Shown: piece after piece, positions 1-64,000 of the stretch
Layout of the letters: every line of letters starts with the position of its first letter
How positions within the stretch are numbered: the stretch's first letter is position 1
Assembly: GCA_964454175.1 (NCBI GenBank)
Contig: CAYVSA010000001.1
Span: forward strand, 9,993-73,992
Length of the DNA stretch: 64,000 bases
From: an uncultured Pseudomonadota bacterium
GTDB taxonomy: Bacteria > BMS3Abin14
Reading direction: 5' to 3'
The notes under the pieces: model-generated
What the model was told of the DNA's origin: nothing
The model's input: only the letters and a program-made list of their open reading frames with translations
Database searches by the model: none
Position numbers and translations under genes: made by a program

Positions 1-520
1 TGCCAGGGAGATAGAGCTTCGCAGGGTGGCAGCTGCGGTCATGGAACTTGTCGTCGAAGACATCAACGGTGCCTTTATCCGAGAGGGGGTGCTCCCGTTT
101 TTCGTTGGTACTGATGACTTTAACCAGGACGACCCCTCAGACAGGGTAGCCTTCATTACTACTTCCTCGCTGCCGGTTGATCCCATGTCTTTTTCAGGGG
201 ACCTGGCCGAGGTGGAGTACTCCATTTTTGTTGACGGCGACGGAAAGAGAGCGCTCTTCAGGCGGGAGCAGTCTCCTCCCCAGACGCCTGACGAGGAAGG
301 CGGGCCTAGCCAGGAAGTGACAGCCCTGATCCGGTCCCTGAACATACGCTACTGGGACGGTTCCGGCTGGTTAGATGAGTGGGACAGCCTTGACAGTACG
401 AGCAAGAGTGCCTACGGACGGCTTCCCAGTCGTGTTGAGGTCGAGATGACCTTTATGGCCGGCGGATCCGAGGTTACTTTCAAGACGGGGGTGGCACCGC
501 CAATGGCGGCTGTTGAGTAA
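1..520 (+). CDS. Pseudopilin-like protein (type II secretion GspJ / type IV minor pilin-like), 5'-truncated at the window edge
   Basis: The reading frame is open to position 1 with no upstream stop. The C-terminal 'IRYWDGSGWLDEWDS' region resembles the conserved C-terminus of GspJ-type pseudopilins. Recalled from memory only; no search was run. Confidence 0.35.
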   Translation, partial: AREIELRRVAAAVMELVVEDINGAFIREGVLPFFVGTDDFNQDDPSDRVAFITTSSLPVDPMSFSGDLAEVEYSIFVDGDGKRALFRREQSPPQTPDEEGGPSQEVTALIRSLNIRYWDGSGWLDEWDSLDSTSKSAYGRLPSRVEVEMTFMAGGSEVTFKTGVAPPMAAVE

Positions 521-581
521 GATCAGCTCAATGTCCCAATCTCTTCTTGTTACCATAGGTGCCTTCCGCTAAACTTCAAAC

Positions 582-1700
582 ATGCCATCTTCCGACCTTC
601 CGTTATTCCACTTCGCTCAGAGCTACAAAGACTCAAATCAGTTCTATCTGACACAGTTCCTGTGCCCCGACCCCTTTGCTGTTCTTGAGCTGCCAGGGGG
701 AAGGGCAGTCGCGGCTGTCTCAGCCATGGAGCACGGCAGGGCTGAAAGGGAGTCAACCTGCGAGGCCGTCGAGGTTCTCACCCGCAGGAAGGGAGGGCCT
801 CCGGAGTCGGCCCTGACGGCTTTTCTGAAAAAGCACCGGGCAGATCGCATCCGTGTCCTGCCTTCTTTCCCGGTTGGCCTGGCAAGGTTCCTTGAGTCTG
901 AGGGTTTTTCCCTCGAAATTGATGGTACTTCCGTATCCGGCCGACGCCGGAGAAAGTCCGCCAGGGAGATAGAGCTGATCCAGAACGCCCAGAGATCCAC
1001 TGAAAGAGCAATGGAAACGGCAAGGCTGGTCCTTGCCGGATGCACCGTGAAAAAGAGCACCCTCGAGCACGATGGTCAAGTCCTGACAGCACAGCGGCTG
1101 AGGAGTATCGTAGAAGTCTTTTTGCTGGATGAAGGTTTTGAATCCATGGATACTATTACTGCGCCGGGGAAGTGCGGTGCCGATCCTCACGAAAAAGGGA
1201 TCGGGCCCATACGCGCCGGGGTGCCTATAGTAATAGACCTTTTTCCCAGGGACAAGGTCAGCAGGTATCATTCCGACATGTCCCGGACTTTCGTCGTTGG
1301 CAAGGCTTCCGGTGCGGCAAGGGAGATGCATGCGGCAGTAGCAGAAGCACAGGATGCCGCAATTGACCGTCTGAAACCTGGAGTTTCACTCGCCAGTGTA
1401 CACGATGCGGTATGTGACGTTTTCAGGGCCAGGGGATATCCTGTTCCGGGGAAGCCTGGCAAGGTTTTGAAAAGAGGCTTTCTCCACAGCACCGGTCACG
1501 GGCTCGGGCTCGATGTGCACGAAGCTCCGTCGGTATCTTCTGAAGGGGATGAGTTAAAGGCGGGGGACGTCATTACGATCGAACCCGGGCTTTACGACCG
1601 CAGGGTAGGCGGCATCCGGATAGAGGATGTGATCGCAGTCATGCCGGACGGCAGCGTGAGAAACCTGACCCGATTTGACAGGGAGCTGGAGATACTTTGA
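582..1700 (+). CDS. M24 family metallopeptidase (Xaa-Pro aminopeptidase/dipeptidase-like)
   Basis: The C-terminal pita-bread fold motifs 'HSTGHGLGLDVHE' and 'GIRIEDV' are typical of M24B. A creatinase-like N-terminal domain is present. Length is 372 aa. Confidence 0.8.
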   Translation: MPSSDLPLFHFAQSYKDSNQFYLTQFLCPDPFAVLELPGGRAVAAVSAMEHGRAERESTCEAVEVLTRRKGGPPESALTAFLKKHRADRIRVLPSFPVGLARFLESEGFSLEIDGTSVSGRRRRKSAREIELIQNAQRSTERAMETARLVLAGCTVKKSTLEHDGQVLTAQRLRSIVEVFLLDEGFESMDTITAPGKCGADPHEKGIGPIRAGVPIVIDLFPRDKVSRYHSDMSRTFVVGKASGAAREMHAAVAEAQDAAIDRLKPGVSLASVHDAVCDVFRARGYPVPGKPGKVLKRGFLHSTGHGLGLDVHEAPSVSSEGDELKAGDVITIEPGLYDRRVGGIRIEDVIAVMPDGSVRNLTRFDRELEIL

Positions 1701-2842
1701 CTCTCCCCGTTTCCCTGGTCCGATGTAAAAGTTACGACCCCGATGAAGTCAGATCAGCGGTCCGCGAGTCCCTCGAACCCCTGGGCGGCATGGCGTCCTT
1801 TGTCAGATCCGGCCAGAATGTGCTCCTTAAGCCAAACCTTCTCACACCCCAGCAATCCGACAAGGCTGTAACAACCCACCCTGAGTTCATACGCGCAGTT
1901 GCCATGGAGGCTCAGGAGGCTGGGGGACACCTGTTCCTGGGAGACAGCCCAGCGTTCGGCACGATGGGGGCAGTTTTGTCAAGGAGTGGGGTAGGACGCA
2001 TTGTAAAAGAACTTGGAATTACCGTCGTCCCCTTCAAGAACCCTGTCACCCTTGCTGTGCCTGACGGCATTTATTTTAAAACCCTGGAGATAGCAGAAGA
2101 GTCCCAGAAGTTCGATGTTCTGATAAATCTCCCCAAGTTGAAGACCCACACGCTGATGCTCCTGACCCTGGCGGTCAAGAACCTCTTCGGCACGGTGGTG
2201 GGCGTTTCGAAAACAGGCTGGCACCTCAGGGCGAAAGACGACTGGCGCTTTGCCGACCTGCTTCTTGACGTCGCGAGGCTGGCAGGACCGGACTTGAACA
2301 TCCTGGACGGGATACTGGGCATGGAGGGCAACGGACCCAACTCCGGCGATCCTGCGTGGACCAGTATAGTGGCCGCCTCCCCGTCAGCAATAGCCCTTGA
2401 CCAGGTCGTTGCCTCTGCCCTGGGGGCTGGTCCGGAAAAATTCATGGTCCTGGCTCGCGCTCAGAAGCAGGGCCTTGAGGGCTCTATGCCGGAGCAGGTC
2501 AAGGTCATCGGGCTTCCGGCCGGGGAGGCAGTTGCGGCTGACTTCAGACTTCCCGATACCGCCAGGAGTGTGGATTTTATGATCCCGTCCTTTATCCGGG
2601 GAAGGATGAGGCAGTCCCTGTCATCCTATCCCATGCTGGATCCCGGCAGATGCACATCCTGCGGCGCCTGCAGGGACACCTGTCCGGTGAGCGCTATCAG
2701 TCTGCACGATGGCGGGGGTGGCGATGTGGATCGGAGCCTGTGCATAAGCTGTTTCTGCTGTCAGGAGATCTGCCCGGAATGGGCCATCGATCCTGTGGAC
2801 GGCAAGATGTTGAAGATAATGAAGAAGATGGGGATCGCGTAA
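1697..2842 (+). CDS. DUF362 domain protein with C-terminal 2x[4Fe-4S] ferredoxin domain
   Basis: The N-terminus 'VRCKSYDPDEV...NVLLKPNLL' is typical of DUF362. There are two CxxCxxCxxxCP motifs (CTSCGACRDTCP, CISCFCCQEICP). It overlaps the upstream gene by 4 bp (ATGA). Confidence 0.6.
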   Translation: MTLPVSLVRCKSYDPDEVRSAVRESLEPLGGMASFVRSGQNVLLKPNLLTPQQSDKAVTTHPEFIRAVAMEAQEAGGHLFLGDSPAFGTMGAVLSRSGVGRIVKELGITVVPFKNPVTLAVPDGIYFKTLEIAEESQKFDVLINLPKLKTHTLMLLTLAVKNLFGTVVGVSKTGWHLRAKDDWRFADLLLDVARLAGPDLNILDGILGMEGNGPNSGDPAWTSIVAASPSAIALDQVVASALGAGPEKFMVLARAQKQGLEGSMPEQVKVIGLPAGEAVAADFRLPDTARSVDFMIPSFIRGRMRQSLSSYPMLDPGRCTSCGACRDTCPVSAISLHDGGGGDVDRSLCISCFCCQEICPEWAIDPVDGKMLKIMKKMGIA

Positions 2843-2956
2843 TTTGACAGTTGAAAGTAAAAAATGGCTGACGTTTAACTTTTTAACCTTCAACCTCCGG
2901 CACGACTTAATTCCTAATGCTAGAATTTCCAATTTCCAAGGCTGAAGCTGGCGGCT

Positions 2957-3973
2957 TCAGCCCCCAATATGGCTCATTGTCCTGGAACAGGGCGGCGCGA
3001 AACCAGCGCCGTTGATGTGATGCCCTTCCGGTTTGGTTACAAGGGCGGTCTTGATGGCACTTAGCACCGCCTGGTCGCTGCAGCCCTCTCTCATCAGGGA
3101 AAGAAGATCGGTTTCGGCGTCCGAAAAAAGGCAGGTCCTCAAAAAACCGTCTGAAGTGAGCCTCACCCGGTTACACTGCACGCAGAACTCAGATGATATG
3201 GGAGTTATGAATCCCAGAGTTCCCAGATGTCCGGGTACCTGGTACCTCTGGGCAGGTCCGGCCCCCCGGCCCTTCCCCAGGGAGATCAGGTCGTATTCCG
3301 TTTTGATCCTGGCTGCAGCCTCTTTAGCGGTAAATACCCTGTCCGCAGACCAGAACCCGTTTGCCCCCAGGGGCATGAACTCAATGAAACGAACTTCGTA
3401 CTCCTCGTCGCGAGTCATGGCAACAAAGTCCATGAGTTCATCGTCGTTAAAGCCCCTCATCAGCACCACGTTGATCTTCACAGGGGTAAGGCCGGCCTCA
3501 GAGGCTGTTCGAATGCCCTCAAGGACCCGTGAGAGTCTTATGGCGGTTCCTGGGTCGTTCCTGTGGGTAATCCACCCGAATCTGTCATCTTTGAGGGTGT
3601 CCAGGCTAACATTTACCCTGGATAGGCCAGCTGCCTTGAGGGATAAAGCTCTCTGGGCGAGGAGGGTGCCGTTTGTGGTGAGGCTGAGATCTGATATCCC
3701 CGGTAATTTTGCCAGTGACCCAACGAGGCGCTCCAGGTGTTTTCTCACTAGAGGCTCACCGCCGGTAATGCGGACGCTGGAAACCCCTCGTTCACCCAGG
3801 ACCGCTACTATTCGTTCGATCTCCTCGTAGGTCATTATCTGCCCGTGGGCCAGATCTACGAAGTTATCCGGCGGGATGCAGTAAAGGCATCTCAGGTTGC
3901 ACCGGTCTGTCACCGATACCCTGACGTACTTTATTGGTCTGTTAAAACTGTCTAGCAATCGTTCACTGGTCAT
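2957..3973 (-). CDS. moaA: GTP 3',8-cyclase MoaA (radical SAM, molybdenum cofactor biosynthesis)
   Basis: It has the 'CNLRCLYC' radical-SAM cluster motif and a MoaA-like C-terminal cluster (CVQCNRVRLTSDG). I place the start at the internal Met 'MTSERLL' (ATG at 3971-3973). The 49 in-frame upstream codons overlap a structured leader and are not called coding. Confidence 0.9.
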   Translation of the reverse strand: MTSERLLDSFNRPIKYVRVSVTDRCNLRCLYCIPPDNFVDLAHGQIMTYEEIERIVAVLGERGVSSVRITGGEPLVRKHLERLVGSLAKLPGISDLSLTTNGTLLAQRALSLKAAGLSRVNVSLDTLKDDRFGWITHRNDPGTAIRLSRVLEGIRTASEAGLTPVKINVVLMRGFNDDELMDFVAMTRDEEYEVRFIEFMPLGANGFWSADRVFTAKEAAARIKTEYDLISLGKGRGAGPAQRYQVPGHLGTLGFITPISSEFCVQCNRVRLTSDGFLRTCLFSDAETDLLSLMREGCSDQAVLSAIKTALVTKPEGHHINGAGFAPPCSRTMSHIGG

Positions 3974-4138
3974 AGAATACAAAAAGGCTCGCTTCTGGCG
4001 AGCCCGGCCGCATAAGGACCTCTCCTTTCCAAAAACGGGAGGCCCATCCGTTTCCAGATGAACCCGTCGGCCGCTGACCGTAGGCTTGTCCGTTAGGCGC
4101 GCGGCTCGGAGAGCATGCATGAACTTAACAGAAATACC
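3974..4138 (-). ncRNA. Candidate Moco (molybdenum cofactor) riboswitch in the moaA leader
   Basis: The minus-strand leader contains 'CUCUCCGAGCC', 'CCUACGG' and 'GGAAAGGAGAGG' elements reminiscent of the Moco RNA motif. A terminator expression platform sits immediately 5' of the moaA ATG. Moco riboswitches classically precede moaA. The motif is recalled from memory, not scanned. Confidence 0.35.
3976..4004 (-). terminator. Intrinsic terminator hairpin (GGCUCGC-cagaa-GCGAGCC + UUUUU), about 10 nt upstream of the moaA start
   Basis: A perfect 7-bp GC-rich stem (3986-4004 on +) is followed on the minus strand by a U5 tract. It lies between the MshEN gene and moaA, with no room for a promoter downstream of it. 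Confidence 0.6.
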
Positions 4139-5200
4139 CTACAGCATCAATATCTTGCTTTTCAGGATGAGTATCTCGAAGGCGATAGAGGCCTTTCGCA
4201 TTATCCGGACAAGAAACTCCAGGTCATCTTCTCCGGGTTCGTTTTTCCAGGAGAAACCTACGATCGCAGCCACCGTGCGTTTCCTGAGAACGAGGGGGCA
4301 GACTGTTATCTCCGCAGGCGGGGAGGAGGACAGGTTGGCCAGCCACGGGTTGGTGCTGTACAGGTCCTTGCCACTCCCCCTGAAAACACTCCTTGATTCC
4401 TGAATAAGGCTCAGGATGTTATGGGGCTCCAGATCGATCTTCCATGAACCGAAATCTCCTCCAGGCTTCACCTTGCCTCCGGACATCCAGCCCTGCGCCT
4501 GATTCCCCTTTAAAAGAAACATGAACACGTCGTCAAGGACCTGCAGGCTGCCGCTCACTACCGTGTGAGCCACATCGTTCCTGTTAGATATCTCCATGAA
4601 TGACCTGGTGATATCCTCCAGCATCGCGGCATCTTCTTCAAGGATATCGTGAGCTTCAAGATCGTGGATCTCTTCAGGTTCATCCCCGGTTTTTTTCACG
4701 CGTTTTGGCGTGTGTGATGGAACCGCGATATAACGGGCTTCACTTTTTATGTTGTAGTACCTGTCCAGTGCCTGTGTGATCCGCAGTTCGCTCGCCACCG
4801 CCGATTTGATCACACAGTCGGTCCTGAAAGAGACCTCGTCGACTACGTCCAGCCTGGTCGGGTCTCGCATGGCCAGGACGATACGTTTTCCTTCTTTTTT
4901 TAGAGGAATTATCCGGTGCTGTTCGATAAGATCCCTGGGGACGCAATCCAGTATGTTCTGGGTGATGTTTTCAAAGTGGTGTGCTTCTGCAAAGGGGACG
5001 TTGTGCTGCGAGGCAAGCTCTTTGAGGAGGGTTTCCTCATCCACGGCACCCATCTCCAGGAGATTTGTTCCAAGCCTCCCCCCAAAGATCACCTGTCTTT
5101 GAAGTGCCTCTTCCAGAATGTCCATGGTGATGATGCCATGGTCCAGAAGCAGACTACCCAGGTTCTTCTTCATCAGGTGTGTCCTCACCTTCATCGACAA
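4139..5200 (-). CDS. MshEN / T2SSE_N domain protein (putative c-di-GMP receptor) with an uncharacterised C-terminal domain
   Basis: The N-terminus carries two tandem MshEN c-di-GMP-binding motifs: 'KNLGSLLLDHGIITMDILEEALQRQ' and 'RLGTNLLEMGAVDEETLLKELASQ'. There is no ATPase domain. Confidence 0.55.
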   Translation of the reverse strand: MSMKVRTHLMKKNLGSLLLDHGIITMDILEEALQRQVIFGGRLGTNLLEMGAVDEETLLKELASQHNVPFAEAHHFENITQNILDCVPRDLIEQHRIIPLKKEGKRIVLAMRDPTRLDVVDEVSFRTDCVIKSAVASELRITQALDRYYNIKSEARYIAVPSHTPKRVKKTGDEPEEIHDLEAHDILEEDAAMLEDITRSFMEISNRNDVAHTVVSGSLQVLDDVFMFLLKGNQAQGWMSGGKVKPGGDFGSWKIDLEPHNILSLIQESRSVFRGSGKDLYSTNPWLANLSSSPPAEITVCPLVLRKRTVAAIVGFSWKNEPGEDDLEFLVRIMRKASIAFEILILKSKILML

Positions 5201-5921
5201 GAGGTTTGCGGCCGAAAACTTTGGCCACCTGCACGCTCACCTCGAAAAGGATGAGCAGCGGACCTGCCATCATCATTTGCGTTGCGATATCCGGCGGCGT
5301 CAAGGCCGCGGACAAAACAAATACGATGACGATGGCATAGCGCCTGTTTTTTGCCAGTGATTCATATGATAATAGACCGATCCTGGAAAAGAAATAGGAT
5401 ATAAGGGGCAGCTCAAACACCAGCCCGAAGGCAATAAGCAGCTTTGTGGCAAAGGTGAAATACTCCCTGACCGATGGAAAGGGGCGTATCCCCTCGTTGG
5501 CAAATCCCATGAAGAATTTGAAACCGAAAGGAAATACAACGAAGTAACCGAACATGGATCCTGTTACGAAAAAGATCGTGGAGAAAATTACGAAGGGAAT
5601 AACGACAGTTTTTTCTTTCTTGTACAGGCCCGGTGCTACAAAAGCCCAGAACTGGTAGAATATCACCGGCAGTGCGAGGAATATCCCGGCCAGCAGCGAC
5701 ACCTTCAGGTAGGTAAAAAACGCCTCGGCAACACCGGTAAAGATCATCCACGAGTTCTTCTCCGGCAGACTGGCCAGCAGGGGGATCGCTATTAACTCGA
5801 AGATACGGTCCTTGAAGGCGTAGCAGCCGAGAAACCCGACCCCGACCGCAATGACGCAGATAATGAGGCGCCGCCGCAGCTCTTCCAGATGGGAGGAGAA
5901 GGGAAGCCGTTGTTCAGACAT
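5154..5921 (-). CDS. tatC: Twin-arginine translocase subunit TatC
   Basis: It is polytopic with TatC-like 'SHLEELRRRL' and 'PGLYKKEK' motifs. I place the start at the internal Met (MSEQRLPF), which overlaps tatA by a few nt. Confidence 0.85.
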   Translation of the reverse strand: MSEQRLPFSSHLEELRRRLIICVIAVGVGFLGCYAFKDRIFELIAIPLLASLPEKNSWMIFTGVAEAFFTYLKVSLLAGIFLALPVIFYQFWAFVAPGLYKKEKTVVIPFVIFSTIFFVTGSMFGYFVVFPFGFKFFMGFANEGIRPFPSVREYFTFATKLLIAFGLVFELPLISYFFSRIGLLSYESLAKNRRYAIVIVFVLSAALTPPDIATQMMMAGPLLILFEVSVQVAKVFGRKPLVDEGEDTPDEEEPG

Positions 5922-6288
5922 CCCTGTCTTCGTCATCCGCTATGCCGCCCTCGATCTCTTCGGGTGAGTATGTGAGCTCAGGTTCTGTGTCAGGGTCGCT
6001 GGGAACGTCCCCGGCTGGCTTCAGGTCCGTCTGTTCGGTGGTAGTGTCGGAACCCTCCTGGTCCTGCTCGCCATCCGGGATGAGATGAGGGTATTTTTCG
6101 GCCAGATCCTTGCGGTGCTCCTTTTCAAGGTCTACCCTGACTGAATCCTGAAAGTCGTCCGTGGCCTTTTTAAACTCGGCAAGTCCTTTACCGAGATGCC
6201 TGGCAAGCTCGGGAAGGCGTTTGGGACCGATCACAATGAGAGCGACCACCAGGATAACCAGTATTTCGGGCATACCTATGCCGAACAT
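5914..6288 (-). CDS. tatA: Sec-independent translocase TatA/TatB family protein
   Basis: The N-terminus 'MFGIGMPEILVILVVALIVIGPKRLPELARHLGKGLAEFKKA' is the canonical TatA/B TM + amphipathic helix. It has an acidic C-terminal tail. Confidence 0.8.
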   Translation of the reverse strand: MFGIGMPEILVILVVALIVIGPKRLPELARHLGKGLAEFKKATDDFQDSVRVDLEKEHRKDLAEKYPHLIPDGEQDQEGSDTTTEQTDLKPAGDVPSDPDTEPELTYSPEEIEGGIADDEDRDV

Positions 6289-6436
6289 TCTATCTCTCCG
6301 TTGGGAAAAATCTCCTAAACCTCTTTGATGTAAAGGATTTATATGTTATTTAGAAAACCCTGTCAACGAAAGGTGCCAGGGATCGGTTGATGGCTGGGCG
6401 GGACATCCTGCGAGCCGGAAGCGTTGGCGATAACTT

Positions 6437-7372
6437 GTGAGGAAGCTTGAGATGCATGACGAAAAAACAAAGGCGAGGATCAGGGAACTCCTGAAGGAAC
6501 GAAATGCTGTAATGCTGGCGCACAATTATCAGCGGGATGATATCCAGGAGATTGCAGACCATACAGGTGATTCTCTCGGGCTTTCACAGCTGGCCGCCAA
6601 GTCAGATGCCGAGGTGATAGTCTTTTGCGGCGTCCACTTCATGGCCGAGTCAGCCGCAATACTTGCTCCAGACCGAACGGTGCTCTTGCCGCGCCACGAA
6701 GCAGGGTGCCCCATGGCCGACATGATCGACCCGGAAGGCGTCCGATCCATGCGCCAGCGTTATCCCGGGGGAACTGTCATTGCCTACGTGAACACATCTG
6801 CTGCTGTGAAGGCTGAAAGTGACATATGCTGCACCTCGGCCAATGCTGTAAGGGTGGCCGAATCCCTTCCCGTGGAAGGTGCCCCCCTGATCATGGTCCC
6901 TGACATGAACCTGGCACAGTACATCGCATCTCAGGTTGATAGAGAGGTGGTCTGGTGGGAGGGTTACTGCCCCATTCACAATGCCTACGGTGCGGAGGAT
7001 GTGCTCAAAGTAAAAGAACGTCACCCTGACGCGGTGTTTGCGGCCCATCCGGAGTGCAGGCCAGAGGTTCTTGAGCTGGCGGACCACATAACGAGTACTT
7101 CGGGAATGTACAGGTTTGCCAGGGAAACTTCTGCAGAGGAGATCATTGTTGGCACAGAAAAGGGCGTCCTGTACCGTATGAGACTGGAAAGCCCGGGAAA
7201 AACCTTTATTCCCCTTTCCGAGAACATGATCTGCCCCAACATGAAGCTGACAACCCTGAAAGATGTAATGGATGCTCTGGAAACCATGGCTCCGGTCGTC
7301 ACGGTCCAGGAAGACATACGGCTCAAAGCCGTCATGGCCCTTGAAAGGATGCTGGCAGTGCCGAGGGACTGA
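6437..7372 (+). CDS. nadA: Quinolinate synthase NadA
   Basis: It has the conserved 'MLAHNYQ', 'VHFMAESA' and 'CCTSANA' regions of NadA. Length is 311 aa. Confidence 0.9.
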
Positions 7373-7440
7373 ATTGCAGTGAGGGTCCCATGGCCCAGGT
7401 CCCACGCCCCACGAAAAAAATCTATCAGAAAAAAATCAGA

Positions 7441-7490
7441 AAAATGCCTGCCGTAGAAAAACCTCCGGCAGGCATTTTATTGGAGTATTG
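7441..7490. terminator. Bidirectional rho-independent terminator between the convergent nadA and moaC
   Basis: 'AAAATGCCTGCCG-n12-CGGCAGGCATTTT' forms a 13-bp stem flanked by T-runs on both strands. Confidence 0.6.
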
Positions 7491-7538
7491 AAAATTAAAT
7501 TTTGGATATTGGACATTTGATATTTCTGCCCTGGTGTT

Positions 7539-8018
7539 CTATTTAGCCCTGTACACTCCGCTCTTGCCGCCATCCTTGAAAGTCAGCCTGACGTTCTGAA
7601 TCCGCATGCCCTTGTCAACCGACTTCAGCATGTCGTAGATCGTGAGAGCAGAGACAGCTACTGCGGTGAGGGCCTCCATCTCCACGCCGGTCCTCCCTGT
7701 AGTGGATGCGGCTGCTTCTATCCTGATGCCGGGAAGAGATTCGTCCGGTTCAAGCTCAACCCTGAGTGAGTTCAACGGTATGGGGTGGGTAAGGGGTATC
7801 AGGTCAGATGTTTTTTTCCCGCCAGAAATTCCCGCGATACGGGCAGCAGCAAAGACATCTCCCTTCGGTACCTGACCGTCAAGGACCGACCTGAGAGTCT
7901 CGGGCAGGGTCACAACCTCACCACGGGCAATTGCAGTACGTCTTGTCTCGTCCTTGCCGCCGACATCCACCATTCGGGCCTGTCCAGAACCGTCCAGATG
8001 GGTGAGTTTGCGGCTCAA
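7539..8018 (-). CDS. moaC: Cyclic pyranopterin monophosphate synthase MoaC
   Basis: 'MVDVGGK...TRRTA' and '[20 protein letters not shown]' are the MoaC signature. Length is 159 aa. Confidence 0.9.
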
Positions 8019-8019
8019 T

Positions 8020-8388
8020 TTACTCTTCCTCAGAGAGAAACTCTGTTATGATGAGAAGGTCTTCATCGGCGACCTGATCGAATCGAATGCCGAGCCCGAA
8101 GTGACCGTTTTCGAGCTCTCTCTGGTGAATTATTGCCCCGCGTGCCTTGATTATATTATCCTGAATTCCAAGGGTAAGCTCGACTTCTCTGGCGGTGGAG
8201 GGGAGAGGGTTGGGGATCTCCAGCATGATGCCTCCCTCTGAGAGGTCGAGGGTCCGGCCGGCTGTTTCGAGGTCAACGTGCCCTTCCGGAGCGTAGTGTG
8301 AAAACGATACCAGGTTGACGGTCTCGAGACGCTTTAGCCTTGGTTTGAGCTCCTTTTTGGTCACTAACGAACCTCCTTGGTGAGCCAA
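8020..8388 (-). CDS. PilZ domain protein (c-di-GMP binding)
   Basis: It has the 'DLSEGGIML' (DxSxGG) motif and an upstream R-rich 'PRLKRLE' segment. Its start lies 1 bp from the moaC stop. Confidence 0.55.
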
Positions 8389-8528
8389 CCGTTAGCATAT
8401 TTCCTTAACTATTGCAATTGGTTTGCCGGTTATCTTTGACATTTCATCTGACCTTATTCTATATTCAGATGATTTACCGGCAAAGTTGCGTAATACAGGA
8501 AACTTTCTTCGATGCGGTGACCCGTTAT

Positions 8529-8924
8529 ATGGATGAGTTCAAGATAGTTACGAGAAAAAGGGAAGAGCTCATCGACATCACCGCCAGTGTTGCCGACATC
8601 CTCTCCTCCGCCGGCGTATCTTCTGGAATTTGTGTCCTGTACTGTCCCCACACTACTGCGGCCATTACGATAAACGAAGGAGCGGATCCGGATGTTGCGT
8701 CGGATATTATCATCGGCCTGGCCCGGCTGGTTCCGTCCACCTGGCCATTTGCACATCTGGAGGGCAACTCTGACGCACACTTGAAAGCGAGCCTGGTGGG
8801 CCCCTCCCAGACAGTGATGATCAGAGAAAACGAACCTGTCCTTGGTACATGGCAGAGGATTTTTTTCTGTGAGTTCGACGGTCCCCGCACCAGGTCCGTC
8901 CTGGTTAAAATAGTAGAGGGCTGA
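8529..8924 (+). CDS. YjbQ / UPF0047 family protein (secondary thiamine-phosphate synthase-like)
   Basis: 'TASVADIL...GICVLYCPHTTAAITINE...HLKASLVGPSQTV' matches the YjbQ family. I place the start at the internal ATG at 8529; the upstream in-frame extension looks non-coding. Confidence 0.7.
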   Translation: MDEFKIVTRKREELIDITASVADILSSAGVSSGICVLYCPHTTAAITINEGADPDVASDIIIGLARLVPSTWPFAHLEGNSDAHLKASLVGPSQTVMIRENEPVLGTWQRIFFCEFDGPRTRSVLVKIVEG

Positions 8925-8926
8925 GA

Positions 8927-10870
8927 GTGCAGGGGACGAAGGATGAAGGTTTGAGCATCGAAGGCTATCGCGAGTGCCACCTGTGTTCAGTCCAGAACAA
9001 GACAAAAGCACGAAGGTGCAGGATGTGCACAGGACTTCTGAGCATGCGCGACCTTCTCTACCTGGAGATAGAGCGGGCACGGCGAAAGAAGATAGCCCCC
9101 TGGCTGTCCGCCATTGTGCCAGGCCTCGGGCACTGGTTCACCGGCAGAAGGTATATCGGGACTTTCTATTTCGCACTGTCACCCCTGGCCCTGGGCCTTG
9201 TTCTGTCTACCTACCGCGGCTGGAACTGGGGCTACACCATTCTCTCCCTAGGTTTCTTCCTGATATGGGTCATGGCTATTGTGGACGCTGGCAGGGGCCC
9301 TGGTGAATTTCACGCGCCGTGCCAGCTGGCGTGTCCTGGAAAGGTTCCGTGTTCCCACTACGTTCACCTTGCTGCCGAGGGAAAAGACCTTCAATCTCTG
9401 GAAATAGTAGAGCTTGTGTGTCCTTTCCCCGGGACTATCGGAAGGATATGCCACCATCCATGCGAAAGGGACTGCAACAGGGGCAAGGATGGAGAGCCCA
9501 TAGCCATCTGTGTTATCAAGCGATTTGTAGATGATCAGGTCAAAAGGCCCTACAACATCTACCGTCGGGAGATCCAGGATCATCCCGCCGCAATCGACAA
9601 GAGCATTGCTGTCGTCGGTTCCGGCCCCGCAGGTCTAACAGCTGCACTATTCCTCAGGATACTGGGTTTTTCAGTCACCATCTTTGAGGAACGGGATACT
9701 GCGGGAGGGACACCGGACATATACTCTCCTCATTTCCGGCTTCCGCGTGATGTTTACAAAAGAGAGGTCGACAGGATCCTCGACCTGGATGTAGAGACAA
9801 AATTCGGACAGTCACTGGGTAGAGATTTTTCCCTGGCGGACCTTAAAGCCCAGGGTTTTGCCGGTGCTTTTCTCGCGATCGGGTCCATGAGACCCGTCCA
9901 GCTCCCCCACACGGGAAAAGCAGAAGAAGGGTTCCTGGACGGCAGGGACCTTCTGGTCAGAGCTGCAGCGGGTGATGTCCATCCTCTTTCCGGAAATGTG
10001 ATCGTAATTGGCGGGGGGAACGTCTCGATGGATGTTGCCAGGACCGCTCTGAGGATCGGCGCTGAGAAAGTAACTGTGGTCTGTCTGGAAAAAAGGCCTG
10101 AACAGCGGGAAAAGATGTTCAGGCACATAGGGGCAGAGTGGACGGAGATAAAATACGAGGATCATGGCGAGTTCATGCCGGCTAACCTCTGGGATATTCA
10201 GGATGCGGTGGACGAAGGAGTTGAGATCATGGACAGTTCGGCTACCATCTCCTTCGATACCGATAGCGGCAGCCTGTCGAGGGCTTTTTGTCAGAAAGTG
10301 TCACATATTGAAAGTTCCGAGCATGGACGGCTGGTTCCGGTTTTCAAAGAGGGAACGGGTTTCTGGCTCGACGCGCAATGGGTGATCACCGCCGTGGGAT
10401 CTGTTCCCGACTACTCTTTCCATGGGGGAAAGCCCGACATGAACCCCCTGCTTGCGGAAGTGCCGTTAGCCGAGGTTTCGGCCTTGTCAGATGAATCATT
10501 CATCGTTCTTGCGGGTGGGGACAACGTACACGGGCCAGCTTCGATCATTGAAGCTATCGCTGCCGGCAGAGAGGCTGCCAAGCACTTTTACAGTAGTGTC
10601 GTTGGCAAAACACCTGTCAGCATAAGGTACACGAGCCGTCGGATCAAGCCTCCATGGGCCAACTACCTGGACAGCTACGATATGAGGCGCCGCAGGCAGG
10701 AAGTCTCTCTGGCGCCCGGAGCAAGAGTGACTGATTTTGCCGAGGTACACAAAGGTTTCCCCAAAAGGGTGGCAATGGAGGAAGCCGACCGCTGCATGCG
10801 CTGCGACTGGACACTCACAAGGCAGTCCAAGGTGGATAAATATCTTGCTAAACTGAAAAAAGAGGAATAG
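8927..10870 (+). CDS. Membrane-anchored GltD-like NAD(P)H-dependent FAD/Fe-S oxidoreductase (zinc ribbon + TM2 domain + glutamate synthase small-subunit-like domain)
   Basis: The N-terminal CxxC...CxxC zinc ribbon is followed by a TM2-domain signature 'LSAIVPGLGHWFTGRRYIG' with two TM helices. Next comes a GltD-type Cys cluster 'ICHHPCERDC', a Rossmann 'VVGSGPAGLTAA', a second 'VIGGGNVSMD', and a C-terminal 'RCMRCD'. Confidence 0.6.
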   Translation: MQGTKDEGLSIEGYRECHLCSVQNKTKARRCRMCTGLLSMRDLLYLEIERARRKKIAPWLSAIVPGLGHWFTGRRYIGTFYFALSPLALGLVLSTYRGWNWGYTILSLGFFLIWVMAIVDAGRGPGEFHAPCQLACPGKVPCSHYVHLAAEGKDLQSLEIVELVCPFPGTIGRICHHPCERDCNRGKDGEPIAICVIKRFVDDQVKRPYNIYRREIQDHPAAIDKSIAVVGSGPAGLTAALFLRILGFSVTIFEERDTAGGTPDIYSPHFRLPRDVYKREVDRILDLDVETKFGQSLGRDFSLADLKAQGFAGAFLAIGSMRPVQLPHTGKAEEGFLDGRDLLVRAAAGDVHPLSGNVIVIGGGNVSMDVARTALRIGAEKVTVVCLEKRPEQREKMFRHIGAEWTEIKYEDHGEFMPANLWDIQDAVDEGVEIMDSSATISFDTDSGSLSRAFCQKVSHIESSEHGRLVPVFKEGTGFWLDAQWVITAVGSVPDYSFHGGKPDMNPLLAEVPLAEVSALSDESFIVLAGGDNVHGPASIIEAIAAGREAAKHFYSSVVGKTPVSIRYTSRRIKPPWANYLDSYDMRRRRQEVSLAPGARVTDFAEVHKGFPKRVAMEEADRCMRCDWTLTRQSKVDKYLAKLKKEE

Positions 10871-10959
10871 CGGGATTTTGTTCGCTGATGTGGGTAAACC
10901 TGGTCCAGGACCCAAAATCTAATGGCTAATGTTCTAATATCCAATGTTCTAATTTCTAT

Positions 10960-11250
10960 CTAATAGATTTCTTCCTCGATCTTCTCGCTGGAAATAACGG
11001 TGTAGCAGGACTGTCCCTTTGCAGGGGTCGCGGGTATCTCTTCGACCCTGATGATAACTTTTTCCCGGGGGTATCGTATAGCTATCTCGTCTCCAACCCT
11101 GACGCTCTTACCCGGGGGCGCCAGCCTGCCGTTAAGTGTTACCCAGCCATTTCCGCATAGCTTGGAGGCGAGGGACCGTCTTTTGACGAGACGGGCGCGT
11201 TTCAAAAACAGGTCCACCCTGAGCTTTTCCAGCCCGAACCTATCCCTCAT
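10960..11250 (-). CDS. S4 domain RNA-binding protein (Hsp15/YlmH-like)
   Basis: 'LRVDLFLKRARLVKRRSLASKLCGNGWVTLNGRLAPPGKSVRVGDEI' is an S4 domain. Confidence 0.6.
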   Translation of the reverse strand: MRDRFGLEKLRVDLFLKRARLVKRRSLASKLCGNGWVTLNGRLAPPGKSVRVGDEIAIRYPREKVIIRVEEIPATPAKGQSCYTVISSEKIEEEIY

Positions 11251-12154
11251 CCGTAAAGATCTCTATGTAGGTCTTCTCCTTCAGGTCTTTTATCCATAGG
11301 CCACGCTGGGTGCCTTCCTTTTCAGACCTGATCTGGTCGATGATCTTTTCCCTGACCTTTTCAAGTGGCTGGCGAAGTGAACTTCGTCCCGTGAGGTAAA
11401 GCAGGTGAACTCCGAGGTCTGATCGAATCGGTCCCGCTATTTCTCCCTCCCGCAGTTCAAGGGCAGCCTTTTCAAGGGCAGGCAAAAGCTCTCCCCTGGC
11501 AAAAGTACCCAGGTTCCCTCCCAGTGAGGCTGTTCCCTGGTCCTCGGAGTATTCACTGGCCGCTGCGGCGAAGGAAAGACCGTTGTGGATCTTTTCCAGA
11601 AGATCGTCAGCTTGAATCAATGCAGCCTCTTCATCCTGAGGCGGGGCATCGGTAGGCAGCCTGAACAGTATGTGGCTCAAGGACAGCATTGGCCTGGGAG
11701 GGTAATCCCTGTCGTACGCCACCCTGATCTCATCTTCTGAGATCTGTACTCTTGTCGCCAGGGCAGCGGATACGGCTCTGCCAATGACCACCTGCTCACG
11801 GACTCGCTGCCTGTACGTTTTAAAATCCTGACCTCTGGCAATGAGCGCGCTTTCCAGTTCCTCTCTCGTGGTTTTGTTTTTTTCCATAACGGACACAACG
11901 ATCTTGTCAAGCTCCTTGTCCGTAACTCGGACCTCGTTCTGCCCTGCCCACTGCAGGACCAGGCTTCGCTCTATGAGCAGGTCAAGTGCCTGCAGGTAGG
12001 AAAGTTTGCCAGACTCTTCCAGAACCATAAGGACTTCCCTGTTAGTGATGGGCTCATGACCCACCGCCGCTACAACAAAGTCAGAGGCGGAGGCGGGGAT
12101 AGCTGATATCATAAGCACTGATGATATTAATATTGTCAGAAGATATCTTTTCAA
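11240..12154 (-). CDS. SurA-like periplasmic chaperone / parvulin-type peptidyl-prolyl isomerase
   Basis: It has a signal peptide, a SurA-N-like region, and a PpiC domain 'LSHILF...GGNLGTFARGELLPALEKAA'. Confidence 0.65.
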   Translation of the reverse strand: MKRYLLTILISSVLMISAIPASASDFVVAAVGHEPITNREVLMVLEESGKLSYLQALDLLIERSLVLQWAGQNEVRVTDKELDKIVVSVMEKNKTTREELESALIARGQDFKTYRQRVREQVVIGRAVSAALATRVQISEDEIRVAYDRDYPPRPMLSLSHILFRLPTDAPPQDEEAALIQADDLLEKIHNGLSFAAAASEYSEDQGTASLGGNLGTFARGELLPALEKAALELREGEIAGPIRSDLGVHLLYLTGRSSLRQPLEKVREKIIDQIRSEKEGTQRGLWIKDLKEKTYIEIFTDEG

Positions 12155-12225
12155 GCTTCTATCTCATGTCTGGTTTTTGTTTCCATAATAATGACTCTGG
12201 ACATTGGACTTTTGGGCTTGTCTGC

Positions 12226-13191
12226 TTACTCTTTATTTTCAAGATTCTCCAGATAGAGAGTGATCTGGGCCTGGTCTTTCAGGTGCCCGAGCCATTCATT
12301 GAAAAACGATTCCTGTCTTGCCTGAAAGATCTTCTGCCTTATCTGCTCGCTCACCTCGTCCAGGGTCTGGGTCCGTGGCCTTATGCGGTGCTCTACCTTG
12401 AATATGTGAAACCCGTAGGGTGATTTCACGACGCGACTGACTGAGCCAACACGATATCGGAACACTACTTTATCGAATTCCTCCGGCATCTGTCCCTTGG
12501 CAAACTTCCCAAGGTCCCCGCCCTGCTCCGAATCGGGACTCAGAGAAAAACGTTTTGCCATATCAGCGAAATCCGCGCCTTTTAGTATCTTCGACCTTAT
12601 AGAGCGCGCTTCTTCCTCAGTAGCCACAACTATCTGCCTGGCTCGCACCATAAGGGGCTGCTGAAACTCTTTTTTATTTGCCTTATAGTACTCTTCCACG
12701 TCCTGGTCGCTCACGTGTATGATGCTGTCGATCTCCTGCTCTATCAGTTTGTCGATAAGCAGCTTTTCGACCCTGTCCTTCTTCCATTCCTCCAGCTGCA
12801 CGCCGATCCTTTCCAGGGCCTCACTGAGGGTGTCCTTGGGATAATCCTCCTTCAGGAGGTTGATCTCGTGGTTAAGTTCCTCATCCGAAACAGTCAGCAT
12901 GCGCAGATCCGCCTCCTGCTTGAGCAGCTCGGTCTCGATTATTTTGTTCAAGAAGCTAACCTTGAGTTCTCTTATTGCCTCCGGGCTGCTTCCCGGCAGG
13001 TGGATCCGTTTGGTGAAGCGATCATATTTCGCCTGGAAGATCTCCCGGGTAATGGGTTTACCGTTCACTTCCGCGACAATACCTTCTGTCGGGATCGGCT
13101 TTTTTTCTCCAGTGGGTTGCTCCAGGCCGTTGACCCAGATAAAAACGGCGACGGCGATTGCGAATATGATTACTGCAGCTAATTTTTTCAT
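12226..13191 (-). CDS. Parvulin-type peptidyl-prolyl cis-trans isomerase (SurA/PrsA/PpiD-like)
   Basis: It has a signal anchor and a PpiC domain 'ARQIVVATEEEA...GGDLGKFAKGQMPEEFDKVVF...GFHIFKV'. Confidence 0.65.
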   Translation of the reverse strand: MKKLAAVIIFAIAVAVFIWVNGLEQPTGEKKPIPTEGIVAEVNGKPITREIFQAKYDRFTKRIHLPGSSPEAIRELKVSFLNKIIETELLKQEADLRMLTVSDEELNHEINLLKEDYPKDTLSEALERIGVQLEEWKKDRVEKLLIDKLIEQEIDSIIHVSDQDVEEYYKANKKEFQQPLMVRARQIVVATEEEARSIRSKILKGADFADMAKRFSLSPDSEQGGDLGKFAKGQMPEEFDKVVFRYRVGSVSRVVKSPYGFHIFKVEHRIRPRTQTLDEVSEQIRQKIFQARQESFFNEWLGHLKDQAQITLYLENLENKE

Positions 13192-13201
13192 GGCAGGATA
13201 T

Positions 13202-16200
13202 TTAAGTAACAGATGATTGGAGGGAGCGCAAGATTTCCTTTAGGAATACGACTCTGTCATCAGGAGAGCCCAGATTGGATACGTCGATCCGTAAGGTCGT
13301 CGGAGGAATAAAACTGACCCTTCTATCATTAGACAGCATGTTTACCAGCGCGTCAGGAGACACCCTGGCCTCAGGATGAAGCACGATAATGTAATATGGT
13401 TCGGCCATGTCGATGTGCTCCACAAGAAGCTGTCTTGCAAGCACTGTTACTTCAGCCTGCTTGAAAAGGGCTCTCACCTCAGGGGTAAACCGGCCGAATC
13501 GGTCCAGGACCTCTTCCCTCATGGCATCGAGTTCCTCGTCGGAAGAGGATCTGGCAAGTCGTTTGTAGAGAGTCAGCCGCTCTCCCGCGTCGGGAAGATA
13601 TTCCTGAGTGAGTAAGGCTGGGAGACCGAGATTCACGGAAGGCTCCACAGCGGGCATGGGCTCATCGCCTGAGGCTTCACGAACGGCCTGCTCCAGGAGC
13701 TGCGAAAACAGGTCAAGCCCCACGGATGCGATCTGGCCTGACTGCTCCTCCCCAAGGAGGTTCCCGGCCCCCCTTATTTCCATGTCATAGGAGGCCAGCT
13801 TGAAGCCTGAACCCAGTTCCGCCAGATCTTTAAGAACCGAGAGCCTTTCCCGGGCTTTTTTTGTCAGGCTTCCTTCCTGGGGTATCATGAGATAGCAGTA
13901 GGCTCGCAGGCTGGACCGCCCCACCCTTCCCCTGAGCTGGTAAAGCTGAGCCAGGCCGAACCGGTCAGCTCTGTTCACAATGAGGGTGTTCACGTTTGGA
14001 ATATCAAGACCTGATTCGATGATCGCTGTGGTCACGAGAACATCGAATTCGCCCTTTAAAAACAGTACCATTATTTCTTCCAGTTCCTTTTCGGCCATCT
14101 GGCCATGGGCCACCGCGACCCTGGCCTCGGGTACAGTTTTTTTGACCAGATCAGAAAAAGCGTGGATGCTCAGGACCCTGTTGTGCACCACGTATACTTG
14201 TCCTTCGCGACCCATTTCTCTGAGGATGGCGTCCCGCATCAGTTCCTCGTCGAAATACCTGATCTCAGTATGGACGGCTTTTCTGTCCACAGGAGGTGTG
14301 TGGATTAAGGAAAGGTCCCGAAGTCCTGAAAAAGCCTGATAAAGAGTCCTGGGTATAGGTGTTGCCGAGAGGGTCAGGACATCTACCGTCTTCTTGATCT
14401 TTTTAAGCCTTTCCTTGTGGCGGACCCCGAATCTGTGTTCTTCGTCGATGACGAGCAGGCCGAGCTCACTGAACCTGACGTCCTCAGACAGGAGCCTGTG
14501 TGTTCCGATCACGATATCCACAGTACCCGCGGCGAGTCCCTCCAGTGTTTTTTTCGTTTCGTTTCCCGAAACGAACCTGCTCATCACGGCTACCCTCACG
14601 GGAAAGCGTTCCAGCCTCTCGGTAAAGTTCTGAAAATGCTGCTGAGCAAGTACGGTAGTGGGCACCAGGACAGCGGCCTGTTTGCCTCCCAGCACGGCCA
14701 TGAATGAAGCCCGCAGGGCTACCTCGGTTTTGCCGTATCCGACATCTCCACAGACGAGCCTGTCCATGGGCCTTGGCGACATCATATCTGTGAGGACTTC
14801 CGAAATACATTTTTCCTGGTCTGGTGTTTCAGTCCAGGGAAAGGACGCTTCAAACTCCCTGAAGATGGAATCCGGAGGGTCGAATTTATGCCCCGGCCTG
14901 CTTTTTCTGGCTGCGGACAGGCTGATGAGTTCGGTGGCCATGTTTTTCAGAGTTCTTCGTGCGCGTTCTTTGACTTTTCCCCAAGCTCCGGAGCCGAGCT
15001 TGCTGAGGGGCGGCGGTTTTTCTGCGGCGCTTCGATAGCGCTGTACCCTGTTCATGTCCTGCACAGGAACATACAGGGTGTCGCCTCCGGAAAAGGCCAG
15101 GTGAAGGTATTCACCGAACTGTGCGGCCACGTCCATCTGTTTGAGCCCGTCGAAGCGGCAGATCCCGTGCTCAATGTGAACGACCGTATCACCGGAAGTC
15201 AGCGATCCGACCGGAAGGTCCCATTCAGGAGAAGCTGATCTGCCGATCCTCGCCTTTTTGGGTTGCCCGAAAATATCTGAATCGCTGAGGATGGCGAGCT
15301 TGTCATCCTGAAGGACAAAACCGCCGGACAGTTGACCGGGTACAATGCCGAACCCTGTTTTTGGAGGCGCAGCCGAAAAACTCTCATATCCGGGCGCGTC
15401 AATGCCCTGGTCCGTGAGCAGCATGGTGATGCGCTGGGCAGAGGACTTTGATCTTGCGGCGATCAGGGCCCCAAAACCGTGTTTTTTTCTGATCATGCGC
15501 ATAAAATCAAGAACACCCTCAAGCCGTCCGGGACGGGAACCAGGAGCCAGTGGAGGACTGCACCGAACGTGGGTGGATCCCCTGGTGCCGGCGAGGCCGG
15601 CAAGAATATGCCGCCTGGAGACCAGGTGTGAATAGATCTGGTCTGGGTCTTTGTAGACCTTGCCGAGGTCCGGAAGGCCTTCCCCTGCTCTTTCGGCGGC
15701 AAAAGTGTAGAAATTTTTCATGGCAGAGATGATCTCACCAGGTTCAACCAGCAGCAGCGTGGAATTTTCATTCAAATAGTCCGCTGGAGAACTGTGTTTT
15801 CCATAGATCGCTGGTAAAAAAAGGTTGATCCCCGGAAAGCCTGATCCGTTATCCCATCCCTCAAGGAAACGCTCCCTTTCTCTGGATGTTACTTGTACGG
15901 CAGACAGGGCCGCAGAAAGTCTTGCCCTCCCTTCAGCCCTCACGTCTGCATTACGGACGATTTCGGAGACTGGAAGAATCTGGAATTCGATGAGCGTCCC
16001 GGTGCTCCTTTGGAGGTCGGGGTCAAAAGCCCTCAGGGAATGGACCTTGTCCTCCCAGAGTTCGATCCGGCACGGGAGCTCGTGGGCAGGGGAAAAAATA
16101 TCCAGGATGCCGCCCCTGACTGCAACCTCCCCTGCCTGTGTTGTCACAGGTACCCTTCTGTATCCCCAGGCAAGGAGAGTCCTCAGAAGTTCGTCCCTGT

Positions 16201-16603
16201 CCAGCACACTGGCCGCACGAACAGTTACGATGGCTGATGTCAGAGTCTCTGGGGGAGGGGCTGGCTGCAGTAGTGCCAAAGCGGGGATCACGACTGGTCC
16301 TGTACCGCGAGAAATGGCCAGAAACGCGCGCATTCTTGCAGAAGCCGTTTCCATGTCCGGCAGCATTCGCTCCATGGGATTGTTCTCAGTTGCGGGGAGG
16401 ATCACTACCTCGTGCCCGGACAGGAAAAAGGAAATATCCCCTGCGAGGGCCGCTGCTGAGGCGGCATCGGGGGCAACTGCGACGAGCTTGTCAGGTTCGG
16501 GTAGTTTTGATACCAGGTAGGCCGCGGCTGATGGGGGCAGGCCTGAAAGACTCACATGCCCAGCTCTGTCCAGGTCCGTTGCGACCTGTACTGAGAGGGT
16601 CAT
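13202..16603 (-). CDS. mfd: Transcription-repair coupling factor Mfd
   Basis: The helicase motifs 'GDVGYGKTEVA', 'DEEHRFGV' and 'LSATPIPRT' are present, with RNAP-interacting and TRG domains. I place the start at the internal Met 'MTLSVQV' (16603), which abuts the upstream gene's stop at 16605. Confidence 0.9.
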   Translation of the reverse strand: MTLSVQVATDLDRAGHVSLSGLPPSAAAYLVSKLPEPDKLVAVAPDAASAAALAGDISFFLSGHEVVILPATENNPMERMLPDMETASARMRAFLAISRGTGPVVIPALALLQPAPPPETLTSAIVTVRAASVLDRDELLRTLLAWGYRRVPVTTQAGEVAVRGGILDIFSPAHELPCRIELWEDKVHSLRAFDPDLQRSTGTLIEFQILPVSEIVRNADVRAEGRARLSAALSAVQVTSRERERFLEGWDNGSGFPGINLFLPAIYGKHSSPADYLNENSTLLLVEPGEIISAMKNFYTFAAERAGEGLPDLGKVYKDPDQIYSHLVSRRHILAGLAGTRGSTHVRCSPPLAPGSRPGRLEGVLDFMRMIRKKHGFGALIAARSKSSAQRITMLLTDQGIDAPGYESFSAAPPKTGFGIVPGQLSGGFVLQDDKLAILSDSDIFGQPKKARIGRSASPEWDLPVGSLTSGDTVVHIEHGICRFDGLKQMDVAAQFGEYLHLAFSGGDTLYVPVQDMNRVQRYRSAAEKPPPLSKLGSGAWGKVKERARRTLKNMATELISLSAARKSRPGHKFDPPDSIFREFEASFPWTETPDQEKCISEVLTDMMSPRPMDRLVCGDVGYGKTEVALRASFMAVLGGKQAAVLVPTTVLAQQHFQNFTERLERFPVRVAVMSRFVSGNETKKTLEGLAAGTVDIVIGTHRLLSEDVRFSELGLLVIDEEHRFGVRHKERLKKIKKTVDVLTLSATPIPRTLYQAFSGLRDLSLIHTPPVDRKAVHTEIRYFDEELMRDAILREMGREGQVYVVHNRVLSIHAFSDLVKKTVPEARVAVAHGQMAEKELEEIMVLFLKGEFDVLVTTAIIESGLDIPNVNTLIVNRADRFGLAQLYQLRGRVGRSSLRAYCYLMIPQEGSLTKKARERLSVLKDLAELGSGFKLASYDMEIRGAGNLLGEEQSGQIASVGLDLFSQLLEQAVREASGDEPMPAVEPSVNLGLPALLTQEYLPDAGERLTLYKRLARSSSDEELDAMREEVLDRFGRFTPEVRALFKQAEVTVLARQLLVEHIDMAEPYYIIVLHPEARVSPDALVNMLSNDRRVSFIPPTTLRIDVSNLGSPDDRVVFLKEILRSLQSSVT

Positions 16604-16604
16604 T

Positions 16605-17087
16605 TTAACTGCTGGATCCTGTGATCCTGTCGATGATGCTGGAGGTGGATTCTCCCAGCCGGAAGGGAAGGGCGAGCACTTGGCCTCCGTTTCCCTTAAC
16701 GAAATCTCCCCCGACGATCTCATCCACTGGCCAGTCTCCGCCCTTGACCAGAATGTGGGGTTTGACTGCCTGGATCAGAGCAATCGGTGTTTGTTCCGCA
16801 AAGGGCACGACGGCGTCTACCCACCTTAACGAGAGAAGGATCTCGACCCTGGCGGCCTGGTTGAGAACAGGCCTTCCGGGGCCTTTCAGTTCCCTTACAG
16901 AATCATCAGAATTCAAGCCAACCACGAGAATATCACCCAGTGCTTTTGCCTGTTTCAGATAGCTGGTGTGGCCGGGATGGATCAGGTCAAAGCATCCGTT
17001 AGTAAAGACCACGGTCAAATCGTTGGCACGCCAGTGCGCTGCCCTTTCCTTTATGGATTCATGTGTATATTCGGATGGTTCAACCAT
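16605..17087 (-). CDS. hldE: D-glycero-beta-D-manno-heptose 1-phosphate adenylyltransferase (RfaE/HldE domain II, cytidylyltransferase family)
   Basis: 'VVFTNGCFDLIHPGHTSYL' is the nucleotidyltransferase (H/T)xGH motif, and 'VLVKGGDW' matches RfaE-II. Length is 160 aa. Confidence 0.75.
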   Translation of the reverse strand: MVEPSEYTHESIKERAAHWRANDLTVVFTNGCFDLIHPGHTSYLKQAKALGDILVVGLNSDDSVRELKGPGRPVLNQAARVEILLSLRWVDAVVPFAEQTPIALIQAVKPHILVKGGDWPVDEIVGGDFVKGNGGQVLALPFRLGESTSSIIDRITGSSS

Positions 17088-18079
17088 CAGGGCATCTGTT
17101 CCTTGACCAGAGCCAGCAGTAGGGGGAGGAGGATCTCATGATGGCCCGTGAGGGCAAAACTGCGCCCGCCGTAGGCAGTGGGCCGACCCAGTACGTTCAC
17201 GCGGGGTCTGTAATGCTGGATGAAATCCATATTCACGGTAGTAAGGCCCTTGACCGGATGTCCGAGGTTCCGTGCAAGCGAGAGGGCCTTGAGGAACACC
17301 TCAGGCATAATGACAGCCGACCCGAGATTTATGTATACACCATTATCCAGGGCAGCGACCTGACTTGCGAAAAGTAAAAAATCGGTCATGGATGCCGCGC
17401 CGGTGGCTGCTCCGTCACAACTTGGATGCATGTGGATTATGTCCGTGCCGATGGCTACGTGGACCGTAGCTGGTACAGGGGTTCTGGCAGCCGCAGCAAA
17501 AACACTGAGCCCGGAATGCTTCAGCCCGCCCCCTTCTATCATGCTTCCGACCGCATGCCCGATCCCTGTTCCTTCAGCAGCGGCCTGCGAAATAGCACTG
17601 TTGAGCGACACTGCTGTCTGCTCTGCCATCCCGAACTGACCGGACTCAAGACCTGCGCCCACATCCTCGGAAGTTTTTCCTGAGGCTGCAAGCTCATAGT
17701 CGTGAATGATCGCTGCACCGTTGGTGGCAATCCCGGTGAGTATGCCGGTTTCGATTGCATCTGCCAGGAGCGGGCCGAGTCCGACCTTGATCGGGTGGGC
17801 TCCCATGCCGAGAAGGACTCCGCAGCCATTTTTCCTGGCGACTGCTATTGCCTCGGCCGTTTCTTTCAGGTCACTGGATGCAAGGATATCCGGCAAGCTG
17901 TCAGTAAATTGGGATAATGTTGAGCCGCCCACGAGGGGTTTGCCCAGATCCTCAGCGCTGACTTTGCTTTGCCGTGAGTGAAGGGAGCAGGTTTTTACCT
18001 CACCCGGGATTATGCCTCTTGTCGGGGTGTTGGGATACTTTTTATCAATCATTTTTTCCTGCAAAGACAAGTATCTCAA
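17087..18079 (-). CDS. Conserved hypothetical protein of unknown function, sitting between gmhA and hldE-II
   Basis: It is a 330-aa Gly/Ala-rich soluble protein. It has no ribokinase-like kinase motifs and I do not recognise the family. Its 5' end overlaps the gmhA stop, so the true start may be an internal Met. Confidence 0.3.
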   Translation of the reverse strand: MRYLSLQEKMIDKKYPNTPTRGIIPGEVKTCSLHSRQSKVSAEDLGKPLVGGSTLSQFTDSLPDILASSDLKETAEAIAVARKNGCGVLLGMGAHPIKVGLGPLLADAIETGILTGIATNGAAIIHDYELAASGKTSEDVGAGLESGQFGMAEQTAVSLNSAISQAAAEGTGIGHAVGSMIEGGGLKHSGLSVFAAAARTPVPATVHVAIGTDIIHMHPSCDGAATGAASMTDFLLFASQVAALDNGVYINLGSAVIMPEVFLKALSLARNLGHPVKGLTTVNMDFIQHYRPRVNVLGRPTAYGGRSFALTGHHEILLPLLLALVKEQMP

Positions 18080-18635
18080 GGAGTTCGGCCATGATGTGGA
18101 GGACCAGGTGATGGATTTCCTGCACTCTGGGCGTGCTGATCTCGCCGGGTGCCAGATAATAGTCGCACAAATCGGCCATAGGGCCTTCCTCGGGACCGCT
18201 CATGCCCACTGTCATCAGGGACTGCCTGTTTGCCGCTTCCAGAGCTCTCAGGATGTTGGGCGAGGTCCCGCTTGTGGATATGGCGATCAGTGCGTCTCCC
18301 TCTTTTCCCACTGCTTCGATCTGCTTGCTGAAGATCAGGTCGTAGGAGTAATCGTTTGAGATGGAGGTTATGACCGAGGTGTCTGTCGCAAGAGAGATGC
18401 AGGGAAGGGGCCGCCGCTCCATGAGAAACCTGTTTACAAGTTCCCCTGCGAAATGCTGTGCGTCAGCCGCGCTGCCGCCGTTGCCCGCAACAAGGATCTT
18501 TCCTCCGCTACCTACTGCTCTTGCCAGGCTTCTGGCAGCCTGCAGGATCTGCTCCGAGGCCCGGTGGCAGTATACTTCCTGGGCCCGGGCGCTCTCGGCG
18601 CCCCTCTGTACAATTATTTCTTCCAGTTTTTTCAT
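18045..18635 (-). CDS. gmhA: Phosphoheptose isomerase (SIS domain) GmhA
   Basis: 'ILVAGNGGSAADAQHFAGE' and 'ISTSGTSPN' are the SIS/GmhA motifs. Confidence 0.8.
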   Translation of the reverse strand: MKKLEEIIVQRGAESARAQEVYCHRASEQILQAARSLARAVGSGGKILVAGNGGSAADAQHFAGELVNRFLMERRPLPCISLATDTSVITSISNDYSYDLIFSKQIEAVGKEGDALIAISTSGTSPNILRALEAANRQSLMTVGMSGPEEGPMADLCDYYLAPGEISTPRVQEIHHLVLHIMAELLEILVFAGKND

Positions 18636-18677
18636 GGCATGCCGTTTTTATATTATAAAGGGTCCACCCGCGGTAAA

Positions 18678-19322
18678 CTACTCGTTTGCAAGCTGGAATG
18701 CCAGACCCTCCAGGTCGATGGCAAAATCAACATTTCTCAGTATCGTTCCTGGCGGTACCTTGAGGGTAGCCGGAGTAAAGTTAAGTATGCCTTTTATGCC
18801 TGCATCAACAAGTTGATGGGCAACCTGGAAGGCGTTTTCCGGGTTTACCGCGATTATTCCTATCCTGATGCCCAACTCTTCCACAACGCGCCTCATCTTG
18901 TCCATGGAAAAGAGGGGGATATCCTTGAATGAACCCATCTCAACGAGTATGGGATCCTGCTCGAATATCGCCGCAATTTCAAATCCTCTCTTGGCCAGGG
19001 AATCGGTTCCGAGGAGTGCGAATCCCAGGTTTCCTGCTCCCACCAGAGCACAGCTCCAGGATCTGTCTATGCCGAGGGCCCTCTTGATATCCTCCTGAAG
19101 GTTCTCCACGTAGTACCCTACACCCCTGACCCCGAACTCGCCGAAATATGCAAAATCCTTCCTGATCTGAGCCGGGTTGGTCCCGCATTTTCGGGCAATG
19201 TCAGAGGAGGAAATGATCCTCTGTCCCGACTTCTGAACCTCCTCAAGGCACCTGTCGTAAAGGGAGAGGCGCCTTATAGTCGCTTCCGGGATCTTAACCC
19301 TGCTGACTTTTCTAAATACCAT
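18678..19322 (-). CDS. rex: Redox-sensing transcriptional repressor Rex
   Basis: The N-terminal wHTH 'IPEATIRRLSLYDRCLE' and the Rossmann NADH-binding 'ALVGAGNLGFAL' are present. Length is 214 aa. It overlaps the upstream cytochrome gene's end by 11 bp. Confidence 0.85.
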   Translation of the reverse strand: MVFRKVSRVKIPEATIRRLSLYDRCLEEVQKSGQRIISSSDIARKCGTNPAQIRKDFAYFGEFGVRGVGYYVENLQEDIKRALGIDRSWSCALVGAGNLGFALLGTDSLAKRGFEIAAIFEQDPILVEMGSFKDIPLFSMDKMRRVVEELGIRIGIIAVNPENAFQVAHQLVDAGIKGILNFTPATLKVPPGTILRNVDFAIDLEGLAFQLANE

Positions 19323-20676
19323 TTCTCACCTGCCTTGTAAGTTGCATAGCATTATCCAGGTCACTGCTGACTTTTTCCAGCACTTTCATAGTATAGCTGT
19401 AATTGTGGACCGGCACTCCGGCTTCGACAAAGGAGAGGTCGTTCCTGCTTTCAGACAGAAGCCTGCTGGCTTCATCCTTTCGATCTGATTGCGCCATGGA
19501 GGAGATGCCGGTATCGGCACTGCGAATCCTGGCCCGCACCGCGGCTATGGTTCTTGCCAGTTCATCACTCCAGGAAAGGAGCAGGTCCCCGCGACCAGTC
19601 TCATGGCAAAGTTCGCACCTTTTGCCGTCGGCCCTCATGCCGGGTTTGGCGGAATCGGTGCCGGACCCCTCCCTGGCGGCAGGTCCGTGACATGCCACGC
19701 ATTCTACTCCAGCGAGATACATTGGGGATGGTTCGGGCTCTACACCGGATATCCCTTCTCCGCCGTATAGCGACATGATGGCCCTGTGCCCGCCGCCATG
19801 ACAGAGGACGCAGCCGTTTTCAAGAACGACTCTCTGCTCCGGAAGCTGATGGCGTATAACGCTGTGGCATTCGCTGCACTCTACCTTGTGATCGGTTACG
19901 TGGCGTCTGTGAATGGTCTCGACGGATTCAGATGCTGTGACTTTGCCTGTCCTGCTGTGGCAGTCGGCGCAGTTCTCGTACAGGACATCGCCGCTTCCCT
20001 GGACAATGTCCAGGTGGCAGTAGCGGCAGTCTACTGATCTTTCCATAAAATCGGTGTGATCCAGCTTTCCGCCGGCATATTCCACAGGGTTTTCCGGCGG
20101 AGTGTGGCAAAGGGTACACGTGGCGGTGGGGGGATTGTTCTCGAACCCTTTGAAATGGCAAATAAAGCAGGCGCTTTCAGCAACGGTCATGTGATCTCCC
20201 ATGGCGATATGGGAGTGACACGTGGTACAGCGCAGTATCTTGCCACGGCTTAATTTCTGCATGTGGGGTTTGTGATCGAAAATAACGCCTTCCTTGTAAA
20301 CGACCTGACCCTCCAGCAGCCTGCCGGAATGGCATTCTGTCTGCAGGCAGTTAGCGTCCAGGACCTCTGCCCTGGTTCTTTCGCCATATGTGCGGGTGAA
20401 ATAGCTGCCGAGCTGCATAAAAGCGCGGAACCTGGGCATCAGGTGGCCGTCCTCATCAGGCCGGGTGTGGCACTGGACGCAGGGTACATTGTTGTGAGTC
20501 GATCCCTTCCAGTCTTGGTAATAGTGCTTCATGACGTGGCAGGTGTTGCCGCAAAATACCGCGGTTTCAGTCACCTTCAGAGTTGCCCACGTTGAGAAGA
20601 ACAGCAGCGCCAGGACAATGAGAAGAACTTCATAGAAGCGAAGCTTCCCGAGAAATTTAACTCCCCTCTCTTTCAT
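19312..20676 (-). CDS. NapC/NirT/NrfH-like membrane-anchored multiheme cytochrome c (about 12 CxxCH)
   Basis: There is an N-terminal TM helix, then 'CGNTCH' plus at least 10 further CxxCH motifs, including a CxxxCH variant. It is the last cytochrome gene of the operon. Confidence 0.8.
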   Translation of the reverse strand: MKERGVKFLGKLRFYEVLLIVLALLFFSTWATLKVTETAVFCGNTCHVMKHYYQDWKGSTHNNVPCVQCHTRPDEDGHLMPRFRAFMQLGSYFTRTYGERTRAEVLDANCLQTECHSGRLLEGQVVYKEGVIFDHKPHMQKLSRGKILRCTTCHSHIAMGDHMTVAESACFICHFKGFENNPPTATCTLCHTPPENPVEYAGGKLDHTDFMERSVDCRYCHLDIVQGSGDVLYENCADCHSRTGKVTASESVETIHRRHVTDHKVECSECHSVIRHQLPEQRVVLENGCVLCHGGGHRAIMSLYGGEGISGVEPEPSPMYLAGVECVACHGPAAREGSGTDSAKPGMRADGKRCELCHETGRGDLLLSWSDELARTIAAVRARIRSADTGISSMAQSDRKDEASRLLSESRNDLSFVEAGVPVHNYSYTMKVLEKVSSDLDNAMQLTRQVRNGI

Positions 20677-20880
20677 GACTGCCCTCTGACCGGGTCTTTA
20701 CAGGCTGGAATCTCGCTGTATAACAGGCCCGGTAAAGTCGAGATTGTGAATAACCCGACAGTTTGAGAAGATTAGCACAGGTCACCTTTGGTGTCAATTA
20801 ACATGCGGGTTTCACTAACATCGTGCCAGCAATATTAACCCCATACAGGCAAAGTTTAAGATACATCTGGGTACAAGTCC

Positions 20881-21750
20881 TCATCGGATCTCCATGAGGG
20901 CAGAGTAGATGATAAAGAGGACCATGGTCAGCCCGAGACCATAGGCCGCAAAACCTGCGATCCGTGACCAGATAACGGTGGTTCGGGTTGGCGGATCTGT
21001 TGTCAGATCTTCCAGTTTGCCCGCTTCAACAAGCCTTCTGTACTCTGCGGGTCTTTCGTGGACCAGTTCTTCCTCGGTTATCCTGCCCGTGAAGATGACA
21101 TTGTCCAGGGGGAACTTCTCGGGGCGAAGGTGGGTATTGAAAAAATGTACCGTGAATATGAAGCCTGCCGCCAGCAGTGCCTCATCGGAATGCAATATAA
21201 TAGAGACGTTAAAAGCCCAGCCAGGAAGGAACTTTGAGAAGAACTCCGGGAACCATAGAGTCAGCCCTGAAAAACCGATTATCCCGACACCCCAGAAGAC
21301 AGCGAGGTAGTCAAATTTCTCCCAGTATGTGAACCTGTCAAAATCAGGCCTGCTGCCCTTGCCGAGGAACCACCTGAAATGCCCGATGATATCTTCAAGA
21401 TCTTTTTTCCAGGGCATCATGGAATTAGGCCCTGTCAGGAAGGCAAAGAAGGGCTCCTCCCGAAGGCAGACAATATAATAGGCTGCCCATGCGAGGTGCA
21501 GCGTGAAGTAAACGAATGTAATGAAGCCGCAGACGCGGTGGATATAACCTGCAGTCTGGATGCCGCCCAGAAAAAGCGCAAAGGTCCTGGCCCAGGCAGC
21601 CTCACTGTACTTTAAGGGCATGCCGGTCAGGACCAGACCCATGAAACTGATGATTATCAGGGCGTGCAGAAATCGGTGGTAGTATTGGAACCGGAGGTAG
21701 TAAATGGGGTTTTTCTCCCCGTTCCGGAGGTCGTTTGCATAATTTATCAT
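20881..21750 (-). CDS. Membrane b-type cytochrome (Ni/Fe-hydrogenase or formate dehydrogenase gamma / PhsC-like di-haem b subunit)
   Basis: It has 5-6 TM helices with conserved His pairs in the TM segments (HRFLHAL, IHRV, HLAW, HFFNTH). It is flanked by the two multiheme c genes. Confidence 0.55.
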   Translation of the reverse strand: MINYANDLRNGEKNPIYYLRFQYYHRFLHALIIISFMGLVLTGMPLKYSEAAWARTFALFLGGIQTAGYIHRVCGFITFVYFTLHLAWAAYYIVCLREEPFFAFLTGPNSMMPWKKDLEDIIGHFRWFLGKGSRPDFDRFTYWEKFDYLAVFWGVGIIGFSGLTLWFPEFFSKFLPGWAFNVSIILHSDEALLAAGFIFTVHFFNTHLRPEKFPLDNVIFTGRITEEELVHERPAEYRRLVEAGKLEDLTTDPPTRTTVIWSRIAGFAAYGLGLTMVLFIIYSALMEIR

Positions 21751-21770
21751 TTCGTCCTCCCGCCTGTATT

Positions 21771-22967
21771 TCAGTTCAAATTATCTTTTTTCCTCTCTTC
21801 GATGTGCCCCCTCACCAGCCACAGTGCTGTGTGGATACCGAAGAATATGAATACCCCGGAGAGCAGGAGCACCATTGCCAGGTAGAGGTAATAGAGTCCG
21901 GGATAATTTTCCTTGTCGTGGTAATCGGCATGCGGAAGGTATTTGACGAAGTTGGCGTTGGCCCCAGGGTGGCAAACCCCGCAGGTTTTGACCAGGTTGC
22001 CGGGATGGACCATTGATTCATTGTCATCCCTTGGCAGGATGTTGTGAGCTCCGTGGCAGTCTGGACATTGGGCGGCTTTCGAATACCCCATGCCCGTCAC
22101 CTGCCCGTGGTAGGTGTTCTTGAAGGTGTCACTCTCCTTTTCGTGACAGCCTGAGCACCGCCTGGTCACTGTAAGCATAAAATCCTTGTCCATGGCACGG
22201 TCTACCTTGTGAGCACCGTGACAGGAGATACAGGTTGGTGCCTCCTGGCTGCCCTCGGTGAACGCACTGCCATGGACACTGGAATTGTAAACGTTCACTA
22301 TGCCGGCGTGGCACGAACTGCAGGTGGTATTGATCCTGTTTCTGTGGGTCATTGCCCTCTCATCGTCTGCGGAATAGATGTTGTGGCTGCCGTGGCAGTC
22401 ATTGCATACGGCCGAAAAGATCATGCCGCTCCTGAAAAGAACGATGCCGTGCATGCCCTCCTCGAAATCGGAGCACACGTCAGATCTGAGAGCAGGATGT
22501 CTTTCGAGGATCTCAGGGCTGTCGTGACAGGTGCAGCATGTTGCCGGCAAGTTCAGCTCATAGGCTCTGGATTGGACGTTGCTGGTTGGCAAAATGTCGT
22601 GCTTGCCGTGGCAGCTGGAGCAGACCGGCAGGTCCGTCCGGGTCCGCGCATTCCCTGGCGAGTGGTCGCTTACCCTGAATTTGGCGACCATGTCGTCATG
22701 GCAGCGGCCGCAGTCTACAGCTTCCACTTCCTCATCGTGTTCATCTTCAGCGTCTTCCAGTTGAACATGACAGTCTGTACAGTCCAGGTCCCCGTGTATC
22801 GATCGGGAGAAGACATCCTCATCTATAAACAGAGAAAGCTCCTCCCCATCTACTTCTTTTGTGAGTGTGTCATCAGAATGACAGTCGAAGCAATCTGAGG
22901 TGGTCAGGGCCTGGGCCGGAGCGTAAAGAAGAAGTATGGCCACCGACAGAATAAACGCATATCTCAT
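21771..22967 (-). CDS. Periplasmic multiheme cytochrome c (11 CxxCH) with a C-terminal TM anchor
   Basis: It has a Sec signal peptide and 11 CxxCH motifs, and ends in 'LYYLYLAMVLLLSGVFIFFGIHTALWLV'. It is the first gene of the operon. Confidence 0.8.
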   Translation of the reverse strand: MRYAFILSVAILLLYAPAQALTTSDCFDCHSDDTLTKEVDGEELSLFIDEDVFSRSIHGDLDCTDCHVQLEDAEDEHDEEVEAVDCGRCHDDMVAKFRVSDHSPGNARTRTDLPVCSSCHGKHDILPTSNVQSRAYELNLPATCCTCHDSPEILERHPALRSDVCSDFEEGMHGIVLFRSGMIFSAVCNDCHGSHNIYSADDERAMTHRNRINTTCSSCHAGIVNVYNSSVHGSAFTEGSQEAPTCISCHGAHKVDRAMDKDFMLTVTRRCSGCHEKESDTFKNTYHGQVTGMGYSKAAQCPDCHGAHNILPRDDNESMVHPGNLVKTCGVCHPGANANFVKYLPHADYHDKENYPGLYYLYLAMVLLLSGVFIFFGIHTALWLVRGHIEERKKDNLN

Positions 22968-23082
22968 TTTGCCCCCCTTCAGAACTTGATCGCGCTGGGC
23001 GCCGGATCGCTTGATAAAGTGTTAACTTTCACAAGTTCAAGCGAAACAAAAGGGGAGGGTGTTGTGCTCCTCCCCTTGGGGT

Positions 23083-23427
23083 CTACAGTTTAAACAGGAG
23101 CATCAGGGAAATAACCAGAGAGTAGATAACCAGTGACTCGATGAGAGCCAGACCGATGATCATGGTCGTCATAATCTTTCCTGAAGCACCGGGGTTCCTG
23201 GCAATACCCTCCATGGCTCCCCTGATAGCGATGCCCTGACCAATACCGCCGCCTAAAGCAGCGATGCTGACACAAAGAGCAGAGCCAAGCGCTAAGGCGA
23301 AGCCAATATTTCCGGGTTGAACGTCAACTCCAGCTGCCTGCGCTCCTTCCTCAGCTGCAAGGGCGAGCGGCGCCAAAGCTAGCACAACGATGGCCGCCAG
23401 AAGTGATATGGCGATCTTCTTCTTCAT
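23083..23427 (-). CDS. atpE: F-type ATP synthase subunit c with an N-terminal signal-like extension
   Basis: It is a c-subunit hairpin with 'GGGIGQGIAIRGAMEGIARNP' and 'IIGLALIESLVIYSLV'. I place the start at Met 'MKKKIAISLL'. Confidence 0.85.
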   Translation of the reverse strand: MKKKIAISLLAAIVVLALAPLALAAEEGAQAAGVDVQPGNIGFALALGSALCVSIAALGGGIGQGIAIRGAMEGIARNPGASGKIMTTMIIGLALIESLVIYSLVISLMLLFKL

Positions 23428-23488
23428 GGATGCACTCCTCCTTTCCAAGATTCTATTCATATATATCAATCAGCATAAAAAGGCCAGC

Positions 23489-24202
23489 TTAATGAGCCTC
23501 CTCCAGTGCTCCAGTGATGTAAATGATAGAGAGAAGAGTAAATACGAAAGCCTGGATAAGGGCAACGAATATGCCTAGACCCATAAAAATTACGGGTATG
23601 AAAAGAGGCACAAGGCTGACAAAGATAGCAAGGAGCAGATGGTCTCCGAACATGTTGCCGAAAAGGCGGAATGAAAGGCTCACGATCCTTGCAAAATGTC
23701 CGATGAGCTCAACGATTATCATGAGAGGGGCCAGCCACAGGACCGGGCCCATAAAGTGCTTAATGTAGCTTGCCCCGTGGGTTTTAATTCCCACATAGTG
23801 GGTGGATAAAAAGATCACCAGAGCACAGGCAATGTTGGTATTCAGGTTGCTGGTGGGCGGTTCGAAGCCCGGGATGGTTCCCAGTAGATTTGAAAAGAGG
23901 ATGAAAAAGGCTGTTGTCCCGATGAGGGGCAGGAAACGTCTTGCGTTTTCACCCATGAGTTGTTCCATGAAATCAAGGAGCAGCTTGACCCCCAGTTCCA
24001 GGAGGTTCGGTATGCTGAAGGTGCGGCCCTCAGGCATTACCCTGCCGCTTTTAAGTGAGCGATTAATTAGAATTGCTGCTCCTATGAGCAACAGGGAGAC
24101 CAGGGCTGCGTGCATCACGGGCGCGGCATCAAGGCCCTCGATCTTCTCCAGGGCGTGTGCAATGGGTGTGTGTTCCAGATATATGAAAGATTCAGCTACC
24201 AT
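23489..24202 (-). CDS. atpB: F-type ATP synthase subunit a
   Basis: It has the conserved 'LSFRLFGNMFGDH' region containing the essential Arg. It is polytopic. Confidence 0.9.
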   Translation of the reverse strand: MVAESFIYLEHTPIAHALEKIEGLDAAPVMHAALVSLLLIGAAILINRSLKSGRVMPEGRTFSIPNLLELGVKLLLDFMEQLMGENARRFLPLIGTTAFFILFSNLLGTIPGFEPPTSNLNTNIACALVIFLSTHYVGIKTHGASYIKHFMGPVLWLAPLMIIVELIGHFARIVSLSFRLFGNMFGDHLLLAIFVSLVPLFIPVIFMGLGIFVALIQAFVFTLLSIIYITGALEEAH

Positions 24203-24590
24203 CAGTGCTCCCGTTTTTCTTTTTGTTCCCCGGGAAGATCAGAAAGTCAGCAATCAGGCCTGCCGGCAGGACCAGAAGTCCGATTACCAGACCCAGGTAT
24301 GAACCAATTTTCCAGTGCATGAATCCAGCTATAATACCTGCAGTAAGGGCAAGTTTGGTTAGGTAGATCAACCCGTAAACCGCTCTTGCCAGAACCCCAC
24401 CGGTAAAAAATGAGCCTACGACCTTCTCTGTGCCAAGAAGGTTCAAGATGATCAGGAAACCGCCCGCCATGACACCCTTGGTATATGGCGGTTTTCCCAG
24501 TATGAGAAAAAACAGTGCGGCTCCAAGCGTCAGTACCACGACCCAGAACTTGAGCCGCCTGAGCCTTCCACCGTCAGGGTGGGAATTCAA
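24192..24590 (-). CDS. atpI: ATP synthase protein I-like small membrane protein
   Basis: It is a 4-TM hydrophobic 132-aa protein upstream of atpB. Confidence 0.45.
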   Translation of the reverse strand: MNSHPDGGRLRRLKFWVVVLTLGAALFFLILGKPPYTKGVMAGGFLIILNLLGTEKVVGSFFTGGVLARAVYGLIYLTKLALTAGIIAGFMHWKIGSYLGLVIGLLVLPAGLIADFLIFPGNKKKNGSTDGS

Positions 24591-24820
24591 TCTTTCGCTT
24601 CTTCCTCTTCTTCGAACACTGAGCCGCGAACGGCTTTTATGAGAGCCCGCCCCGCGGCAACGAAACCTAAGATCATGAAGAGCAGAGTCAGCCAGGGATC
24701 AGTGCCCAGCTTACGGTCCAGAAACATTCCAATAAGGAGGCCTATAACGACTGCCGCCCCCATTTCCAGACCCAGGCTGCTGTACTTTAAAAGATCGTAG
24801 AACGCCCGACCCTTGGCCAT
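24587..24820 (-). CDS. atpZ: AtpZ/AtpR-family small membrane protein (PF09527-like)
   Basis: 'SSLGLEMGAAVVIGLLIGMFLDRKLGTDPWLTLLFMILGFVAAG' matches the family signature. The start is uncertain: the ORF could extend to 24928. Confidence 0.45.
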   Translation of the reverse strand: MAKGRAFYDLLKYSSLGLEMGAAVVIGLLIGMFLDRKLGTDPWLTLLFMILGFVAAGRALIKAVRGSVFEEEEEAKD

Positions 24821-24997
24821 TCGCTCTTCTCCTGCCGGGTCCGGATAATAAACCCTCCCGGGAACACCGCCGAAAAGATACAGAGTGACCAAGTGATTGT
24901 CAAGCAATATGGGGTTACTGACGACCATTTGCAGAGCTTAAACACTCTGGAATCAGCGTGTTTTCAAACGATATAAATTAACGGTCCAGATCACTGA

Positions 24998-26281
24998 TTA
25001 TAGCATGACCTTTTCAATAGCCTTTTCATGCGCTTCTGCAGTTCTCGCAATATCCTCTTCAGTATGCGCCAGGGACACGAAGGCCGCCTCGAACTGTGAC
25101 GGGGCAAGATAAACACCCTCAGAGATCATCGCCATGAAATAGGATCCAAATATCCGGGTATCAGATGCCTTTGCGCCCGCGAAATCTGTAACGGGTCCCG
25201 GGTTGAAAAACGTTGTGAACATGGATCCAACCCTGTTGAAGGCGAGCTTGGCCCCGAGCTTTTTGTTGACGGCGGCCAAGGCCATGGCCAGATCAGATGC
25301 CATTTTCTCCAGGGATTCGTAAGTGCCGGGCCGTTCGAGAATCTCCAGGGTGGCTACTCCTGCTGCCATGGCAAGAGGGTTCCCGGAAAGGGTGCCGGCC
25401 TGGTAAATGGGCCCTTCCGGTGCCATTTGCGACATGAACCTGGCTTTGCCGCCATAGGCTCCAACGGGAAGGCCTCCCCCAATGATCTTGCCCAGAGTGG
25501 TGAGGTCCGGATCGATGCCGTAAAGCTCCTGGACGCCCCCAAGGGCGACCCTGAACCCGGTCATTACCTCGTCGAAGATGAGCAGGGCCCCCTCGCGGCT
25601 GGTTATCTCCCGAAGACCTTCCAGAAAACCTTTTCCGGGAACCATCACGCCCATGTTGCCGGGTACGGGTTCAACGATCACCGCAGCTATCTGTTCGGGG
25701 TTCTGTTCGAAAAGAGCCTCTACCGATCCCAGGTCGTTGTACTCTGCTATGAGTGTGTTCTTTGCGTAATCTTCGGGTACGCCCGGGCTGTCGGGTACGC
25801 CGAGGGTGAGGGCGCCGGAGCCGGCCCTGACCAGGAGGCCGTCTGCGTGGCCGTGGTAGCATCCGTTGAACTTGATTATTCTGTCCCTGCCTGTTGCCCC
25901 CCTTGCAAGCCTTATAGCGCTCATAGTGGCCTCGGTGCCGGAGTTGACCATCCTGACCATCTCCATGGAAGGAACCGCGGCTATGACTTTACCGGCAAGG
26001 GTCAGCTCCATCTCGGTCGGGGCGCCGTAGCTCGTTCCCCTCCCTGCGGCTTCAATCACTGCGGAGATGACCTCCCCATTGGCATGTCCCACTATCATTG
26101 GTCCCCAGGACCCCACGTAGTCGATATAGGTGTTGCCGTCAACATCCTCGATCTTTGATCCATGCGCCCTGGCAATGAACAGAGGATTGCCCCCTACAGA
26201 GCGAAAAGCCCTGACAGGACTGTTCACTCCACCGGGAATGAGTTTGATGGATTTAGAAAAAAGGTCTGATGATCTGGTCAT
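24998..26281 (-). CDS. hemL: Glutamate-1-semialdehyde 2,1-aminomutase HemL
   Basis: '[13 protein letters not shown]' and the PLP-lysine region '[19 protein letters not shown]' are present. Length is 427 aa. Confidence 0.9.
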
Positions 26282-26413
26282 GAAGCGGCTCCTTTAATAA
26301 AAAAACCCTTTAAAATTAATGGTTTTCCATCTAGCATAGAGCAGTTTGACTGTCAAGTACCAAGTGTTATTTGCTCCCGGGTACGCAATATTGGTGAAGA
26401 AATTCTCTTTTCA

Positions 26414-26443
26414 TTGACATGTCAGGTGATTTTCGTGTATAGA
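26414..26443 (+). promoter_or_regulatory. Candidate sigma70-type promoter for the nuo operon (TTGACA-N18-TATAGA)
   Basis: A TTGACA at 26414-26419 and a TATAGA at 26438-26443 lie about 130 nt upstream of nuoA, in the hemL/nuoA divergent region. Confidence 0.3.
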
Positions 26444-26571
26444 CTTGCATCTGAATAAGTACTGCCTGCATACATTATACTGAATACATTAGAGTTTTTG
26501 AGTAGCCTGGCTGTACAGTCCGGTTGAACTGGGGGGGCGGCATCCATGGTTGACGCGGCCTCCACGAGGGA

Positions 26572-26958
26572 TTGGCTCGAGCGATGCAAGAAGATCTAAT
26601 TCTTGGTTACCTGCCCATATTCATTTTCCTGATAATTGTCGCGGGCATGGGGTCCATGATGATCATGGTCTCGGCGATAATTGGAAGGAAAAACCCCTCA
26701 AAAGAAAAGCTATCCACCTACGAATGCGGAATGACTCCGACTAAGGACGCTCGCAGAAGACTGGACATCCGCTTTTACCTGATCGCCATGCTATTTATCC
26801 TTTTCGATATCGAGGTAGTCTTCCTATATCCATGGGCTATCCTCTTTGACCGATTTGACCCCATCGTCTTCGGGTTCATCGAGATGGTAATGTTTATCAT
26901 CGTCCTGCTCTTCGGGTACATCTATGTGTGGAGGAAGGGTGCGCTTAACTGGTCATGA
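26572..26958 (+). CDS. nuoA: NADH-quinone oxidoreductase subunit A
   Basis: It is a 3-TM protein with 'YECG...[22 protein letters not shown]'. Confidence 0.9.
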
Positions 26959-27506
26959 AGAAGAATCGCAGCAGTTTTTCCAGAGGTCCGTTACCCACAG
27001 AAGATAATATCCTCCTGACTACAGTCAGCGCGGTGATGAACTGGGCTCAGCGCTCGTCCGTCTGGCCGCTTCAGTTCGGCCTGGCTTGCTGTGCCATCGA
27101 GATGATAGCCGTGGGATGCGCAAGATACGATATTGCAAGGTTCGGCGCAGAGGTTTTCAGGGCCTCCCCCAGGCAGGCCGACCTGATGATAGTTGCCGGC
27201 ACTGTAACCAACAAGATGGCGCCCGTTGTAAAAAAGCTCTACGATCAGATGTCCGAGCCCAAGTGGGTGCTGGCCATGGGAAGCTGCGCTACCTGCGGTG
27301 GTATCTTTCAGACCTACAGCGTGGTACCCGGTGTTAACCGTATCATACCGGTAGACGTTTACGTTCCTGGGTGCCCCCCAAGGCCCGAGGCCCTGCTCCA
27401 CGGCCTTATGACCCTTCAGAACAAGATCGACAGCCAGGTCCATTTCCGCGCTGCGCCGCTGGATCTCAAGCCGGGTTTCAGGGGCCCCGGAATAAAGGAT
27501 GACTGA
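26955..27506 (+). CDS. nuoB: NADH-quinone oxidoreductase subunit B
   Basis: '[14 protein letters not shown]...GSCATCGG...PGCPP' are the N2 cluster ligands. Confidence 0.95.
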
Positions 27507-27509
27507 GAG

Positions 27510-28016
27510 ATGACTGTAGGTTGGAATAGACAGAATTTCTCAGGGGACAGCCCCGGAGAACACCCCGCTGTAAAGGCCATCGAAGAGAATTTCCCCGCGG
27601 CATTCATTGAGTCCGGATCCTTCAGGGGTGAAGTGTGGGCGGTAGTAAAACCTGAAAAATGCAGAGCTGTCCTGCACTTCCTGGCAGAGGAGCCATCGCT
27701 CTCCTTTAATTACCTGTCCGACCTGACGGCCGTACACGAACCCCGCAAAGACGAACAATTCGAAATAGTATACCAGGTGTATTCCCTGTCAAGGCACTCC
27801 CGCTTCAGGGTCAAAACAAGGCTCGAAGAGGGCATGGAGGCCGACAGCGTTGTCTCCATCTGGCAGGGCGCTAACTGGCTCGAGAGGGAAGTTTACGATA
27901 ATTTCGGTGTAGTTTTTTCCGGTCATCCCGACCTGAGGAGGATCATGAATCCTGAAGGTTTCGACGGCCACCCTCTGAGGAAAGATTTTCCCGTCGGCGG
28001 ACGGGTGAAATGGTGA
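27510..28016 (+). CDS. nuoC: NADH-quinone oxidoreductase subunit C
   Basis: It has a NuoC/30-kDa fold: 'YQVYSLSRHSRFRVK...ANWLEREVYDNFGVVFSGHPDLRRI'. Confidence 0.9.
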   Translation: MTVGWNRQNFSGDSPGEHPAVKAIEENFPAAFIESGSFRGEVWAVVKPEKCRAVLHFLAEEPSLSFNYLSDLTAVHEPRKDEQFEIVYQVYSLSRHSRFRVKTRLEEGMEADSVVSIWQGANWLEREVYDNFGVVFSGHPDLRRIMNPEGFDGHPLRKDFPVGGRVKW

Positions 28017-28025
28017 GGTAGGATC

Positions 28026-29198
28026 TTGGCAAGACAGGAGATAATGACCATTAATATGGGTCCCCACCACCCCTCGACCCACGGGGTGCTCAGGGTGATC
28101 CTTGAGCTGGACGGTGAGACGGTGATAAATGCCGTGCCGGATATCGGCTATCTCCACCGGGGCATAGAAAAACTCGCCGAGCACAAGAAATACATCCAGG
28201 TCCTGCCGCTCACCGACAGGCTGGATTACCTCGCTTCTGGTACGAACAACCTCGCCTATATCCTGGCAGTGGAAAAGCTGCTGGGTCTCGAAGCCCCCAG
28301 ACGGGCCAGGTACATCAGAACCATATTCGCCGAGCTGACGAGGATCGGGAGCCATCTTCTCTGGCTGGGTACTCACGCCGCCGACATCGGAGCCATGACT
28401 GTGCTCCTTTACGGCATGAGAGAGCGGGAGGACGTCCTGGACATCATCGAGGAAACAGCGGGTACACGCCTCATGATGACGTACTTCAGGCCAGGCGGAG
28501 TCGTGAGGGATCTCCCTCCCGGCTTTGACAAGAAGATAAAGAGCTTCCTGAAAACATTCCCCGCAAGGATCGACGAATATGAAAGGCTTCTGACGAAGAA
28601 CAGGATATGGCTCCAGAGGACTGTGGGCATCGGTACGATAAGCCGGGATGAAGCCGTATCCCTGGGGCTTTCGGGTCCGGCTCTGCGCGGTTCGGGAGTG
28701 GACTGGGATATCAGGCGTGACGAGCCTTACGAGGCCTATGATGAGATCGAGTTCGACGTCCCCGTTTATGAGGGCGGCGATGTCTATTCCAGGTATCTGG
28801 CCAGAATAGGTGAACTCAGGCAGAGCGTGCGAATGCTTCTTCAACTCGTGGAAGGCCTGCCCGAAGGGCCATATATCGAAAGGACCGCCAAGTACGTACT
28901 CCCTGCCAAAGAAAGGCTGGACAGCTCCATGGAGGCCATGATCCACCACTTCAAGCTCGTTGTTGAGGGTATGACCCCCCCTGTGGGCGAAGTGTACTCC
29001 ACAATAGAATCTCCCAAGGGTGAGATCGGGTTCTACATCGTGAGCGATGGCAAGCCGCATCCGTACAGGCTCAGGATCAGGCCGCCGTCTTTCGTAAACC
29101 TCCAGTCCCTGTTAACCATGGCAAAGGGGAACATGATTGCTGATGTTGTAGCAATTATCGGAAGTCTTGACATAGTTCTTGGGGAAATTGATCGGTAG
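28026..29198 (+). CDS. nuoD: NADH-quinone oxidoreductase subunit D
   Basis: 'MTINMGPHHPSTHGVLR' matches the 49-kDa subunit. Confidence 0.95.
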   Translation: MARQEIMTINMGPHHPSTHGVLRVILELDGETVINAVPDIGYLHRGIEKLAEHKKYIQVLPLTDRLDYLASGTNNLAYILAVEKLLGLEAPRRARYIRTIFAELTRIGSHLLWLGTHAADIGAMTVLLYGMREREDVLDIIEETAGTRLMMTYFRPGGVVRDLPPGFDKKIKSFLKTFPARIDEYERLLTKNRIWLQRTVGIGTISRDEAVSLGLSGPALRGSGVDWDIRRDEPYEAYDEIEFDVPVYEGGDVYSRYLARIGELRQSVRMLLQLVEGLPEGPYIERTAKYVLPAKERLDSSMEAMIHHFKLVVEGMTPPVGEVYSTIESPKGEIGFYIVSDGKPHPYRLRIRPPSFVNLQSLLTMAKGNMIADVVAIIGSLDIVLGEIDR

Positions 29199-29200
29199 CG

Positions 29201-29683
29201 ATGATGAAACTGTTCGATTCGGAAGAAACAAAAGAGATGGAGGGCATAGCATTACGCTATGCGGCTCCTGCATCCGCGATAATGCCGCTCCTGCACTTTG
29301 TACAGGAAAGGAAGGGCTATCTGGCCGAGGAGTACCTGGTCTTTATCGCCGATTTTCTGGAGATCCCCCACGTCAGGGCCTTCGAGGTGGCAACCTACTA
29401 CACCATGTACTTCACTAAACCCGTAGGCAGGCACCTCATTCAAGTCTGCAGAAATCTGAGCTGCTCTGTAAACGGTGCGCCCGAAGTTATTGCATCTCTC
29501 AGGGAGACCCTGGGTGTTGGCATCGGTGAGACCACTTCCGACGGCATGTTCACGATCGTGGAAGTTGAGTGCATCGGCGCCTGCGACAAGGCGCCAGCCA
29601 TGATGGTCGACGACAAACTCTTCGAGATGGTCAGCCCTGAAACCCTGGGGATGATACTGGATTCATACAGGAAGACCGCGTGA
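29201..29683 (+). CDS. nuoE: NADH-quinone oxidoreductase subunit E (2Fe-2S)
   Basis: The ligands CRNLSC...CIGACDKAP and a thioredoxin-like fold are present. Confidence 0.9.
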   Translation: MMKLFDSEETKEMEGIALRYAAPASAIMPLLHFVQERKGYLAEEYLVFIADFLEIPHVRAFEVATYYTMYFTKPVGRHLIQVCRNLSCSVNGAPEVIASLRETLGVGIGETTSDGMFTIVEVECIGACDKAPAMMVDDKLFEMVSPETLGMILDSYRKTA

Positions 29684-29684
29684 A

Positions 29685-30980
29685 ATGACTAAGATCCTGA
29701 CCCGAAACATAGACCGGCCCAACCCGGCGAATATTGACTCGTACCTCTACAACGAGGGTTACCAGGCGCTTCCCATGGCACTGAATGATATGATGCCTGA
29801 AGATGTGATCGATGAGGTAAAGGCCTCCCGCATCAGGGGCCGCGGCGGTGCCGGGTTCCCGGCAGGCATGAAGTGGGATTTTGCCTCCAGGGACCCAAGG
29901 GGGCCCAAGAACATTATTGCCAACGCCGATGAGGGTGAGCCCGGGACGTTCAAGGACAGGGTGCTCATCGAAAAAGATCCCCACGCTCTCCTGGAGGGCA
30001 TGGCCATAGCGGGCTACGCTGTCGGCGCTGAGTTGGGATTTGTCTACATACGGGGGGAATACCCGGAAGGCGCCAGAATACTTGAAAAGGCCATCGCTGA
30101 TGCAGAGGCCAGGTCGTTCCTTGGCAAAAACATCCTGAACTCGGGGTTCGATTTCACCATAACAGTTCACAGGGGTGCAGGTGCCTACATCTGTGGGGAG
30201 GAAACCGCCCTTATCGAGTCACTGGAGGGCAAGAGAGGCCAATCAAGGATCCGGCCGCCTTTCCCGGTGAACGTCGGCTACATGAATCTGCCAACAGTAG
30301 TTAACAACGTTGAGACCCTTGCTAATATCCCTCAGATCATTCTCAGGGGCGGTGAGTGGTATGCCGGGTTCGGAACCCGGGAGTGTACAGGCACCAAGCT
30401 CTACTCGATAAGCGGTAAGGTGGCCAGGCCCGGGGTATACGAATTGCCCATGGGGACCACACTCAGAGATCTGATATTCGAGCACTGCGGCGGGATGAAG
30501 GACGGCAGGAGCTTCAAGGCCGCATTCCCGGGCGGTGCTTCCAGCGCCTGTCTTGACGAGACCGGGCTCGATGTCCAGCTGGACTTCAACTCCCTCGCGG
30601 CAGCTGGCAGTATGCTGGGTTCAGGGGCCGTCATGGTCCTCGATGATTCGGACGATATGGTCAAGGCTGTTCATGTCCTCATCAAGTTTTTCGAGCACGA
30701 GTCGTGCGGTAAATGCACTCCCTGCAGGGAGGGGCTGTTCTGGATAAGGCAGATATTGGACAGGATCCTCGCAGGGGGAGGGACCGAGAGCGACCTGGAA
30801 CTTCTTCTGAACATAAGCGAAAATATTGCGTCCACTTCATTTTGCGGCCTTGGAGAAGCTTCGGTAAGCGCTCTGGTCAGCACTATTAAAAAGTTCAGGA
30901 GCGAATTTCTGGCTTACATAAACTCTCCTGAGGAAAAAGCCGAAGAAACATCGGCATCGGGGCAGGAGCAGGCATCGTGA
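29685..30980 (+). CDS. nuoF: NADH-quinone oxidoreductase subunit F (FMN/NADH-binding, 4Fe-4S)
   Basis: 'GRGGAGFPAGMKW', 'ESCGKCTPCREG' and 'CGLG' are present. Confidence 0.95.
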   Translation: MTKILTRNIDRPNPANIDSYLYNEGYQALPMALNDMMPEDVIDEVKASRIRGRGGAGFPAGMKWDFASRDPRGPKNIIANADEGEPGTFKDRVLIEKDPHALLEGMAIAGYAVGAELGFVYIRGEYPEGARILEKAIADAEARSFLGKNILNSGFDFTITVHRGAGAYICGEETALIESLEGKRGQSRIRPPFPVNVGYMNLPTVVNNVETLANIPQIILRGGEWYAGFGTRECTGTKLYSISGKVARPGVYELPMGTTLRDLIFEHCGGMKDGRSFKAAFPGGASSACLDETGLDVQLDFNSLAAAGSMLGSGAVMVLDDSDDMVKAVHVLIKFFEHESCGKCTPCREGLFWIRQILDRILAGGGTESDLELLLNISENIASTSFCGLGEASVSALVSTIKKFRSEFLAYINSPEEKAEETSASGQEQAS

Positions 30981-33652
30981 TGGTCAAGATCGAAATTGAC
31001 GGCCGTCAAGTTACTGTTAACGGCCACATCACCGTGCTGGAGGCTGCGAGCAAGCTCGGTATCTACATACCGACCTTCTGCCACCATCCAAGGCTCTCGG
31101 AGCTCGGCGCCTGCAGGATGTGCCTCGTGGAAGTGGAGGGCATGGGTAAACTGCAGACGGCCTGTACGCTTGCAGTTGCAGAGGGAATGGTGATCAGGAC
31201 CAGCACTGACAGGGTGGAAAAATCCCGCCGCGCCATGCTCGAATTCCTGTTGATCAACCATCCACTGGAATGCACTGTGTGCGACGCTTCGGGAGAATGC
31301 ACCCTCCAGGACTTCGCTTTCAAGTTCGGCAGCGCCGAGACGAGGTTCACCGAGAAAAAGAGGGTATTGCGCGACCATATCATAAGCCCCCTCATCGACA
31401 GGAATCTGAACAGGTGCATCCAGTGCAAGCGGTGCGTTAGAATTTGTGACGAAGTTCAGGGCGTCACTGCCCTGGGTATGTCCTACCGCGGGGCAAAGAC
31501 TGTGGTGGGGCCATTTATGGAAAAATCACTGGACTGCGAATACTGCGGCCACTGCATATGGGCCTGCCCGGTGGGTGCCATCACTTCGCGGGTTATGAGA
31601 CACAAGATCCGCACGTGGGAGATGGACAAGGCTGAGGCTATATGCGCGTTCTGCAGCTGCGGCTGCACGCTCACATACAATCACAGGGACAACAGGGTCT
31701 ACAAGGTCACCCACGCTGACGGCAGGGGTGTTAATCAGGGCAGTCTCTGCTCGAGGGGTTATTTCGGATATGATGTGATAAACAGCCCGGAAAGGCTAAC
31801 GACACCACTTGTCCGAAAAGATGGTGAACTGGTTCAGGCAACATGGGAGGAGGCCCTTGAGACCGTTGCATCCGCGCTGGGCAAAGCTGCCGGTGAGGGC
31901 GGTGAAAACGCGGTGGGAGGCATCGTATCAGCTCGGCTTACAAACGAGGAACTATATCTGTTTCAGAAGCTGATGAGATCCTGCCTGTCCAGCAACTGTG
32001 TTGATGTGACCACCGGAGAGTGGAACAGAACAGTCCTTCCAGTACTTGAGGAAAGGCTGGGTGTCTTTGCTGCCACCAACTCCTTAGACGAGGTCACCTA
32101 TGCTGACTCCCTCATCATAATCGGCTGCGACATTACGGTGGAAAACCCCATAACTGGTATAAAGGTGAAGTCGGCCATCCACAGAGGGGGGTCGGTTTCC
32201 GAGATCAACCCCAGGAAAACAGCCCTGTCCCGCATGACAAAGAGGACCATGCTGGTTAGGCCCGGCAACGAACTTACCCTGGTTAAGGGCTTGATCAGGG
32301 CGGTCTTTGACGAGGATCTGATCAGCCAGGAGGACGGGAGCACCTGCAGCAACCTGGATGAACTCAGGCTGTCGGTATTAGACCAGGACCTGAAGTCGAT
32401 CTCCGATGAAACAGGAGTGTCTCAGGAAGACATCACAGGCCTTGCCAGGGAGTTCATGGGGGCGCGCAGGGCGTCCATAATATTCGGTGAGTCTGCTGTC
32501 ATGACTGAGCAGGGTCCGGCTCTTATCAATGCACTTATCGACCTGCTCATGCTCACCGGGAAATTGGGTCAGGAGGGTTTCGGCCTGTATCCCGTAAACG
32601 GTACAGCCAATTTTCAGGGAGCAGTGGACATGGGGGTCGCGCCGGCTCACCTGCCTGGCCACGCCCCCCTTGCTGTAAAGGGCTCGGCTAAAATGCTGGC
32701 CGACGCATGGAAGTCCTCTATCCCGGAAGGCCAGGGTCTTTCGGCTCCACAGATGCTTAAGGCTGCAGTGGAAGGTTCCCTGAAAACGCTCTATGTAGTG
32801 GGTGTAGACATAACCGGTTCTTTCCCCGACAGTTCGATCGCAGAAAAGGCCCTGTCTAACCTGGATTTCCTTGTTGTGCAGGACCTTTTCCTCACGGATA
32901 CAGCAAGGGCGGCAGATGTTGTTCTGCCCGCTGGCAGCCTGGCTGAAAAAAACGGCACCCTTACCAACGTGGAAAGGCGAATCCAGAGAACACGCAGGGC
33001 CATCGACGGGCTGGGGAAGTCCATGCCTGACTGGAGGATCTTTTCTGAACTCGGCGTAGCCCTGGGCCATATGGAAATGAAATATGTGAATGCTGCAGAG
33101 GTGCTGGACGAGATCGCGCAGACCGTGCCCTACTACTCCGGCATCAACCATCGAATACTGGCAGATAATGGGCTCCAGTGGCCCTTCACCCAGGATGACG
33201 CCAGGGAAGTTTACCATGAAGGTTATCTCGGGACCCGCCACCTCCTTTCAGGAGGAGTCGCTGACAGTCTCAGGTCATTTGCAGCCGTGAAATCCTGGGG
33301 CAAAGTGCCAGCGAACGCCGATTATCCCTATACCCTGGTCACAGGAGATCTCCTGTCCCATTCGGGCACCTTCACGCGCTACTCTGAATCGTTGAACAAG
33401 ATAGACTCTGAAGGTGCTGTCGTTATGAATCCGGAAACCGGGGCCAGCCTGGGCATAGATGATGGAGGAAAAGCCAGGGTTGTTTCGGCCCATGGTGAAC
33501 TAACTGTAAAGACCATTTATTCAGAAGACCTCATGGAGGATATTTTCTTCCTTCCGAAACATTTTGCCGACGTACCTGCAGGCAGGTTGATGAGTGCGTC
33601 GGGAAACGGCAGCGAGACTGCTGTTGTGCAGGTACGCGTGGAAAGAGCGTGA
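30977..33652 (+). CDS. nuoG: NADH-quinone oxidoreductase subunit G (long form, Mo-free molybdopterin-oxidoreductase fold)
   Basis: The N-terminal 2Fe-2S 'CHHPRLSELGACRMC', the clusters 'HPLECTVCDASGEC' and 'CIQCKRCVRICDE', and 'CAFCSCGCT' are present. There is no Cys/Sec or His at the FDH active-site position. Confidence 0.9.
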   Translation: MMVKIEIDGRQVTVNGHITVLEAASKLGIYIPTFCHHPRLSELGACRMCLVEVEGMGKLQTACTLAVAEGMVIRTSTDRVEKSRRAMLEFLLINHPLECTVCDASGECTLQDFAFKFGSAETRFTEKKRVLRDHIISPLIDRNLNRCIQCKRCVRICDEVQGVTALGMSYRGAKTVVGPFMEKSLDCEYCGHCIWACPVGAITSRVMRHKIRTWEMDKAEAICAFCSCGCTLTYNHRDNRVYKVTHADGRGVNQGSLCSRGYFGYDVINSPERLTTPLVRKDGELVQATWEEALETVASALGKAAGEGGENAVGGIVSARLTNEELYLFQKLMRSCLSSNCVDVTTGEWNRTVLPVLEERLGVFAATNSLDEVTYADSLIIIGCDITVENPITGIKVKSAIHRGGSVSEINPRKTALSRMTKRTMLVRPGNELTLVKGLIRAVFDEDLISQEDGSTCSNLDELRLSVLDQDLKSISDETGVSQEDITGLAREFMGARRASIIFGESAVMTEQGPALINALIDLLMLTGKLGQEGFGLYPVNGTANFQGAVDMGVAPAHLPGHAPLAVKGSAKMLADAWKSSIPEGQGLSAPQMLKAAVEGSLKTLYVVGVDITGSFPDSSIAEKALSNLDFLVVQDLFLTDTARAADVVLPAGSLAEKNGTLTNVERRIQRTRRAIDGLGKSMPDWRIFSELGVALGHMEMKYVNAAEVLDEIAQTVPYYSGINHRILADNGLQWPFTQDDAREVYHEGYLGTRHLLSGGVADSLRSFAAVKSWGKVPANADYPYTLVTGDLLSHSGTFTRYSESLNKIDSEGAVVMNPETGASLGIDDGGKARVVSAHGELTVKTIYSEDLMEDIFFLPKHFADVPAGRLMSASGNGSETAVVQVRVERA

Positions 33653-33665
33653 GGAGGTATAGACG

Positions 33666-34133
33666 ATGATCGATATCAGCCAGCTCAAGGCAATATCCTC
33701 CCTTGAAGGAGTGTCAGAGGACGCACTGTCGGAATTGGCCAGGGTAATGCAGAAGAGGGTCTACAAAGACTCTGACCCTATTTTTAACGAGAACACCGAA
33801 GGCGGTGACCTTTATCTCGTGGGCGAGGGATCCGTGAAGTTGGAGAAAAGGGCAAAAGAGGGAGAGGCCCAGAGCCTGTCAGTGGTTCGTGCCGGCGATT
33901 TCCTCGGGATAATGACCTTCCTTGTGGGCGGCAAGCACTCTGCAAGCGCCGTGGCCCATGACGACTGCACACTTTACGTCCTGGACAAGGCCTCTTTTGA
34001 TGCTTTCGTTGAAAAGTTCCCGGCCGATGCCAACAGCATCTTCATGATATTTATAGAACGGCTCATCGAATCAGTCAGAAGCATGTATGAGCGGTACATC
34101 GATATGGTCAACTACATGTGGAGGTGGCGGTGA
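33666..34133 (+). CDS. Standalone cyclic nucleotide-binding (CAP effector-like) domain protein
   Basis: 'LYLVGEGSVKLEK...VVRAGDFLGIMTFLVGGKHSASAVAHDDCTLYVLDKASF' is a cNMP-binding beta-barrel. There is no DNA-binding HTH. Its stop overlaps the next start by 16 nt. Confidence 0.6.
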   Translation: MIDISQLKAISSLEGVSEDALSELARVMQKRVYKDSDPIFNENTEGGDLYLVGEGSVKLEKRAKEGEAQSLSVVRAGDFLGIMTFLVGGKHSASAVAHDDCTLYVLDKASFDAFVEKFPADANSIFMIFIERLIESVRSMYERYIDMVNYMWRWR

Positions 34134-34651
34134 ACCCTGAGGAAATTGAGGGATACGAGGAAGAAGAAGAGCTCGATCTTTCTCCCGTCAATGACATACT
34201 GAGTGACCTGGGCGACGCGAAGGGGATGCTGATCCCGCTTCTGCAGGAAGTCCAGAAGGTTTTCGGGTATGTACCTGAAGACGCCGCCAATATGGTTGCC
34301 GATGGGCTGGGCCTTTACCGCAGCCAGGTCTATGGTGTTCTGACATTTTATACGCAGTTCCACCTGAGCCCCAGGGGACGGCATATCATACGCGCATGTT
34401 CCGGGACTGCCTGCCACGTCAGGGGCGGTAAGAGCGTTATTGCCAGGCTGGAGAATCTCCTGGAGATCGAACATGGAGAGACCACAGAAGACGGGCTTGC
34501 TTCCTTTGAAAAAGTTGCCTGCCTCGGGGCGTGCGGTCTCGCCCCGGTGATCATGATAGACAACGATGCCTTCGGACAGGTGGATCCAACAAAGACCGAG
34601 CGGATAATCGAGAACCTGCGCGAGGTGTCCGGCACACAGAAAAGTGATTGA
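34118..34651 (+). CDS. Second NuoE/HoxE/FdsG-like 2Fe-2S subunit
   Basis: The ligands 'CSGTACHVRGG...CLGACGLAPV' are present. It has an acidic N-terminal extension. Confidence 0.85.
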   Translation: MEVAVNPEEIEGYEEEEELDLSPVNDILSDLGDAKGMLIPLLQEVQKVFGYVPEDAANMVADGLGLYRSQVYGVLTFYTQFHLSPRGRHIIRACSGTACHVRGGKSVIARLENLLEIEHGETTEDGLASFEKVACLGACGLAPVIMIDNDAFGQVDPTKTERIIENLREVSGTQKSD

Positions 34652-34681
34652 TCGGCCGTAACAGGGAGGGCCGAAAGAGAT

Positions 34682-37600
34682 ATGTCTAAAAGTTCAAACG
34701 ATAAACTGATCGTACTGGGAATGGGCACATGCGGCCTGGCTTCCGGCGCGCGTGGAGTCCTCTCCCAGGTTGAAGAGGAACTTACCAGCCTCAAGCTGGA
34801 TGTGCCTATCCTTAAGACCGGCTGCATAGGGATGTGCTACCAGGAGGTTCTCCTGGACGTGTCACTCCCTGGCCGTACCAGGGTCACCTACGCCAAAGTT
34901 CAGCCCGAGATGGTCTCAAAGATCATTGAAAGCCATGTCGTAAAGGGAAAACCCGTAAACGATTACGCCATCGGGCAGATACAGCAGAACGGTGAAAAGG
35001 CGTATAAGGGCATCCCGACTTACGACGAGATGGATTTCTTCGCGAAGCAAAAGCGGATCGTTCTTCGGCGCTGTGGATTCATCGACCCTGACAAGATCGA
35101 GGATTACCTTGACACAGATGGTTACAAGGCCGCGGAAAAGGCCCTGACAACGCTATCGCCGACCGTGATCAGGGAGATCGTCAAGAAGGCTGGCCTGAGG
35201 GGCCGCGGCGGAGGCGGATTCCCCACCGGTCTCAAGTGGGAGTTCTGCGCCACGGCGGCAGGGGAACCGAAGTACCTCATCTGTAACGCGGATGAGGGTG
35301 ATCCGGGCGCCTTTATGGACAGGAGCGTTCTGGAAGGTGACCCGCACGCGCTGCTGGAGGGAATGATCATTGCGGCCTATGCTATCGGCGCAGAATACGG
35401 CTATATTTACTGCCGCGCAGAGTATCCCCTGGCGATCGAGAGACTGGGAACCGCTATTGCCCGGGCCGAGGAAAAAGGATTCCTGGGAAAGAATATATTC
35501 GGTACTGACTTTTCCTTTACCCTCAGGATCAAGGAGGGCGCCGGAGCTTTCGTCTGCGGCGAGGAAACTGCTCTCATGGCGTCCATCGAGGGTAAACGGG
35601 GCATGCCCCGATCGAGACCGCCTTTCCCTGCTCATAAAGGTCTCTGGGGTAAACCTTCCAACATCAACAACGTCGAGACTTTTGCCTGTGTCGCCCCCAT
35701 CATCCTTGGAGGCGCTGACAGTTATTCCTCGATCGGGACCGAAGGCACCAAGGGCACGAAAGTTTTCGCCCTTACCGGAAAGATCAATAACACGGGGCTG
35801 ATCGAGGTCCCCGCCGGTACCCAGCTAAAGGAGATAATTTACGATATCGGGGGCGGTATTGTTGGTGGAGGCAAGTTCAAAGCCGCCCAGCTCGGGGGCC
35901 CTTCAGGAGGCTGCCTGCCCGCCGAGATCGTTGAAACACCCATCGATTACGATTCACTGATCGAAGCCGGAGCCATGATGGGTTCGGGCGGCGTAGTTAT
36001 AATGGACGAGCGGACTTGCATGGTGGACGTTGCCAGGTTCTTTTTGAACTTCACAACTTCCGAGTCCTGCGGGAAATGTGTGCCCTGCCGCCTTGGGACC
36101 AAGACAATGCTCAGCATCCTGGAGCGTATCACCGCTGGCAAAGGTACCATGCAGGACCTTGTCAACCTGGAGGAGATGGGTGCACAGATAAAGACTACTT
36201 CCCTGTGCGGTCTGGGACAGACTGCCCCGAACCCGGTACTTTCCACCATCAGGTACTTCAGACACGAGTACGAGGCCCACATATTAAACAAGAGATGCCC
36301 CGCGGTAGTTTGCAAGGAGGTCATCTCATCACCGTGCCAGCATGTATGCCCTATCGAGACGGATGTTCCAGCATATGTAACCCTTATCGGGCAGGGGAAA
36401 TTCACGGCCGCTCTTGATCTCATCCGCATGACCAATCCCCTCCCGGCTGTCTGCGGCAGGGTCTGCCATCATCCGTGCGAAAGCAAGTGCAGACGCGGAG
36501 AACTGGACAGGCCTATCAGCATCAGAAACCTCAAGAGGGTAGCCTCCGATAACGCTGCCGCCGATGCTGCCACCGGAAAGTACCAGATCAAGTCAAAGAA
36601 GATCTCCGGCAAGGGAAAGAAGGTCGCTATCATCGGGGGCGGGCCTTCCGGTCTCACGGCAGCCCACTTCCTCGCACTCAAGGATTTTTCCCCTGTCATT
36701 TTCGAAAAACAGAGGGTAGCGGGCGGCATGCTTATGCTGGGAATACCTGAGTACCGCCTGCCGAGACAGACACTGAACCATGAGATCAGGGCAATCGAAG
36801 ATATGGGTGTCCAGATCCATTACAGCACCCCGGTGGGCGAGGCTGTCTCCTTCGATCAGCTCAGGATGGATCATGAAGCTGTATTTATTGCATCCGGTGC
36901 CCACGTCGATCTCAAGATGGGCATACCAGGTGAGGATTCCGAAGGGGTGTATGAAAGCCTCAGCTTCCTCAGAAGGGTTAACCTGGGAGAAGAAGTGGCA
37001 CTGGGAAACAAGGTTGCAGTCGTTGGTGGAGGCAATACCGCCATTGACGCATCGAGGATCGCCAGGCGCCTGGGTGCTGACGTGACGATCCTCTACAGGA
37101 GAACGCAAAATGAAATGCCCGCTGATGACATGGAGATCCATGAGGCTCTCCTGGAGGGTATAGAGCTGGAAACGCTCGTGGCCCCGGTGAAGGTACTTTC
37201 GTCCGGCGGGAAAATGACTGGCGCCACCTGTATCAGGATGGAACTTGGCGAGCCTGATTCTTCCGGAAGACGAAGGCCGGTTCCCATAGAGGGGTCCGAG
37301 TTTGACATTCACCTCGACAACCTGATCGTTGCAGTTTCAGGCAAGCCCGACCTTTCATACCTCACCGACAAACACGGGATAGGACTTTCCAGGTGGGATA
37401 CGGTGGATGTTCACCCCTACACGCAGATGACCAACGTGGAAGGCGTGTTTGCCGGGGGCGACGTGGTTACAGGCCCATGGATGGTCATAGATGCAATTGC
37501 AGCCGGCAAGAGGGCGGCAGCACACATGGAGCTGTTCTTAAACGGGGAGGAAGTTGCCCCATTGTACGATGTCACAAAACCCAATATCTCGGGAATAGAG

Positions 37601-37765
37601 GCAATTGAGCTTACGGATGAGGACATGACCCTTACGAGGCCTGACATGCCCACACTCGAAGTTGTCAAGAGGTTAAAGGACTTCGCTGAGGTTGAACTGG
37701 GTTTTTCCAAAGAAGAGGCTATGAAAGAGGCCAGGCGCTGCCTGCGCTGTGACATTTCTGATTAA
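34682..37765 (+). CDS. Fusion protein: thioredoxin-like 2Fe-2S domain + NuoF/HoxF/FdsB-like FMN-NADH domain + GltD-like NAD(P)H/FAD domain
   Basis: The N-terminus 'GMGTCGLASGA...CIGMCYQ' precedes the NuoF core with 'GRGGGGFPTGLKW', 'ESCGKCVPCRLG' and 'CGLG'. After that comes 'CQHVCPIE...CGRVCHHPCESKC', then the Rossmann folds 'VAIIGGGPSGLTAA' and 'VAVVGGGNTAID', and a C-terminal 'RCLRCD'. Length is 1027 aa. Confidence 0.85.
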   Translation: MSKSSNDKLIVLGMGTCGLASGARGVLSQVEEELTSLKLDVPILKTGCIGMCYQEVLLDVSLPGRTRVTYAKVQPEMVSKIIESHVVKGKPVNDYAIGQIQQNGEKAYKGIPTYDEMDFFAKQKRIVLRRCGFIDPDKIEDYLDTDGYKAAEKALTTLSPTVIREIVKKAGLRGRGGGGFPTGLKWEFCATAAGEPKYLICNADEGDPGAFMDRSVLEGDPHALLEGMIIAAYAIGAEYGYIYCRAEYPLAIERLGTAIARAEEKGFLGKNIFGTDFSFTLRIKEGAGAFVCGEETALMASIEGKRGMPRSRPPFPAHKGLWGKPSNINNVETFACVAPIILGGADSYSSIGTEGTKGTKVFALTGKINNTGLIEVPAGTQLKEIIYDIGGGIVGGGKFKAAQLGGPSGGCLPAEIVETPIDYDSLIEAGAMMGSGGVVIMDERTCMVDVARFFLNFTTSESCGKCVPCRLGTKTMLSILERITAGKGTMQDLVNLEEMGAQIKTTSLCGLGQTAPNPVLSTIRYFRHEYEAHILNKRCPAVVCKEVISSPCQHVCPIETDVPAYVTLIGQGKFTAALDLIRMTNPLPAVCGRVCHHPCESKCRRGELDRPISIRNLKRVASDNAAADAATGKYQIKSKKISGKGKKVAIIGGGPSGLTAAHFLALKDFSPVIFEKQRVAGGMLMLGIPEYRLPRQTLNHEIRAIEDMGVQIHYSTPVGEAVSFDQLRMDHEAVFIASGAHVDLKMGIPGEDSEGVYESLSFLRRVNLGEEVALGNKVAVVGGGNTAIDASRIARRLGADVTILYRRTQNEMPADDMEIHEALLEGIELETLVAPVKVLSSGGKMTGATCIRMELGEPDSSGRRRPVPIEGSEFDIHLDNLIVAVSGKPDLSYLTDKHGIGLSRWDTVDVHPYTQMTNVEGVFAGGDVVTGPWMVIDAIAAGKRAAAHMELFLNGEEVAPLYDVTKPNISGIEAIELTDEDMTLTRPDMPTLEVVKRLKDFAEVELGFSKEEAMKEARRCLRCDISD

Positions 37766-37813
37766 CGGGAGCAGCCTGCGTTAAAGCAGTTAATGAGGAG
37801 TAGGGAAAAGAGC

Positions 37814-40597
37814 ATGTTCAACGTCATCGTAGACGGCAGACCGGTAAGCGTACCCAGGGGCTCAACGATCCTGGAGGCAGCCAGGAAACTGGAAATCGAA
37901 ATTCCGACTTTCTGCGACCACAAGCACCTGTTCCCATACGGATCGTGCCGTATGTGTGTTGTTGAGCTTGAGGGCTCAGACAGGCTGTTTGCCTCCTGTG
38001 TTACGCCGGTTACCGACAAGATGGAGATATATACTGACACTGCCAGGGTCAAGGCGGCAAGAGAGACTGTGCTTGAGCTTCTCCTGACCTATCATCCCCT
38101 GGAGTGTCCCGTGTGCCCTCAGTCGGGCCGCTGCATGCTGCAGGACATGACCTTTGAGCACGGGAAGGACAGCGGCAGGTTCGGCTCGGTGGGCGTTGAC
38201 AAGAGAATTGACTACCTCTCGCCTCTAATAGAGATGAACCAGAACAGGTGCATTCTCTGCGGAAGATGCGTGAGAATATGCGATGAGGTTCAGGGCGAGG
38301 GGGAGCTGGATTTTGTGAATCGCGGGTTCCCCACTGTGGTTGAACCGTCCTTTGAAAGGCCGATGGATTGTGAATTCTGCGGCCAGTGTGTACAGGCCTG
38401 CCCCGTGGGCTCGCTGTACAGCAGAATCTACAAGCACACGGCCCCATCGTGGGAACTGACTCCGGTAAGGACTACATGCCCCTTCTGCGGCGTAGGCTGC
38501 ACCCTCAATCTTGAGGTCAAGGGGGATCATATCTATCACGTACTGGGAGTGGATGACGAGGGCTCCAATAACGATGGGAACCTGTGCTGTAAAGGCAGGT
38601 TCGGATACGAATACGTCCATAGCCCAGAGAGAATAATGCAGCCAATGGTGCGCAAGGGCGAAGACCTCGAACCCGCAACGTGGGAAGAGGCCTACGATCG
38701 CATCAAAGAGGGCTTCGGCCGGATTCGTGACGAGCACGGACCGGATGCCCTTGGCGGTATAGCATCCGCAAGGTGCACTAACGAAGAAAATTATCTCTTC
38801 CAGAAGTTCATGAGAGCCGCGATAGGAACAAATAACATTGACTCTGTTGCCAGATTTGGCCACTTCCCCGGGATGGAGGCACTGCTAAAAGCTTTCGGCG
38901 TCGGGGCACCCACCAACTCCCTGGCAGACCTGGCACACACTGATCTGATTTTTGCCATCGATTCCAACATCACTGAAGACGACCATGTGGCGGGGTTGAA
39001 GGTTCTCAAACGGGTTCGCTACGGTGGGGCTCAGCTTATTGTTGCCAATAGCCGCAAGATCAAACTTACAAAATTTTCAGATGCCTGGATGAGGCACAGG
39101 CCCGGTTCCAGTGTGGCACTGTTAAATTCGATGGCGTGGGTTGTTCTGGAGGAGGGGCTGGAAGATGAGGAGTTCTGCCGCAAGAGGGTTGGCGGAATAG
39201 ATGATCTGAGAGCTTTTCTCAAAGACTACGCGCCTGAAAAGACGGCCGCCATTACTGGTGTGGCCGCAGAAGCAGTGCGGGAAGCCGCCAGGGCCATCGC
39301 TTCCTCCGCGAACGTCACCATACTGCTCACCCTCGGCGGTGCGAGCCCATACACCGGGGAAGACACCGTTGCAGCAGCAGCCAACCTCGCTCTCATTACC
39401 GGCAACGTTGGCCGCCAGGGCGCGGGGATAATTCCCTTGTCCGAGTACAACAATGTTCAGGGCTCCATGGATGTGGGGGCCCTCGCCCAGTTCCTGCCCG
39501 GTTACCAGAGCGTTACAGATAGCGGAATAAGATCCTGGTTCGAGGAGACCTGGGGAGTTGACCTGCCCGGGAAGCCTGGGCTTGAAGCTATGGAGATGTT
39601 TGCCGCGGCGAAAGAGGGAAAACTCCGCGGGCTGTACATAATGGGGGAGAACCCGCTCTCTGCATTCCCGGACAGGGAGTCGGTGATCGACGGTCTTTCA
39701 AGCCTGGACTTTCTTGTGGTTCAGGACATGTTCCTGACGCAGACAGCCCTCTTTGCCGACGTGGTATTGCCCACCTCTGGCGGGCCGGAAAAGAACGGTA
39801 CCTTCACCAACACCGATCGCAGGGTCCAGAGGGTGCGAAAGGCGATCAAGTCGCCGGGAGATACCAGGGACGACTGGAGGATCCTTACCGATCTCTCCGC
39901 GGCGATGGGGTATCCTGCCGAATATGCCGATGTTATGGAGATCACGGAAGAGATTGCAAGCGTGGTTCCTTTCTACGCCGGGATAACGCCTGAAAGGCTT
40001 GAGGGAAACGGCCTGCACTGGCCCTGTCCCAGGGAGGATCACCCCGGGACGGATTTTCTTCATGAGAACAGATTCCCTTCAGGGCTTGGCCGCACTCGCG
40101 CAATTGACGGCAGGCTCCAGAAGAAATCCTCTGCGAACTACCCTTTCCTGCTGGTGCCGGGCCTTCTCCTGTACCACTCCGGGACGACCACCACGAGAGC
40201 TAAAGGTCTCAACGAAGTTGCTCCTATCGCCCTTGCGGAGATAAACCCCGAAGACGCCCGGAAGCTGGACGTAAAATCCGGAGACTGGGTAAAGCTCACC
40301 AGTCTGAGAGGTATGGTGGACATAAAAGTTCTCGTCACGGATAAGACTATGGAAGGGACGATCTTCGCACCCACTCACTACCACGGCACACCTGTCAATG
40401 CCCTGCTGACTTACGACCACGTGAACGAGAATGCCGTCACAAGCGTCTCCGTGGAGAGGATCGAGAAGAGATTAGAAGATGAGAGAACAGAGCCGGTGGA
40501 AGGACAGGTAACCAGGCTGAAGAAGATCGTTAAGGATATACAGAAGAAGAGGCAAAGAGCCCACCATGGACAGGGCTCCGACGCCTCGGGAGGATGA
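37814..40597 (+). CDS. Second NuoG-like / degenerate formate-dehydrogenase-alpha-like subunit (FdsA/SfrA-like)
   Basis: The 2Fe-2S 'CDHKHLFPYGSCRMC', 'HPLECPVCPQSGRC', 'CILCGRCVRICDE' and 'CPFCGVGCT' are present. The motif 'VARFGHFPG' aligns with FdhF 'CARV-U-HGPS', with Gly at the Sec/Cys position but Arg and His kept. I place the start at the internal Met 'MFNVIVDG'. Confidence 0.8.
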   Translation: MFNVIVDGRPVSVPRGSTILEAARKLEIEIPTFCDHKHLFPYGSCRMCVVELEGSDRLFASCVTPVTDKMEIYTDTARVKAARETVLELLLTYHPLECPVCPQSGRCMLQDMTFEHGKDSGRFGSVGVDKRIDYLSPLIEMNQNRCILCGRCVRICDEVQGEGELDFVNRGFPTVVEPSFERPMDCEFCGQCVQACPVGSLYSRIYKHTAPSWELTPVRTTCPFCGVGCTLNLEVKGDHIYHVLGVDDEGSNNDGNLCCKGRFGYEYVHSPERIMQPMVRKGEDLEPATWEEAYDRIKEGFGRIRDEHGPDALGGIASARCTNEENYLFQKFMRAAIGTNNIDSVARFGHFPGMEALLKAFGVGAPTNSLADLAHTDLIFAIDSNITEDDHVAGLKVLKRVRYGGAQLIVANSRKIKLTKFSDAWMRHRPGSSVALLNSMAWVVLEEGLEDEEFCRKRVGGIDDLRAFLKDYAPEKTAAITGVAAEAVREAARAIASSANVTILLTLGGASPYTGEDTVAAAANLALITGNVGRQGAGIIPLSEYNNVQGSMDVGALAQFLPGYQSVTDSGIRSWFEETWGVDLPGKPGLEAMEMFAAAKEGKLRGLYIMGENPLSAFPDRESVIDGLSSLDFLVVQDMFLTQTALFADVVLPTSGGPEKNGTFTNTDRRVQRVRKAIKSPGDTRDDWRILTDLSAAMGYPAEYADVMEITEEIASVVPFYAGITPERLEGNGLHWPCPREDHPGTDFLHENRFPSGLGRTRAIDGRLQKKSSANYPFLLVPGLLLYHSGTTTTRAKGLNEVAPIALAEINPEDARKLDVKSGDWVKLTSLRGMVDIKVLVTDKTMEGTIFAPTHYHGTPVNALLTYDHVNENAVTSVSVERIEKRLEDERTEPVEGQVTRLKKIVKDIQKKRQRAHHGQGSDASGG

Positions 40598-40601
40598 TGA
40601 G

Positions 40602-41600
40602 ATGATCTGCCCGGAATGCAATCTGCTCATACCGGAGGACAGCCGGTTCTGCAAGGAGTGCGGCTATAAACTGGAGGCCAGTGTGGAGGAGCGTGATGCT
40701 CTCTCCAACCAGGAAAAGGCGGAGAAGCTTTACCGGGAGGGTATCGTCCAGTACCACCAGGGTCAGTTTGACGAGGCTATTTCACTTTGGGACGAGGCGG
40801 TTGGTCTTATTCCGGACTTTCAAATGACGAACTACTACCGGGGAGTGGCGTACTACGACAAGGGCATGCTGTCTGTTGCCATGGAGTGCTTTAAAAAATC
40901 TGAGGCTTCGCATCCCACCTCCTCTGCTGTCCACTACCGTCTTGGTCTGACTTATTATGCATTGGGGCTTTTAAGCGAATCTGAATACCACTTCAAGAAA
41001 GTGGAGGCACTGATACCCAATACCGCCCAGATCCACTACAGGCTGGGCCTTCTGTACCAGAAAAACGCGGCCCTGGACGAGGCCGTTTCAGAACTGCTGA
41101 AATCACTGGAATTTTCACCTGACTTTGCCAGAGCTTACTTCACACTCGGAGTGACTTATTTCCAGAAGGGAATGCTTGCCGAAGCAGCCGAGGCGCTGCG
41201 CAAAGTTGTGGATATTTCACCGAGATATGTCATGGCCTACTATCACCTGGGCATTGTGCTGTTTCACAAGGGCAACCTTCCCGAAGCCATCAAGGCATTT
41301 GACGAGGCGGTTCTGCTGTCCCCGAACTTCACGGCGGCCTACTACCACCTGGGAGTGTCCCACGCCAGGAAGGGTGCCCACGAAGATGCAGTGTCAAGCT
41401 TCATCAAGGTGAACGGTCTGGACCCCATGGATTCCTCAGCTCTCTACCACCTTGGGAACAGTTATGTGCATCTGGGGATGCTGGACAAGGCTGAAGATAC
41501 ACTGCAGGAGGCACTGAGGCTTAACCCCGACAACTCCGAGGCCTACTTCCTCCTTGAAAAGGTTGGAGAGATCAAGCGCTCCGGGGCGTTGGAGTACTAG
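40602..41600 (+). CDS. Zinc-ribbon + TPR-repeat protein
   Basis: The N-terminal 'CPECN...CKECGY' ribbon is followed by about 8 TPR repeats (AYYxLG/AxxxxxxAL periodicity). I place the start at 'MICPECN', after the upstream stop. Confidence 0.6.
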   Translation: MICPECNLLIPEDSRFCKECGYKLEASVEERDALSNQEKAEKLYREGIVQYHQGQFDEAISLWDEAVGLIPDFQMTNYYRGVAYYDKGMLSVAMECFKKSEASHPTSSAVHYRLGLTYYALGLLSESEYHFKKVEALIPNTAQIHYRLGLLYQKNAALDEAVSELLKSLEFSPDFARAYFTLGVTYFQKGMLAEAAEALRKVVDISPRYVMAYYHLGIVLFHKGNLPEAIKAFDEAVLLSPNFTAAYYHLGVSHARKGAHEDAVSSFIKVNGLDPMDSSALYHLGNSYVHLGMLDKAEDTLQEALRLNPDNSEAYFLLEKVGEIKRSGALEY

Positions 41601-41612
41601 GGGCAAAAAAAT

Positions 41613-42632
41613 ATGGATAACACAACCATGTACATACTTCTTTCTCTTTTCAAGATCGTTCTGGTCCTTGCCATAACGCTGACTTCGGTCCCGATAATGG
41701 TCTGGGTGGAGAGGAAGGTGTCCGGCCACATCCAGAACAGGCACGGACCGCTCTACGTTGGGCCCTTCGGGCTGCTGCAGCCCTTTGCCGACGTTGCCAA
41801 GCTGCTCCTTAAGGAAGACATTATACCCACCGAGGCGGACAAGGTGCTTTACGTTCTGTCGCCGCTCATGTCCTTTGTACCGGCGCTTCTGACTTTTGCG
41901 GTCATACCCATCGGGCCGCACCTGAACATAACAGACATCAACATCGGCATAGTCTACGTTCTGTCCGTTTCATCGCTGGGTGTATACGGGCTTGTTATGG
42001 CAGGGTGGTCGTCCAACAATAAATACGCCCTCCTGGGCGGTCTCAGGTCAGCGGCGCAGATGATAAGCTACGAGATAACCCTGGGGCTGTCCATTATAGG
42101 CGTTCTTATGTACTCCAGGTCACTTTCAATGGTCAGGATCGTGGAGATGCAGGCAGACACGTGGTTCGTCCTGCCCCAGTTCCTGGGATTCATTCTGTTT
42201 CTCGTGGCATCTTTTGCAGAGACCAACAGGCTGCCCTTTGACCTTCCGGAGGCGGAACAGGAGCTCATAGCGGGCTACCACGTCGAGTATTCCAGCCTCA
42301 AGTTCGCCCTGTTCTTCCTTGCCGAGTACGTTGCCATGCTCTCGGCTTCGTGTCTTATCGTCACCCTTTTCTGGGGGGGCTGGCTGCCGATCCCTTACAT
42401 CGGACCGCTGGTGGAGGGCCTCCTGCCGCAGGTTGTAGTAATGTACGTAATGCCTATCCTGTGGTTCCTGGTTAAGGTTGCTTTCTTCATGTTCTTCTTC
42501 GTGTGGGTTCGCTGGACCTTCCCCAGGCTGCGTTACGACCAGCTGATGTCACTCGGCTGGAAAGTGCTGCTTCCCCTGGCGGTATTAAACGTTTTCATCT
42601 CTGGCGTCATCAGGATGTCGGGAGTTATGTAG
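41613..42632 (+). CDS. nuoH: NADH-quinone oxidoreductase subunit H
   Basis: 'VWVERKVSGHIQNRHGP' and 'RLPFDLPEAEQELIAGYHVEYS' are present. Confidence 0.95.
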   Translation: MDNTTMYILLSLFKIVLVLAITLTSVPIMVWVERKVSGHIQNRHGPLYVGPFGLLQPFADVAKLLLKEDIIPTEADKVLYVLSPLMSFVPALLTFAVIPIGPHLNITDINIGIVYVLSVSSLGVYGLVMAGWSSNNKYALLGGLRSAAQMISYEITLGLSIIGVLMYSRSLSMVRIVEMQADTWFVLPQFLGFILFLVASFAETNRLPFDLPEAEQELIAGYHVEYSSLKFALFFLAEYVAMLSASCLIVTLFWGGWLPIPYIGPLVEGLLPQVVVMYVMPILWFLVKVAFFMFFFVWVRWTFPRLRYDQLMSLGWKVLLPLAVLNVFISGVIRMSGVM

Positions 42633-42643
42633 GAGACTGACTA

Positions 42644-43090
42644 TTGGGTTTGATCACGAATATATTCCAGACTGACCTTTTAAAAGGTCTTTCACTGACA
42701 CTCAAGAACTTCTTCGTTCGGCCTGTCACCCTGAGGTACCCGGAAGAGAAGTGGGAGATGCCCGAACGGTTCAGGGGCGCCCAGGTGCTCAAGAGGCACG
42801 AAGATGGAAAAGAACGATGTGTGGGCTGCGGCCTGTGTGGGGAGATCTGTCCTTCCAGCGCTATTACTATTGTCACCTCGGAGGGAGTTGACCACGCAAA
42901 GAAGATAGACTTCTACCAGGTCGATCTTGGCCTTTGCATCTACTGTGGTTTCTGCGAGGAGGTTTGCCCGGTCAACGCAGTTTTCATGGGTAAGGATTAC
43001 GAGCTGTCTGTGACCGATCCCGGCAGGCTCAAAGTTTCCAAAGAACAGATGCTCGAGAAGGGGGACTCCCCCCGATACGATAAACTCTAG
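42644..43090 (+). CDS. nuoI: NADH-quinone oxidoreductase subunit I (2x4Fe-4S)
   Basis: 'CVGCGLCGEICP' and 'CIYCGFCEEVCP' are present. Confidence 0.95.
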   Translation: MGLITNIFQTDLLKGLSLTLKNFFVRPVTLRYPEEKWEMPERFRGAQVLKRHEDGKERCVGCGLCGEICPSSAITIVTSEGVDHAKKIDFYQVDLGLCIYCGFCEEVCPVNAVFMGKDYELSVTDPGRLKVSKEQMLEKGDSPRYDKL

Positions 43091-43097
43091 GGAGTTA

Positions 43098-43613
43098 GTG
43101 ATGGGCCTTCAGGACATATTTTTCTACTATTTTGCCATCGTATCCGTTGTTACTGCTCTGCTGGCGGTCTCTCGATACAATCCTGTCCACTCGGTGCTGT
43201 TCCTGGTTCCCTGCTTTTTCCACATAGCGGGGCTGTTCGTGCTGCTGGGGGCAGAGTTCCTGGCTGCCATCCAGATACTGATCTACACAGGTGCCATCAT
43301 GGTCCTGTATCTGTTTGTCATCGCCCTGCTTAACCTCTCAGGCATCAGGGGACGCAAGATCACTCACCGGCAGAGTTTCCTCGCGGCCATCGCCGTGCTG
43401 GTCCTTGTTGTCCAGCTCGTAGTGCTGGCTATCACAGCGACCTTCCCCGGGCCTTTCGAGAAATTCGCGTCGGCGTCGTTTCTGGGTAACACAGAGGCGG
43501 TGGGGTCGGTGATGTATACAACCTTCCTGTTCCCCTTCGAACTGGCTTCCCTGGTTCTGCTCGTCGCTATTTTCGGGGCGGTTGTCCTTGCCAAGAGGGA
43601 GGCGGGTGAATGA
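43098..43613 (+). CDS. nuoJ: NADH-quinone oxidoreductase subunit J
   Basis: It is a hydrophobic 171-aa protein in the conserved operon position, with '[21 protein letters not shown]'. Confidence 0.85.
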
Positions 43614-43912
43614 TCACACTGACCCACTATCTGGTGCTGGCCGCTATTATTTTCCTGATCGGAGTTCTCGGTGTGCTCATGAGGCGCAACATCATCATAA
43701 TTCTCCTGTCAATTGAACTGATGCTCAACGCCGTCAATATCAACCTTGTGGCCTTCTCACATTACTTTCACAACATGGCTGGCCAGGTTTTCGTGTTTTT
43801 CGTTCTTACCGTTGCCGCTGCAGAAGCTGCGGTGGGATTGGCTATTGTCGTCGCACTCTTCCGCAACCGCGAGACGGTCAACGTGGATGAGATCAACCTG
43901 ATGAAGGGCTAG
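43610..43912 (+). CDS. nuoK: NADH-quinone oxidoreductase subunit K
   Basis: It is a 100-aa 3-TM protein with '[18 protein letters not shown]'. Confidence 0.9.
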
Positions 43913-43923
43913 GAGATCAAACG

Positions 43924-45858
43924 ATGTTAGAAGCTGTAGCCCTGGTTCCTCTTTTTCCGCTGTTGGCGGTGCTGACAAACCTCCTGCTTGGCAGAAGGCT
44001 GTCGAGGGCTGCCGTGGGTGTTCTGGCCTGCGGAGCGCTCGCAGCGTCATTCCTGGCTTCGGTAGTTGCAGTGTTCGGCCTGGCTACGGCAGAGCATGGG
44101 GCCAGGTCTTTTACCTACACGCTCTACGAGTGGATCGGCTCCGGGAGCTTCACCCTGGACCTGGGATTGTTACTGGACCCACTCTCGGCGGTGATGATCC
44201 TGGTGGTGACCGGCGTTGGGTTCTTGATCCACGTCTACAGCATCGGCTACATGCACCACGACGAGGGTGTAAGGAGATATTTCCTCTACCTCAACCTCTT
44301 CGTTTTTGCCATGCTCCTGCTCGTGCTCGGAGACAGCTACCTGCTCATGTTTGTCGGCTGGGAGGGAGTTGGCCTTTGCTCCTACCTGCTCATCGGGTTC
44401 TGGTTTAAAAAAGAGAGTGCAAGCTCAGCCGGCCGCAAGGCCTTCGTGGTTAACAGGGTGGGGGACTTCGGTTTCATCCTTGGCATGCTTCTCATCACCG
44501 TCAAATTCGGTACCCTGTCTTACAATGAGATCTTCGCCAATGCCGGGCACCTGTTCGCCAAGGGTGATCCCACGGTGACAATAATAACGCTCCTGCTCTT
44601 TGTGGGGGCCACAGGGAAGTCCGCCCAGCTTCCCCTGCACGTCTGGCTTCCAGACGCAATGGAGGGCCCGACCCCGGTTTCGGCCCTCATCCATGCTGCA
44701 ACAATGGTTACTGCCGGCGTCTACATGATCTGCCGGAGCCATGTTCTTTACGAACTCGCACCACTGTCCATGACGGTGGTTGCTGTCATAGGTGTCACCA
44801 CTGCCTTCTTTGCCGGGACTATCGCCCTTGTACAGAACGACATCAAGAGGGTGCTTGCCTATTCCACGGTGAGCCAGCTCGGATATATGTTCCTTGCTGC
44901 AGGCGTGGGCGCCTACACTGCCGCTATCTTTCACCTCATGACCCACGCTTTTTTCAAAGCCCTTCTCTTTATGGGTTCGGGCAGCGTTATACACGGCCTG
45001 GACGGAGAACAGGACATTCGTAAAATGGGCGGCTTAAAGGACATTATGCCCGTCACACACAAGACGTTCCTCATTGCTTCCCTCGCCATATCGGGGATCC
45101 CGCCGCTTGCCGGGTTCATGTCAAAGGATGAGATACTCTACTCGGCATTTAACTCCAGTCATGGCGGCGGAGCAGGGTTTATATTGTGGCTGGTGGGAAT
45201 AATCACAGCGCTCATGACCGCTTTTTACATGTTCAGGCTTGTTTACAGGACTTTTTACGGTGAATCGAGGCTGGATCCTGAAGTCGCCAAACACGCTCAC
45301 GAATCACCTCCAGTAATGACAGTGCCGCTTTCGATACTGGCTTTCCTTTCCATAGTGGGTGGTTTCGCGGGTGTACCCATATTCAAAAAGTTAAACATCA
45401 TGCACAACTGGCTGGGCCCGTTGTTCGAGGCAGTAGCGGAACACGGGGCAGATGCAGCCGAGACAGCACACCACCTTTCTACCGAGCTGGGCCTCATGGG
45501 ACTGTCGGTCCTGGTGGCGGCAGGGGGCATAGGTCTTGCGTTCCTCATCATCCTGCGCAAGCCGGAAGTGTCCGAGGAGCTGAGAAACGATTACAGTTTC
45601 CTCTACGACCTGTTCCTTAACAAGTGGTGGGTCGACGAACTGTACGACACGGTAATCATAAAACCCCTCAGGGCAGTATCCCGTTTCTTCTGGACGGATT
45701 TCGACGTCAAGCGGATAGACGGGGTTCTTCACGGGACTGCCGAGGCCGCACAGCGTTCCGGCGGGTTCCTGGCAAGCCTGCAGACGGGTTTTGTGCAGAA
45801 CTACGCACTGGTGATGACTGTCGGCGTAGCCCTGATGCTTGTGCTGGCCTTCTTTTAG
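43924..45858 (+). CDS. nuoL: NADH-quinone oxidoreductase subunit L
   Basis: It is an antiporter-like subunit with 'WLPDAMEGPTPVSALIHAATMVTAGVY' and a long C-terminal amphipathic extension. Confidence 0.95.
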   Translation: MLEAVALVPLFPLLAVLTNLLLGRRLSRAAVGVLACGALAASFLASVVAVFGLATAEHGARSFTYTLYEWIGSGSFTLDLGLLLDPLSAVMILVVTGVGFLIHVYSIGYMHHDEGVRRYFLYLNLFVFAMLLLVLGDSYLLMFVGWEGVGLCSYLLIGFWFKKESASSAGRKAFVVNRVGDFGFILGMLLITVKFGTLSYNEIFANAGHLFAKGDPTVTIITLLLFVGATGKSAQLPLHVWLPDAMEGPTPVSALIHAATMVTAGVYMICRSHVLYELAPLSMTVVAVIGVTTAFFAGTIALVQNDIKRVLAYSTVSQLGYMFLAAGVGAYTAAIFHLMTHAFFKALLFMGSGSVIHGLDGEQDIRKMGGLKDIMPVTHKTFLIASLAISGIPPLAGFMSKDEILYSAFNSSHGGGAGFILWLVGIITALMTAFYMFRLVYRTFYGESRLDPEVAKHAHESPPVMTVPLSILAFLSIVGGFAGVPIFKKLNIMHNWLGPLFEAVAEHGADAAETAHHLSTELGLMGLSVLVAAGGIGLAFLIILRKPEVSEELRNDYSFLYDLFLNKWWVDELYDTVIIKPLRAVSRFFWTDFDVKRIDGVLHGTAEAAQRSGGFLASLQTGFVQNYALVMTVGVALMLVLAFF

Positions 45859-45957
45859 GTAATATTTTTGAGGTCAGGTAATGACGGCTTTGACGAAAAC
45901 ATGACGGCCGGAAAATAACAGACGCACTTAAACGAAAAAAGGACTGAGAAGGAATAA

Positions 45958-47550
45958 ATGGAAACACTTAACATGCCAATCTTATCGGCGATCGTCTACC
46001 TTCCAGCTGTTGGTGCGCTCCTGCTGGCCCTCTTTGTGCCGGGCCGTAAAACAGGGCTGGTGAAGAAGGTCGCCCTGGGTGTTGCTCTGGCTGATTTCGT
46101 ACTGTCTCTTCTGCTCCTCGCAAGGTTCAACGTCGGGTCCGGCGACTTTCAGCTAGTTGAAAGAGTGAACTGGATTTCCGGGATTGGGATCCAGTACCTG
46201 ATGGGTGTTGACGGAATAAGCCTGCTCCTGGTCCTGCTCACAACAATGCTGGGGGCTCTGGCAATACTCTCGTCTTTCACGGCCATCACCGACAGGGTGA
46301 AGGAGTACATGGTATGCCTGCTCCTTCTGCAGACCGGTATGCTGGGTGTGTTTTTCGCCCTTGATATAGTGCTCTTTTACGTGTTCTGGGAAGTTATGCT
46401 AATTCCCATGGCGCTGCTCATCGGTATATGGGGAGGCCCGAGGCGGGTCTATGCTGCGGTTAAGTTCTTCCTGTACACGCTCGTCGGGTCCCTTTTCATG
46501 CTCATCGGCTTCCTGGTCATCTATTTTTCCTATCATTCAGCCACCGGGATCTACACTTTTGACCTGACGCGGCTGATGGCGGCCGATTTCCCGTCAAACG
46601 TGCAGACATGGGCCTTCTGGGCGCTGTTTCTTGGCTTTGCCATCAAGGTGCCGCTCTTCCCGTTCCACACATGGCTCCCTGATGCTCACGTTGAGGCACC
46701 CACTGCGGGCTCTGTGATCCTGGCAGGCGTACTGCTCAAAATGGGAACCTACGGATTCATACGTTTTTCAATTCCCGTCCTTCCGGAGGCCTCCATTAAA
46801 GCGGTTCCGGCCATCGCTACCCTCTCAATAATCGGCATCATTTACGGGGCCCTCGTTGCCTGGGTGCAGCATGATGTGAAGAAACTGGTAGCTTACTCTT
46901 CGGTGAGTCACCTTGGATTCGTGATGATCGGGCTGTTCACCTTCACTATCCAGGGCATTCAGGGCAGTGTCCTTCAGATGATCAACCACGGCATTTCAAC
47001 CGGTGCACTGTTCCTCCTGGTCGGAGTACTATACGAGCGGCGCCATACAAGGATGATGGACGATTTCGGTGGTCTTGCTGCACAGCTGCCGCTTTTTGCC
47101 GCTGTCTTCGGGATAGTCACATTCTCTTCAATCGGTCTGCCGGGACTGAACGGATTTATCGGGGAGTTCCTGATACTCCTTGGCACCTTCAAGGCAGGCA
47201 TGTACGGGTTTGGAGCGCTCGCTGCCACGGGGATCATCCTTGGAGCTGTGTACATGCTGCACATGTACAAGAACGTCATGTTCGGCGAGATCGTACACGA
47301 TGAAAACAAAAAGATATCAGATTTCAATTTCAGGGAGATCATAACACTGGCCCCCCTGGTAGTACTCATTTTCTGGGTTGGCCTTTATCCCAAGCCGTTT
47401 CTGAATATCCTGGAGCCCTCGGTAACCAGGGTCGTGGTAAGAATGGACACGGCAAGGAGCGGGATGGAGCAACTTAAAAACGACAAGACCGGCGAAGTTC
47501 AAGTGGCTGGGACCGAAGACCTGCACATCGCTGTCGATAATAGGGAGTAG
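45958..47550 (+). CDS. nuoM: NADH-quinone oxidoreductase subunit M
   Basis: 'WLPDAHVEAPTAGSVILAGVLLKMG' is present. Confidence 0.95.
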   Translation: METLNMPILSAIVYLPAVGALLLALFVPGRKTGLVKKVALGVALADFVLSLLLLARFNVGSGDFQLVERVNWISGIGIQYLMGVDGISLLLVLLTTMLGALAILSSFTAITDRVKEYMVCLLLLQTGMLGVFFALDIVLFYVFWEVMLIPMALLIGIWGGPRRVYAAVKFFLYTLVGSLFMLIGFLVIYFSYHSATGIYTFDLTRLMAADFPSNVQTWAFWALFLGFAIKVPLFPFHTWLPDAHVEAPTAGSVILAGVLLKMGTYGFIRFSIPVLPEASIKAVPAIATLSIIGIIYGALVAWVQHDVKKLVAYSSVSHLGFVMIGLFTFTIQGIQGSVLQMINHGISTGALFLLVGVLYERRHTRMMDDFGGLAAQLPLFAAVFGIVTFSSIGLPGLNGFIGEFLILLGTFKAGMYGFGALAATGIILGAVYMLHMYKNVMFGEIVHDENKKISDFNFREIITLAPLVVLIFWVGLYPKPFLNILEPSVTRVVVRMDTARSGMEQLKNDKTGEVQVAGTEDLHIAVDNRE

Positions 47551-47565
47551 GGGAGAGCAAGGCTG

Positions 47566-49035
47566 ATGCTGACGATACTTCTTCCGGATTTCAGGGTTAT
47601 CGCACCGGAGCTGATACTGACTGGCACTGCTTTTGCGGTGATACTGTGGGAGCTTATCACCCGCGTAAAGGACCATACAGTTTCAGCCATGATCTCAGCT
47701 GCAGGCGTTCTGGCTGCCCTGGCTGTTGCGGTAAAGTACTCAAGCCTGGTTATCTCAACATTTTCTGGAACCATCGTTCTCGACCCCTATGCGTCATTTT
47801 TCAAAGTAATTTTCCTCTTCGGGCTGATCCTCACGATCACGATTTCTCTGCGGTATATAAAGGATGGCGGCACAGCTGACCACGCCGAGTACTATGCTCT
47901 TTTACTCCTTGCCACAGTGGGTATGATGGTGATGGCCATCGGACGCGAGCTGGTAACCATCTTTCTGGGTCTTGAACTTCTGTCCATGTCCCTTTACATT
48001 CTTGCCGGGTTTTTCAGGGATGACGGCAGATCGAACGAAGCGGCGGTCAAATACTTTATCCTGGGATCCTTTGCCACCGGTTTCATGCTCTTCGGGATGT
48101 CATATGTCTACGGCGTTGCTGGCAGTACCCACCTGAAATCTATCGCTTCCATTCTTTCACAACACCCCGGGGCATTAAAATCCAATGCACTGCTCCTGGG
48201 GATGTTCATGATCATAATGGGGTTCGGGTTCAAGGTGTCTGTTGTGCCTTTCCACCAGTGGACACCTGATGTTTATGAAGGTGCCCCAACGCCGGTGACC
48301 GCTTTCATGTCTGCCGGGCCGAAAGCTGCCGGGCTGGCCGCACTTATCAGGATTCTAATGGAAGCCATGCCCCAGCTGATGGGGAAATGGGAACTCCTGT
48401 TGACGATCCTGGCCATCCTGACCATGACGCTGGGCAACCTCGGTGCCCTGGCACAGAAGAACATTAAACGCATGCTGGCTTATTCGTCCATCGCCCACGT
48501 GGGATACATCATGATCGGCATCGTTGCTTCCGTGAATGGGCGTTTTGACAGGGCTCTTTCCTCGGTGTTGTTTTACCTCCTGGCCTATACTTTCATGAAC
48601 ATCGGTGCTTTCGGGATATTGATATTCATGAAGCGTGAAGGAGTGAAGGGAGATAACCTTGAAGACTTCACGGGCCTTTCACGCAGAGCACCAGGAGTGG
48701 CCCTGGCCATGCTCGTCTTTTTGTTTTCTTTGGCGGGGATACCTCCAACAGCGGGCTTTGCTGCAAAATTGTCTATATTCTACGCTGCTGTCCAGGGAGG
48801 CTACTATACGTTAGTCGTGATCGGCATCCTGAACAGCGCGGTCGCAGCTTACTACTACCTGAGAGTGATCGTTGTCATGTATATGCAGGAACCTTCCACC
48901 CAGGAAGGTTTCTCTGGCACCTCGCCGCTCCTGTGGGCGGGAATTTTCATTGCTCTTGCCGGCACGCTGGTCCTGGGAATACTTCCCGGCGGCGTCCTGG
49001 AAGCGGCCCGCCTGTCCGTCATGTCCCTCCTCTAA
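47566..49035 (+). CDS. nuoN: NADH-quinone oxidoreductase subunit N
   Basis: 'FHQWTPDVYEGAPTPVTAFMSAGPKAAG' is present. Confidence 0.95.
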   Translation: MLTILLPDFRVIAPELILTGTAFAVILWELITRVKDHTVSAMISAAGVLAALAVAVKYSSLVISTFSGTIVLDPYASFFKVIFLFGLILTITISLRYIKDGGTADHAEYYALLLLATVGMMVMAIGRELVTIFLGLELLSMSLYILAGFFRDDGRSNEAAVKYFILGSFATGFMLFGMSYVYGVAGSTHLKSIASILSQHPGALKSNALLLGMFMIIMGFGFKVSVVPFHQWTPDVYEGAPTPVTAFMSAGPKAAGLAALIRILMEAMPQLMGKWELLLTILAILTMTLGNLGALAQKNIKRMLAYSSIAHVGYIMIGIVASVNGRFDRALSSVLFYLLAYTFMNIGAFGILIFMKREGVKGDNLEDFTGLSRRAPGVALAMLVFLFSLAGIPPTAGFAAKLSIFYAAVQGGYYTLVVIGILNSAVAAYYYLRVIVVMYMQEPSTQEGFSGTSPLLWAGIFIALAGTLVLGILPGGVLEAARLSVMSLL

Positions 49036-49221
49036 AAAGTAATTTCTCCTGGTTCATCTTTAGAGCAGCCCCTATCGTACGGTGCGGTGCTACTAAATCG
49101 TGTATTCAGTTTTGAGACCAGAGTCAATCCATCAGAAGGTGTTTTCAAAAAGGTATGCGGTCCACCACCGGCACTTCACGCGCGTGGTGCTTGAGGCGCA
49201 CTGACTGGGCCGAGACTGGTT

Positions 49222-49569
49222 TTAACCGGGTTCTTCCAGCGAGAGGCGGCTGTGGACGTATTCGTCAAGCAAATCTGCATCCTGCTGGCTTATATCCTGG
49301 AACTGGATACCCATTCCCGGCGGGCCGGCGGCGGTGGCCATATTTCTGCTCCAGGCAACGGAGCCCGTCACATTGAAAGAGTGACCAGCGTCGGGCAGGT
49401 AGAAGTTGATCTGCAGGAGAGCGCCGGGTTTTAAAGGCGAGAAGGTTTCGATAAAAAGGCCCCCTCTACTGATGTTCAGGATATACTCAGTGACGTCCTC
49501 GGCTACTTCGCCGAAGCTGACTTCAACATATAGGGGTACTCTTGGGTGTCTGCGCTGCTCAGAGTACAT
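49222..49569 (-). CDS. PilZ domain protein (c-di-GMP binding)
   Basis: It has the canonical motifs 'RRHPR' (RxxxR) and 'NISRGGLFI' (N/DxSxGG). Length is 115 aa. It is convergent with nuoN. Confidence 0.7.
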   Translation of the reverse strand: MYSEQRRHPRVPLYVEVSFGEVAEDVTEYILNISRGGLFIETFSPLKPGALLQINFYLPDAGHSFNVTGSVAWSRNMATAAGPPGMGIQFQDISQQDADLLDEYVHSRLSLEEPG

Positions 49570-49866
49570 TTTTCTTTCTCCTGTCAGTTTGATAAGGTGG
49601 GGCAGCTTTGTCTGTTTAGCGGACCTTTATGTAACTTATACATGTTTGGTACTCTTCTTTCACTAATTTTTATCGTTCGGTTTCGCTTTCCCCAAGCTGA
49701 TAAAATCAAGTTGGTTGACCTTGAACAGGGTTATTAGTAAAAGATAATTGGAAGGGACAGGATATTGTAGTTACCAGCTATTTTACTCAGGCCGCCTTCT
49801 GTACCGGCAGGTATATCCGTTTTTCCGAAAATTGTTGATAAACGCGTCAGGGTCCCATGGATCGAG

Positions 49867-51507
49867 GTGAAGATGATGTTTAACAGAGCTGCAGCCCTTT
49901 TATGCGATATAGCCGGGTATGGCAACATGGCCCTTTCTTCTGATGCTACTGTAGGAGAGATGATTGAAAAGATGTTCGAAAATTCAAAGGGCGCTGTTGT
50001 GATCCTGGGAGAAGGGGACCGTCCAGTCGGTATCCTGACCGAAAGGGATGCTGTCAGGATGCTCTTCGAAGGAGTGGATCTGGAGAAACCTGCCATAGAT
50101 CACGCAAAAAAGTCCATCATCTCCGCTCTGGGGGACAGATCCGTTGGACACGCCCTCAATCTGATGCTGGAAAACAATATCCGGAGGCTGGTGGTGGTGG
50201 ACGAAATGGACATCTTCCTCGGTCTGGTGACGCAGCAGGACCTGATGATACACCTGGAGGAAGATTTCTACAGGGCCGCTATTAAAGCCAGACATATAAG
50301 GGATCAGCTCAAAAAGCTGGTCAGTTCATCGCCCAGCGAGTCTATCAGTTCGGTTCTTGAAAAAATGGTTCTGGAAAACGTCAGTGCGGTCCCCGTACTC
50401 CAGAAGGGCAAACCGGTGGGCATGGTAACGGAGATGGATTTGCTGGGAATAGTGATGGAGGGTGTGCCCTTCGGTGACAAGATAGGGCTGTACATGTCTG
50501 ATTCCGTTGAGTGCGTTGAAATGGACGACAAACTGGTGGACATTGTAAAGGTTCTTAATGCAATGGATGTCCGGCGGGTAGTCCTGTGCGACGAGGAAGG
50601 TCTTGCTGTGTCCGTTATCACGAACAGGGATCTGGCCAGCAACCTGGAGGGGGACTACAGCGAATTTCTGGAAAAGAAGCTGACTTACTCCAAGGAGATC
50701 CTGAACCTGTTGCCGGAGATGATCATGGAGCTCGTGGACACAGGAGAAGACCAGCTTGTGCTGTGGTGTAATGACAAGGTGGCGGGCAGGTTCGGTGAGA
50801 ATATCATTGACTCATCCATAACCAGGCTCGTCCCGCCCGAGCGGTGGAACAAGATATGTGGTGTTCTCAGGAGGCAGGGCCGGGTAGAGGACGTAAAGTA
50901 TAAAAAGGACGGAACTGTTTATGAATTTTCAGGGTTTTACCTGCCCCTGGATAAGCCTTCCGAGATGGGACGGATACAGCTCATAGTAAGGGACATTACC
51001 GAAGAGGAGATGCTTGCCACAACGGATCCCCTGACCAGCGTGTACAACAGAAGGTACATGAACGAGTTCCTCGGTAGAGAGATACAGAGGAGCAGCCGCA
51101 TGGCAAAGGAGTTTGCGGTTATCCTGGTCGACATTGACGATTTCAAGAAGGTCAATGACACATTCGGCCATGCGTCTGGTGACTACGTGCTGAAAACAAT
51201 TGTTGGGGTTATCATGTGCGGCACCAGGGATTATGACGTTGTTGGCAGGTATGGGGGCGAAGAGTTCCTGATAATACTTCCTGAAGTGGACCGCCTGGAC
51301 GCCAAGCTGGTGGCTGAAAGGATAAGGAGTGCTATTTCAGAGAAGAAGTTCGAGGTAATTGGCGGCGAGGTAGTAAAACTTACTGCCAGCCTTGGGGGCG
51401 CCTGTTACGGGGTCGACGGAGCCTCCCAGGATGACCTGCTTACCATGGCTGACAGGAGAATGTACAAGGCAAAAGAAGCAGGGAAGAACAAAGTGGTTTT
51501 CGATTAG
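49867..51507 (+). CDS. Diguanylate cyclase with two CBS pairs and a GGDEF domain
   Basis: Four CBS-like modules in the N-terminal 300 aa are followed by the GGDEF core 'DPLTSVYNRRY...DIDDFKKVND..GH..GD..L...RYGGEEF'. The catalytic site is the GGEEF variant. Confidence 0.8.
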   Translation: MKMMFNRAAALLCDIAGYGNMALSSDATVGEMIEKMFENSKGAVVILGEGDRPVGILTERDAVRMLFEGVDLEKPAIDHAKKSIISALGDRSVGHALNLMLENNIRRLVVVDEMDIFLGLVTQQDLMIHLEEDFYRAAIKARHIRDQLKKLVSSSPSESISSVLEKMVLENVSAVPVLQKGKPVGMVTEMDLLGIVMEGVPFGDKIGLYMSDSVECVEMDDKLVDIVKVLNAMDVRRVVLCDEEGLAVSVITNRDLASNLEGDYSEFLEKKLTYSKEILNLLPEMIMELVDTGEDQLVLWCNDKVAGRFGENIIDSSITRLVPPERWNKICGVLRRQGRVEDVKYKKDGTVYEFSGFYLPLDKPSEMGRIQLIVRDITEEEMLATTDPLTSVYNRRYMNEFLGREIQRSSRMAKEFAVILVDIDDFKKVNDTFGHASGDYVLKTIVGVIMCGTRDYDVVGRYGGEEFLIILPEVDRLDAKLVAERIRSAISEKKFEVIGGEVVKLTASLGGACYGVDGASQDDLLTMADRRMYKAKEAGKNKVVFD

Positions 51508-51703
51508 ATTTCAGCTGGACTACGCTGAGTAGTATCGCTATGAAATGATATCAAAAAGATAGCTTGTCCTGGATTCTTTGCGACCTTTTGCATATTCCCG
51601 GGCAGCCGGGACTTAGAAGACCTACCGGGTTCTGGCGCCACATGAACTCCAGCCCTGGAACTATTTGTACACGCCTTGTTATCACAGGCTCAGACAGGGT
51701 GAA

Positions 51704-52606
51704 TCAGACCGACTCAGGTTCAATAAAAATACGCTTTACCTCAGGATGGTTCTCCTTAATGGACCTGTCCAGTTCCATAAGGATCCTTTCCACCTCGCCG
51801 GCGGGTATTTTGTCGGTAAAGTCCACGGCAAGGTTTGCCAGGATGTAATCAGGGCCCATGTGAAGTGTCAGGACTTCCTTGACAGACTCAATTTCGGGAA
51901 CGGACTCAGCAAGGAGGCGAATGCTTTTTACCGTCTCTTTATTCGCGCTCTCTCCGATCAGGAGGCTTTTGGTCTCATAAGCAAGCCAGATCGCTGTTCC
52001 GCCGAGGATCAGTGAAATGACGATGGAGGCCGAGCTGTCGAAAAAACTATTCCCTGTAATGTGACTCAGTAATACTCCTGCAAATGCGGCAAAGATCCCG
52101 AGAATGGCAGCAGAGTCTTCAAAGAATACAACGAACAGGGAAGGGTTCTTGCCCCTCCTGACGGCCTCGAAATACCCAAGATTGCCTTTGGTTTTTGCGA
52201 ACTCCCGCCTGGCGATGTTCCAGGTAATACCCTCAAATATCATTGCCAAAGCAAGAACCATGTAGTTCACGTATGGACTTCCGAGTGTGCCGGGGTGGCG
52301 CAGGTTGTGTATGCCTTCGTAGGCAGACAATCCCGAACCCAGTGAAAATATCAAAATGGCTACGACAAAACTCCAGAAATAAATTTCTTTACCATGTCCA
52401 AAGGGAAACTCATCATCAGGAGGTTGGGATGCTCTGTTGATGCCGTATAAGAGCAGGACCTGGTTGCCCGTGTCTACGAGCGAGTGTATGCACTCAGCCA
52501 CCATCGCTGAGCTGCCGGTGATGGCGGCAGCGCCGAATTTCGTCACTGCTATCAGCAGGTTGCCGGCGAAGGCGGCAAGGATGACTTTTTTTGAACCCGT
52601 CGACAT
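51704..52606 (-). CDS. Cation diffusion facilitator (CDF) family metal efflux transporter
   Basis: 'AAFAGNLLIAVTKFGAAAITGSSAMVAECIHSLVDTGNQ' is present, with 6 TM helices and a C-terminal cytoplasmic domain. Confidence 0.8.
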   Translation of the reverse strand: MSTGSKKVILAAFAGNLLIAVTKFGAAAITGSSAMVAECIHSLVDTGNQVLLLYGINRASQPPDDEFPFGHGKEIYFWSFVVAILIFSLGSGLSAYEGIHNLRHPGTLGSPYVNYMVLALAMIFEGITWNIARREFAKTKGNLGYFEAVRRGKNPSLFVVFFEDSAAILGIFAAFAGVLLSHITGNSFFDSSASIVISLILGGTAIWLAYETKSLLIGESANKETVKSIRLLAESVPEIESVKEVLTLHMGPDYILANLAVDFTDKIPAGEVERILMELDRSIKENHPEVKRIFIEPESV

Positions 52607-52801
52607 CAGTTCAACTCCGGTCAGCTAGACTTCCATATGGTATTTACCATCTGCCGGCAGAAAGATACAGCAGGCAGGAGATTTGATTCCGTAATCTTTC
52701 GGAGTGCGTTGGCATAATACAGGACATTGAAATGGAGTAAAAGCATCAGGGAACCGGCTGAAACAAGGACTTCATTTTGATGGTAAACATTAAACATCTA
52801 T

Positions 52802-52820
52802 TGATATCATTTTTATATCA
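52802..52820. promoter_or_regulatory. Inverted repeat TGATAT-N7-ATATCA in the AT-rich divergent region between the CDF transporter and slyD
   Basis: The two arms are perfect 6-bp inverted repeats seen directly, in a 380-bp AT-rich intergenic region flanked by metal-related genes. Confidence 0.25.
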
Positions 52821-52986
52821 CAGACTGATATTCTGTTCATTAAGTTCATATTTGGCTGCGTGGCTGCTGATCCACCGCCAGAAAAATCGCTAACTTATGT
52901 TCAGGCGGGTTATAGATTCCGGTGGGTTGCAATTTCCGGAAATAGACTTATAATCCACGCTTATGCCTTGAAAGGAGGACGTAAAA

Positions 52987-53466
52987 GTGAACGTTAAAAA
53001 GGACATGGTAGTAACTATTGATTACACGCTCCGGGATGAGGACGGGGAAGTGATAGACTCGTCCAGTGATCACGGACCGCTGACATATCTGCATGGTGGC
53101 GGGAATATCATACAGGGCCTTGAAGATGCCCTGGAAGGAAAGTCGGCAGGTGACACCTTGAATGCTGAGATAGCCCCCGAAGGCGGTTATGGCCTTCGCG
53201 ACGAAGGCCTGACTCAGGTTATTCCCAGGGATGTATTCGGTTTTGAAGGGGACCTCGAGGCCGGAATGCAGTTTCAAGCGCCGACAGAAGACGGCGACAT
53301 CGTGGTAACTGTTGTGGAGGCCACAGAGGACAGCGTTACTGTAGACGGCAACCATCCCCTCGCCGGAATGCCTCTTCATTTCGAAGTGACTGTACTTGAA
53401 CTCAGGAAGGCAACGGCAGAGGAACTGGAAAGCAGCCACGTACACGGAGCCTCCTGCGAACACTGA
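52987..53466 (+). CDS. slyD: FKBP-type peptidyl-prolyl isomerase SlyD-like (metal-binding C-terminus)
   Basis: 'VVTIDYTLRDEDGEVIDSS...PLTYLHGGGNIIQGLEDAL' is an FKBP + IF domain. The C-terminus is His/Cys-rich: 'SSHVHGASCEH'. Confidence 0.8.
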   Translation: MNVKKDMVVTIDYTLRDEDGEVIDSSSDHGPLTYLHGGGNIIQGLEDALEGKSAGDTLNAEIAPEGGYGLRDEGLTQVIPRDVFGFEGDLEAGMQFQAPTEDGDIVVTVVEATEDSVTVDGNHPLAGMPLHFEVTVLELRKATAEELESSHVHGASCEH

Positions 53467-53626
53467 GAAAACATTTACCCTGATTTGCTGGCGGTCGGGG
53501 CCCGAGTCTATTGAACCTGATGCATCTCCCGGAATCTTCATTTCCTTGACGCAGGCTTTAGTTGCGTCTAGATTAATTTAAGTTCATCTGTTTCGGTTTG
53601 AGGAGTCCGAGCCGTCCTGCTCGACA

Positions 53627-54625
53627 ATGATGGGCCGCAAAACAAATGCGTGGTCCGGCCAGAGGAGGTGTGTTGTGAAGAAGCTGTTTGTTTCCTGGAT
53701 AATTGTTGTAATTGCTGTGAGTATCGGGGCCCCGGCTGGTGCAAGGAGCTACACTGTTTCGGTGAACCAGATAGTGGAACACCCTGCACTTGATGCCGTT
53801 CGAAAAGGGTTTCAGGATACGCTGAAAGAGAAGGGGTACGATGTTAAGTACAATGTTCACATTGCCCAGGGCAACATCTCCACGGCAAACCTTATAGCCA
53901 GACAGATCCTCGGTGAGAAGCCCGACCTGGTGCTCGGCATTGCAACACCAACATCACAGGCATGCGCACAGGTCATCAAAAAGACGCCTATACTGATCAC
54001 CGCTGTGACGGATCCTGTTGGTGCGGGACTCGTAAAAAGTCTTGATAAACCAGGGGCCAATATTTCCGGGATGACAGACATGAGCCCCGTTGACCGCCAG
54101 GTTGAGCTTATTAAGGAGTTCCTGCCCGGGATCAAGAAGCTGGGTATTATTTATAATTCAGGTGAGGCTAACTCTCTCAGTATCCTGAAGGTCCTGAAAA
54201 AAGTCAGCGCCGAATCGGGGATAACTGTTGAGGAGGCGACCGTAGTCAACTCCGGGGGAGTCACCCAGGCCGCAAGAAGTCTTGTTGGCAGGGCCGAAGC
54301 CATCTACATCCCGACAGACAACACGGTGGTTTCCGTGTTCGAAGCCATAACGAAAGTATCATCCGAAAGCGACCTGCCCCTTTTTGCAGCTGATGTAGAC
54401 TCCGTCCCGAGGGGGGCAATAGCAGCCCTTGCCATTGACTACTACAGAATGGGGCGTCAGACGGGGGATATGGCCATCAGGATCTTTGAAGGTGCCGATA
54501 CGGCAACCATGCCAGTTGAGACCCTTAAAGATCTCAAATTGTACGTGAACCTCAACTCGGCCAGAGACATGGGAGTGAAGGTCCCGGAATCGGTAATGAA
54601 GGGTGCCGACAAGATAATCCAGTGA
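53627..54625 (+). CDS. ABC transporter substrate-binding protein (COG2984-type)
   Basis: It has a signal peptide (a start at the internal GTG/'VKKLFV' is likely) and a periplasmic-binding fold. It is followed by cognate permease and ATPase genes. Confidence 0.65.
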   Translation: MMGRKTNAWSGQRRCVVKKLFVSWIIVVIAVSIGAPAGARSYTVSVNQIVEHPALDAVRKGFQDTLKEKGYDVKYNVHIAQGNISTANLIARQILGEKPDLVLGIATPTSQACAQVIKKTPILITAVTDPVGAGLVKSLDKPGANISGMTDMSPVDRQVELIKEFLPGIKKLGIIYNSGEANSLSILKVLKKVSAESGITVEEATVVNSGGVTQAARSLVGRAEAIYIPTDNTVVSVFEAITKVSSESDLPLFAADVDSVPRGAIAALAIDYYRMGRQTGDMAIRIFEGADTATMPVETLKDLKLYVNLNSARDMGVKVPESVMKGADKIIQ

Positions 54626-54709
54626 CCCCGGCGTGGGAGCAACTATTTGGAACAGGGAGGGCGTAATGGGAATTGCGCCCTCTTTTGCTGAGAATACAGA
54701 AAGCCGCAG

Positions 54710-55597
54710 ATGACCTGGTACGCTTTCTCCGGAGCCCTTGAGCAGGGGTTTGCGTATGGGCTCATGGTCCTGGGGGTCTACCTGACGTTCAGGGTACTTG
54801 ATTTTCCTGACCTCACTGTGGACGGCAGCCTGCCCCTGGGAGCAGCCGTCAGCGCTGTGGCAATAACAAAGGGCGTTGACCCCTATGTTTCTCTTCTTCT
54901 AGCCGCCGGAGCCGGCTTCCTGGCCGGTATGGTCACCGGTATCCTGAATACCAAATTCCGGATTCTACACCTCCTGGCCTCTATCCTGACCATGATTGCT
55001 CTTTATTCGATCAATATAAGGATCATGGGAAGGCCCAACATGACGCTCCTTGGCAAAAGGACCATACTTGACCCGCTTTACTCAGCCGGCATGTCACCGT
55101 CCCAGGCGGCGCCACTGCTGTTTGGGGTTGTTTCCATCCTGGCAGTCGTATTCCTGATGTGGTTTCTCCATACCGAAATGGGCCTTGCCATACTGGCTAC
55201 CGGCGACAACAAGCAGATGATAACCAGCCAGGGGGTCAACACCCACAGTGTGATCATTTTCGGTGTGGGTCTGTCTAATGGCCTCGTGGCGTTGTCCGGG
55301 GCAATGGTCTGCCAGAACCAGGGGGCCGCAGACGTTAATATGGGCGTCGGTACAATAGTGGCGGGGCTGGCATCGGTGATAATCGGAGAGACTGTCCTTG
55401 GCAGCAAGTCGATTAACATGGCTGTGATAGCAGCTCTTGCCGGTTCAGTCATCTACCGTGTGTCTATAGCTCTGGCACTGGGCCTAAAGCTGGGCAGGTT
55501 CTCCTTCACCCCCAGTGACCTGAACCTCATTACAGCTATCCTGGTGGTCGCGGCCTTGACCCTCCCGAAGGTCAGGCAGAAGTTGAGGCTGAAATGA
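54710..55597 (+). CDS. ABC transporter permease (COG4120-type)
   Basis: It is a polytopic 295-aa protein that overlaps the ATPase gene by 4 bp. Confidence 0.7.
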   Translation: MTWYAFSGALEQGFAYGLMVLGVYLTFRVLDFPDLTVDGSLPLGAAVSAVAITKGVDPYVSLLLAAGAGFLAGMVTGILNTKFRILHLLASILTMIALYSINIRIMGRPNMTLLGKRTILDPLYSAGMSPSQAAPLLFGVVSILAVVFLMWFLHTEMGLAILATGDNKQMITSQGVNTHSVIIFGVGLSNGLVALSGAMVCQNQGAADVNMGVGTIVAGLASVIIGETVLGSKSINMAVIAALAGSVIYRVSIALALGLKLGRFSFTPSDLNLITAILVVAALTLPKVRQKLRLK

Positions 55598-56388
55598 TCC
55601 AGCTGGAACAAATTACAAAGTACTTTCACAGGGGCAGTATAAACGAGGTCCTGGCCCTGGAGGATATCAGCCTCAAGGTGAAGAGAGGGGACTTCATAAC
55701 TATTATCGGGTCAAACGGCGCCGGCAAATCGACCCTCCTTAACTGTCTTGCGGGGAGCTTTCCCGCGGATGCCGGTTCCGTACTGTTTCACGGTCAAGAT
55801 GTCACAGCCTGGCCAGAGCACCGACGGGCCGCGTTTATCAGCAGGGTATTCCAGGATCCACTGCTGGGAACCTGCGCATCACTCACTATTGAACAGAACC
55901 TCGCCCTGTCGGCAATGCGTGGCAGAATACACGGACTTGGCAAGGGCGTCAGGAAGAGCAGTCGTGAGCTGTTTCGGGACAGGCTGGGCAACATAAGTCT
56001 TGGGTTAGAGGACCGCCTCAAAGACAGGGTGGGACTGTTATCGGGCGGTCAGAGGCAGGCATTAACGATGCTGATGGCTGTTATGGTGCACCCGGAGGTT
56101 ATGCTCCTTGACGAACATATCGCAGCGCTTGATCCTAAAACGGCCAATCAGATCCTCCATCTTACCGAGAAAATGGTATCTGAAAACAGGCTCACGACCC
56201 TTATGGTGACTCACAACATGAAGCAGGCGATCCGGATGGGCAACCGGCTCATTATGATGCACAGGGCAAAAATTATCCTGGATGTTGAGGGAAAGGAGAA
56301 AATGAGCCTCACGGTTGAAGACCTGGTCGAGAGGTTCTACACGGCAGGGGGGGAGGAATTCTCTCAGGACAGGATGTTACTTATTTGA
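55594..56388 (+). CDS. ABC transporter ATP-binding protein (COG1101-type)
   Basis: The Walker A 'GSNGAGKST', signature 'LSGGQRQ' and Walker B 'MLLDEH' are present. Confidence 0.85.
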
Positions 56389-56402
56389 ATAAGGGGCTGT
56401 AA

Positions 56403-57473
56403 ATGGACAATACAGAGATCGTTGACCTGCGTTCTGACACTGTTACAAAGCCCACATCTGCCATGAAGCGGGCAATGGCCGAGGCCCGGGTTGGGGACGA
56501 CGTATACGGTGAGGACCCCACTGTAAACAGTCTGGAAGAGCTGGCTGCGGAAAGGCTGGGAAAAGAGGCGTCTCTTTTCATGCCTTCTGGAACCATGGGC
56601 AACCAGACTGCTCTGCACACCCATTGTTCGCCCGGCAGTGAGGTCATCGTTGAAGAAAAAAGCCACATCTCCAACTTCGAGATGGCTGCCATGGCAGCGC
56701 TCTCAGGTCTCCTGGCACACCCGGTCTGCACCGATGACGGCCTCCTTACTGCGCAGCAGGTAAAGGACGCAGTCAGGCCGGATATCTACTACCTGTCCAG
56801 GACGGGCCTTGTCGCGCTGGAAAACACCCACAACATGGCCGGCGGCAAGGTTATGGACAGAAGTTGTACGGAACAGATCCTGGAAGTTGCAGCGAAAGCC
56901 GGTGTACCCACCCATCTTGACGGGGCCCGTATATTTAACGCTGCTGCTTTCCTCGGCAGGCAGGCAAGTGACCTTGCAGAGGGGTTTGACTCGGTTATGT
57001 TCTGTCTTTCAAAGGGCCTCGGAGCTCCGGTGGGGTCTATGCTGTGCGGCTCTGAGAAGTTCGTGGCAGAGGCGCGGCGTGTGCGGAAGATGTTCGGCGG
57101 CGGCATGAGACAGGCAGGTGTGATAGCAGCTGCAGGCCTGGTAGCCCTGAGGGACATGACCGGGCGCCTTGGCCAGGACCACGATGCGGTTCTGGCGCTG
57201 GCAGAAGGGCTTTCATCGATCAGGGGGCTCGAGGTCCCCGTTTTACCGGAAACAAATATCCTGATGGTGAAGATCGGCAGCGAGTGGTACCAGGATCAAC
57301 TGGGCAGACCGGTCCCTGGTGACATGAGCCTTGCGGGAGGTTTTGTTTCCCACCTCAGGAGGGCCGGCGTCCTCATGCTTGCCCTGAACGATGAACTTGT
57401 GAGGATGGTCACTCATTACGACCTGCCGGAGAACGGGATAGAGAGGGCTGTTGAGGCGGCACTCACAAACTAA
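56403..57473 (+). CDS. ltaE: Low-specificity L-threonine aldolase
   Basis: It has the characteristic N-terminus '[12 protein letters not shown]' and a PLP-fold-type I '[10 protein letters not shown]'. Confidence 0.85.
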
Positions 57474-57821
57474 TCTATATATGTCCGGGAACCCGGTGCA
57501 ATCCCCCGCCTTCGCAAGAGCCTTTGAGCTTCGCTTCGTGATTCACCCGGACCCCTCTTTACATAATGTTAACAAGAAAAAAGACTGCCTAAAAAATACG
57601 TCTTTTTGGGCCCGCCTCAATGTAGAATCCAACGCTGACTGGATTTTTGTCGGAGCCCAAAGTCACTTGACCCAGGCCAGGTATGGAAAATCACGGTTCT
57701 TGATTTTGATTAGCGGTTTTGTGTAGTCTGAGGGTTGTTGGCGGAGTGTGGGGTTTGCAGGCTGGTCAGGTTTAAATCCTCAGATCAATGATCCAGGTAA
57801 TAGAAACAAAGGAGAACTTTT

Positions 57822-59108
57822 ATGGCAGACGTTTCCAGTAGAGATTTCGAGAAGGCTCTTGCAGTTGGGCGCCCGCCCAATATAGTGAGGCTGTTTCCCA
57901 ACTCCAGAGCACTTATTGTGAGTGGGAAGGTTATAGACAGAGCCTTGATCGCCAAGGGAAATGCCATGACCATAGCCGCAAATGGCCGGAATCAGTTTGT
58001 CATAAGGGGCGCTCTTGCGGCAGCACAGAGGGCCAATGCAGCTGTCATCCTGGAGATAGCAAAGTCCGAGGGGGGCGCCAGCGCGTACTGTGCGGTCAAT
58101 TTCTGGAACCTGGCCAGGATAGCAGACGCCATTGCCAATGAACTGAAGATCACTGTTCCAGTGGCCATTCACGCCGATCACTATGGCATCAAGGGAGACG
58201 AAGATGTCGAGAGGGCAAAAGTCGAGATACCCTCCATGTTTGATGCTGGCATAACTTCCATCGCCATTGACGCGTCTCACCTGCCCGACGACCGAAACCT
58301 CCTTGCGAGCCTGGCCCTGGCGGATTACGTTCCAAAATGGGCCGGACTCGAGACGGAAGTTGGAGAGATCAAGGGAAAGGAGGGCCTTTCTACCGAAGAG
58401 GAAGCACTGTTCCTGGTGCAGGGACTTAATGCCCACGATGTGTTCCCCGACTGGATAGCCCTGAATAACGGCACTACCCACGGCATAGAGAGTTCTGATG
58501 CCGGTATTCAGGTAGATCTGACGTCAAGAATTCACAAGACTATCGAGCCCTACAAAATCTCCGGTGCCCAGCACGGAACTTCCGGCAACAGCAGTGAACG
58601 CTTGAGAAAGATAGCGTCCGAAACCAACACCACGAAAGCTAACGTTGCCACTGCACTTCAGATGATAACTTGGGGTGTGAAGGTGAATGATTACGGCAAT
58701 GCGATGCTCGACGATGCGGGAAATTTTGCCAAGGTTTCCGAATCCGGCGTAACAGATAAGATGTGGTCCGATATGGTTGCTTTTGCAGCAGAAAAAGGCC
58801 TCAAGGGCGGGGATTACAAGAAGCTCAACCTCCCCTTTGAGAACCACCTCCTGGGCCAGCCGGAAGATGTCAGGGTAAGGATGGCCGGTGCGGTAGAGGA
58901 TTTTGTCTACACTCTTCTGACAGAAGTTTTCAACGCCGGCGACACAGCCACCCTTGCATTAGATGCAATTCTTTCAGCCGGTAATTACGACCTCGGCCCC
59001 AAGACAGGCAGGACCGAAGACCCTGCCGAGTGGACAGAGGACAAGATCATCTCAAAGGCTGCTGCTATCGACTCGGACAAGGGGCCCTCAGGCGATTTCG
59101 AGGATTGA
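57822..59108 (+). CDS. Class II (metal-dependent) fructose/tagatose-bisphosphate aldolase family protein, long form
   Basis: 'VAIHADHYG', 'ALNNGTTHG' and 'GAQHGTSG' correspond to the class II aldolase metal and phosphate-binding motifs. Length is 428 aa. Confidence 0.6.
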   Translation: MADVSSRDFEKALAVGRPPNIVRLFPNSRALIVSGKVIDRALIAKGNAMTIAANGRNQFVIRGALAAAQRANAAVILEIAKSEGGASAYCAVNFWNLARIADAIANELKITVPVAIHADHYGIKGDEDVERAKVEIPSMFDAGITSIAIDASHLPDDRNLLASLALADYVPKWAGLETEVGEIKGKEGLSTEEEALFLVQGLNAHDVFPDWIALNNGTTHGIESSDAGIQVDLTSRIHKTIEPYKISGAQHGTSGNSSERLRKIASETNTTKANVATALQMITWGVKVNDYGNAMLDDAGNFAKVSESGVTDKMWSDMVAFAAEKGLKGGDYKKLNLPFENHLLGQPEDVRVRMAGAVEDFVYTLLTEVFNAGDTATLALDAILSAGNYDLGPKTGRTEDPAEWTEDKIISKAAAIDSDKGPSGDFED

Positions 59109-59137
59109 CCGCCATTGTCCGACGTGAACATGAACTG

Positions 59138-59170
59138 AAAATGGCGCCCTATGGCGCCATTTTCTTGTTT
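59138..59170. terminator. Bidirectional intrinsic terminator between the aldolase gene (+) and the cupin gene (-)
   Basis: 'AAAATGGCGCC-ctat-GGCGCCATTTTCTTGTTT' forms an 8-bp GC stem with T-tracts on both strands. Confidence 0.6.
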
Positions 59171-59219
59171 ATGAAAAAAGGGTCCCCGTTCCGCACATGT
59201 CGCACGTGCCGGTACCGGT

Positions 59220-59570
59220 TTAATCCCGGACCATCACCAGCAGCATCTTGAAGCGTTCAATGGCACTAAGGGCGTGGGGAATGTTGGCCGGCATCATCAC
59301 TGACTGGCCTGTGGAGGCTGTTACTGTTTCTTCCCCGATCTTTATCTCAACCTTTCCGTCCAGGACCTGGACAAGAGCGTCGAAAGGAGCGGAGTGTTCG
59401 CTGAGCCCCTCTCCCTGGTCGAATGAAAACAGGGTCACAGTGCCTTTACTGCTCTTGACTATAGTGCGGCTAACAACCGAACCTGATGAGTAATCAACGA
59501 GGCTCTCCAGGTCCAGCGCTTCTGAGTGGGGCATGCCGGATGACATGTCGCCCTGCTTATGTTCTGCCAT
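59220..59570 (-). CDS. Cupin domain protein
   Basis: It has a small beta-barrel signature: 'LFSFDQGEGLSEHSAPFDALVQVLDGKVEIKIG...GQSVMMPANIPHAL'. Confidence 0.6.
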   Translation of the reverse strand: MAEHKQGDMSSGMPHSEALDLESLVDYSSGSVVSRTIVKSSKGTVTLFSFDQGEGLSEHSAPFDALVQVLDGKVEIKIGEETVTASTGQSVMMPANIPHALSAIERFKMLLVMVRD

Positions 59571-59814
59571 CGTAAACTCCTTTCAATAATAGTGCTCTAT
59601 ACGCTGATTTTAACAGGTTTCGAGTAAAGAATATCCAAAGATACGTCGCCCGACATTGATATACCTCAAACAGAACATTGTTTTTGACCAGTGTGTTTTT
59701 GGTTGTTGATTCGAGAGGAAAGGGAAAATGACACTTTTCGTTTTCCGAGGAGTAAAAAGCCACTCATGGACTTTTTACGACACTATCAAAGTTATATATT
59801 GAAGGTTAACGGAC

Positions 59815-60930
59815 TCAATCTTTTTCGTCTAATTTACGCTGGACAACGCAGTATATCCCTCCCTCTCTCATGCCCGGCCGGAAGCACAGGTTGCACGAGA
59901 TGCAGGTGGCTCGGTGAGATGGGTCATCCTTCCAGATATTTATCAGGTTCGGTTCCCTGATCAGGGGCCTCGAGAGGGCGAACATGTCAGCGGCGCCGTC
60001 CCTTAAGAGGTCCTCAATAAGGGAAAATGTCCTCAGGCCGCCCACGAGGATCACTGGTATACTGACGTTCTTTCTTATCTCTGAGGACAGGCGTGCATTG
60101 TAGGCTTCCTTTTCTGGCCTGTTAATGCCCTTGCGAACGGGGACGCCGTCGCCGGACCCGGAGGTGCCGGCGCTGACCTCGATAGCGTTAATACCCAGTT
60201 TCTCCAACCGGACAGCTGTCCGGACAGCTTCCGCAATTTCGATGCCTCCCTCAAGATTGTCCGATCCGGAAAGTTTGATAGTCACGGGGAAGCTATCTCC
60301 TACGGTGCTTCGAACTGCTTTAACAATTTCCGCCAGGAAGCGGAAGCGCTTTTCTTCCGATCCTCCGTACTCGTCCGATCTCCTGTTGGTGAGGGGTGAC
60401 AGGAACTGGTTGATCAGGTAGCCATGGGCCCCGTGAAGCTGGATCCCGTCGAAGCCTGCTGCAGCAAGCCGACCCGCGGCGAGCGCAAAATCCATTATAG
60501 TTCCATCGATCTGCGTGACCGTCATCTTCCGGGGAACTCCTGAATAGAACGGGCTCGGAACAGGAGACGGCGCCATGGGTATTCTTCCTGTTGCCCTCTG
60601 GGATGTCTGGGCACCGGCGTGCATCAGCTGGGGAAACACAACTCCACCTGCTTCGTGTACAGCCTCGGCCAGGTGTCGAAGGGAAGGGATGATATCATCG
60701 GCCCACGCGCCGAGAGTACCAACCATCTGCTTTCCGTGGGGGTGTATATAGGTGTAGCCGGTTGTTATGAGGCCTACGCCGCCCCCGACGAGGTCACAGT
60801 AGAGTTTTTCGAGCCTTTGAGTCGGGCGGCCGTCATCATCACACATCCCCTCCCAGGTTGCGCTCCGCACGAACCTGTTTGGGATAATTACATTGCCGAT
60901 CTCGATCGGTTCGAACAATCTGCTGTCCAA
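59815..60930 (-). CDS. Old Yellow Enzyme family NADH:flavin oxidoreductase
   Basis: 'IGNVIIPNRFVRSA', 'HAGAQ' and 'GFDGIQLHGAHGYLINQFLSPLTNRR' are the OYE TIM-barrel motifs. Confidence 0.8.
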   Translation of the reverse strand: MDSRLFEPIEIGNVIIPNRFVRSATWEGMCDDDGRPTQRLEKLYCDLVGGGVGLITTGYTYIHPHGKQMVGTLGAWADDIIPSLRHLAEAVHEAGGVVFPQLMHAGAQTSQRATGRIPMAPSPVPSPFYSGVPRKMTVTQIDGTIMDFALAAGRLAAAGFDGIQLHGAHGYLINQFLSPLTNRRSDEYGGSEEKRFRFLAEIVKAVRSTVGDSFPVTIKLSGSDNLEGGIEIAEAVRTAVRLEKLGINAIEVSAGTSGSGDGVPVRKGINRPEKEAYNARLSSEIRKNVSIPVILVGGLRTFSLIEDLLRDGAADMFALSRPLIREPNLINIWKDDPSHRATCISCNLCFRPGMREGGIYCVVQRKLDEKD

Positions 60931-60958
60931 TCTTTCCTCCTGCGGGGTGCCTTCCTTT

Positions 60959-62089
60959 TTACGGTCTTATTGTCCGGTCCAGGACTTCCCTGTACCTGTC
61001 TGCCAGGCTGTCCCAGGAGAGGTGTGTCATATCTGGCGCCTTCCGGCATCTGATCTCGTCGGGGTTCCTCACCATTTCCCTTAGCCTGCCTGCAAGTTCG
61101 ACAATCTCCGCATCCGGGTCATTCAAACAGGACTTGAACCTGAAATCATCAGGTATGAATTCCATATAGGCCAATCGGTCAGGAACCAGGGGAAGACACC
61201 CTGAAGCAACCGCCTCCAGCAGGGCGATACCCTGGAATTCGTGAAGCGATGTGGATACTACTACATCACTCTGTCGTATTATCTTTCTGTATTCTGACAC
61301 ATCTTCAACAAAACCCCACGTGCTTATGTGTCGTGCAAGGCGTTTTCTGGCCTCAGGAAAGATCTCCGGGCACTCTCTGAAACGCTGTCCGAGTACGTTG
61401 AGCCTGAAGCTGCCGCCACCTTCAGATATCTCGTAAAGAGCTCTGAAAAAGCGATCAGGCGCCTTGTCGTATTCCCAGCGGTGGTTCCACAAAATTGTGA
61501 GTGGTGAACCTTTTTTGGGTGGTTTTCCGGGGTTGTAGCAGTAACTGTCAAGCGGCACGGGGACAATCTCGGAACGGGCTTCAATGCCCTGGATAACTCC
61601 GTCAGGTATACAGTCAGGGAGCATACCCAGGAGGCTGGCGGCACCTTCCAGAAATGAGTCCCTGTTGTAAATTGAGTTAAATACTACCAGATCGGAGGCC
61701 ATGGCTGTGTAGAGGTTCGTTATCATGTAATTCTGCCCCTCTTTACGTTCCAGGCGTTCGGGGTATGCGAACTGATTTTCATGAAAGTAGACAACACTGG
61801 GTAGTGCTGCAAGGGAAGGGACCATCCCCTTCAGGGCCGAAAGGTCGGTCATGGATGTTGCCAGGAGAAGGTCGTGGCCCTGTTCCAGAATATCACGCGA
61901 ACCTGCCGCCCAGGTAAGAGCATTTCCCCTGCTTCGCCATGCAAAATTACGTGGCGGCAGGGACAGGACAGACCAGGAATGTTCTGGAATGTGCTCTTCG
62001 AGTTGCTCCCTCCAGCGCCGGTGGCTGCCGGCATCGTAAGCGGAAAGCAGCAGCACCCTTGTCTGGGCTGATCCGGGCTCTGTTTTCAA
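60959..62089 (-). CDS. DUF3524 + glycosyltransferase family 1 protein (GTDC1/queuosine-tRNA mannosyltransferase-like)
   Basis: The N-terminus 'VLLLSAYDAGSHRRWREQL' is typical of DUF3524. The C-terminal GT-B half contains 'EFQGIALLEAVASGCLPLVP'. Confidence 0.55.
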   Translation of the reverse strand: MKTEPGSAQTRVLLLSAYDAGSHRRWREQLEEHIPEHSWSVLSLPPRNFAWRSRGNALTWAAGSRDILEQGHDLLLATSMTDLSALKGMVPSLAALPSVVYFHENQFAYPERLERKEGQNYMITNLYTAMASDLVVFNSIYNRDSFLEGAASLLGMLPDCIPDGVIQGIEARSEIVPVPLDSYCYNPGKPPKKGSPLTILWNHRWEYDKAPDRFFRALYEISEGGGSFRLNVLGQRFRECPEIFPEARKRLARHISTWGFVEDVSEYRKIIRQSDVVVSTSLHEFQGIALLEAVASGCLPLVPDRLAYMEFIPDDFRFKSCLNDPDAEIVELAGRLREMVRNPDEIRCRKAPDMTHLSWDSLADRYREVLDRTIRP

Positions 62090-62133
62090 CAGCCTGCACC
62101 GAAGAAATTAATGTATGTAAGTGGGATCAAATC

Positions 62134-62634
62134 TCAGCCGATGGCAGCCAGAGCGCTGTCATAGTCAGGTTCCTGAGAGATTTCCGGGACCTGTTCGCTG
62201 TAAAGGATCCTTCCGTCCTCTCCAATTACAATAACAGCCCTTGACATGAGCCCGGCAAGTGGTCCGTCTGCGATCCTGACCCCGTAATTGTCACCGAAGC
62301 TCCTGTACCTGAAGCACGAGAGGGTGATTACGTTATCCAGGCCCTCGGCTCCGCAGAACCGCTTCTGGGCGAAGGGCAGATCCTTTGAGATGCAAAGCAC
62401 TTCAGTGTTGGTGAGTTTGCCGGCCTCCTCGTTGAATTTCCTGACTGAGGCTGCACAGACGTCAGTATCCAGACTGGGAAAAACGTTCAGGACAAGACGT
62501 TTGCCGGCGAAATCCTCCAGGGAGACATCTGCAAGATCATTCGAAGTCAACAAAAAGCCTGGAGCCATGCTCCCGTTTTCGGGCAGGTCTCCGACAGTAT
62601 TGGCCGGATTTCCCTTAAGAGTGATCTGAGCCAT
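62134..62634 (-). CDS. tpx: Thiol peroxidase (atypical 2-Cys peroxiredoxin) Tpx
   Basis: '[21 protein letters not shown]' carries the peroxidatic Cys, and '[11 protein letters not shown]' the resolving Cys. Confidence 0.85.
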
Positions 62635-62776
62635 TAGTAACCTCCTTGTTCGGATGTCATGTAAAATATCATTATAAACCTTATTTCTATTATAATTTAA
62701 GTTTTACAAAAGGCTATTTGGTAACGCATTAATTGAAGTCAGACACCTTAAAAATCTGACAATTGACAACAAAATC

Positions 62777-62790
62777 TATTAATATTAATA
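62777..62790. promoter_or_regulatory. Perfect 14-bp palindrome TATTAATATTAATA overlapping a TTGACA-N17-TAATAA promoter-like element in the tpx/thioesterase divergent region
   Basis: Both are seen directly: the TTGACA at 62763-62768, and the palindrome at 62777-62790 in the spacer/-10 region upstream of the + strand thioesterase gene and the - strand tpx. Confidence 0.3.
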
Positions 62791-62819
62791 ACTTACATCA
62801 TGTTTAGCGTTGATTAATC

Positions 62820-63320
62820 TTGCTTCGAATTGAATATGAGTGTAACCTCCAAGGCTGGAAAAGGGGCGGCACAAAAAGGGAGGACCAATTGGATAAAAAC
62901 CTGGATGGACTCAAAAAGTTTATGTTGGAGGAAGTTCCGTTCCATTCATTTCTCAAGCTGAAGATCGTTGACCTCGAAGAAGGCTACGCAAAACTCATGC
63001 TCCCGTTCAGGAAGGAATTCCTGGGTGACGTGCGAAGGCCAGCCCTTCACGGCGGTATCATATCTACGCTGATCGATGTCAGCGGCGGCGCTGCAGTCTG
63101 GACCCACTTCAGCGTAGATGACGGCATCTCAACTATCGACATAAGGGTAGATTATCTGCGGCCTGGCCCTGACGGCGACCTCGTTGCCGAGGCAAATGTG
63201 GTAAGAGTTGGCAACCGGGTAGCGGTAGTGAGCACTAAGGTCTACATCAAGGGCAATAAGGAGAAGGTGATCGCCGAGGGCCGTGCGGCTTACAATATCA
63301 GGCGCGCCGACGATATATGA
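62820..63320 (+). CDS. PaaI/YbgC-type hotdog-fold thioesterase
   Basis: 'GDVRRPALHGGIISTLIDVSGGAAV' and 'EANVVRVGNRVAVVSTKVY' are present. The true start is probably an internal Met (MLEEV). Confidence 0.65.
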   Translation: MLRIEYECNLQGWKRGGTKREDQLDKNLDGLKKFMLEEVPFHSFLKLKIVDLEEGYAKLMLPFRKEFLGDVRRPALHGGIISTLIDVSGGAAVWTHFSVDDGISTIDIRVDYLRPGPDGDLVAEANVVRVGNRVAVVSTKVYIKGNKEKVIAEGRAAYNIRRADDI

Positions 63321-63486
63321 TCAGTTCCACATCGAAATTTCTTTGCGGCCCTTCACGCCGTGTATTTTCACCGGTATTTTCCAGGCAAAAATAATACGCA
63401 ATGTGCTAAATTTTGTAATGGATCGCCTCCAGGGTTGTCTAACCTTTATTGAACAGTAAGGCTTATGGTTTCAAAGCCCGTTCCTG

Positions 63487-63783
63487 GTGGGGCGCGTTGT
63501 TTCCGGAGGCCTGTTGTTGAAAGCCCACCCGGTGGGCATAGAGGAGGCTGCAATGCTGATCTGGATAATAATAGCTCTGATCCTCGCTTTCCTGACGCTG
63601 GCCGAGGTAGCTCTTGGCTTTACTATTCCTTTCGTCGCCCTGAGGAGCTCTGCTCTCTTCCTGGTGATCCTCGGAATGGCGTACAGGATATATATCATGC
63701 AGCGAATGGGCGAGAAGGAGGACATGAAGAGGCGCATTAAAGAACTTGAGGATAAGGCCAGGGAGGAAACATTGACTGTTTGA
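63487..63783 (+). CDS. Small membrane protein (2 TM) with a charged C-terminal coiled segment
   Basis: It is hydrophobic: 'MLIWIIIALILAFLTLAEVALGFTIPFVALRSSALFLVILGMAY'. It is followed by a strong terminator. The start is probably the internal Met at about 63553. Confidence 0.4.
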   Translation: MGRVVSGGLLLKAHPVGIEEAAMLIWIIIALILAFLTLAEVALGFTIPFVALRSSALFLVILGMAYRIYIMQRMGEKEDMKRRIKELEDKAREETLTV

Positions 63784-63808
63784 AATAACGAGAATTTCCT
63801 GCAATGCA

Positions 63809-63836
63809 GGAGGCCCTTCGCGGCCTCCTTTTTTTA
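63809..63836 (+). terminator. Rho-independent terminator (GGAGGCC-cttcgc-GGCCTCC + T8)
   Basis: A 7-bp GC stem followed by TTTTTTTATT lies 25 nt after the stop at 63783. Confidence 0.7.
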
Positions 63837-64000
63837 TTCTGCCTACCCTCAGACAGCCCCGTGTCTGTTCCGGGTGCCGGCCCTGGAGGTGCGGGCTTTC
63901 CCAATTTGTCTGTCTACGGAAGACATCATCCTGTCAGCGCCTGGCCTTGCCGCGGGCCTTCCTGTACAAGGACATGAGCTCAGGGTTTACCATGGCTGGC

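Follow-up and report, generated by a model that had tools for sequence, protein, structure and literature searches.

A second N-module in the complex I operon

The window, the 64,000-nucleotide stretch of contig CAYVSA010000001.1 analysed here, contains a nuo operon that encodes two N-modules (Table 1). The canonical NuoE1, NuoF1 and NuoG1 are followed by a NuoE-like subunit (E2), a NuoF::GltD fusion (F2) and a formate dehydrogenase (FDH) alpha-like Fe-S subunit (G2, or NuoG'), and a single TPR gene separates G2 from nuoH. This second N-module is an unusual arrangement of known parts.

Table 1. Genes of the dual-module operon and features of G2, in coordinates of the window
Feature	Position	Strand	Remarks
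nuoA, nuoB, nuoC, nuoD	26572-29198	+	
Canonical N-module	29201-33652	+	nuoE1 29201-29683, nuoF1 29685-30980, nuoG1 30977-33652
155-aa cyclic-nucleotide-binding-domain protein	33666-34133	+	between NuoG1 and E2; in every dual-module operon found
E2, NuoE/HydC/FdsG-like [2Fe-2S] thioredoxin-like subunit	34118-34651	+	start codon uncertain
F2, 1027-aa NuoF::GltD fusion	34682-37765	+	
G2 (NuoG')	37814-40597	+	927-aa FDH-alpha-like Fe-S subunit without Mo active site
G2 residues 1-216, NuoG-type N-terminal Fe-S domain	37814-38461	+	Pfam Fer2_4, NADH-G_4Fe-4S_3, Fer4_Nqo3
G2 Cys222/225/229/258	38477-38590	+	[4Fe-4S] beside the former Mo site (FS0/N7 equivalent); conserved Lys follows
G2 Gly349-His350 (GGC CAC)	38858-38863	+	FDH Mo-ligand Cys/Sec position and adjacent His
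G2 Ser543-Glu544-Tyr545	39440-39448	+	replaces FDH catalytic Arg-Gly-Gln (FdhF 333-335)
344-aa zinc-ribbon and TPR protein	40566-41600	+	between G2 and nuoH; in every dual-module operon found
nuoH, I, J, K, L, M, N	41613-49035	+	

E2 carries the Cys motifs of the BfuC-type C1 [2Fe-2S] cluster. In F2, residues ~13-549 are a Bfu-type NuoF with a thioredoxin-like N-terminal domain, an FMN/NADH site and an N3 cluster; residues 13-549 align nearly full-length to 7t2r_B, 9n5u_B and 8oh5_B (719-739 bits). This core scores 739 bits against Bfu B subunits, compared with 404 against Nqo1 and 352-394 against FdsB, and F2 falls inside a BfuB/F::GltD clade (bootstrap 1.00) that is separate from canonical NuoF. 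Residues 550-1025 are a GltD/NfnB-like domain (2x[4Fe-4S], FAD, NADPH), which matches the GltD-like part of NfnA and StnC. The C-terminal 2x[4Fe-4S] ferredoxin domain of BfuB (B3/B4) is missing from F2, where RCPAVVCK is followed by a GltD-type Fer4_20 and FAD/NADPH domain. B3/B4 is essential for bifurcation in the characterised Bfu enzymes (PMC11829005). Given its absence from F2, Bfu-type mechanisms are not simply transferable to this module.

The gene order nuoA-D, E1, F1, G1, cyclic-nucleotide-binding protein, E2, F2, G2, TPR protein, nuoH-N is shared by related loci L002-L005, L007 and L008 (the last spanning the G1-to-G2 stretch only) and by the more distant L089, whose F2 orthologue is an ordinary BfuB with the ferredoxin domain. 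The relatives are MAGs labelled "bacterium", "Proteobacteria" or "Deltaproteobacteria". Intergenic gaps in the conserved operons are at most 48 nt. In at least seven lineages the second module always lies between nuoG1 and nuoH and never at the operon end. A promoter and terminator scan of positions 26000-45000 gave no signal above shuffled expectation. Our searches of the open-access literature turned up neither a dual N-module operon nor NuoF::GltD in complex I. Nitrospina NUO-2 was rejected as the same architecture: its published NuoF2 has no FMN site and its genes are scattered.

G2 lacks the catalytic residues of formate dehydrogenases

The G2 reading frame is unbroken, with one stop, at its end. 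As the first-pass annotation had reported, it contains no in-frame TGA. An ATG at 37793 would give a longer frame. We favour 37814 as the start because homologues are mostly 922-927 aa and an identical database protein (P0001) has 927 aa.

The whole of G2 aligns by HMMER with R. capsulatus FdsA (6tg9_A; E = 8e-181, residues 4-866). This alignment places Gly349 (GGC, 38858-38860) on the Mo ligand Cys386 and His350 (CAC) on His387. Alignment with E. coli FdhF, using a reference sequence that matches PDB 1aa6_A at 715/715 residues, gives the same register (U140 = G349, H141 = H350). The motif segment, GTNNIDSVARFGHFPG, begins at residue 338 and is no chance match, as it is set within a full-length homologous alignment. 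The first-pass annotation had aligned it with FdhF, placing Gly at Sec140 and taking the Arg and His of the active site as retained. That register holds against both enzymes, with Gly and not Cys at the Mo-ligand position, and the His is indeed H141. The Arg of "Arg-x-Gly-His", however, corresponds to FdhF Arg138, which is distinct from the catalytic Arg333. The equivalent of the latter (FdsA Arg587) is Ser543 (PLSEYNNVQG in G2 versus PLRGQNNVQG), and that of FdhF Gln335 is Tyr. Of 26 clustered G2-clade homologues, 24 have Gly at the ligand position, one has Ala and one Ser, and 81% retain the His. All 26 have Ser543 and Glu544, and 92% have Tyr545.

NuoG1 has Trp and Asn at the FdhF U140 and H141 positions, in agreement with the earlier observation that it has neither Cys nor His there. 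Nitrospirota NuoG proteins in canonical complex I operons carry DSGARYG[QH], and the Cys-His-Arg triad is absent from about three quarters of 194 diverse relatives. The Arg-x-Gly-His motif of G2 is in itself unremarkable: as a rule, NuoG-type proteins lack the Mo ligand. Judged by these residues, G2 cannot work as an FDH: it is an Fe-S wire and scaffold.

Fe-S clusters, fold and the former pterin site

The N-terminal domain of G2 has the ligands for one [2Fe-2S], one His/Cys3 [4Fe-4S] and two ferredoxin-type [4Fe-4S] clusters. All of their Cys ligands are invariant in G2, other NuoGs and FDHs, and His94 is invariant in our alignment (A1). Together with the cluster beside the former Mo site, whose fourth Cys is followed by the equivalent of FdhF Lys44, all 19 Fe-S Cys ligands are kept and invariant, and the five clusters are intact. 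The set includes the N-terminal [2Fe-2S], N5-type His/Cys3, N4 and N7 ligands of NuoG. The domain order and ligands of G2 are those of long-form NuoG/Nqo3/75-kDa subunits, such as those of Nitrospira, which likewise have a Mo-less FDH-like C-terminal part.

The AlphaFold model of G2 is confident (pLDDT 90.6). Its best structural matches are the FdsA-type FDHs 6tg9_A, 7vw6_A and 9ktl_A (TM 0.90). G2 thereby has the four-domain FDH fold, and the Cys ligands of the proximal [4Fe-4S] cluster (FS0) are invariant. Among the Mo-domain positions that are invariant in FDHs, G2 keeps 73%, compared with 55% in NuoG1 and 53% in Nitrospirota NuoG. G2 scores 661.9 bits with the NCBIfam Fdh-alpha profile TIGR01591, 4 bits short of the cut-off (666.25), and 433.4 bits with the NuoG profile TIGR01973, below the cut-off of 470.05 and below NuoG1 (496.1). 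By these measures G2 is FDH-like, and none of the other NuoGs examined is as much so. Between species-level relatives, identity is 71-72% for G2 and 64-66% for NuoG1. In view of that identity, the intact ORF and the invariant cluster ligands, we rejected a decaying pseudogene.

We picked pterin motifs as FDH-invariant alignment columns, not as measured structural MGD contacts. In G2, GxNPxxxHP has become DSNITEDDHV, DPR has become NSR and GMGVTQ has become TLGGAS. The T.R motif of domain IV is rewritten or deleted, and the C-terminal P..K..P.YK segment that is conserved in FDHs is deleted; MGENP and LP...E..GTFT are retained. G2 most probably no longer binds Mo/W-bisPGD.

In arsenite oxidase, the Mo-bisPGD site has no protein ligand. 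G2 might in principle bind Mo/W-bisPGD in this way and catalyse another redox reaction there. The retention of His350, the FS0 cluster, the Lys after its fourth Cys and NNVQG would suit such a site, as would the near-fixed Ser-Glu-Tyr triplet, and the organism makes Moco, as indicated by a Moco riboswitch ahead of moaA within the window. We nevertheless regard this as very improbable. The pterin motifs listed above are rewritten or deleted, the operon contains no FdhD/FdsC/FdsD-type maturation gene, and the dead domains of relatives show no pterin density (PMC11829005).

G2 groups with the Cys-less NuoG proteins

Deep placement was based on neighbor-joining (NJ) trees of 55 taxa with known gene contexts (200 bootstraps; distance methods only). 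We left out two larger trees: a 177-taxon NJ tree of 50%-identity representatives was star-like (internal branches 0.006-0.03), and each deep node of a 78-taxon tree had bootstrap support below 55%. In the 55-taxon trees, G2 falls in a single clan with all other Cys-less NuoGs, namely NuoG1, Nitrospirota NuoG and a group that we call "SYG". The clan has support of 0.99-1.00 when either domain, Fe-S or Mo, is analysed by itself, and also under gamma correction. The sole NuoGs of Nitrospira group with G2. All four Cys-less groups share a 2-residue deletion that occurs in no FDH. Several derived residues (G356A, G544E, D412N and T386I/V) are shared between groups, and the motif DS.AR[FY]G[HQ] is common to G2 and Nitrospirota NuoG.

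The first-pass annotation had suggested for G2 a direct origin from the alpha subunit of an NAD(P)-dependent FDH, or from an SfrA-like protein, with a loss of Mo catalysis that was separate from, and more recent than, the loss in NuoG. The FDH character behind this proposal is real, in profile scores, predicted fold and partner genes. The Mo domain of G2 is 44-46% identical to FDHs and only 35% to NuoG1 and Nitrospirota NuoG, and G2 keeps more of the FDH-invariant positions. E2 and F2 are of the kind that adjoins true Cys/Sec FdhA genes, with an identical gene order, and the identified relative nearest to F2 (L028, with weak support) is associated with an FDH. Against these stands the Cys-less clan, which is recovered even from the Fe-S domain, a domain equally constrained in every group. 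Here the identity of G2 is 48% to NuoG1 and 51% to the SYG group, but 41-45% to FDHs, and the deletion, derived residues and motif are shared with NuoGs. G2 groups with the Cys-less NuoGs, NuoG1 included, and not with FDHs, whichever domain is used. An independent, recent loss of Mo is not supported by these comparisons, and we consider direct descent from an FDH unlikely.

Comparison with known systems

FdsA of R. capsulatus (PDB 6TG9) resembles G2 over its full length and in its five Fe-S clusters, and it too has NuoE- and NuoF-like partner subunits. G2 differs in having Gly for Cys386, Ser for Arg587 and rewritten pterin motifs, and in being encoded within a nuo operon rather than with FdsC and FdsD. 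Compared with NuoG, G2 has the same position upstream of nuoH, bar the TPR gene, but comes in addition to the NuoG that the operon already encodes, and its partner is a Bfu-type NuoF::GltD instead of a plain NuoF.

The same three genes in the same order also occur as stand-alone NuoE - NuoF::GltD - FdhA formate dehydrogenases (for example at L010, L028, L087 and L088), which are uncharacterised and in which the fusion is 50-54% identical to F2. Their alpha subunits have Cys or Sec (in-frame TGA) and the catalytic Arg, and they have no nuo neighbours. Across the trio loci, 10 of 10 without nuo genes encode Cys or TGA plus Arg, whereas 6 of 6 in nuo context encode Gly plus Ser. Among the loci examined, Cys-less G2-type proteins occur only in nuo context. 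SfrAB (a Geobacter NADPH-dependent oxidoreductase) and the Moorella NADP-FDH are putative analogues of the stand-alone trio.

Schut et al. (2022, PMC9304861) predicted a "Nuo-Bfu" complex I that carries a BfuABC module. It resembles the present operon in having a BfuC/B/A-like trio in the middle of a nuo cluster, from which electrons are proposed to enter the quinone module. In the present operon the trio comes on top of NuoEFG and does not replace it, and the GltD-like NADPH/FAD domain of F2 takes the place of the B3/B4 ferredoxin domain of BfuB. The bifurcating transhydrogenases StnABC and NfnABC (Nfn-Bfu; PDB 8OH5, 9BOV) are built from the same kinds of parts. They have a subunit resembling NuoE, a flavoprotein of the BfuB type (StnB and NfnB match F2 at 700-719 bits), a GltD-like NADPH/FAD domain and a subunit resembling NuoG, and StnC and NfnA contain catalytically inactive FDH-like domains (PMC10482914, PMC11829005). 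In the present module, however, the GltD domain is fused to the B subunit and not inserted in the A subunit, the ferredoxin-binding domain is lacking, and the genes lie in a complex I operon. StnC and NfnA are no more than distant relatives of G2 (288-309 bits).

Proposed role of the second module

We lean towards reading G2 as the NuoG-position (BfuA-type) subunit of a second input module, E2 - F2::GltD - G2, in the 14-gene complex I operon, where it would act as wire and docking scaffold. The trio is most likely an alternative NAD(P)H-linked input module for complex I. Within F2, NADH would exchange electrons at the FMN, and NADPH at the FAD in the GltD-like domain, and the F2/E2 clusters would connect both sites with the cluster chain of G2. 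G2 would dock on the NuoB/C/D/I module in the place of NuoG1 and hand electrons to NuoI and onward to quinone. In the reverse, pmf-driven direction, quinol electrons would pass to NAD(P)+. The operon would yield two complex I isoforms, with either the NADH module (E1F1G1) or the NAD(P)H module. Loci L082 and L083 have a complete nuoA-N operon whose only N-module is a trio of NuoE, NuoF::GltD and a Cys-less G. By analogy with these loci, we infer that G2 sits in the peripheral arm and passes electrons to NuoI.

A functional complex I needs no second docking module, since the operon has a full canonical NuoEFG. The trio could instead form a soluble enzyme of its own, related to StnABC/NfnABC or SfrAB, whose genes are simply co-transcribed with those of complex I. 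It would then be an NADH/NADPH transhydrogenase, perhaps linked to ferredoxin, that balances pyridine-nucleotide pools, with G2 as a structural or oligomerisation subunit. The closest characterised relatives of F2 are indeed soluble Bfu enzymes, the trio with FdhA stands alone as a soluble unit elsewhere, and the inactive FDH-like domain of StnC mediates tetramer formation (PMC10482914). We find this reading doubtful given the sole-N-module relatives, the fixed position between nuoG1 and nuoH, the restriction of Cys-less G2-type proteins to nuo context, and the grouping of G2 with NuoGs and not with StnC/NfnA (TM 0.64-0.65).

Within the docking proposal, we tentatively suggest that one operon may possibly encode two interchangeable complex I heads, an NADH head (NuoE1F1G1) and a Bfu-derived head that has exchanged its ferredoxin-binding domain for an NADPH/FAD domain. 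The flanking cyclic-nucleotide-binding and zinc-ribbon/TPR proteins might control the choice of head.

Implications

JGI labels G2 homologues "formate dehydrogenase alpha subunit". With this label and a score only 4 bits short of the FDH threshold, metabolic reconstructions of these MAGs will wrongly infer formate oxidation. By the residues it retains, G2 is the least-degenerated Mo-free NuoG seen in this analysis. A long-standing idea holds that the N-module of complex I came from a soluble NAD-linked FDH or hydrogenase diaphorase. G2 and its partners give this idea a graded series, from an active FDH with NuoE/NuoF::GltD, through a trio that is the only N-module of a nuo operon, to one that accompanies NuoEFG as a second N-module. 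Should the second module dock, complex I would handle NADPH directly; with two heads, it would be a proton-pumping NADPH:quinone oxidoreductase or, reversed, a pmf-driven NADP+ reductase. Docking would also bear on reverse electron transport and the supply of biosynthetic reducing power in vent, seep and mud organisms.

Active-site residues of G2

G2, the NuoG-like protein of the second N-module (E2/F2/G2), aligns over residues 4–866 with R. capsulatus FdsA, a formate dehydrogenase (FDH) alpha subunit (6tg9_A; E = 8e-181, HMMER). In this alignment Gly349 (codon GGC) corresponds to the Mo ligand Cys386, His350 to His387 and Ser543 to the catalytic Arg587. The register of E. coli FdhF (numbered on PDB 1aa6_A, identical over all 715 residues) agrees, as U140, H141, R333, G334 and Q335 fall on G349, H350, S543, E544 and Y545. 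Lys44 (FdhF numbering) and all four cysteines of the proximal [4Fe-4S] cluster are retained. The only stop codon of G2 is terminal, so there is no candidate selenocysteine codon. In NuoG1, from the canonical N-module upstream, Trp occupies the ligand position and Asn the His position. Given that both registers agree and that NuoG1 has Trp/Asn, the first-pass annotation was correct that G2 has Gly in place of Sec/Cys and no in-frame TGA, and that NuoG1 has neither Cys nor His there. It had also reported a conserved Arg-x-Gly-His scaffold. The motif and His350 are kept, but its Arg is equivalent to FdhF Arg138, and the catalytic arginine is lost.

The extent of change in the pterin domain was measured against a reference set of 92 bona fide FDH alphas, all with the Cys-His-Arg triad, in which 185 Mo-domain columns are ≥95% invariant. 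The G2 clade keeps 73% of these columns, compared with 55% for the clade of the window NuoG1 and 53% for Nitrospirota NuoG. The losses in G2 cluster in FDH-invariant motifs, which we take from general knowledge of Mo-bisPGD enzymes to be cofactor-binding: GYNPADSHP (FdhF 172–181) has become DSNITEDDHV, DPR (202–204) NSR, and GMGVTQ (296–301) TLGGAS. In domain IV the T.R motif has disappeared together with two residues that are deleted, and at the C terminus the PITKTPEYKYCAVRV segment has been deleted or replaced.

A decaying gene was ruled out by invariant Fe-S cysteines, fixed replacements, cross-species identity and a confident structural model. All 19 cysteines serving the Fe-S clusters (one [2Fe-2S], His/Cys3, two ferredoxin-type and the proximal cluster) are invariant. 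Within the G2 clade Ser543 and Glu544 are fixed (26/26 each) and Gly349 occurs in 24 of 26 members. Between species-level relatives G2 is 71–72% identical, compared with 64–66% for NuoG1. The AlphaFold model (pLDDT 90.6, pTM 0.90) matches FdsA-type FDHs with a TM score of 0.90, and mycobacterial NuoG (0.75), E. coli NuoG (0.72), Thermus Nqo3 (0.68) and StnC/NfnA (0.64–0.65) less well. G2 is thus a conserved Fe-S protein in which the FDH fold is intact and the FDH active site is absent.

Elsewhere in the window, moaA (TIGR02666, 367.7 bits) is directly preceded by a Moco riboswitch (Rfam RF01055, 63.5 bits; gathering score 36). Moco synthesis and its regulation are therefore present in the organism, despite the lost Mo site of G2.

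Phylogenetic placement of G2

Only 46 of 194 diverse relatives (representatives at 50% identity from an exhaustive search, together with sampled clades) have the Cys-His-Arg triad. Nitrospirota NuoG proteins carry DSGARYG[QH], the same Arg-x-Gly-His/Gln arrangement as G2, and the genes for two of them (P0186 and P0187) lie in ordinary nuoA-N operons beside that for a plain 437-aa NuoF. The motif is not peculiar to G2.

In a neighbour-joining tree of 55 sequences with checked gene context (200 bootstraps), all Cys-less proteins, i.e., G2, NuoG1, Nitrospirota NuoG and the SYG group (Cys-less G proteins such as those of loci L082/L083), form one clan (bootstrap 1.00), within which G2 groups with NuoG1 and Nitrospirota NuoG (0.95). 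As proteins that have lost a function change quickly and can be drawn together in such trees, the test was repeated three ways. The clan was found again at 0.99–1.00 with only the 214 columns of the Fe-S domain, which is functional in all groups, with only the Mo domain, and with gamma correction. A 2-residue deletion after G2 residue 786 is common to all four Cys-less groups and found in no FDH, and several derived residues are also common to these groups. The Fe-S domain of G2 is 51% identical to that of the SYG group, 48% to NuoG1 and 41–45% to FDHs. Only in the Mo domain are FDHs nearer (44–46% vs. 35%), as expected of a slowly degenerating relic. The placement was obtained with distance methods only, and a larger tree of 177 taxa was star-like and unresolved.

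From these comparisons, the Mo-ligand loss in G2 appears to have been inherited from a common ancestor with the canonical long-form NuoGs. The proposal that G2 descends from an FDH that lost catalysis holds for its FDH-like ancestry and non-catalytic state, but not for an independent and recent loss, which is contradicted by the trees, the common deletion and the Nitrospira motif.

Genomic context of the second N-module

All genes of the complex I operon are on the same strand and closely packed, with intergenic gaps of ≤48 nt. A consensus scan of 26000–45000 for promoter and terminator signals gave none exceeding shuffled expectation. The mechanical ORF of G2 opens at ATG 37793; homologue lengths (mostly 922–927 aa) and an upstream GAGGAG Shine-Dalgarno-like sequence favour the alternative ATG at 37814 as the probable start.

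Features of the complex I operon and other loci in the window
Feature	Position	Strand
moaA	2957-~4000	-
Moco riboswitch	4006-4123	-
GltD-like Fe-S flavoprotein, 647 aa, with preceding UPF0047 protein	8412-10870	+
Rex-type redox-sensing regulator with multihaem cytochromes c and cytochrome b	18678-22967	-
nuoA-D	26572-29198	+
nuoE1	29201-29683	+
nuoF1	29685-30980	+
nuoG1	30977-33652	+
Cyclic-nucleotide-binding protein, 155 aa	33666-34133	+
E2, second NuoE	34118-34651	+
F2, NuoF fused to GltD-like NADPH/FAD domain, 1027 aa	34682-37765	+
G2, 927 aa	37814-40597	+
Zinc-ribbon/TPR protein, 344 aa	40566-41600	+
nuoH-N	41613-49035	+

The TPR protein gene, between G2 and nuoH, overlaps the 3′ end of G2 by 32 nt and encodes an N-terminal zinc-ribbon motif (CPEC...CKEC). 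No signal peptide was found in this protein, so it is probably cytoplasmic; perhaps it is an assembly factor or adaptor.

The window has a second, separate GltD-like flavoprotein (Fer4_20 + Pyr_redox_2, PRK12771-like). A UPF0047 protein gene precedes it, and no NuoG-like or FDH-like partner adjoins it. The Rex-type regulator (Put_DNA-bind_N + CoA_binding) neighbours NrfH-like and DmsE-like multihaem cytochromes c and a cytochrome b, a grouping that may pair a regulator sensing NADH with an extracellular or quinol-linked module for electron transfer.

Partners of G2

Residues 13–549 of F2, including the N-terminal thioredoxin-like domain, match Bfu B subunits (7t2r_B, 739 bits; also NfnB 9n5u_B, StnB 8oh5_B and 9bov_B), and the NuoF part matches Nqo1 (404 bits) and FdsB (352–394 bits) much more weakly. 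F2 falls within a BfuB/F::GltD clade (bootstrap 1.00), separate from NuoF1 and Nitrospira NuoF. The C-terminal ferredoxin domain of BfuB (clusters B3/B4), which characterised enzymes require both to bifurcate and to bind ferredoxin (PMC11829005), is absent from F2. Past the common RCPAVVCK motif there is a GltD-type domain (residues 550–1025) with two clusters and with motifs for FAD and NADPH, matching the GltD-like part of NfnA and StnC.

NuoF::GltD fusions of ~1010–1030 aa are abundant, and the order NuoE - NuoF::GltD - FdhA recurs without nuo genes at the loci of the FDH alphas nearest to G2. At these loci, 10/10 alpha subunits combine the catalytic Arg with Cys or an in-frame TGA (Sec); nuo-context loci have Gly and Ser in 6/6. 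At L087 (10379–13168), L011, L028 and L033, where FdhA is encoded beside NuoF::GltD, the TGA is exactly at the Mo-ligand position (HCARL*H), making these selenocysteine FDHs; the gene-caller product for the L087 FdhA has no Pfam hit on record.

E2 and F2 are accordingly FDH/Bfu-type proteins, whereas G2 belongs with the NuoGs. This could mean either a mosaic module or Bfu-type partners once present throughout the long-NuoG clan.

Two proposed alternative N-modules for one complex I

The order nuoA-D, E1, F1, G1, cyclic-nucleotide-binding gene, E2, F2::GltD, G2, TPR gene, nuoH-N was found at six MAG loci (L002–L005, L007 and L008, the last spanning the G1-to-G2 stretch only), with G2 identities of 71–84%. 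The more distant L089 (JBFOMZ010000224.1, 142–20877; G2 53% identical) has the dual arrangement, including the cyclic-nucleotide-binding and TPR genes. Its second NuoF is an ordinary BfuB of 595 aa that carries a C-terminal 2x[4Fe-4S] ferredoxin domain and no GltD, and the swap relative to the window lineage lies immediately past the common RCPAxxCK motif. The dual-module operon is therefore older than the NADPH-domain swap.

A truncated module copy occurs in L001/L006 (CP070682.1, MAG bin676; 8066–17102), where F2 residues 413–1025 are followed by G2, TPR, nuoHIJK and a nuoL cut off after residue 324. The genes on either side, for chemotaxis and transporters, are unrelated. The NuoG1 orthologue (P0143) is elsewhere on the same chromosome. 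Either the chromosome was rearranged here or the copy reflects a MAG assembly join.

At L082/L083, NuoE - NuoF::GltD - SYG-type G is the sole N-module of a complete nuoA-N operon, so this type of G must dock on the quinone module there. Between nuoD and nuoE (3044–4907) are DRTGG and HATPase_c genes, typical companions of HydABC-type operons, and a separate 127-aa ORF is 40% identical to the thioredoxin-like domain at the N terminus of F2.

Schut et al. (PMC9304861) predicted “Nuo-Bfu” complexes, with BfuABC in place of NuoEFG within nuo clusters, in Geobacter, Deferribacteres, Planctomycetes and Nitrospirae. In the open-access literature searched, we found no later paper using this term. Nor did we find described there a nuo operon that combines NuoEFG with a Bfu-type trio, or a complex I that has NuoF::GltD among its subunits. 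Nitrospina NUO-2 was set aside as an instance of the same architecture, as the published NUO-2 differs.

StnABC/NfnABC are built of the same parts as E2/F2/G2: BfuB together with a NuoE-like subunit, a GltD-like NADPH domain and a NuoG-like subunit with an inactive, pterin-free FDH-like domain. These enzymes are soluble, and it is their A subunit that carries the GltD domain as an insertion (PMC10482914, PMC7483475, PMC11829005). The main rival reading, that E2/F2/G2 is a soluble transhydrogenase merely co-transcribed with complex I, seems to us less likely. Nitrospira has NuoG1-like proteins as its sole NuoG; that both NuoG1 and G2 have close relatives serving as the only NuoG is the main argument for two alternative input modules on one membrane/quinone core. 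We infer docking of G2, NADPH use and pterin absence. G2 is, as judged from sequence, a NuoG-type subunit of an accessory, Bfu-derived and predicted NADPH-capable N-module embedded in complex I, and we lean modestly toward a mechanism in which E2/F2/G2 would be an alternative NAD(P)H:quinone head of the complex.
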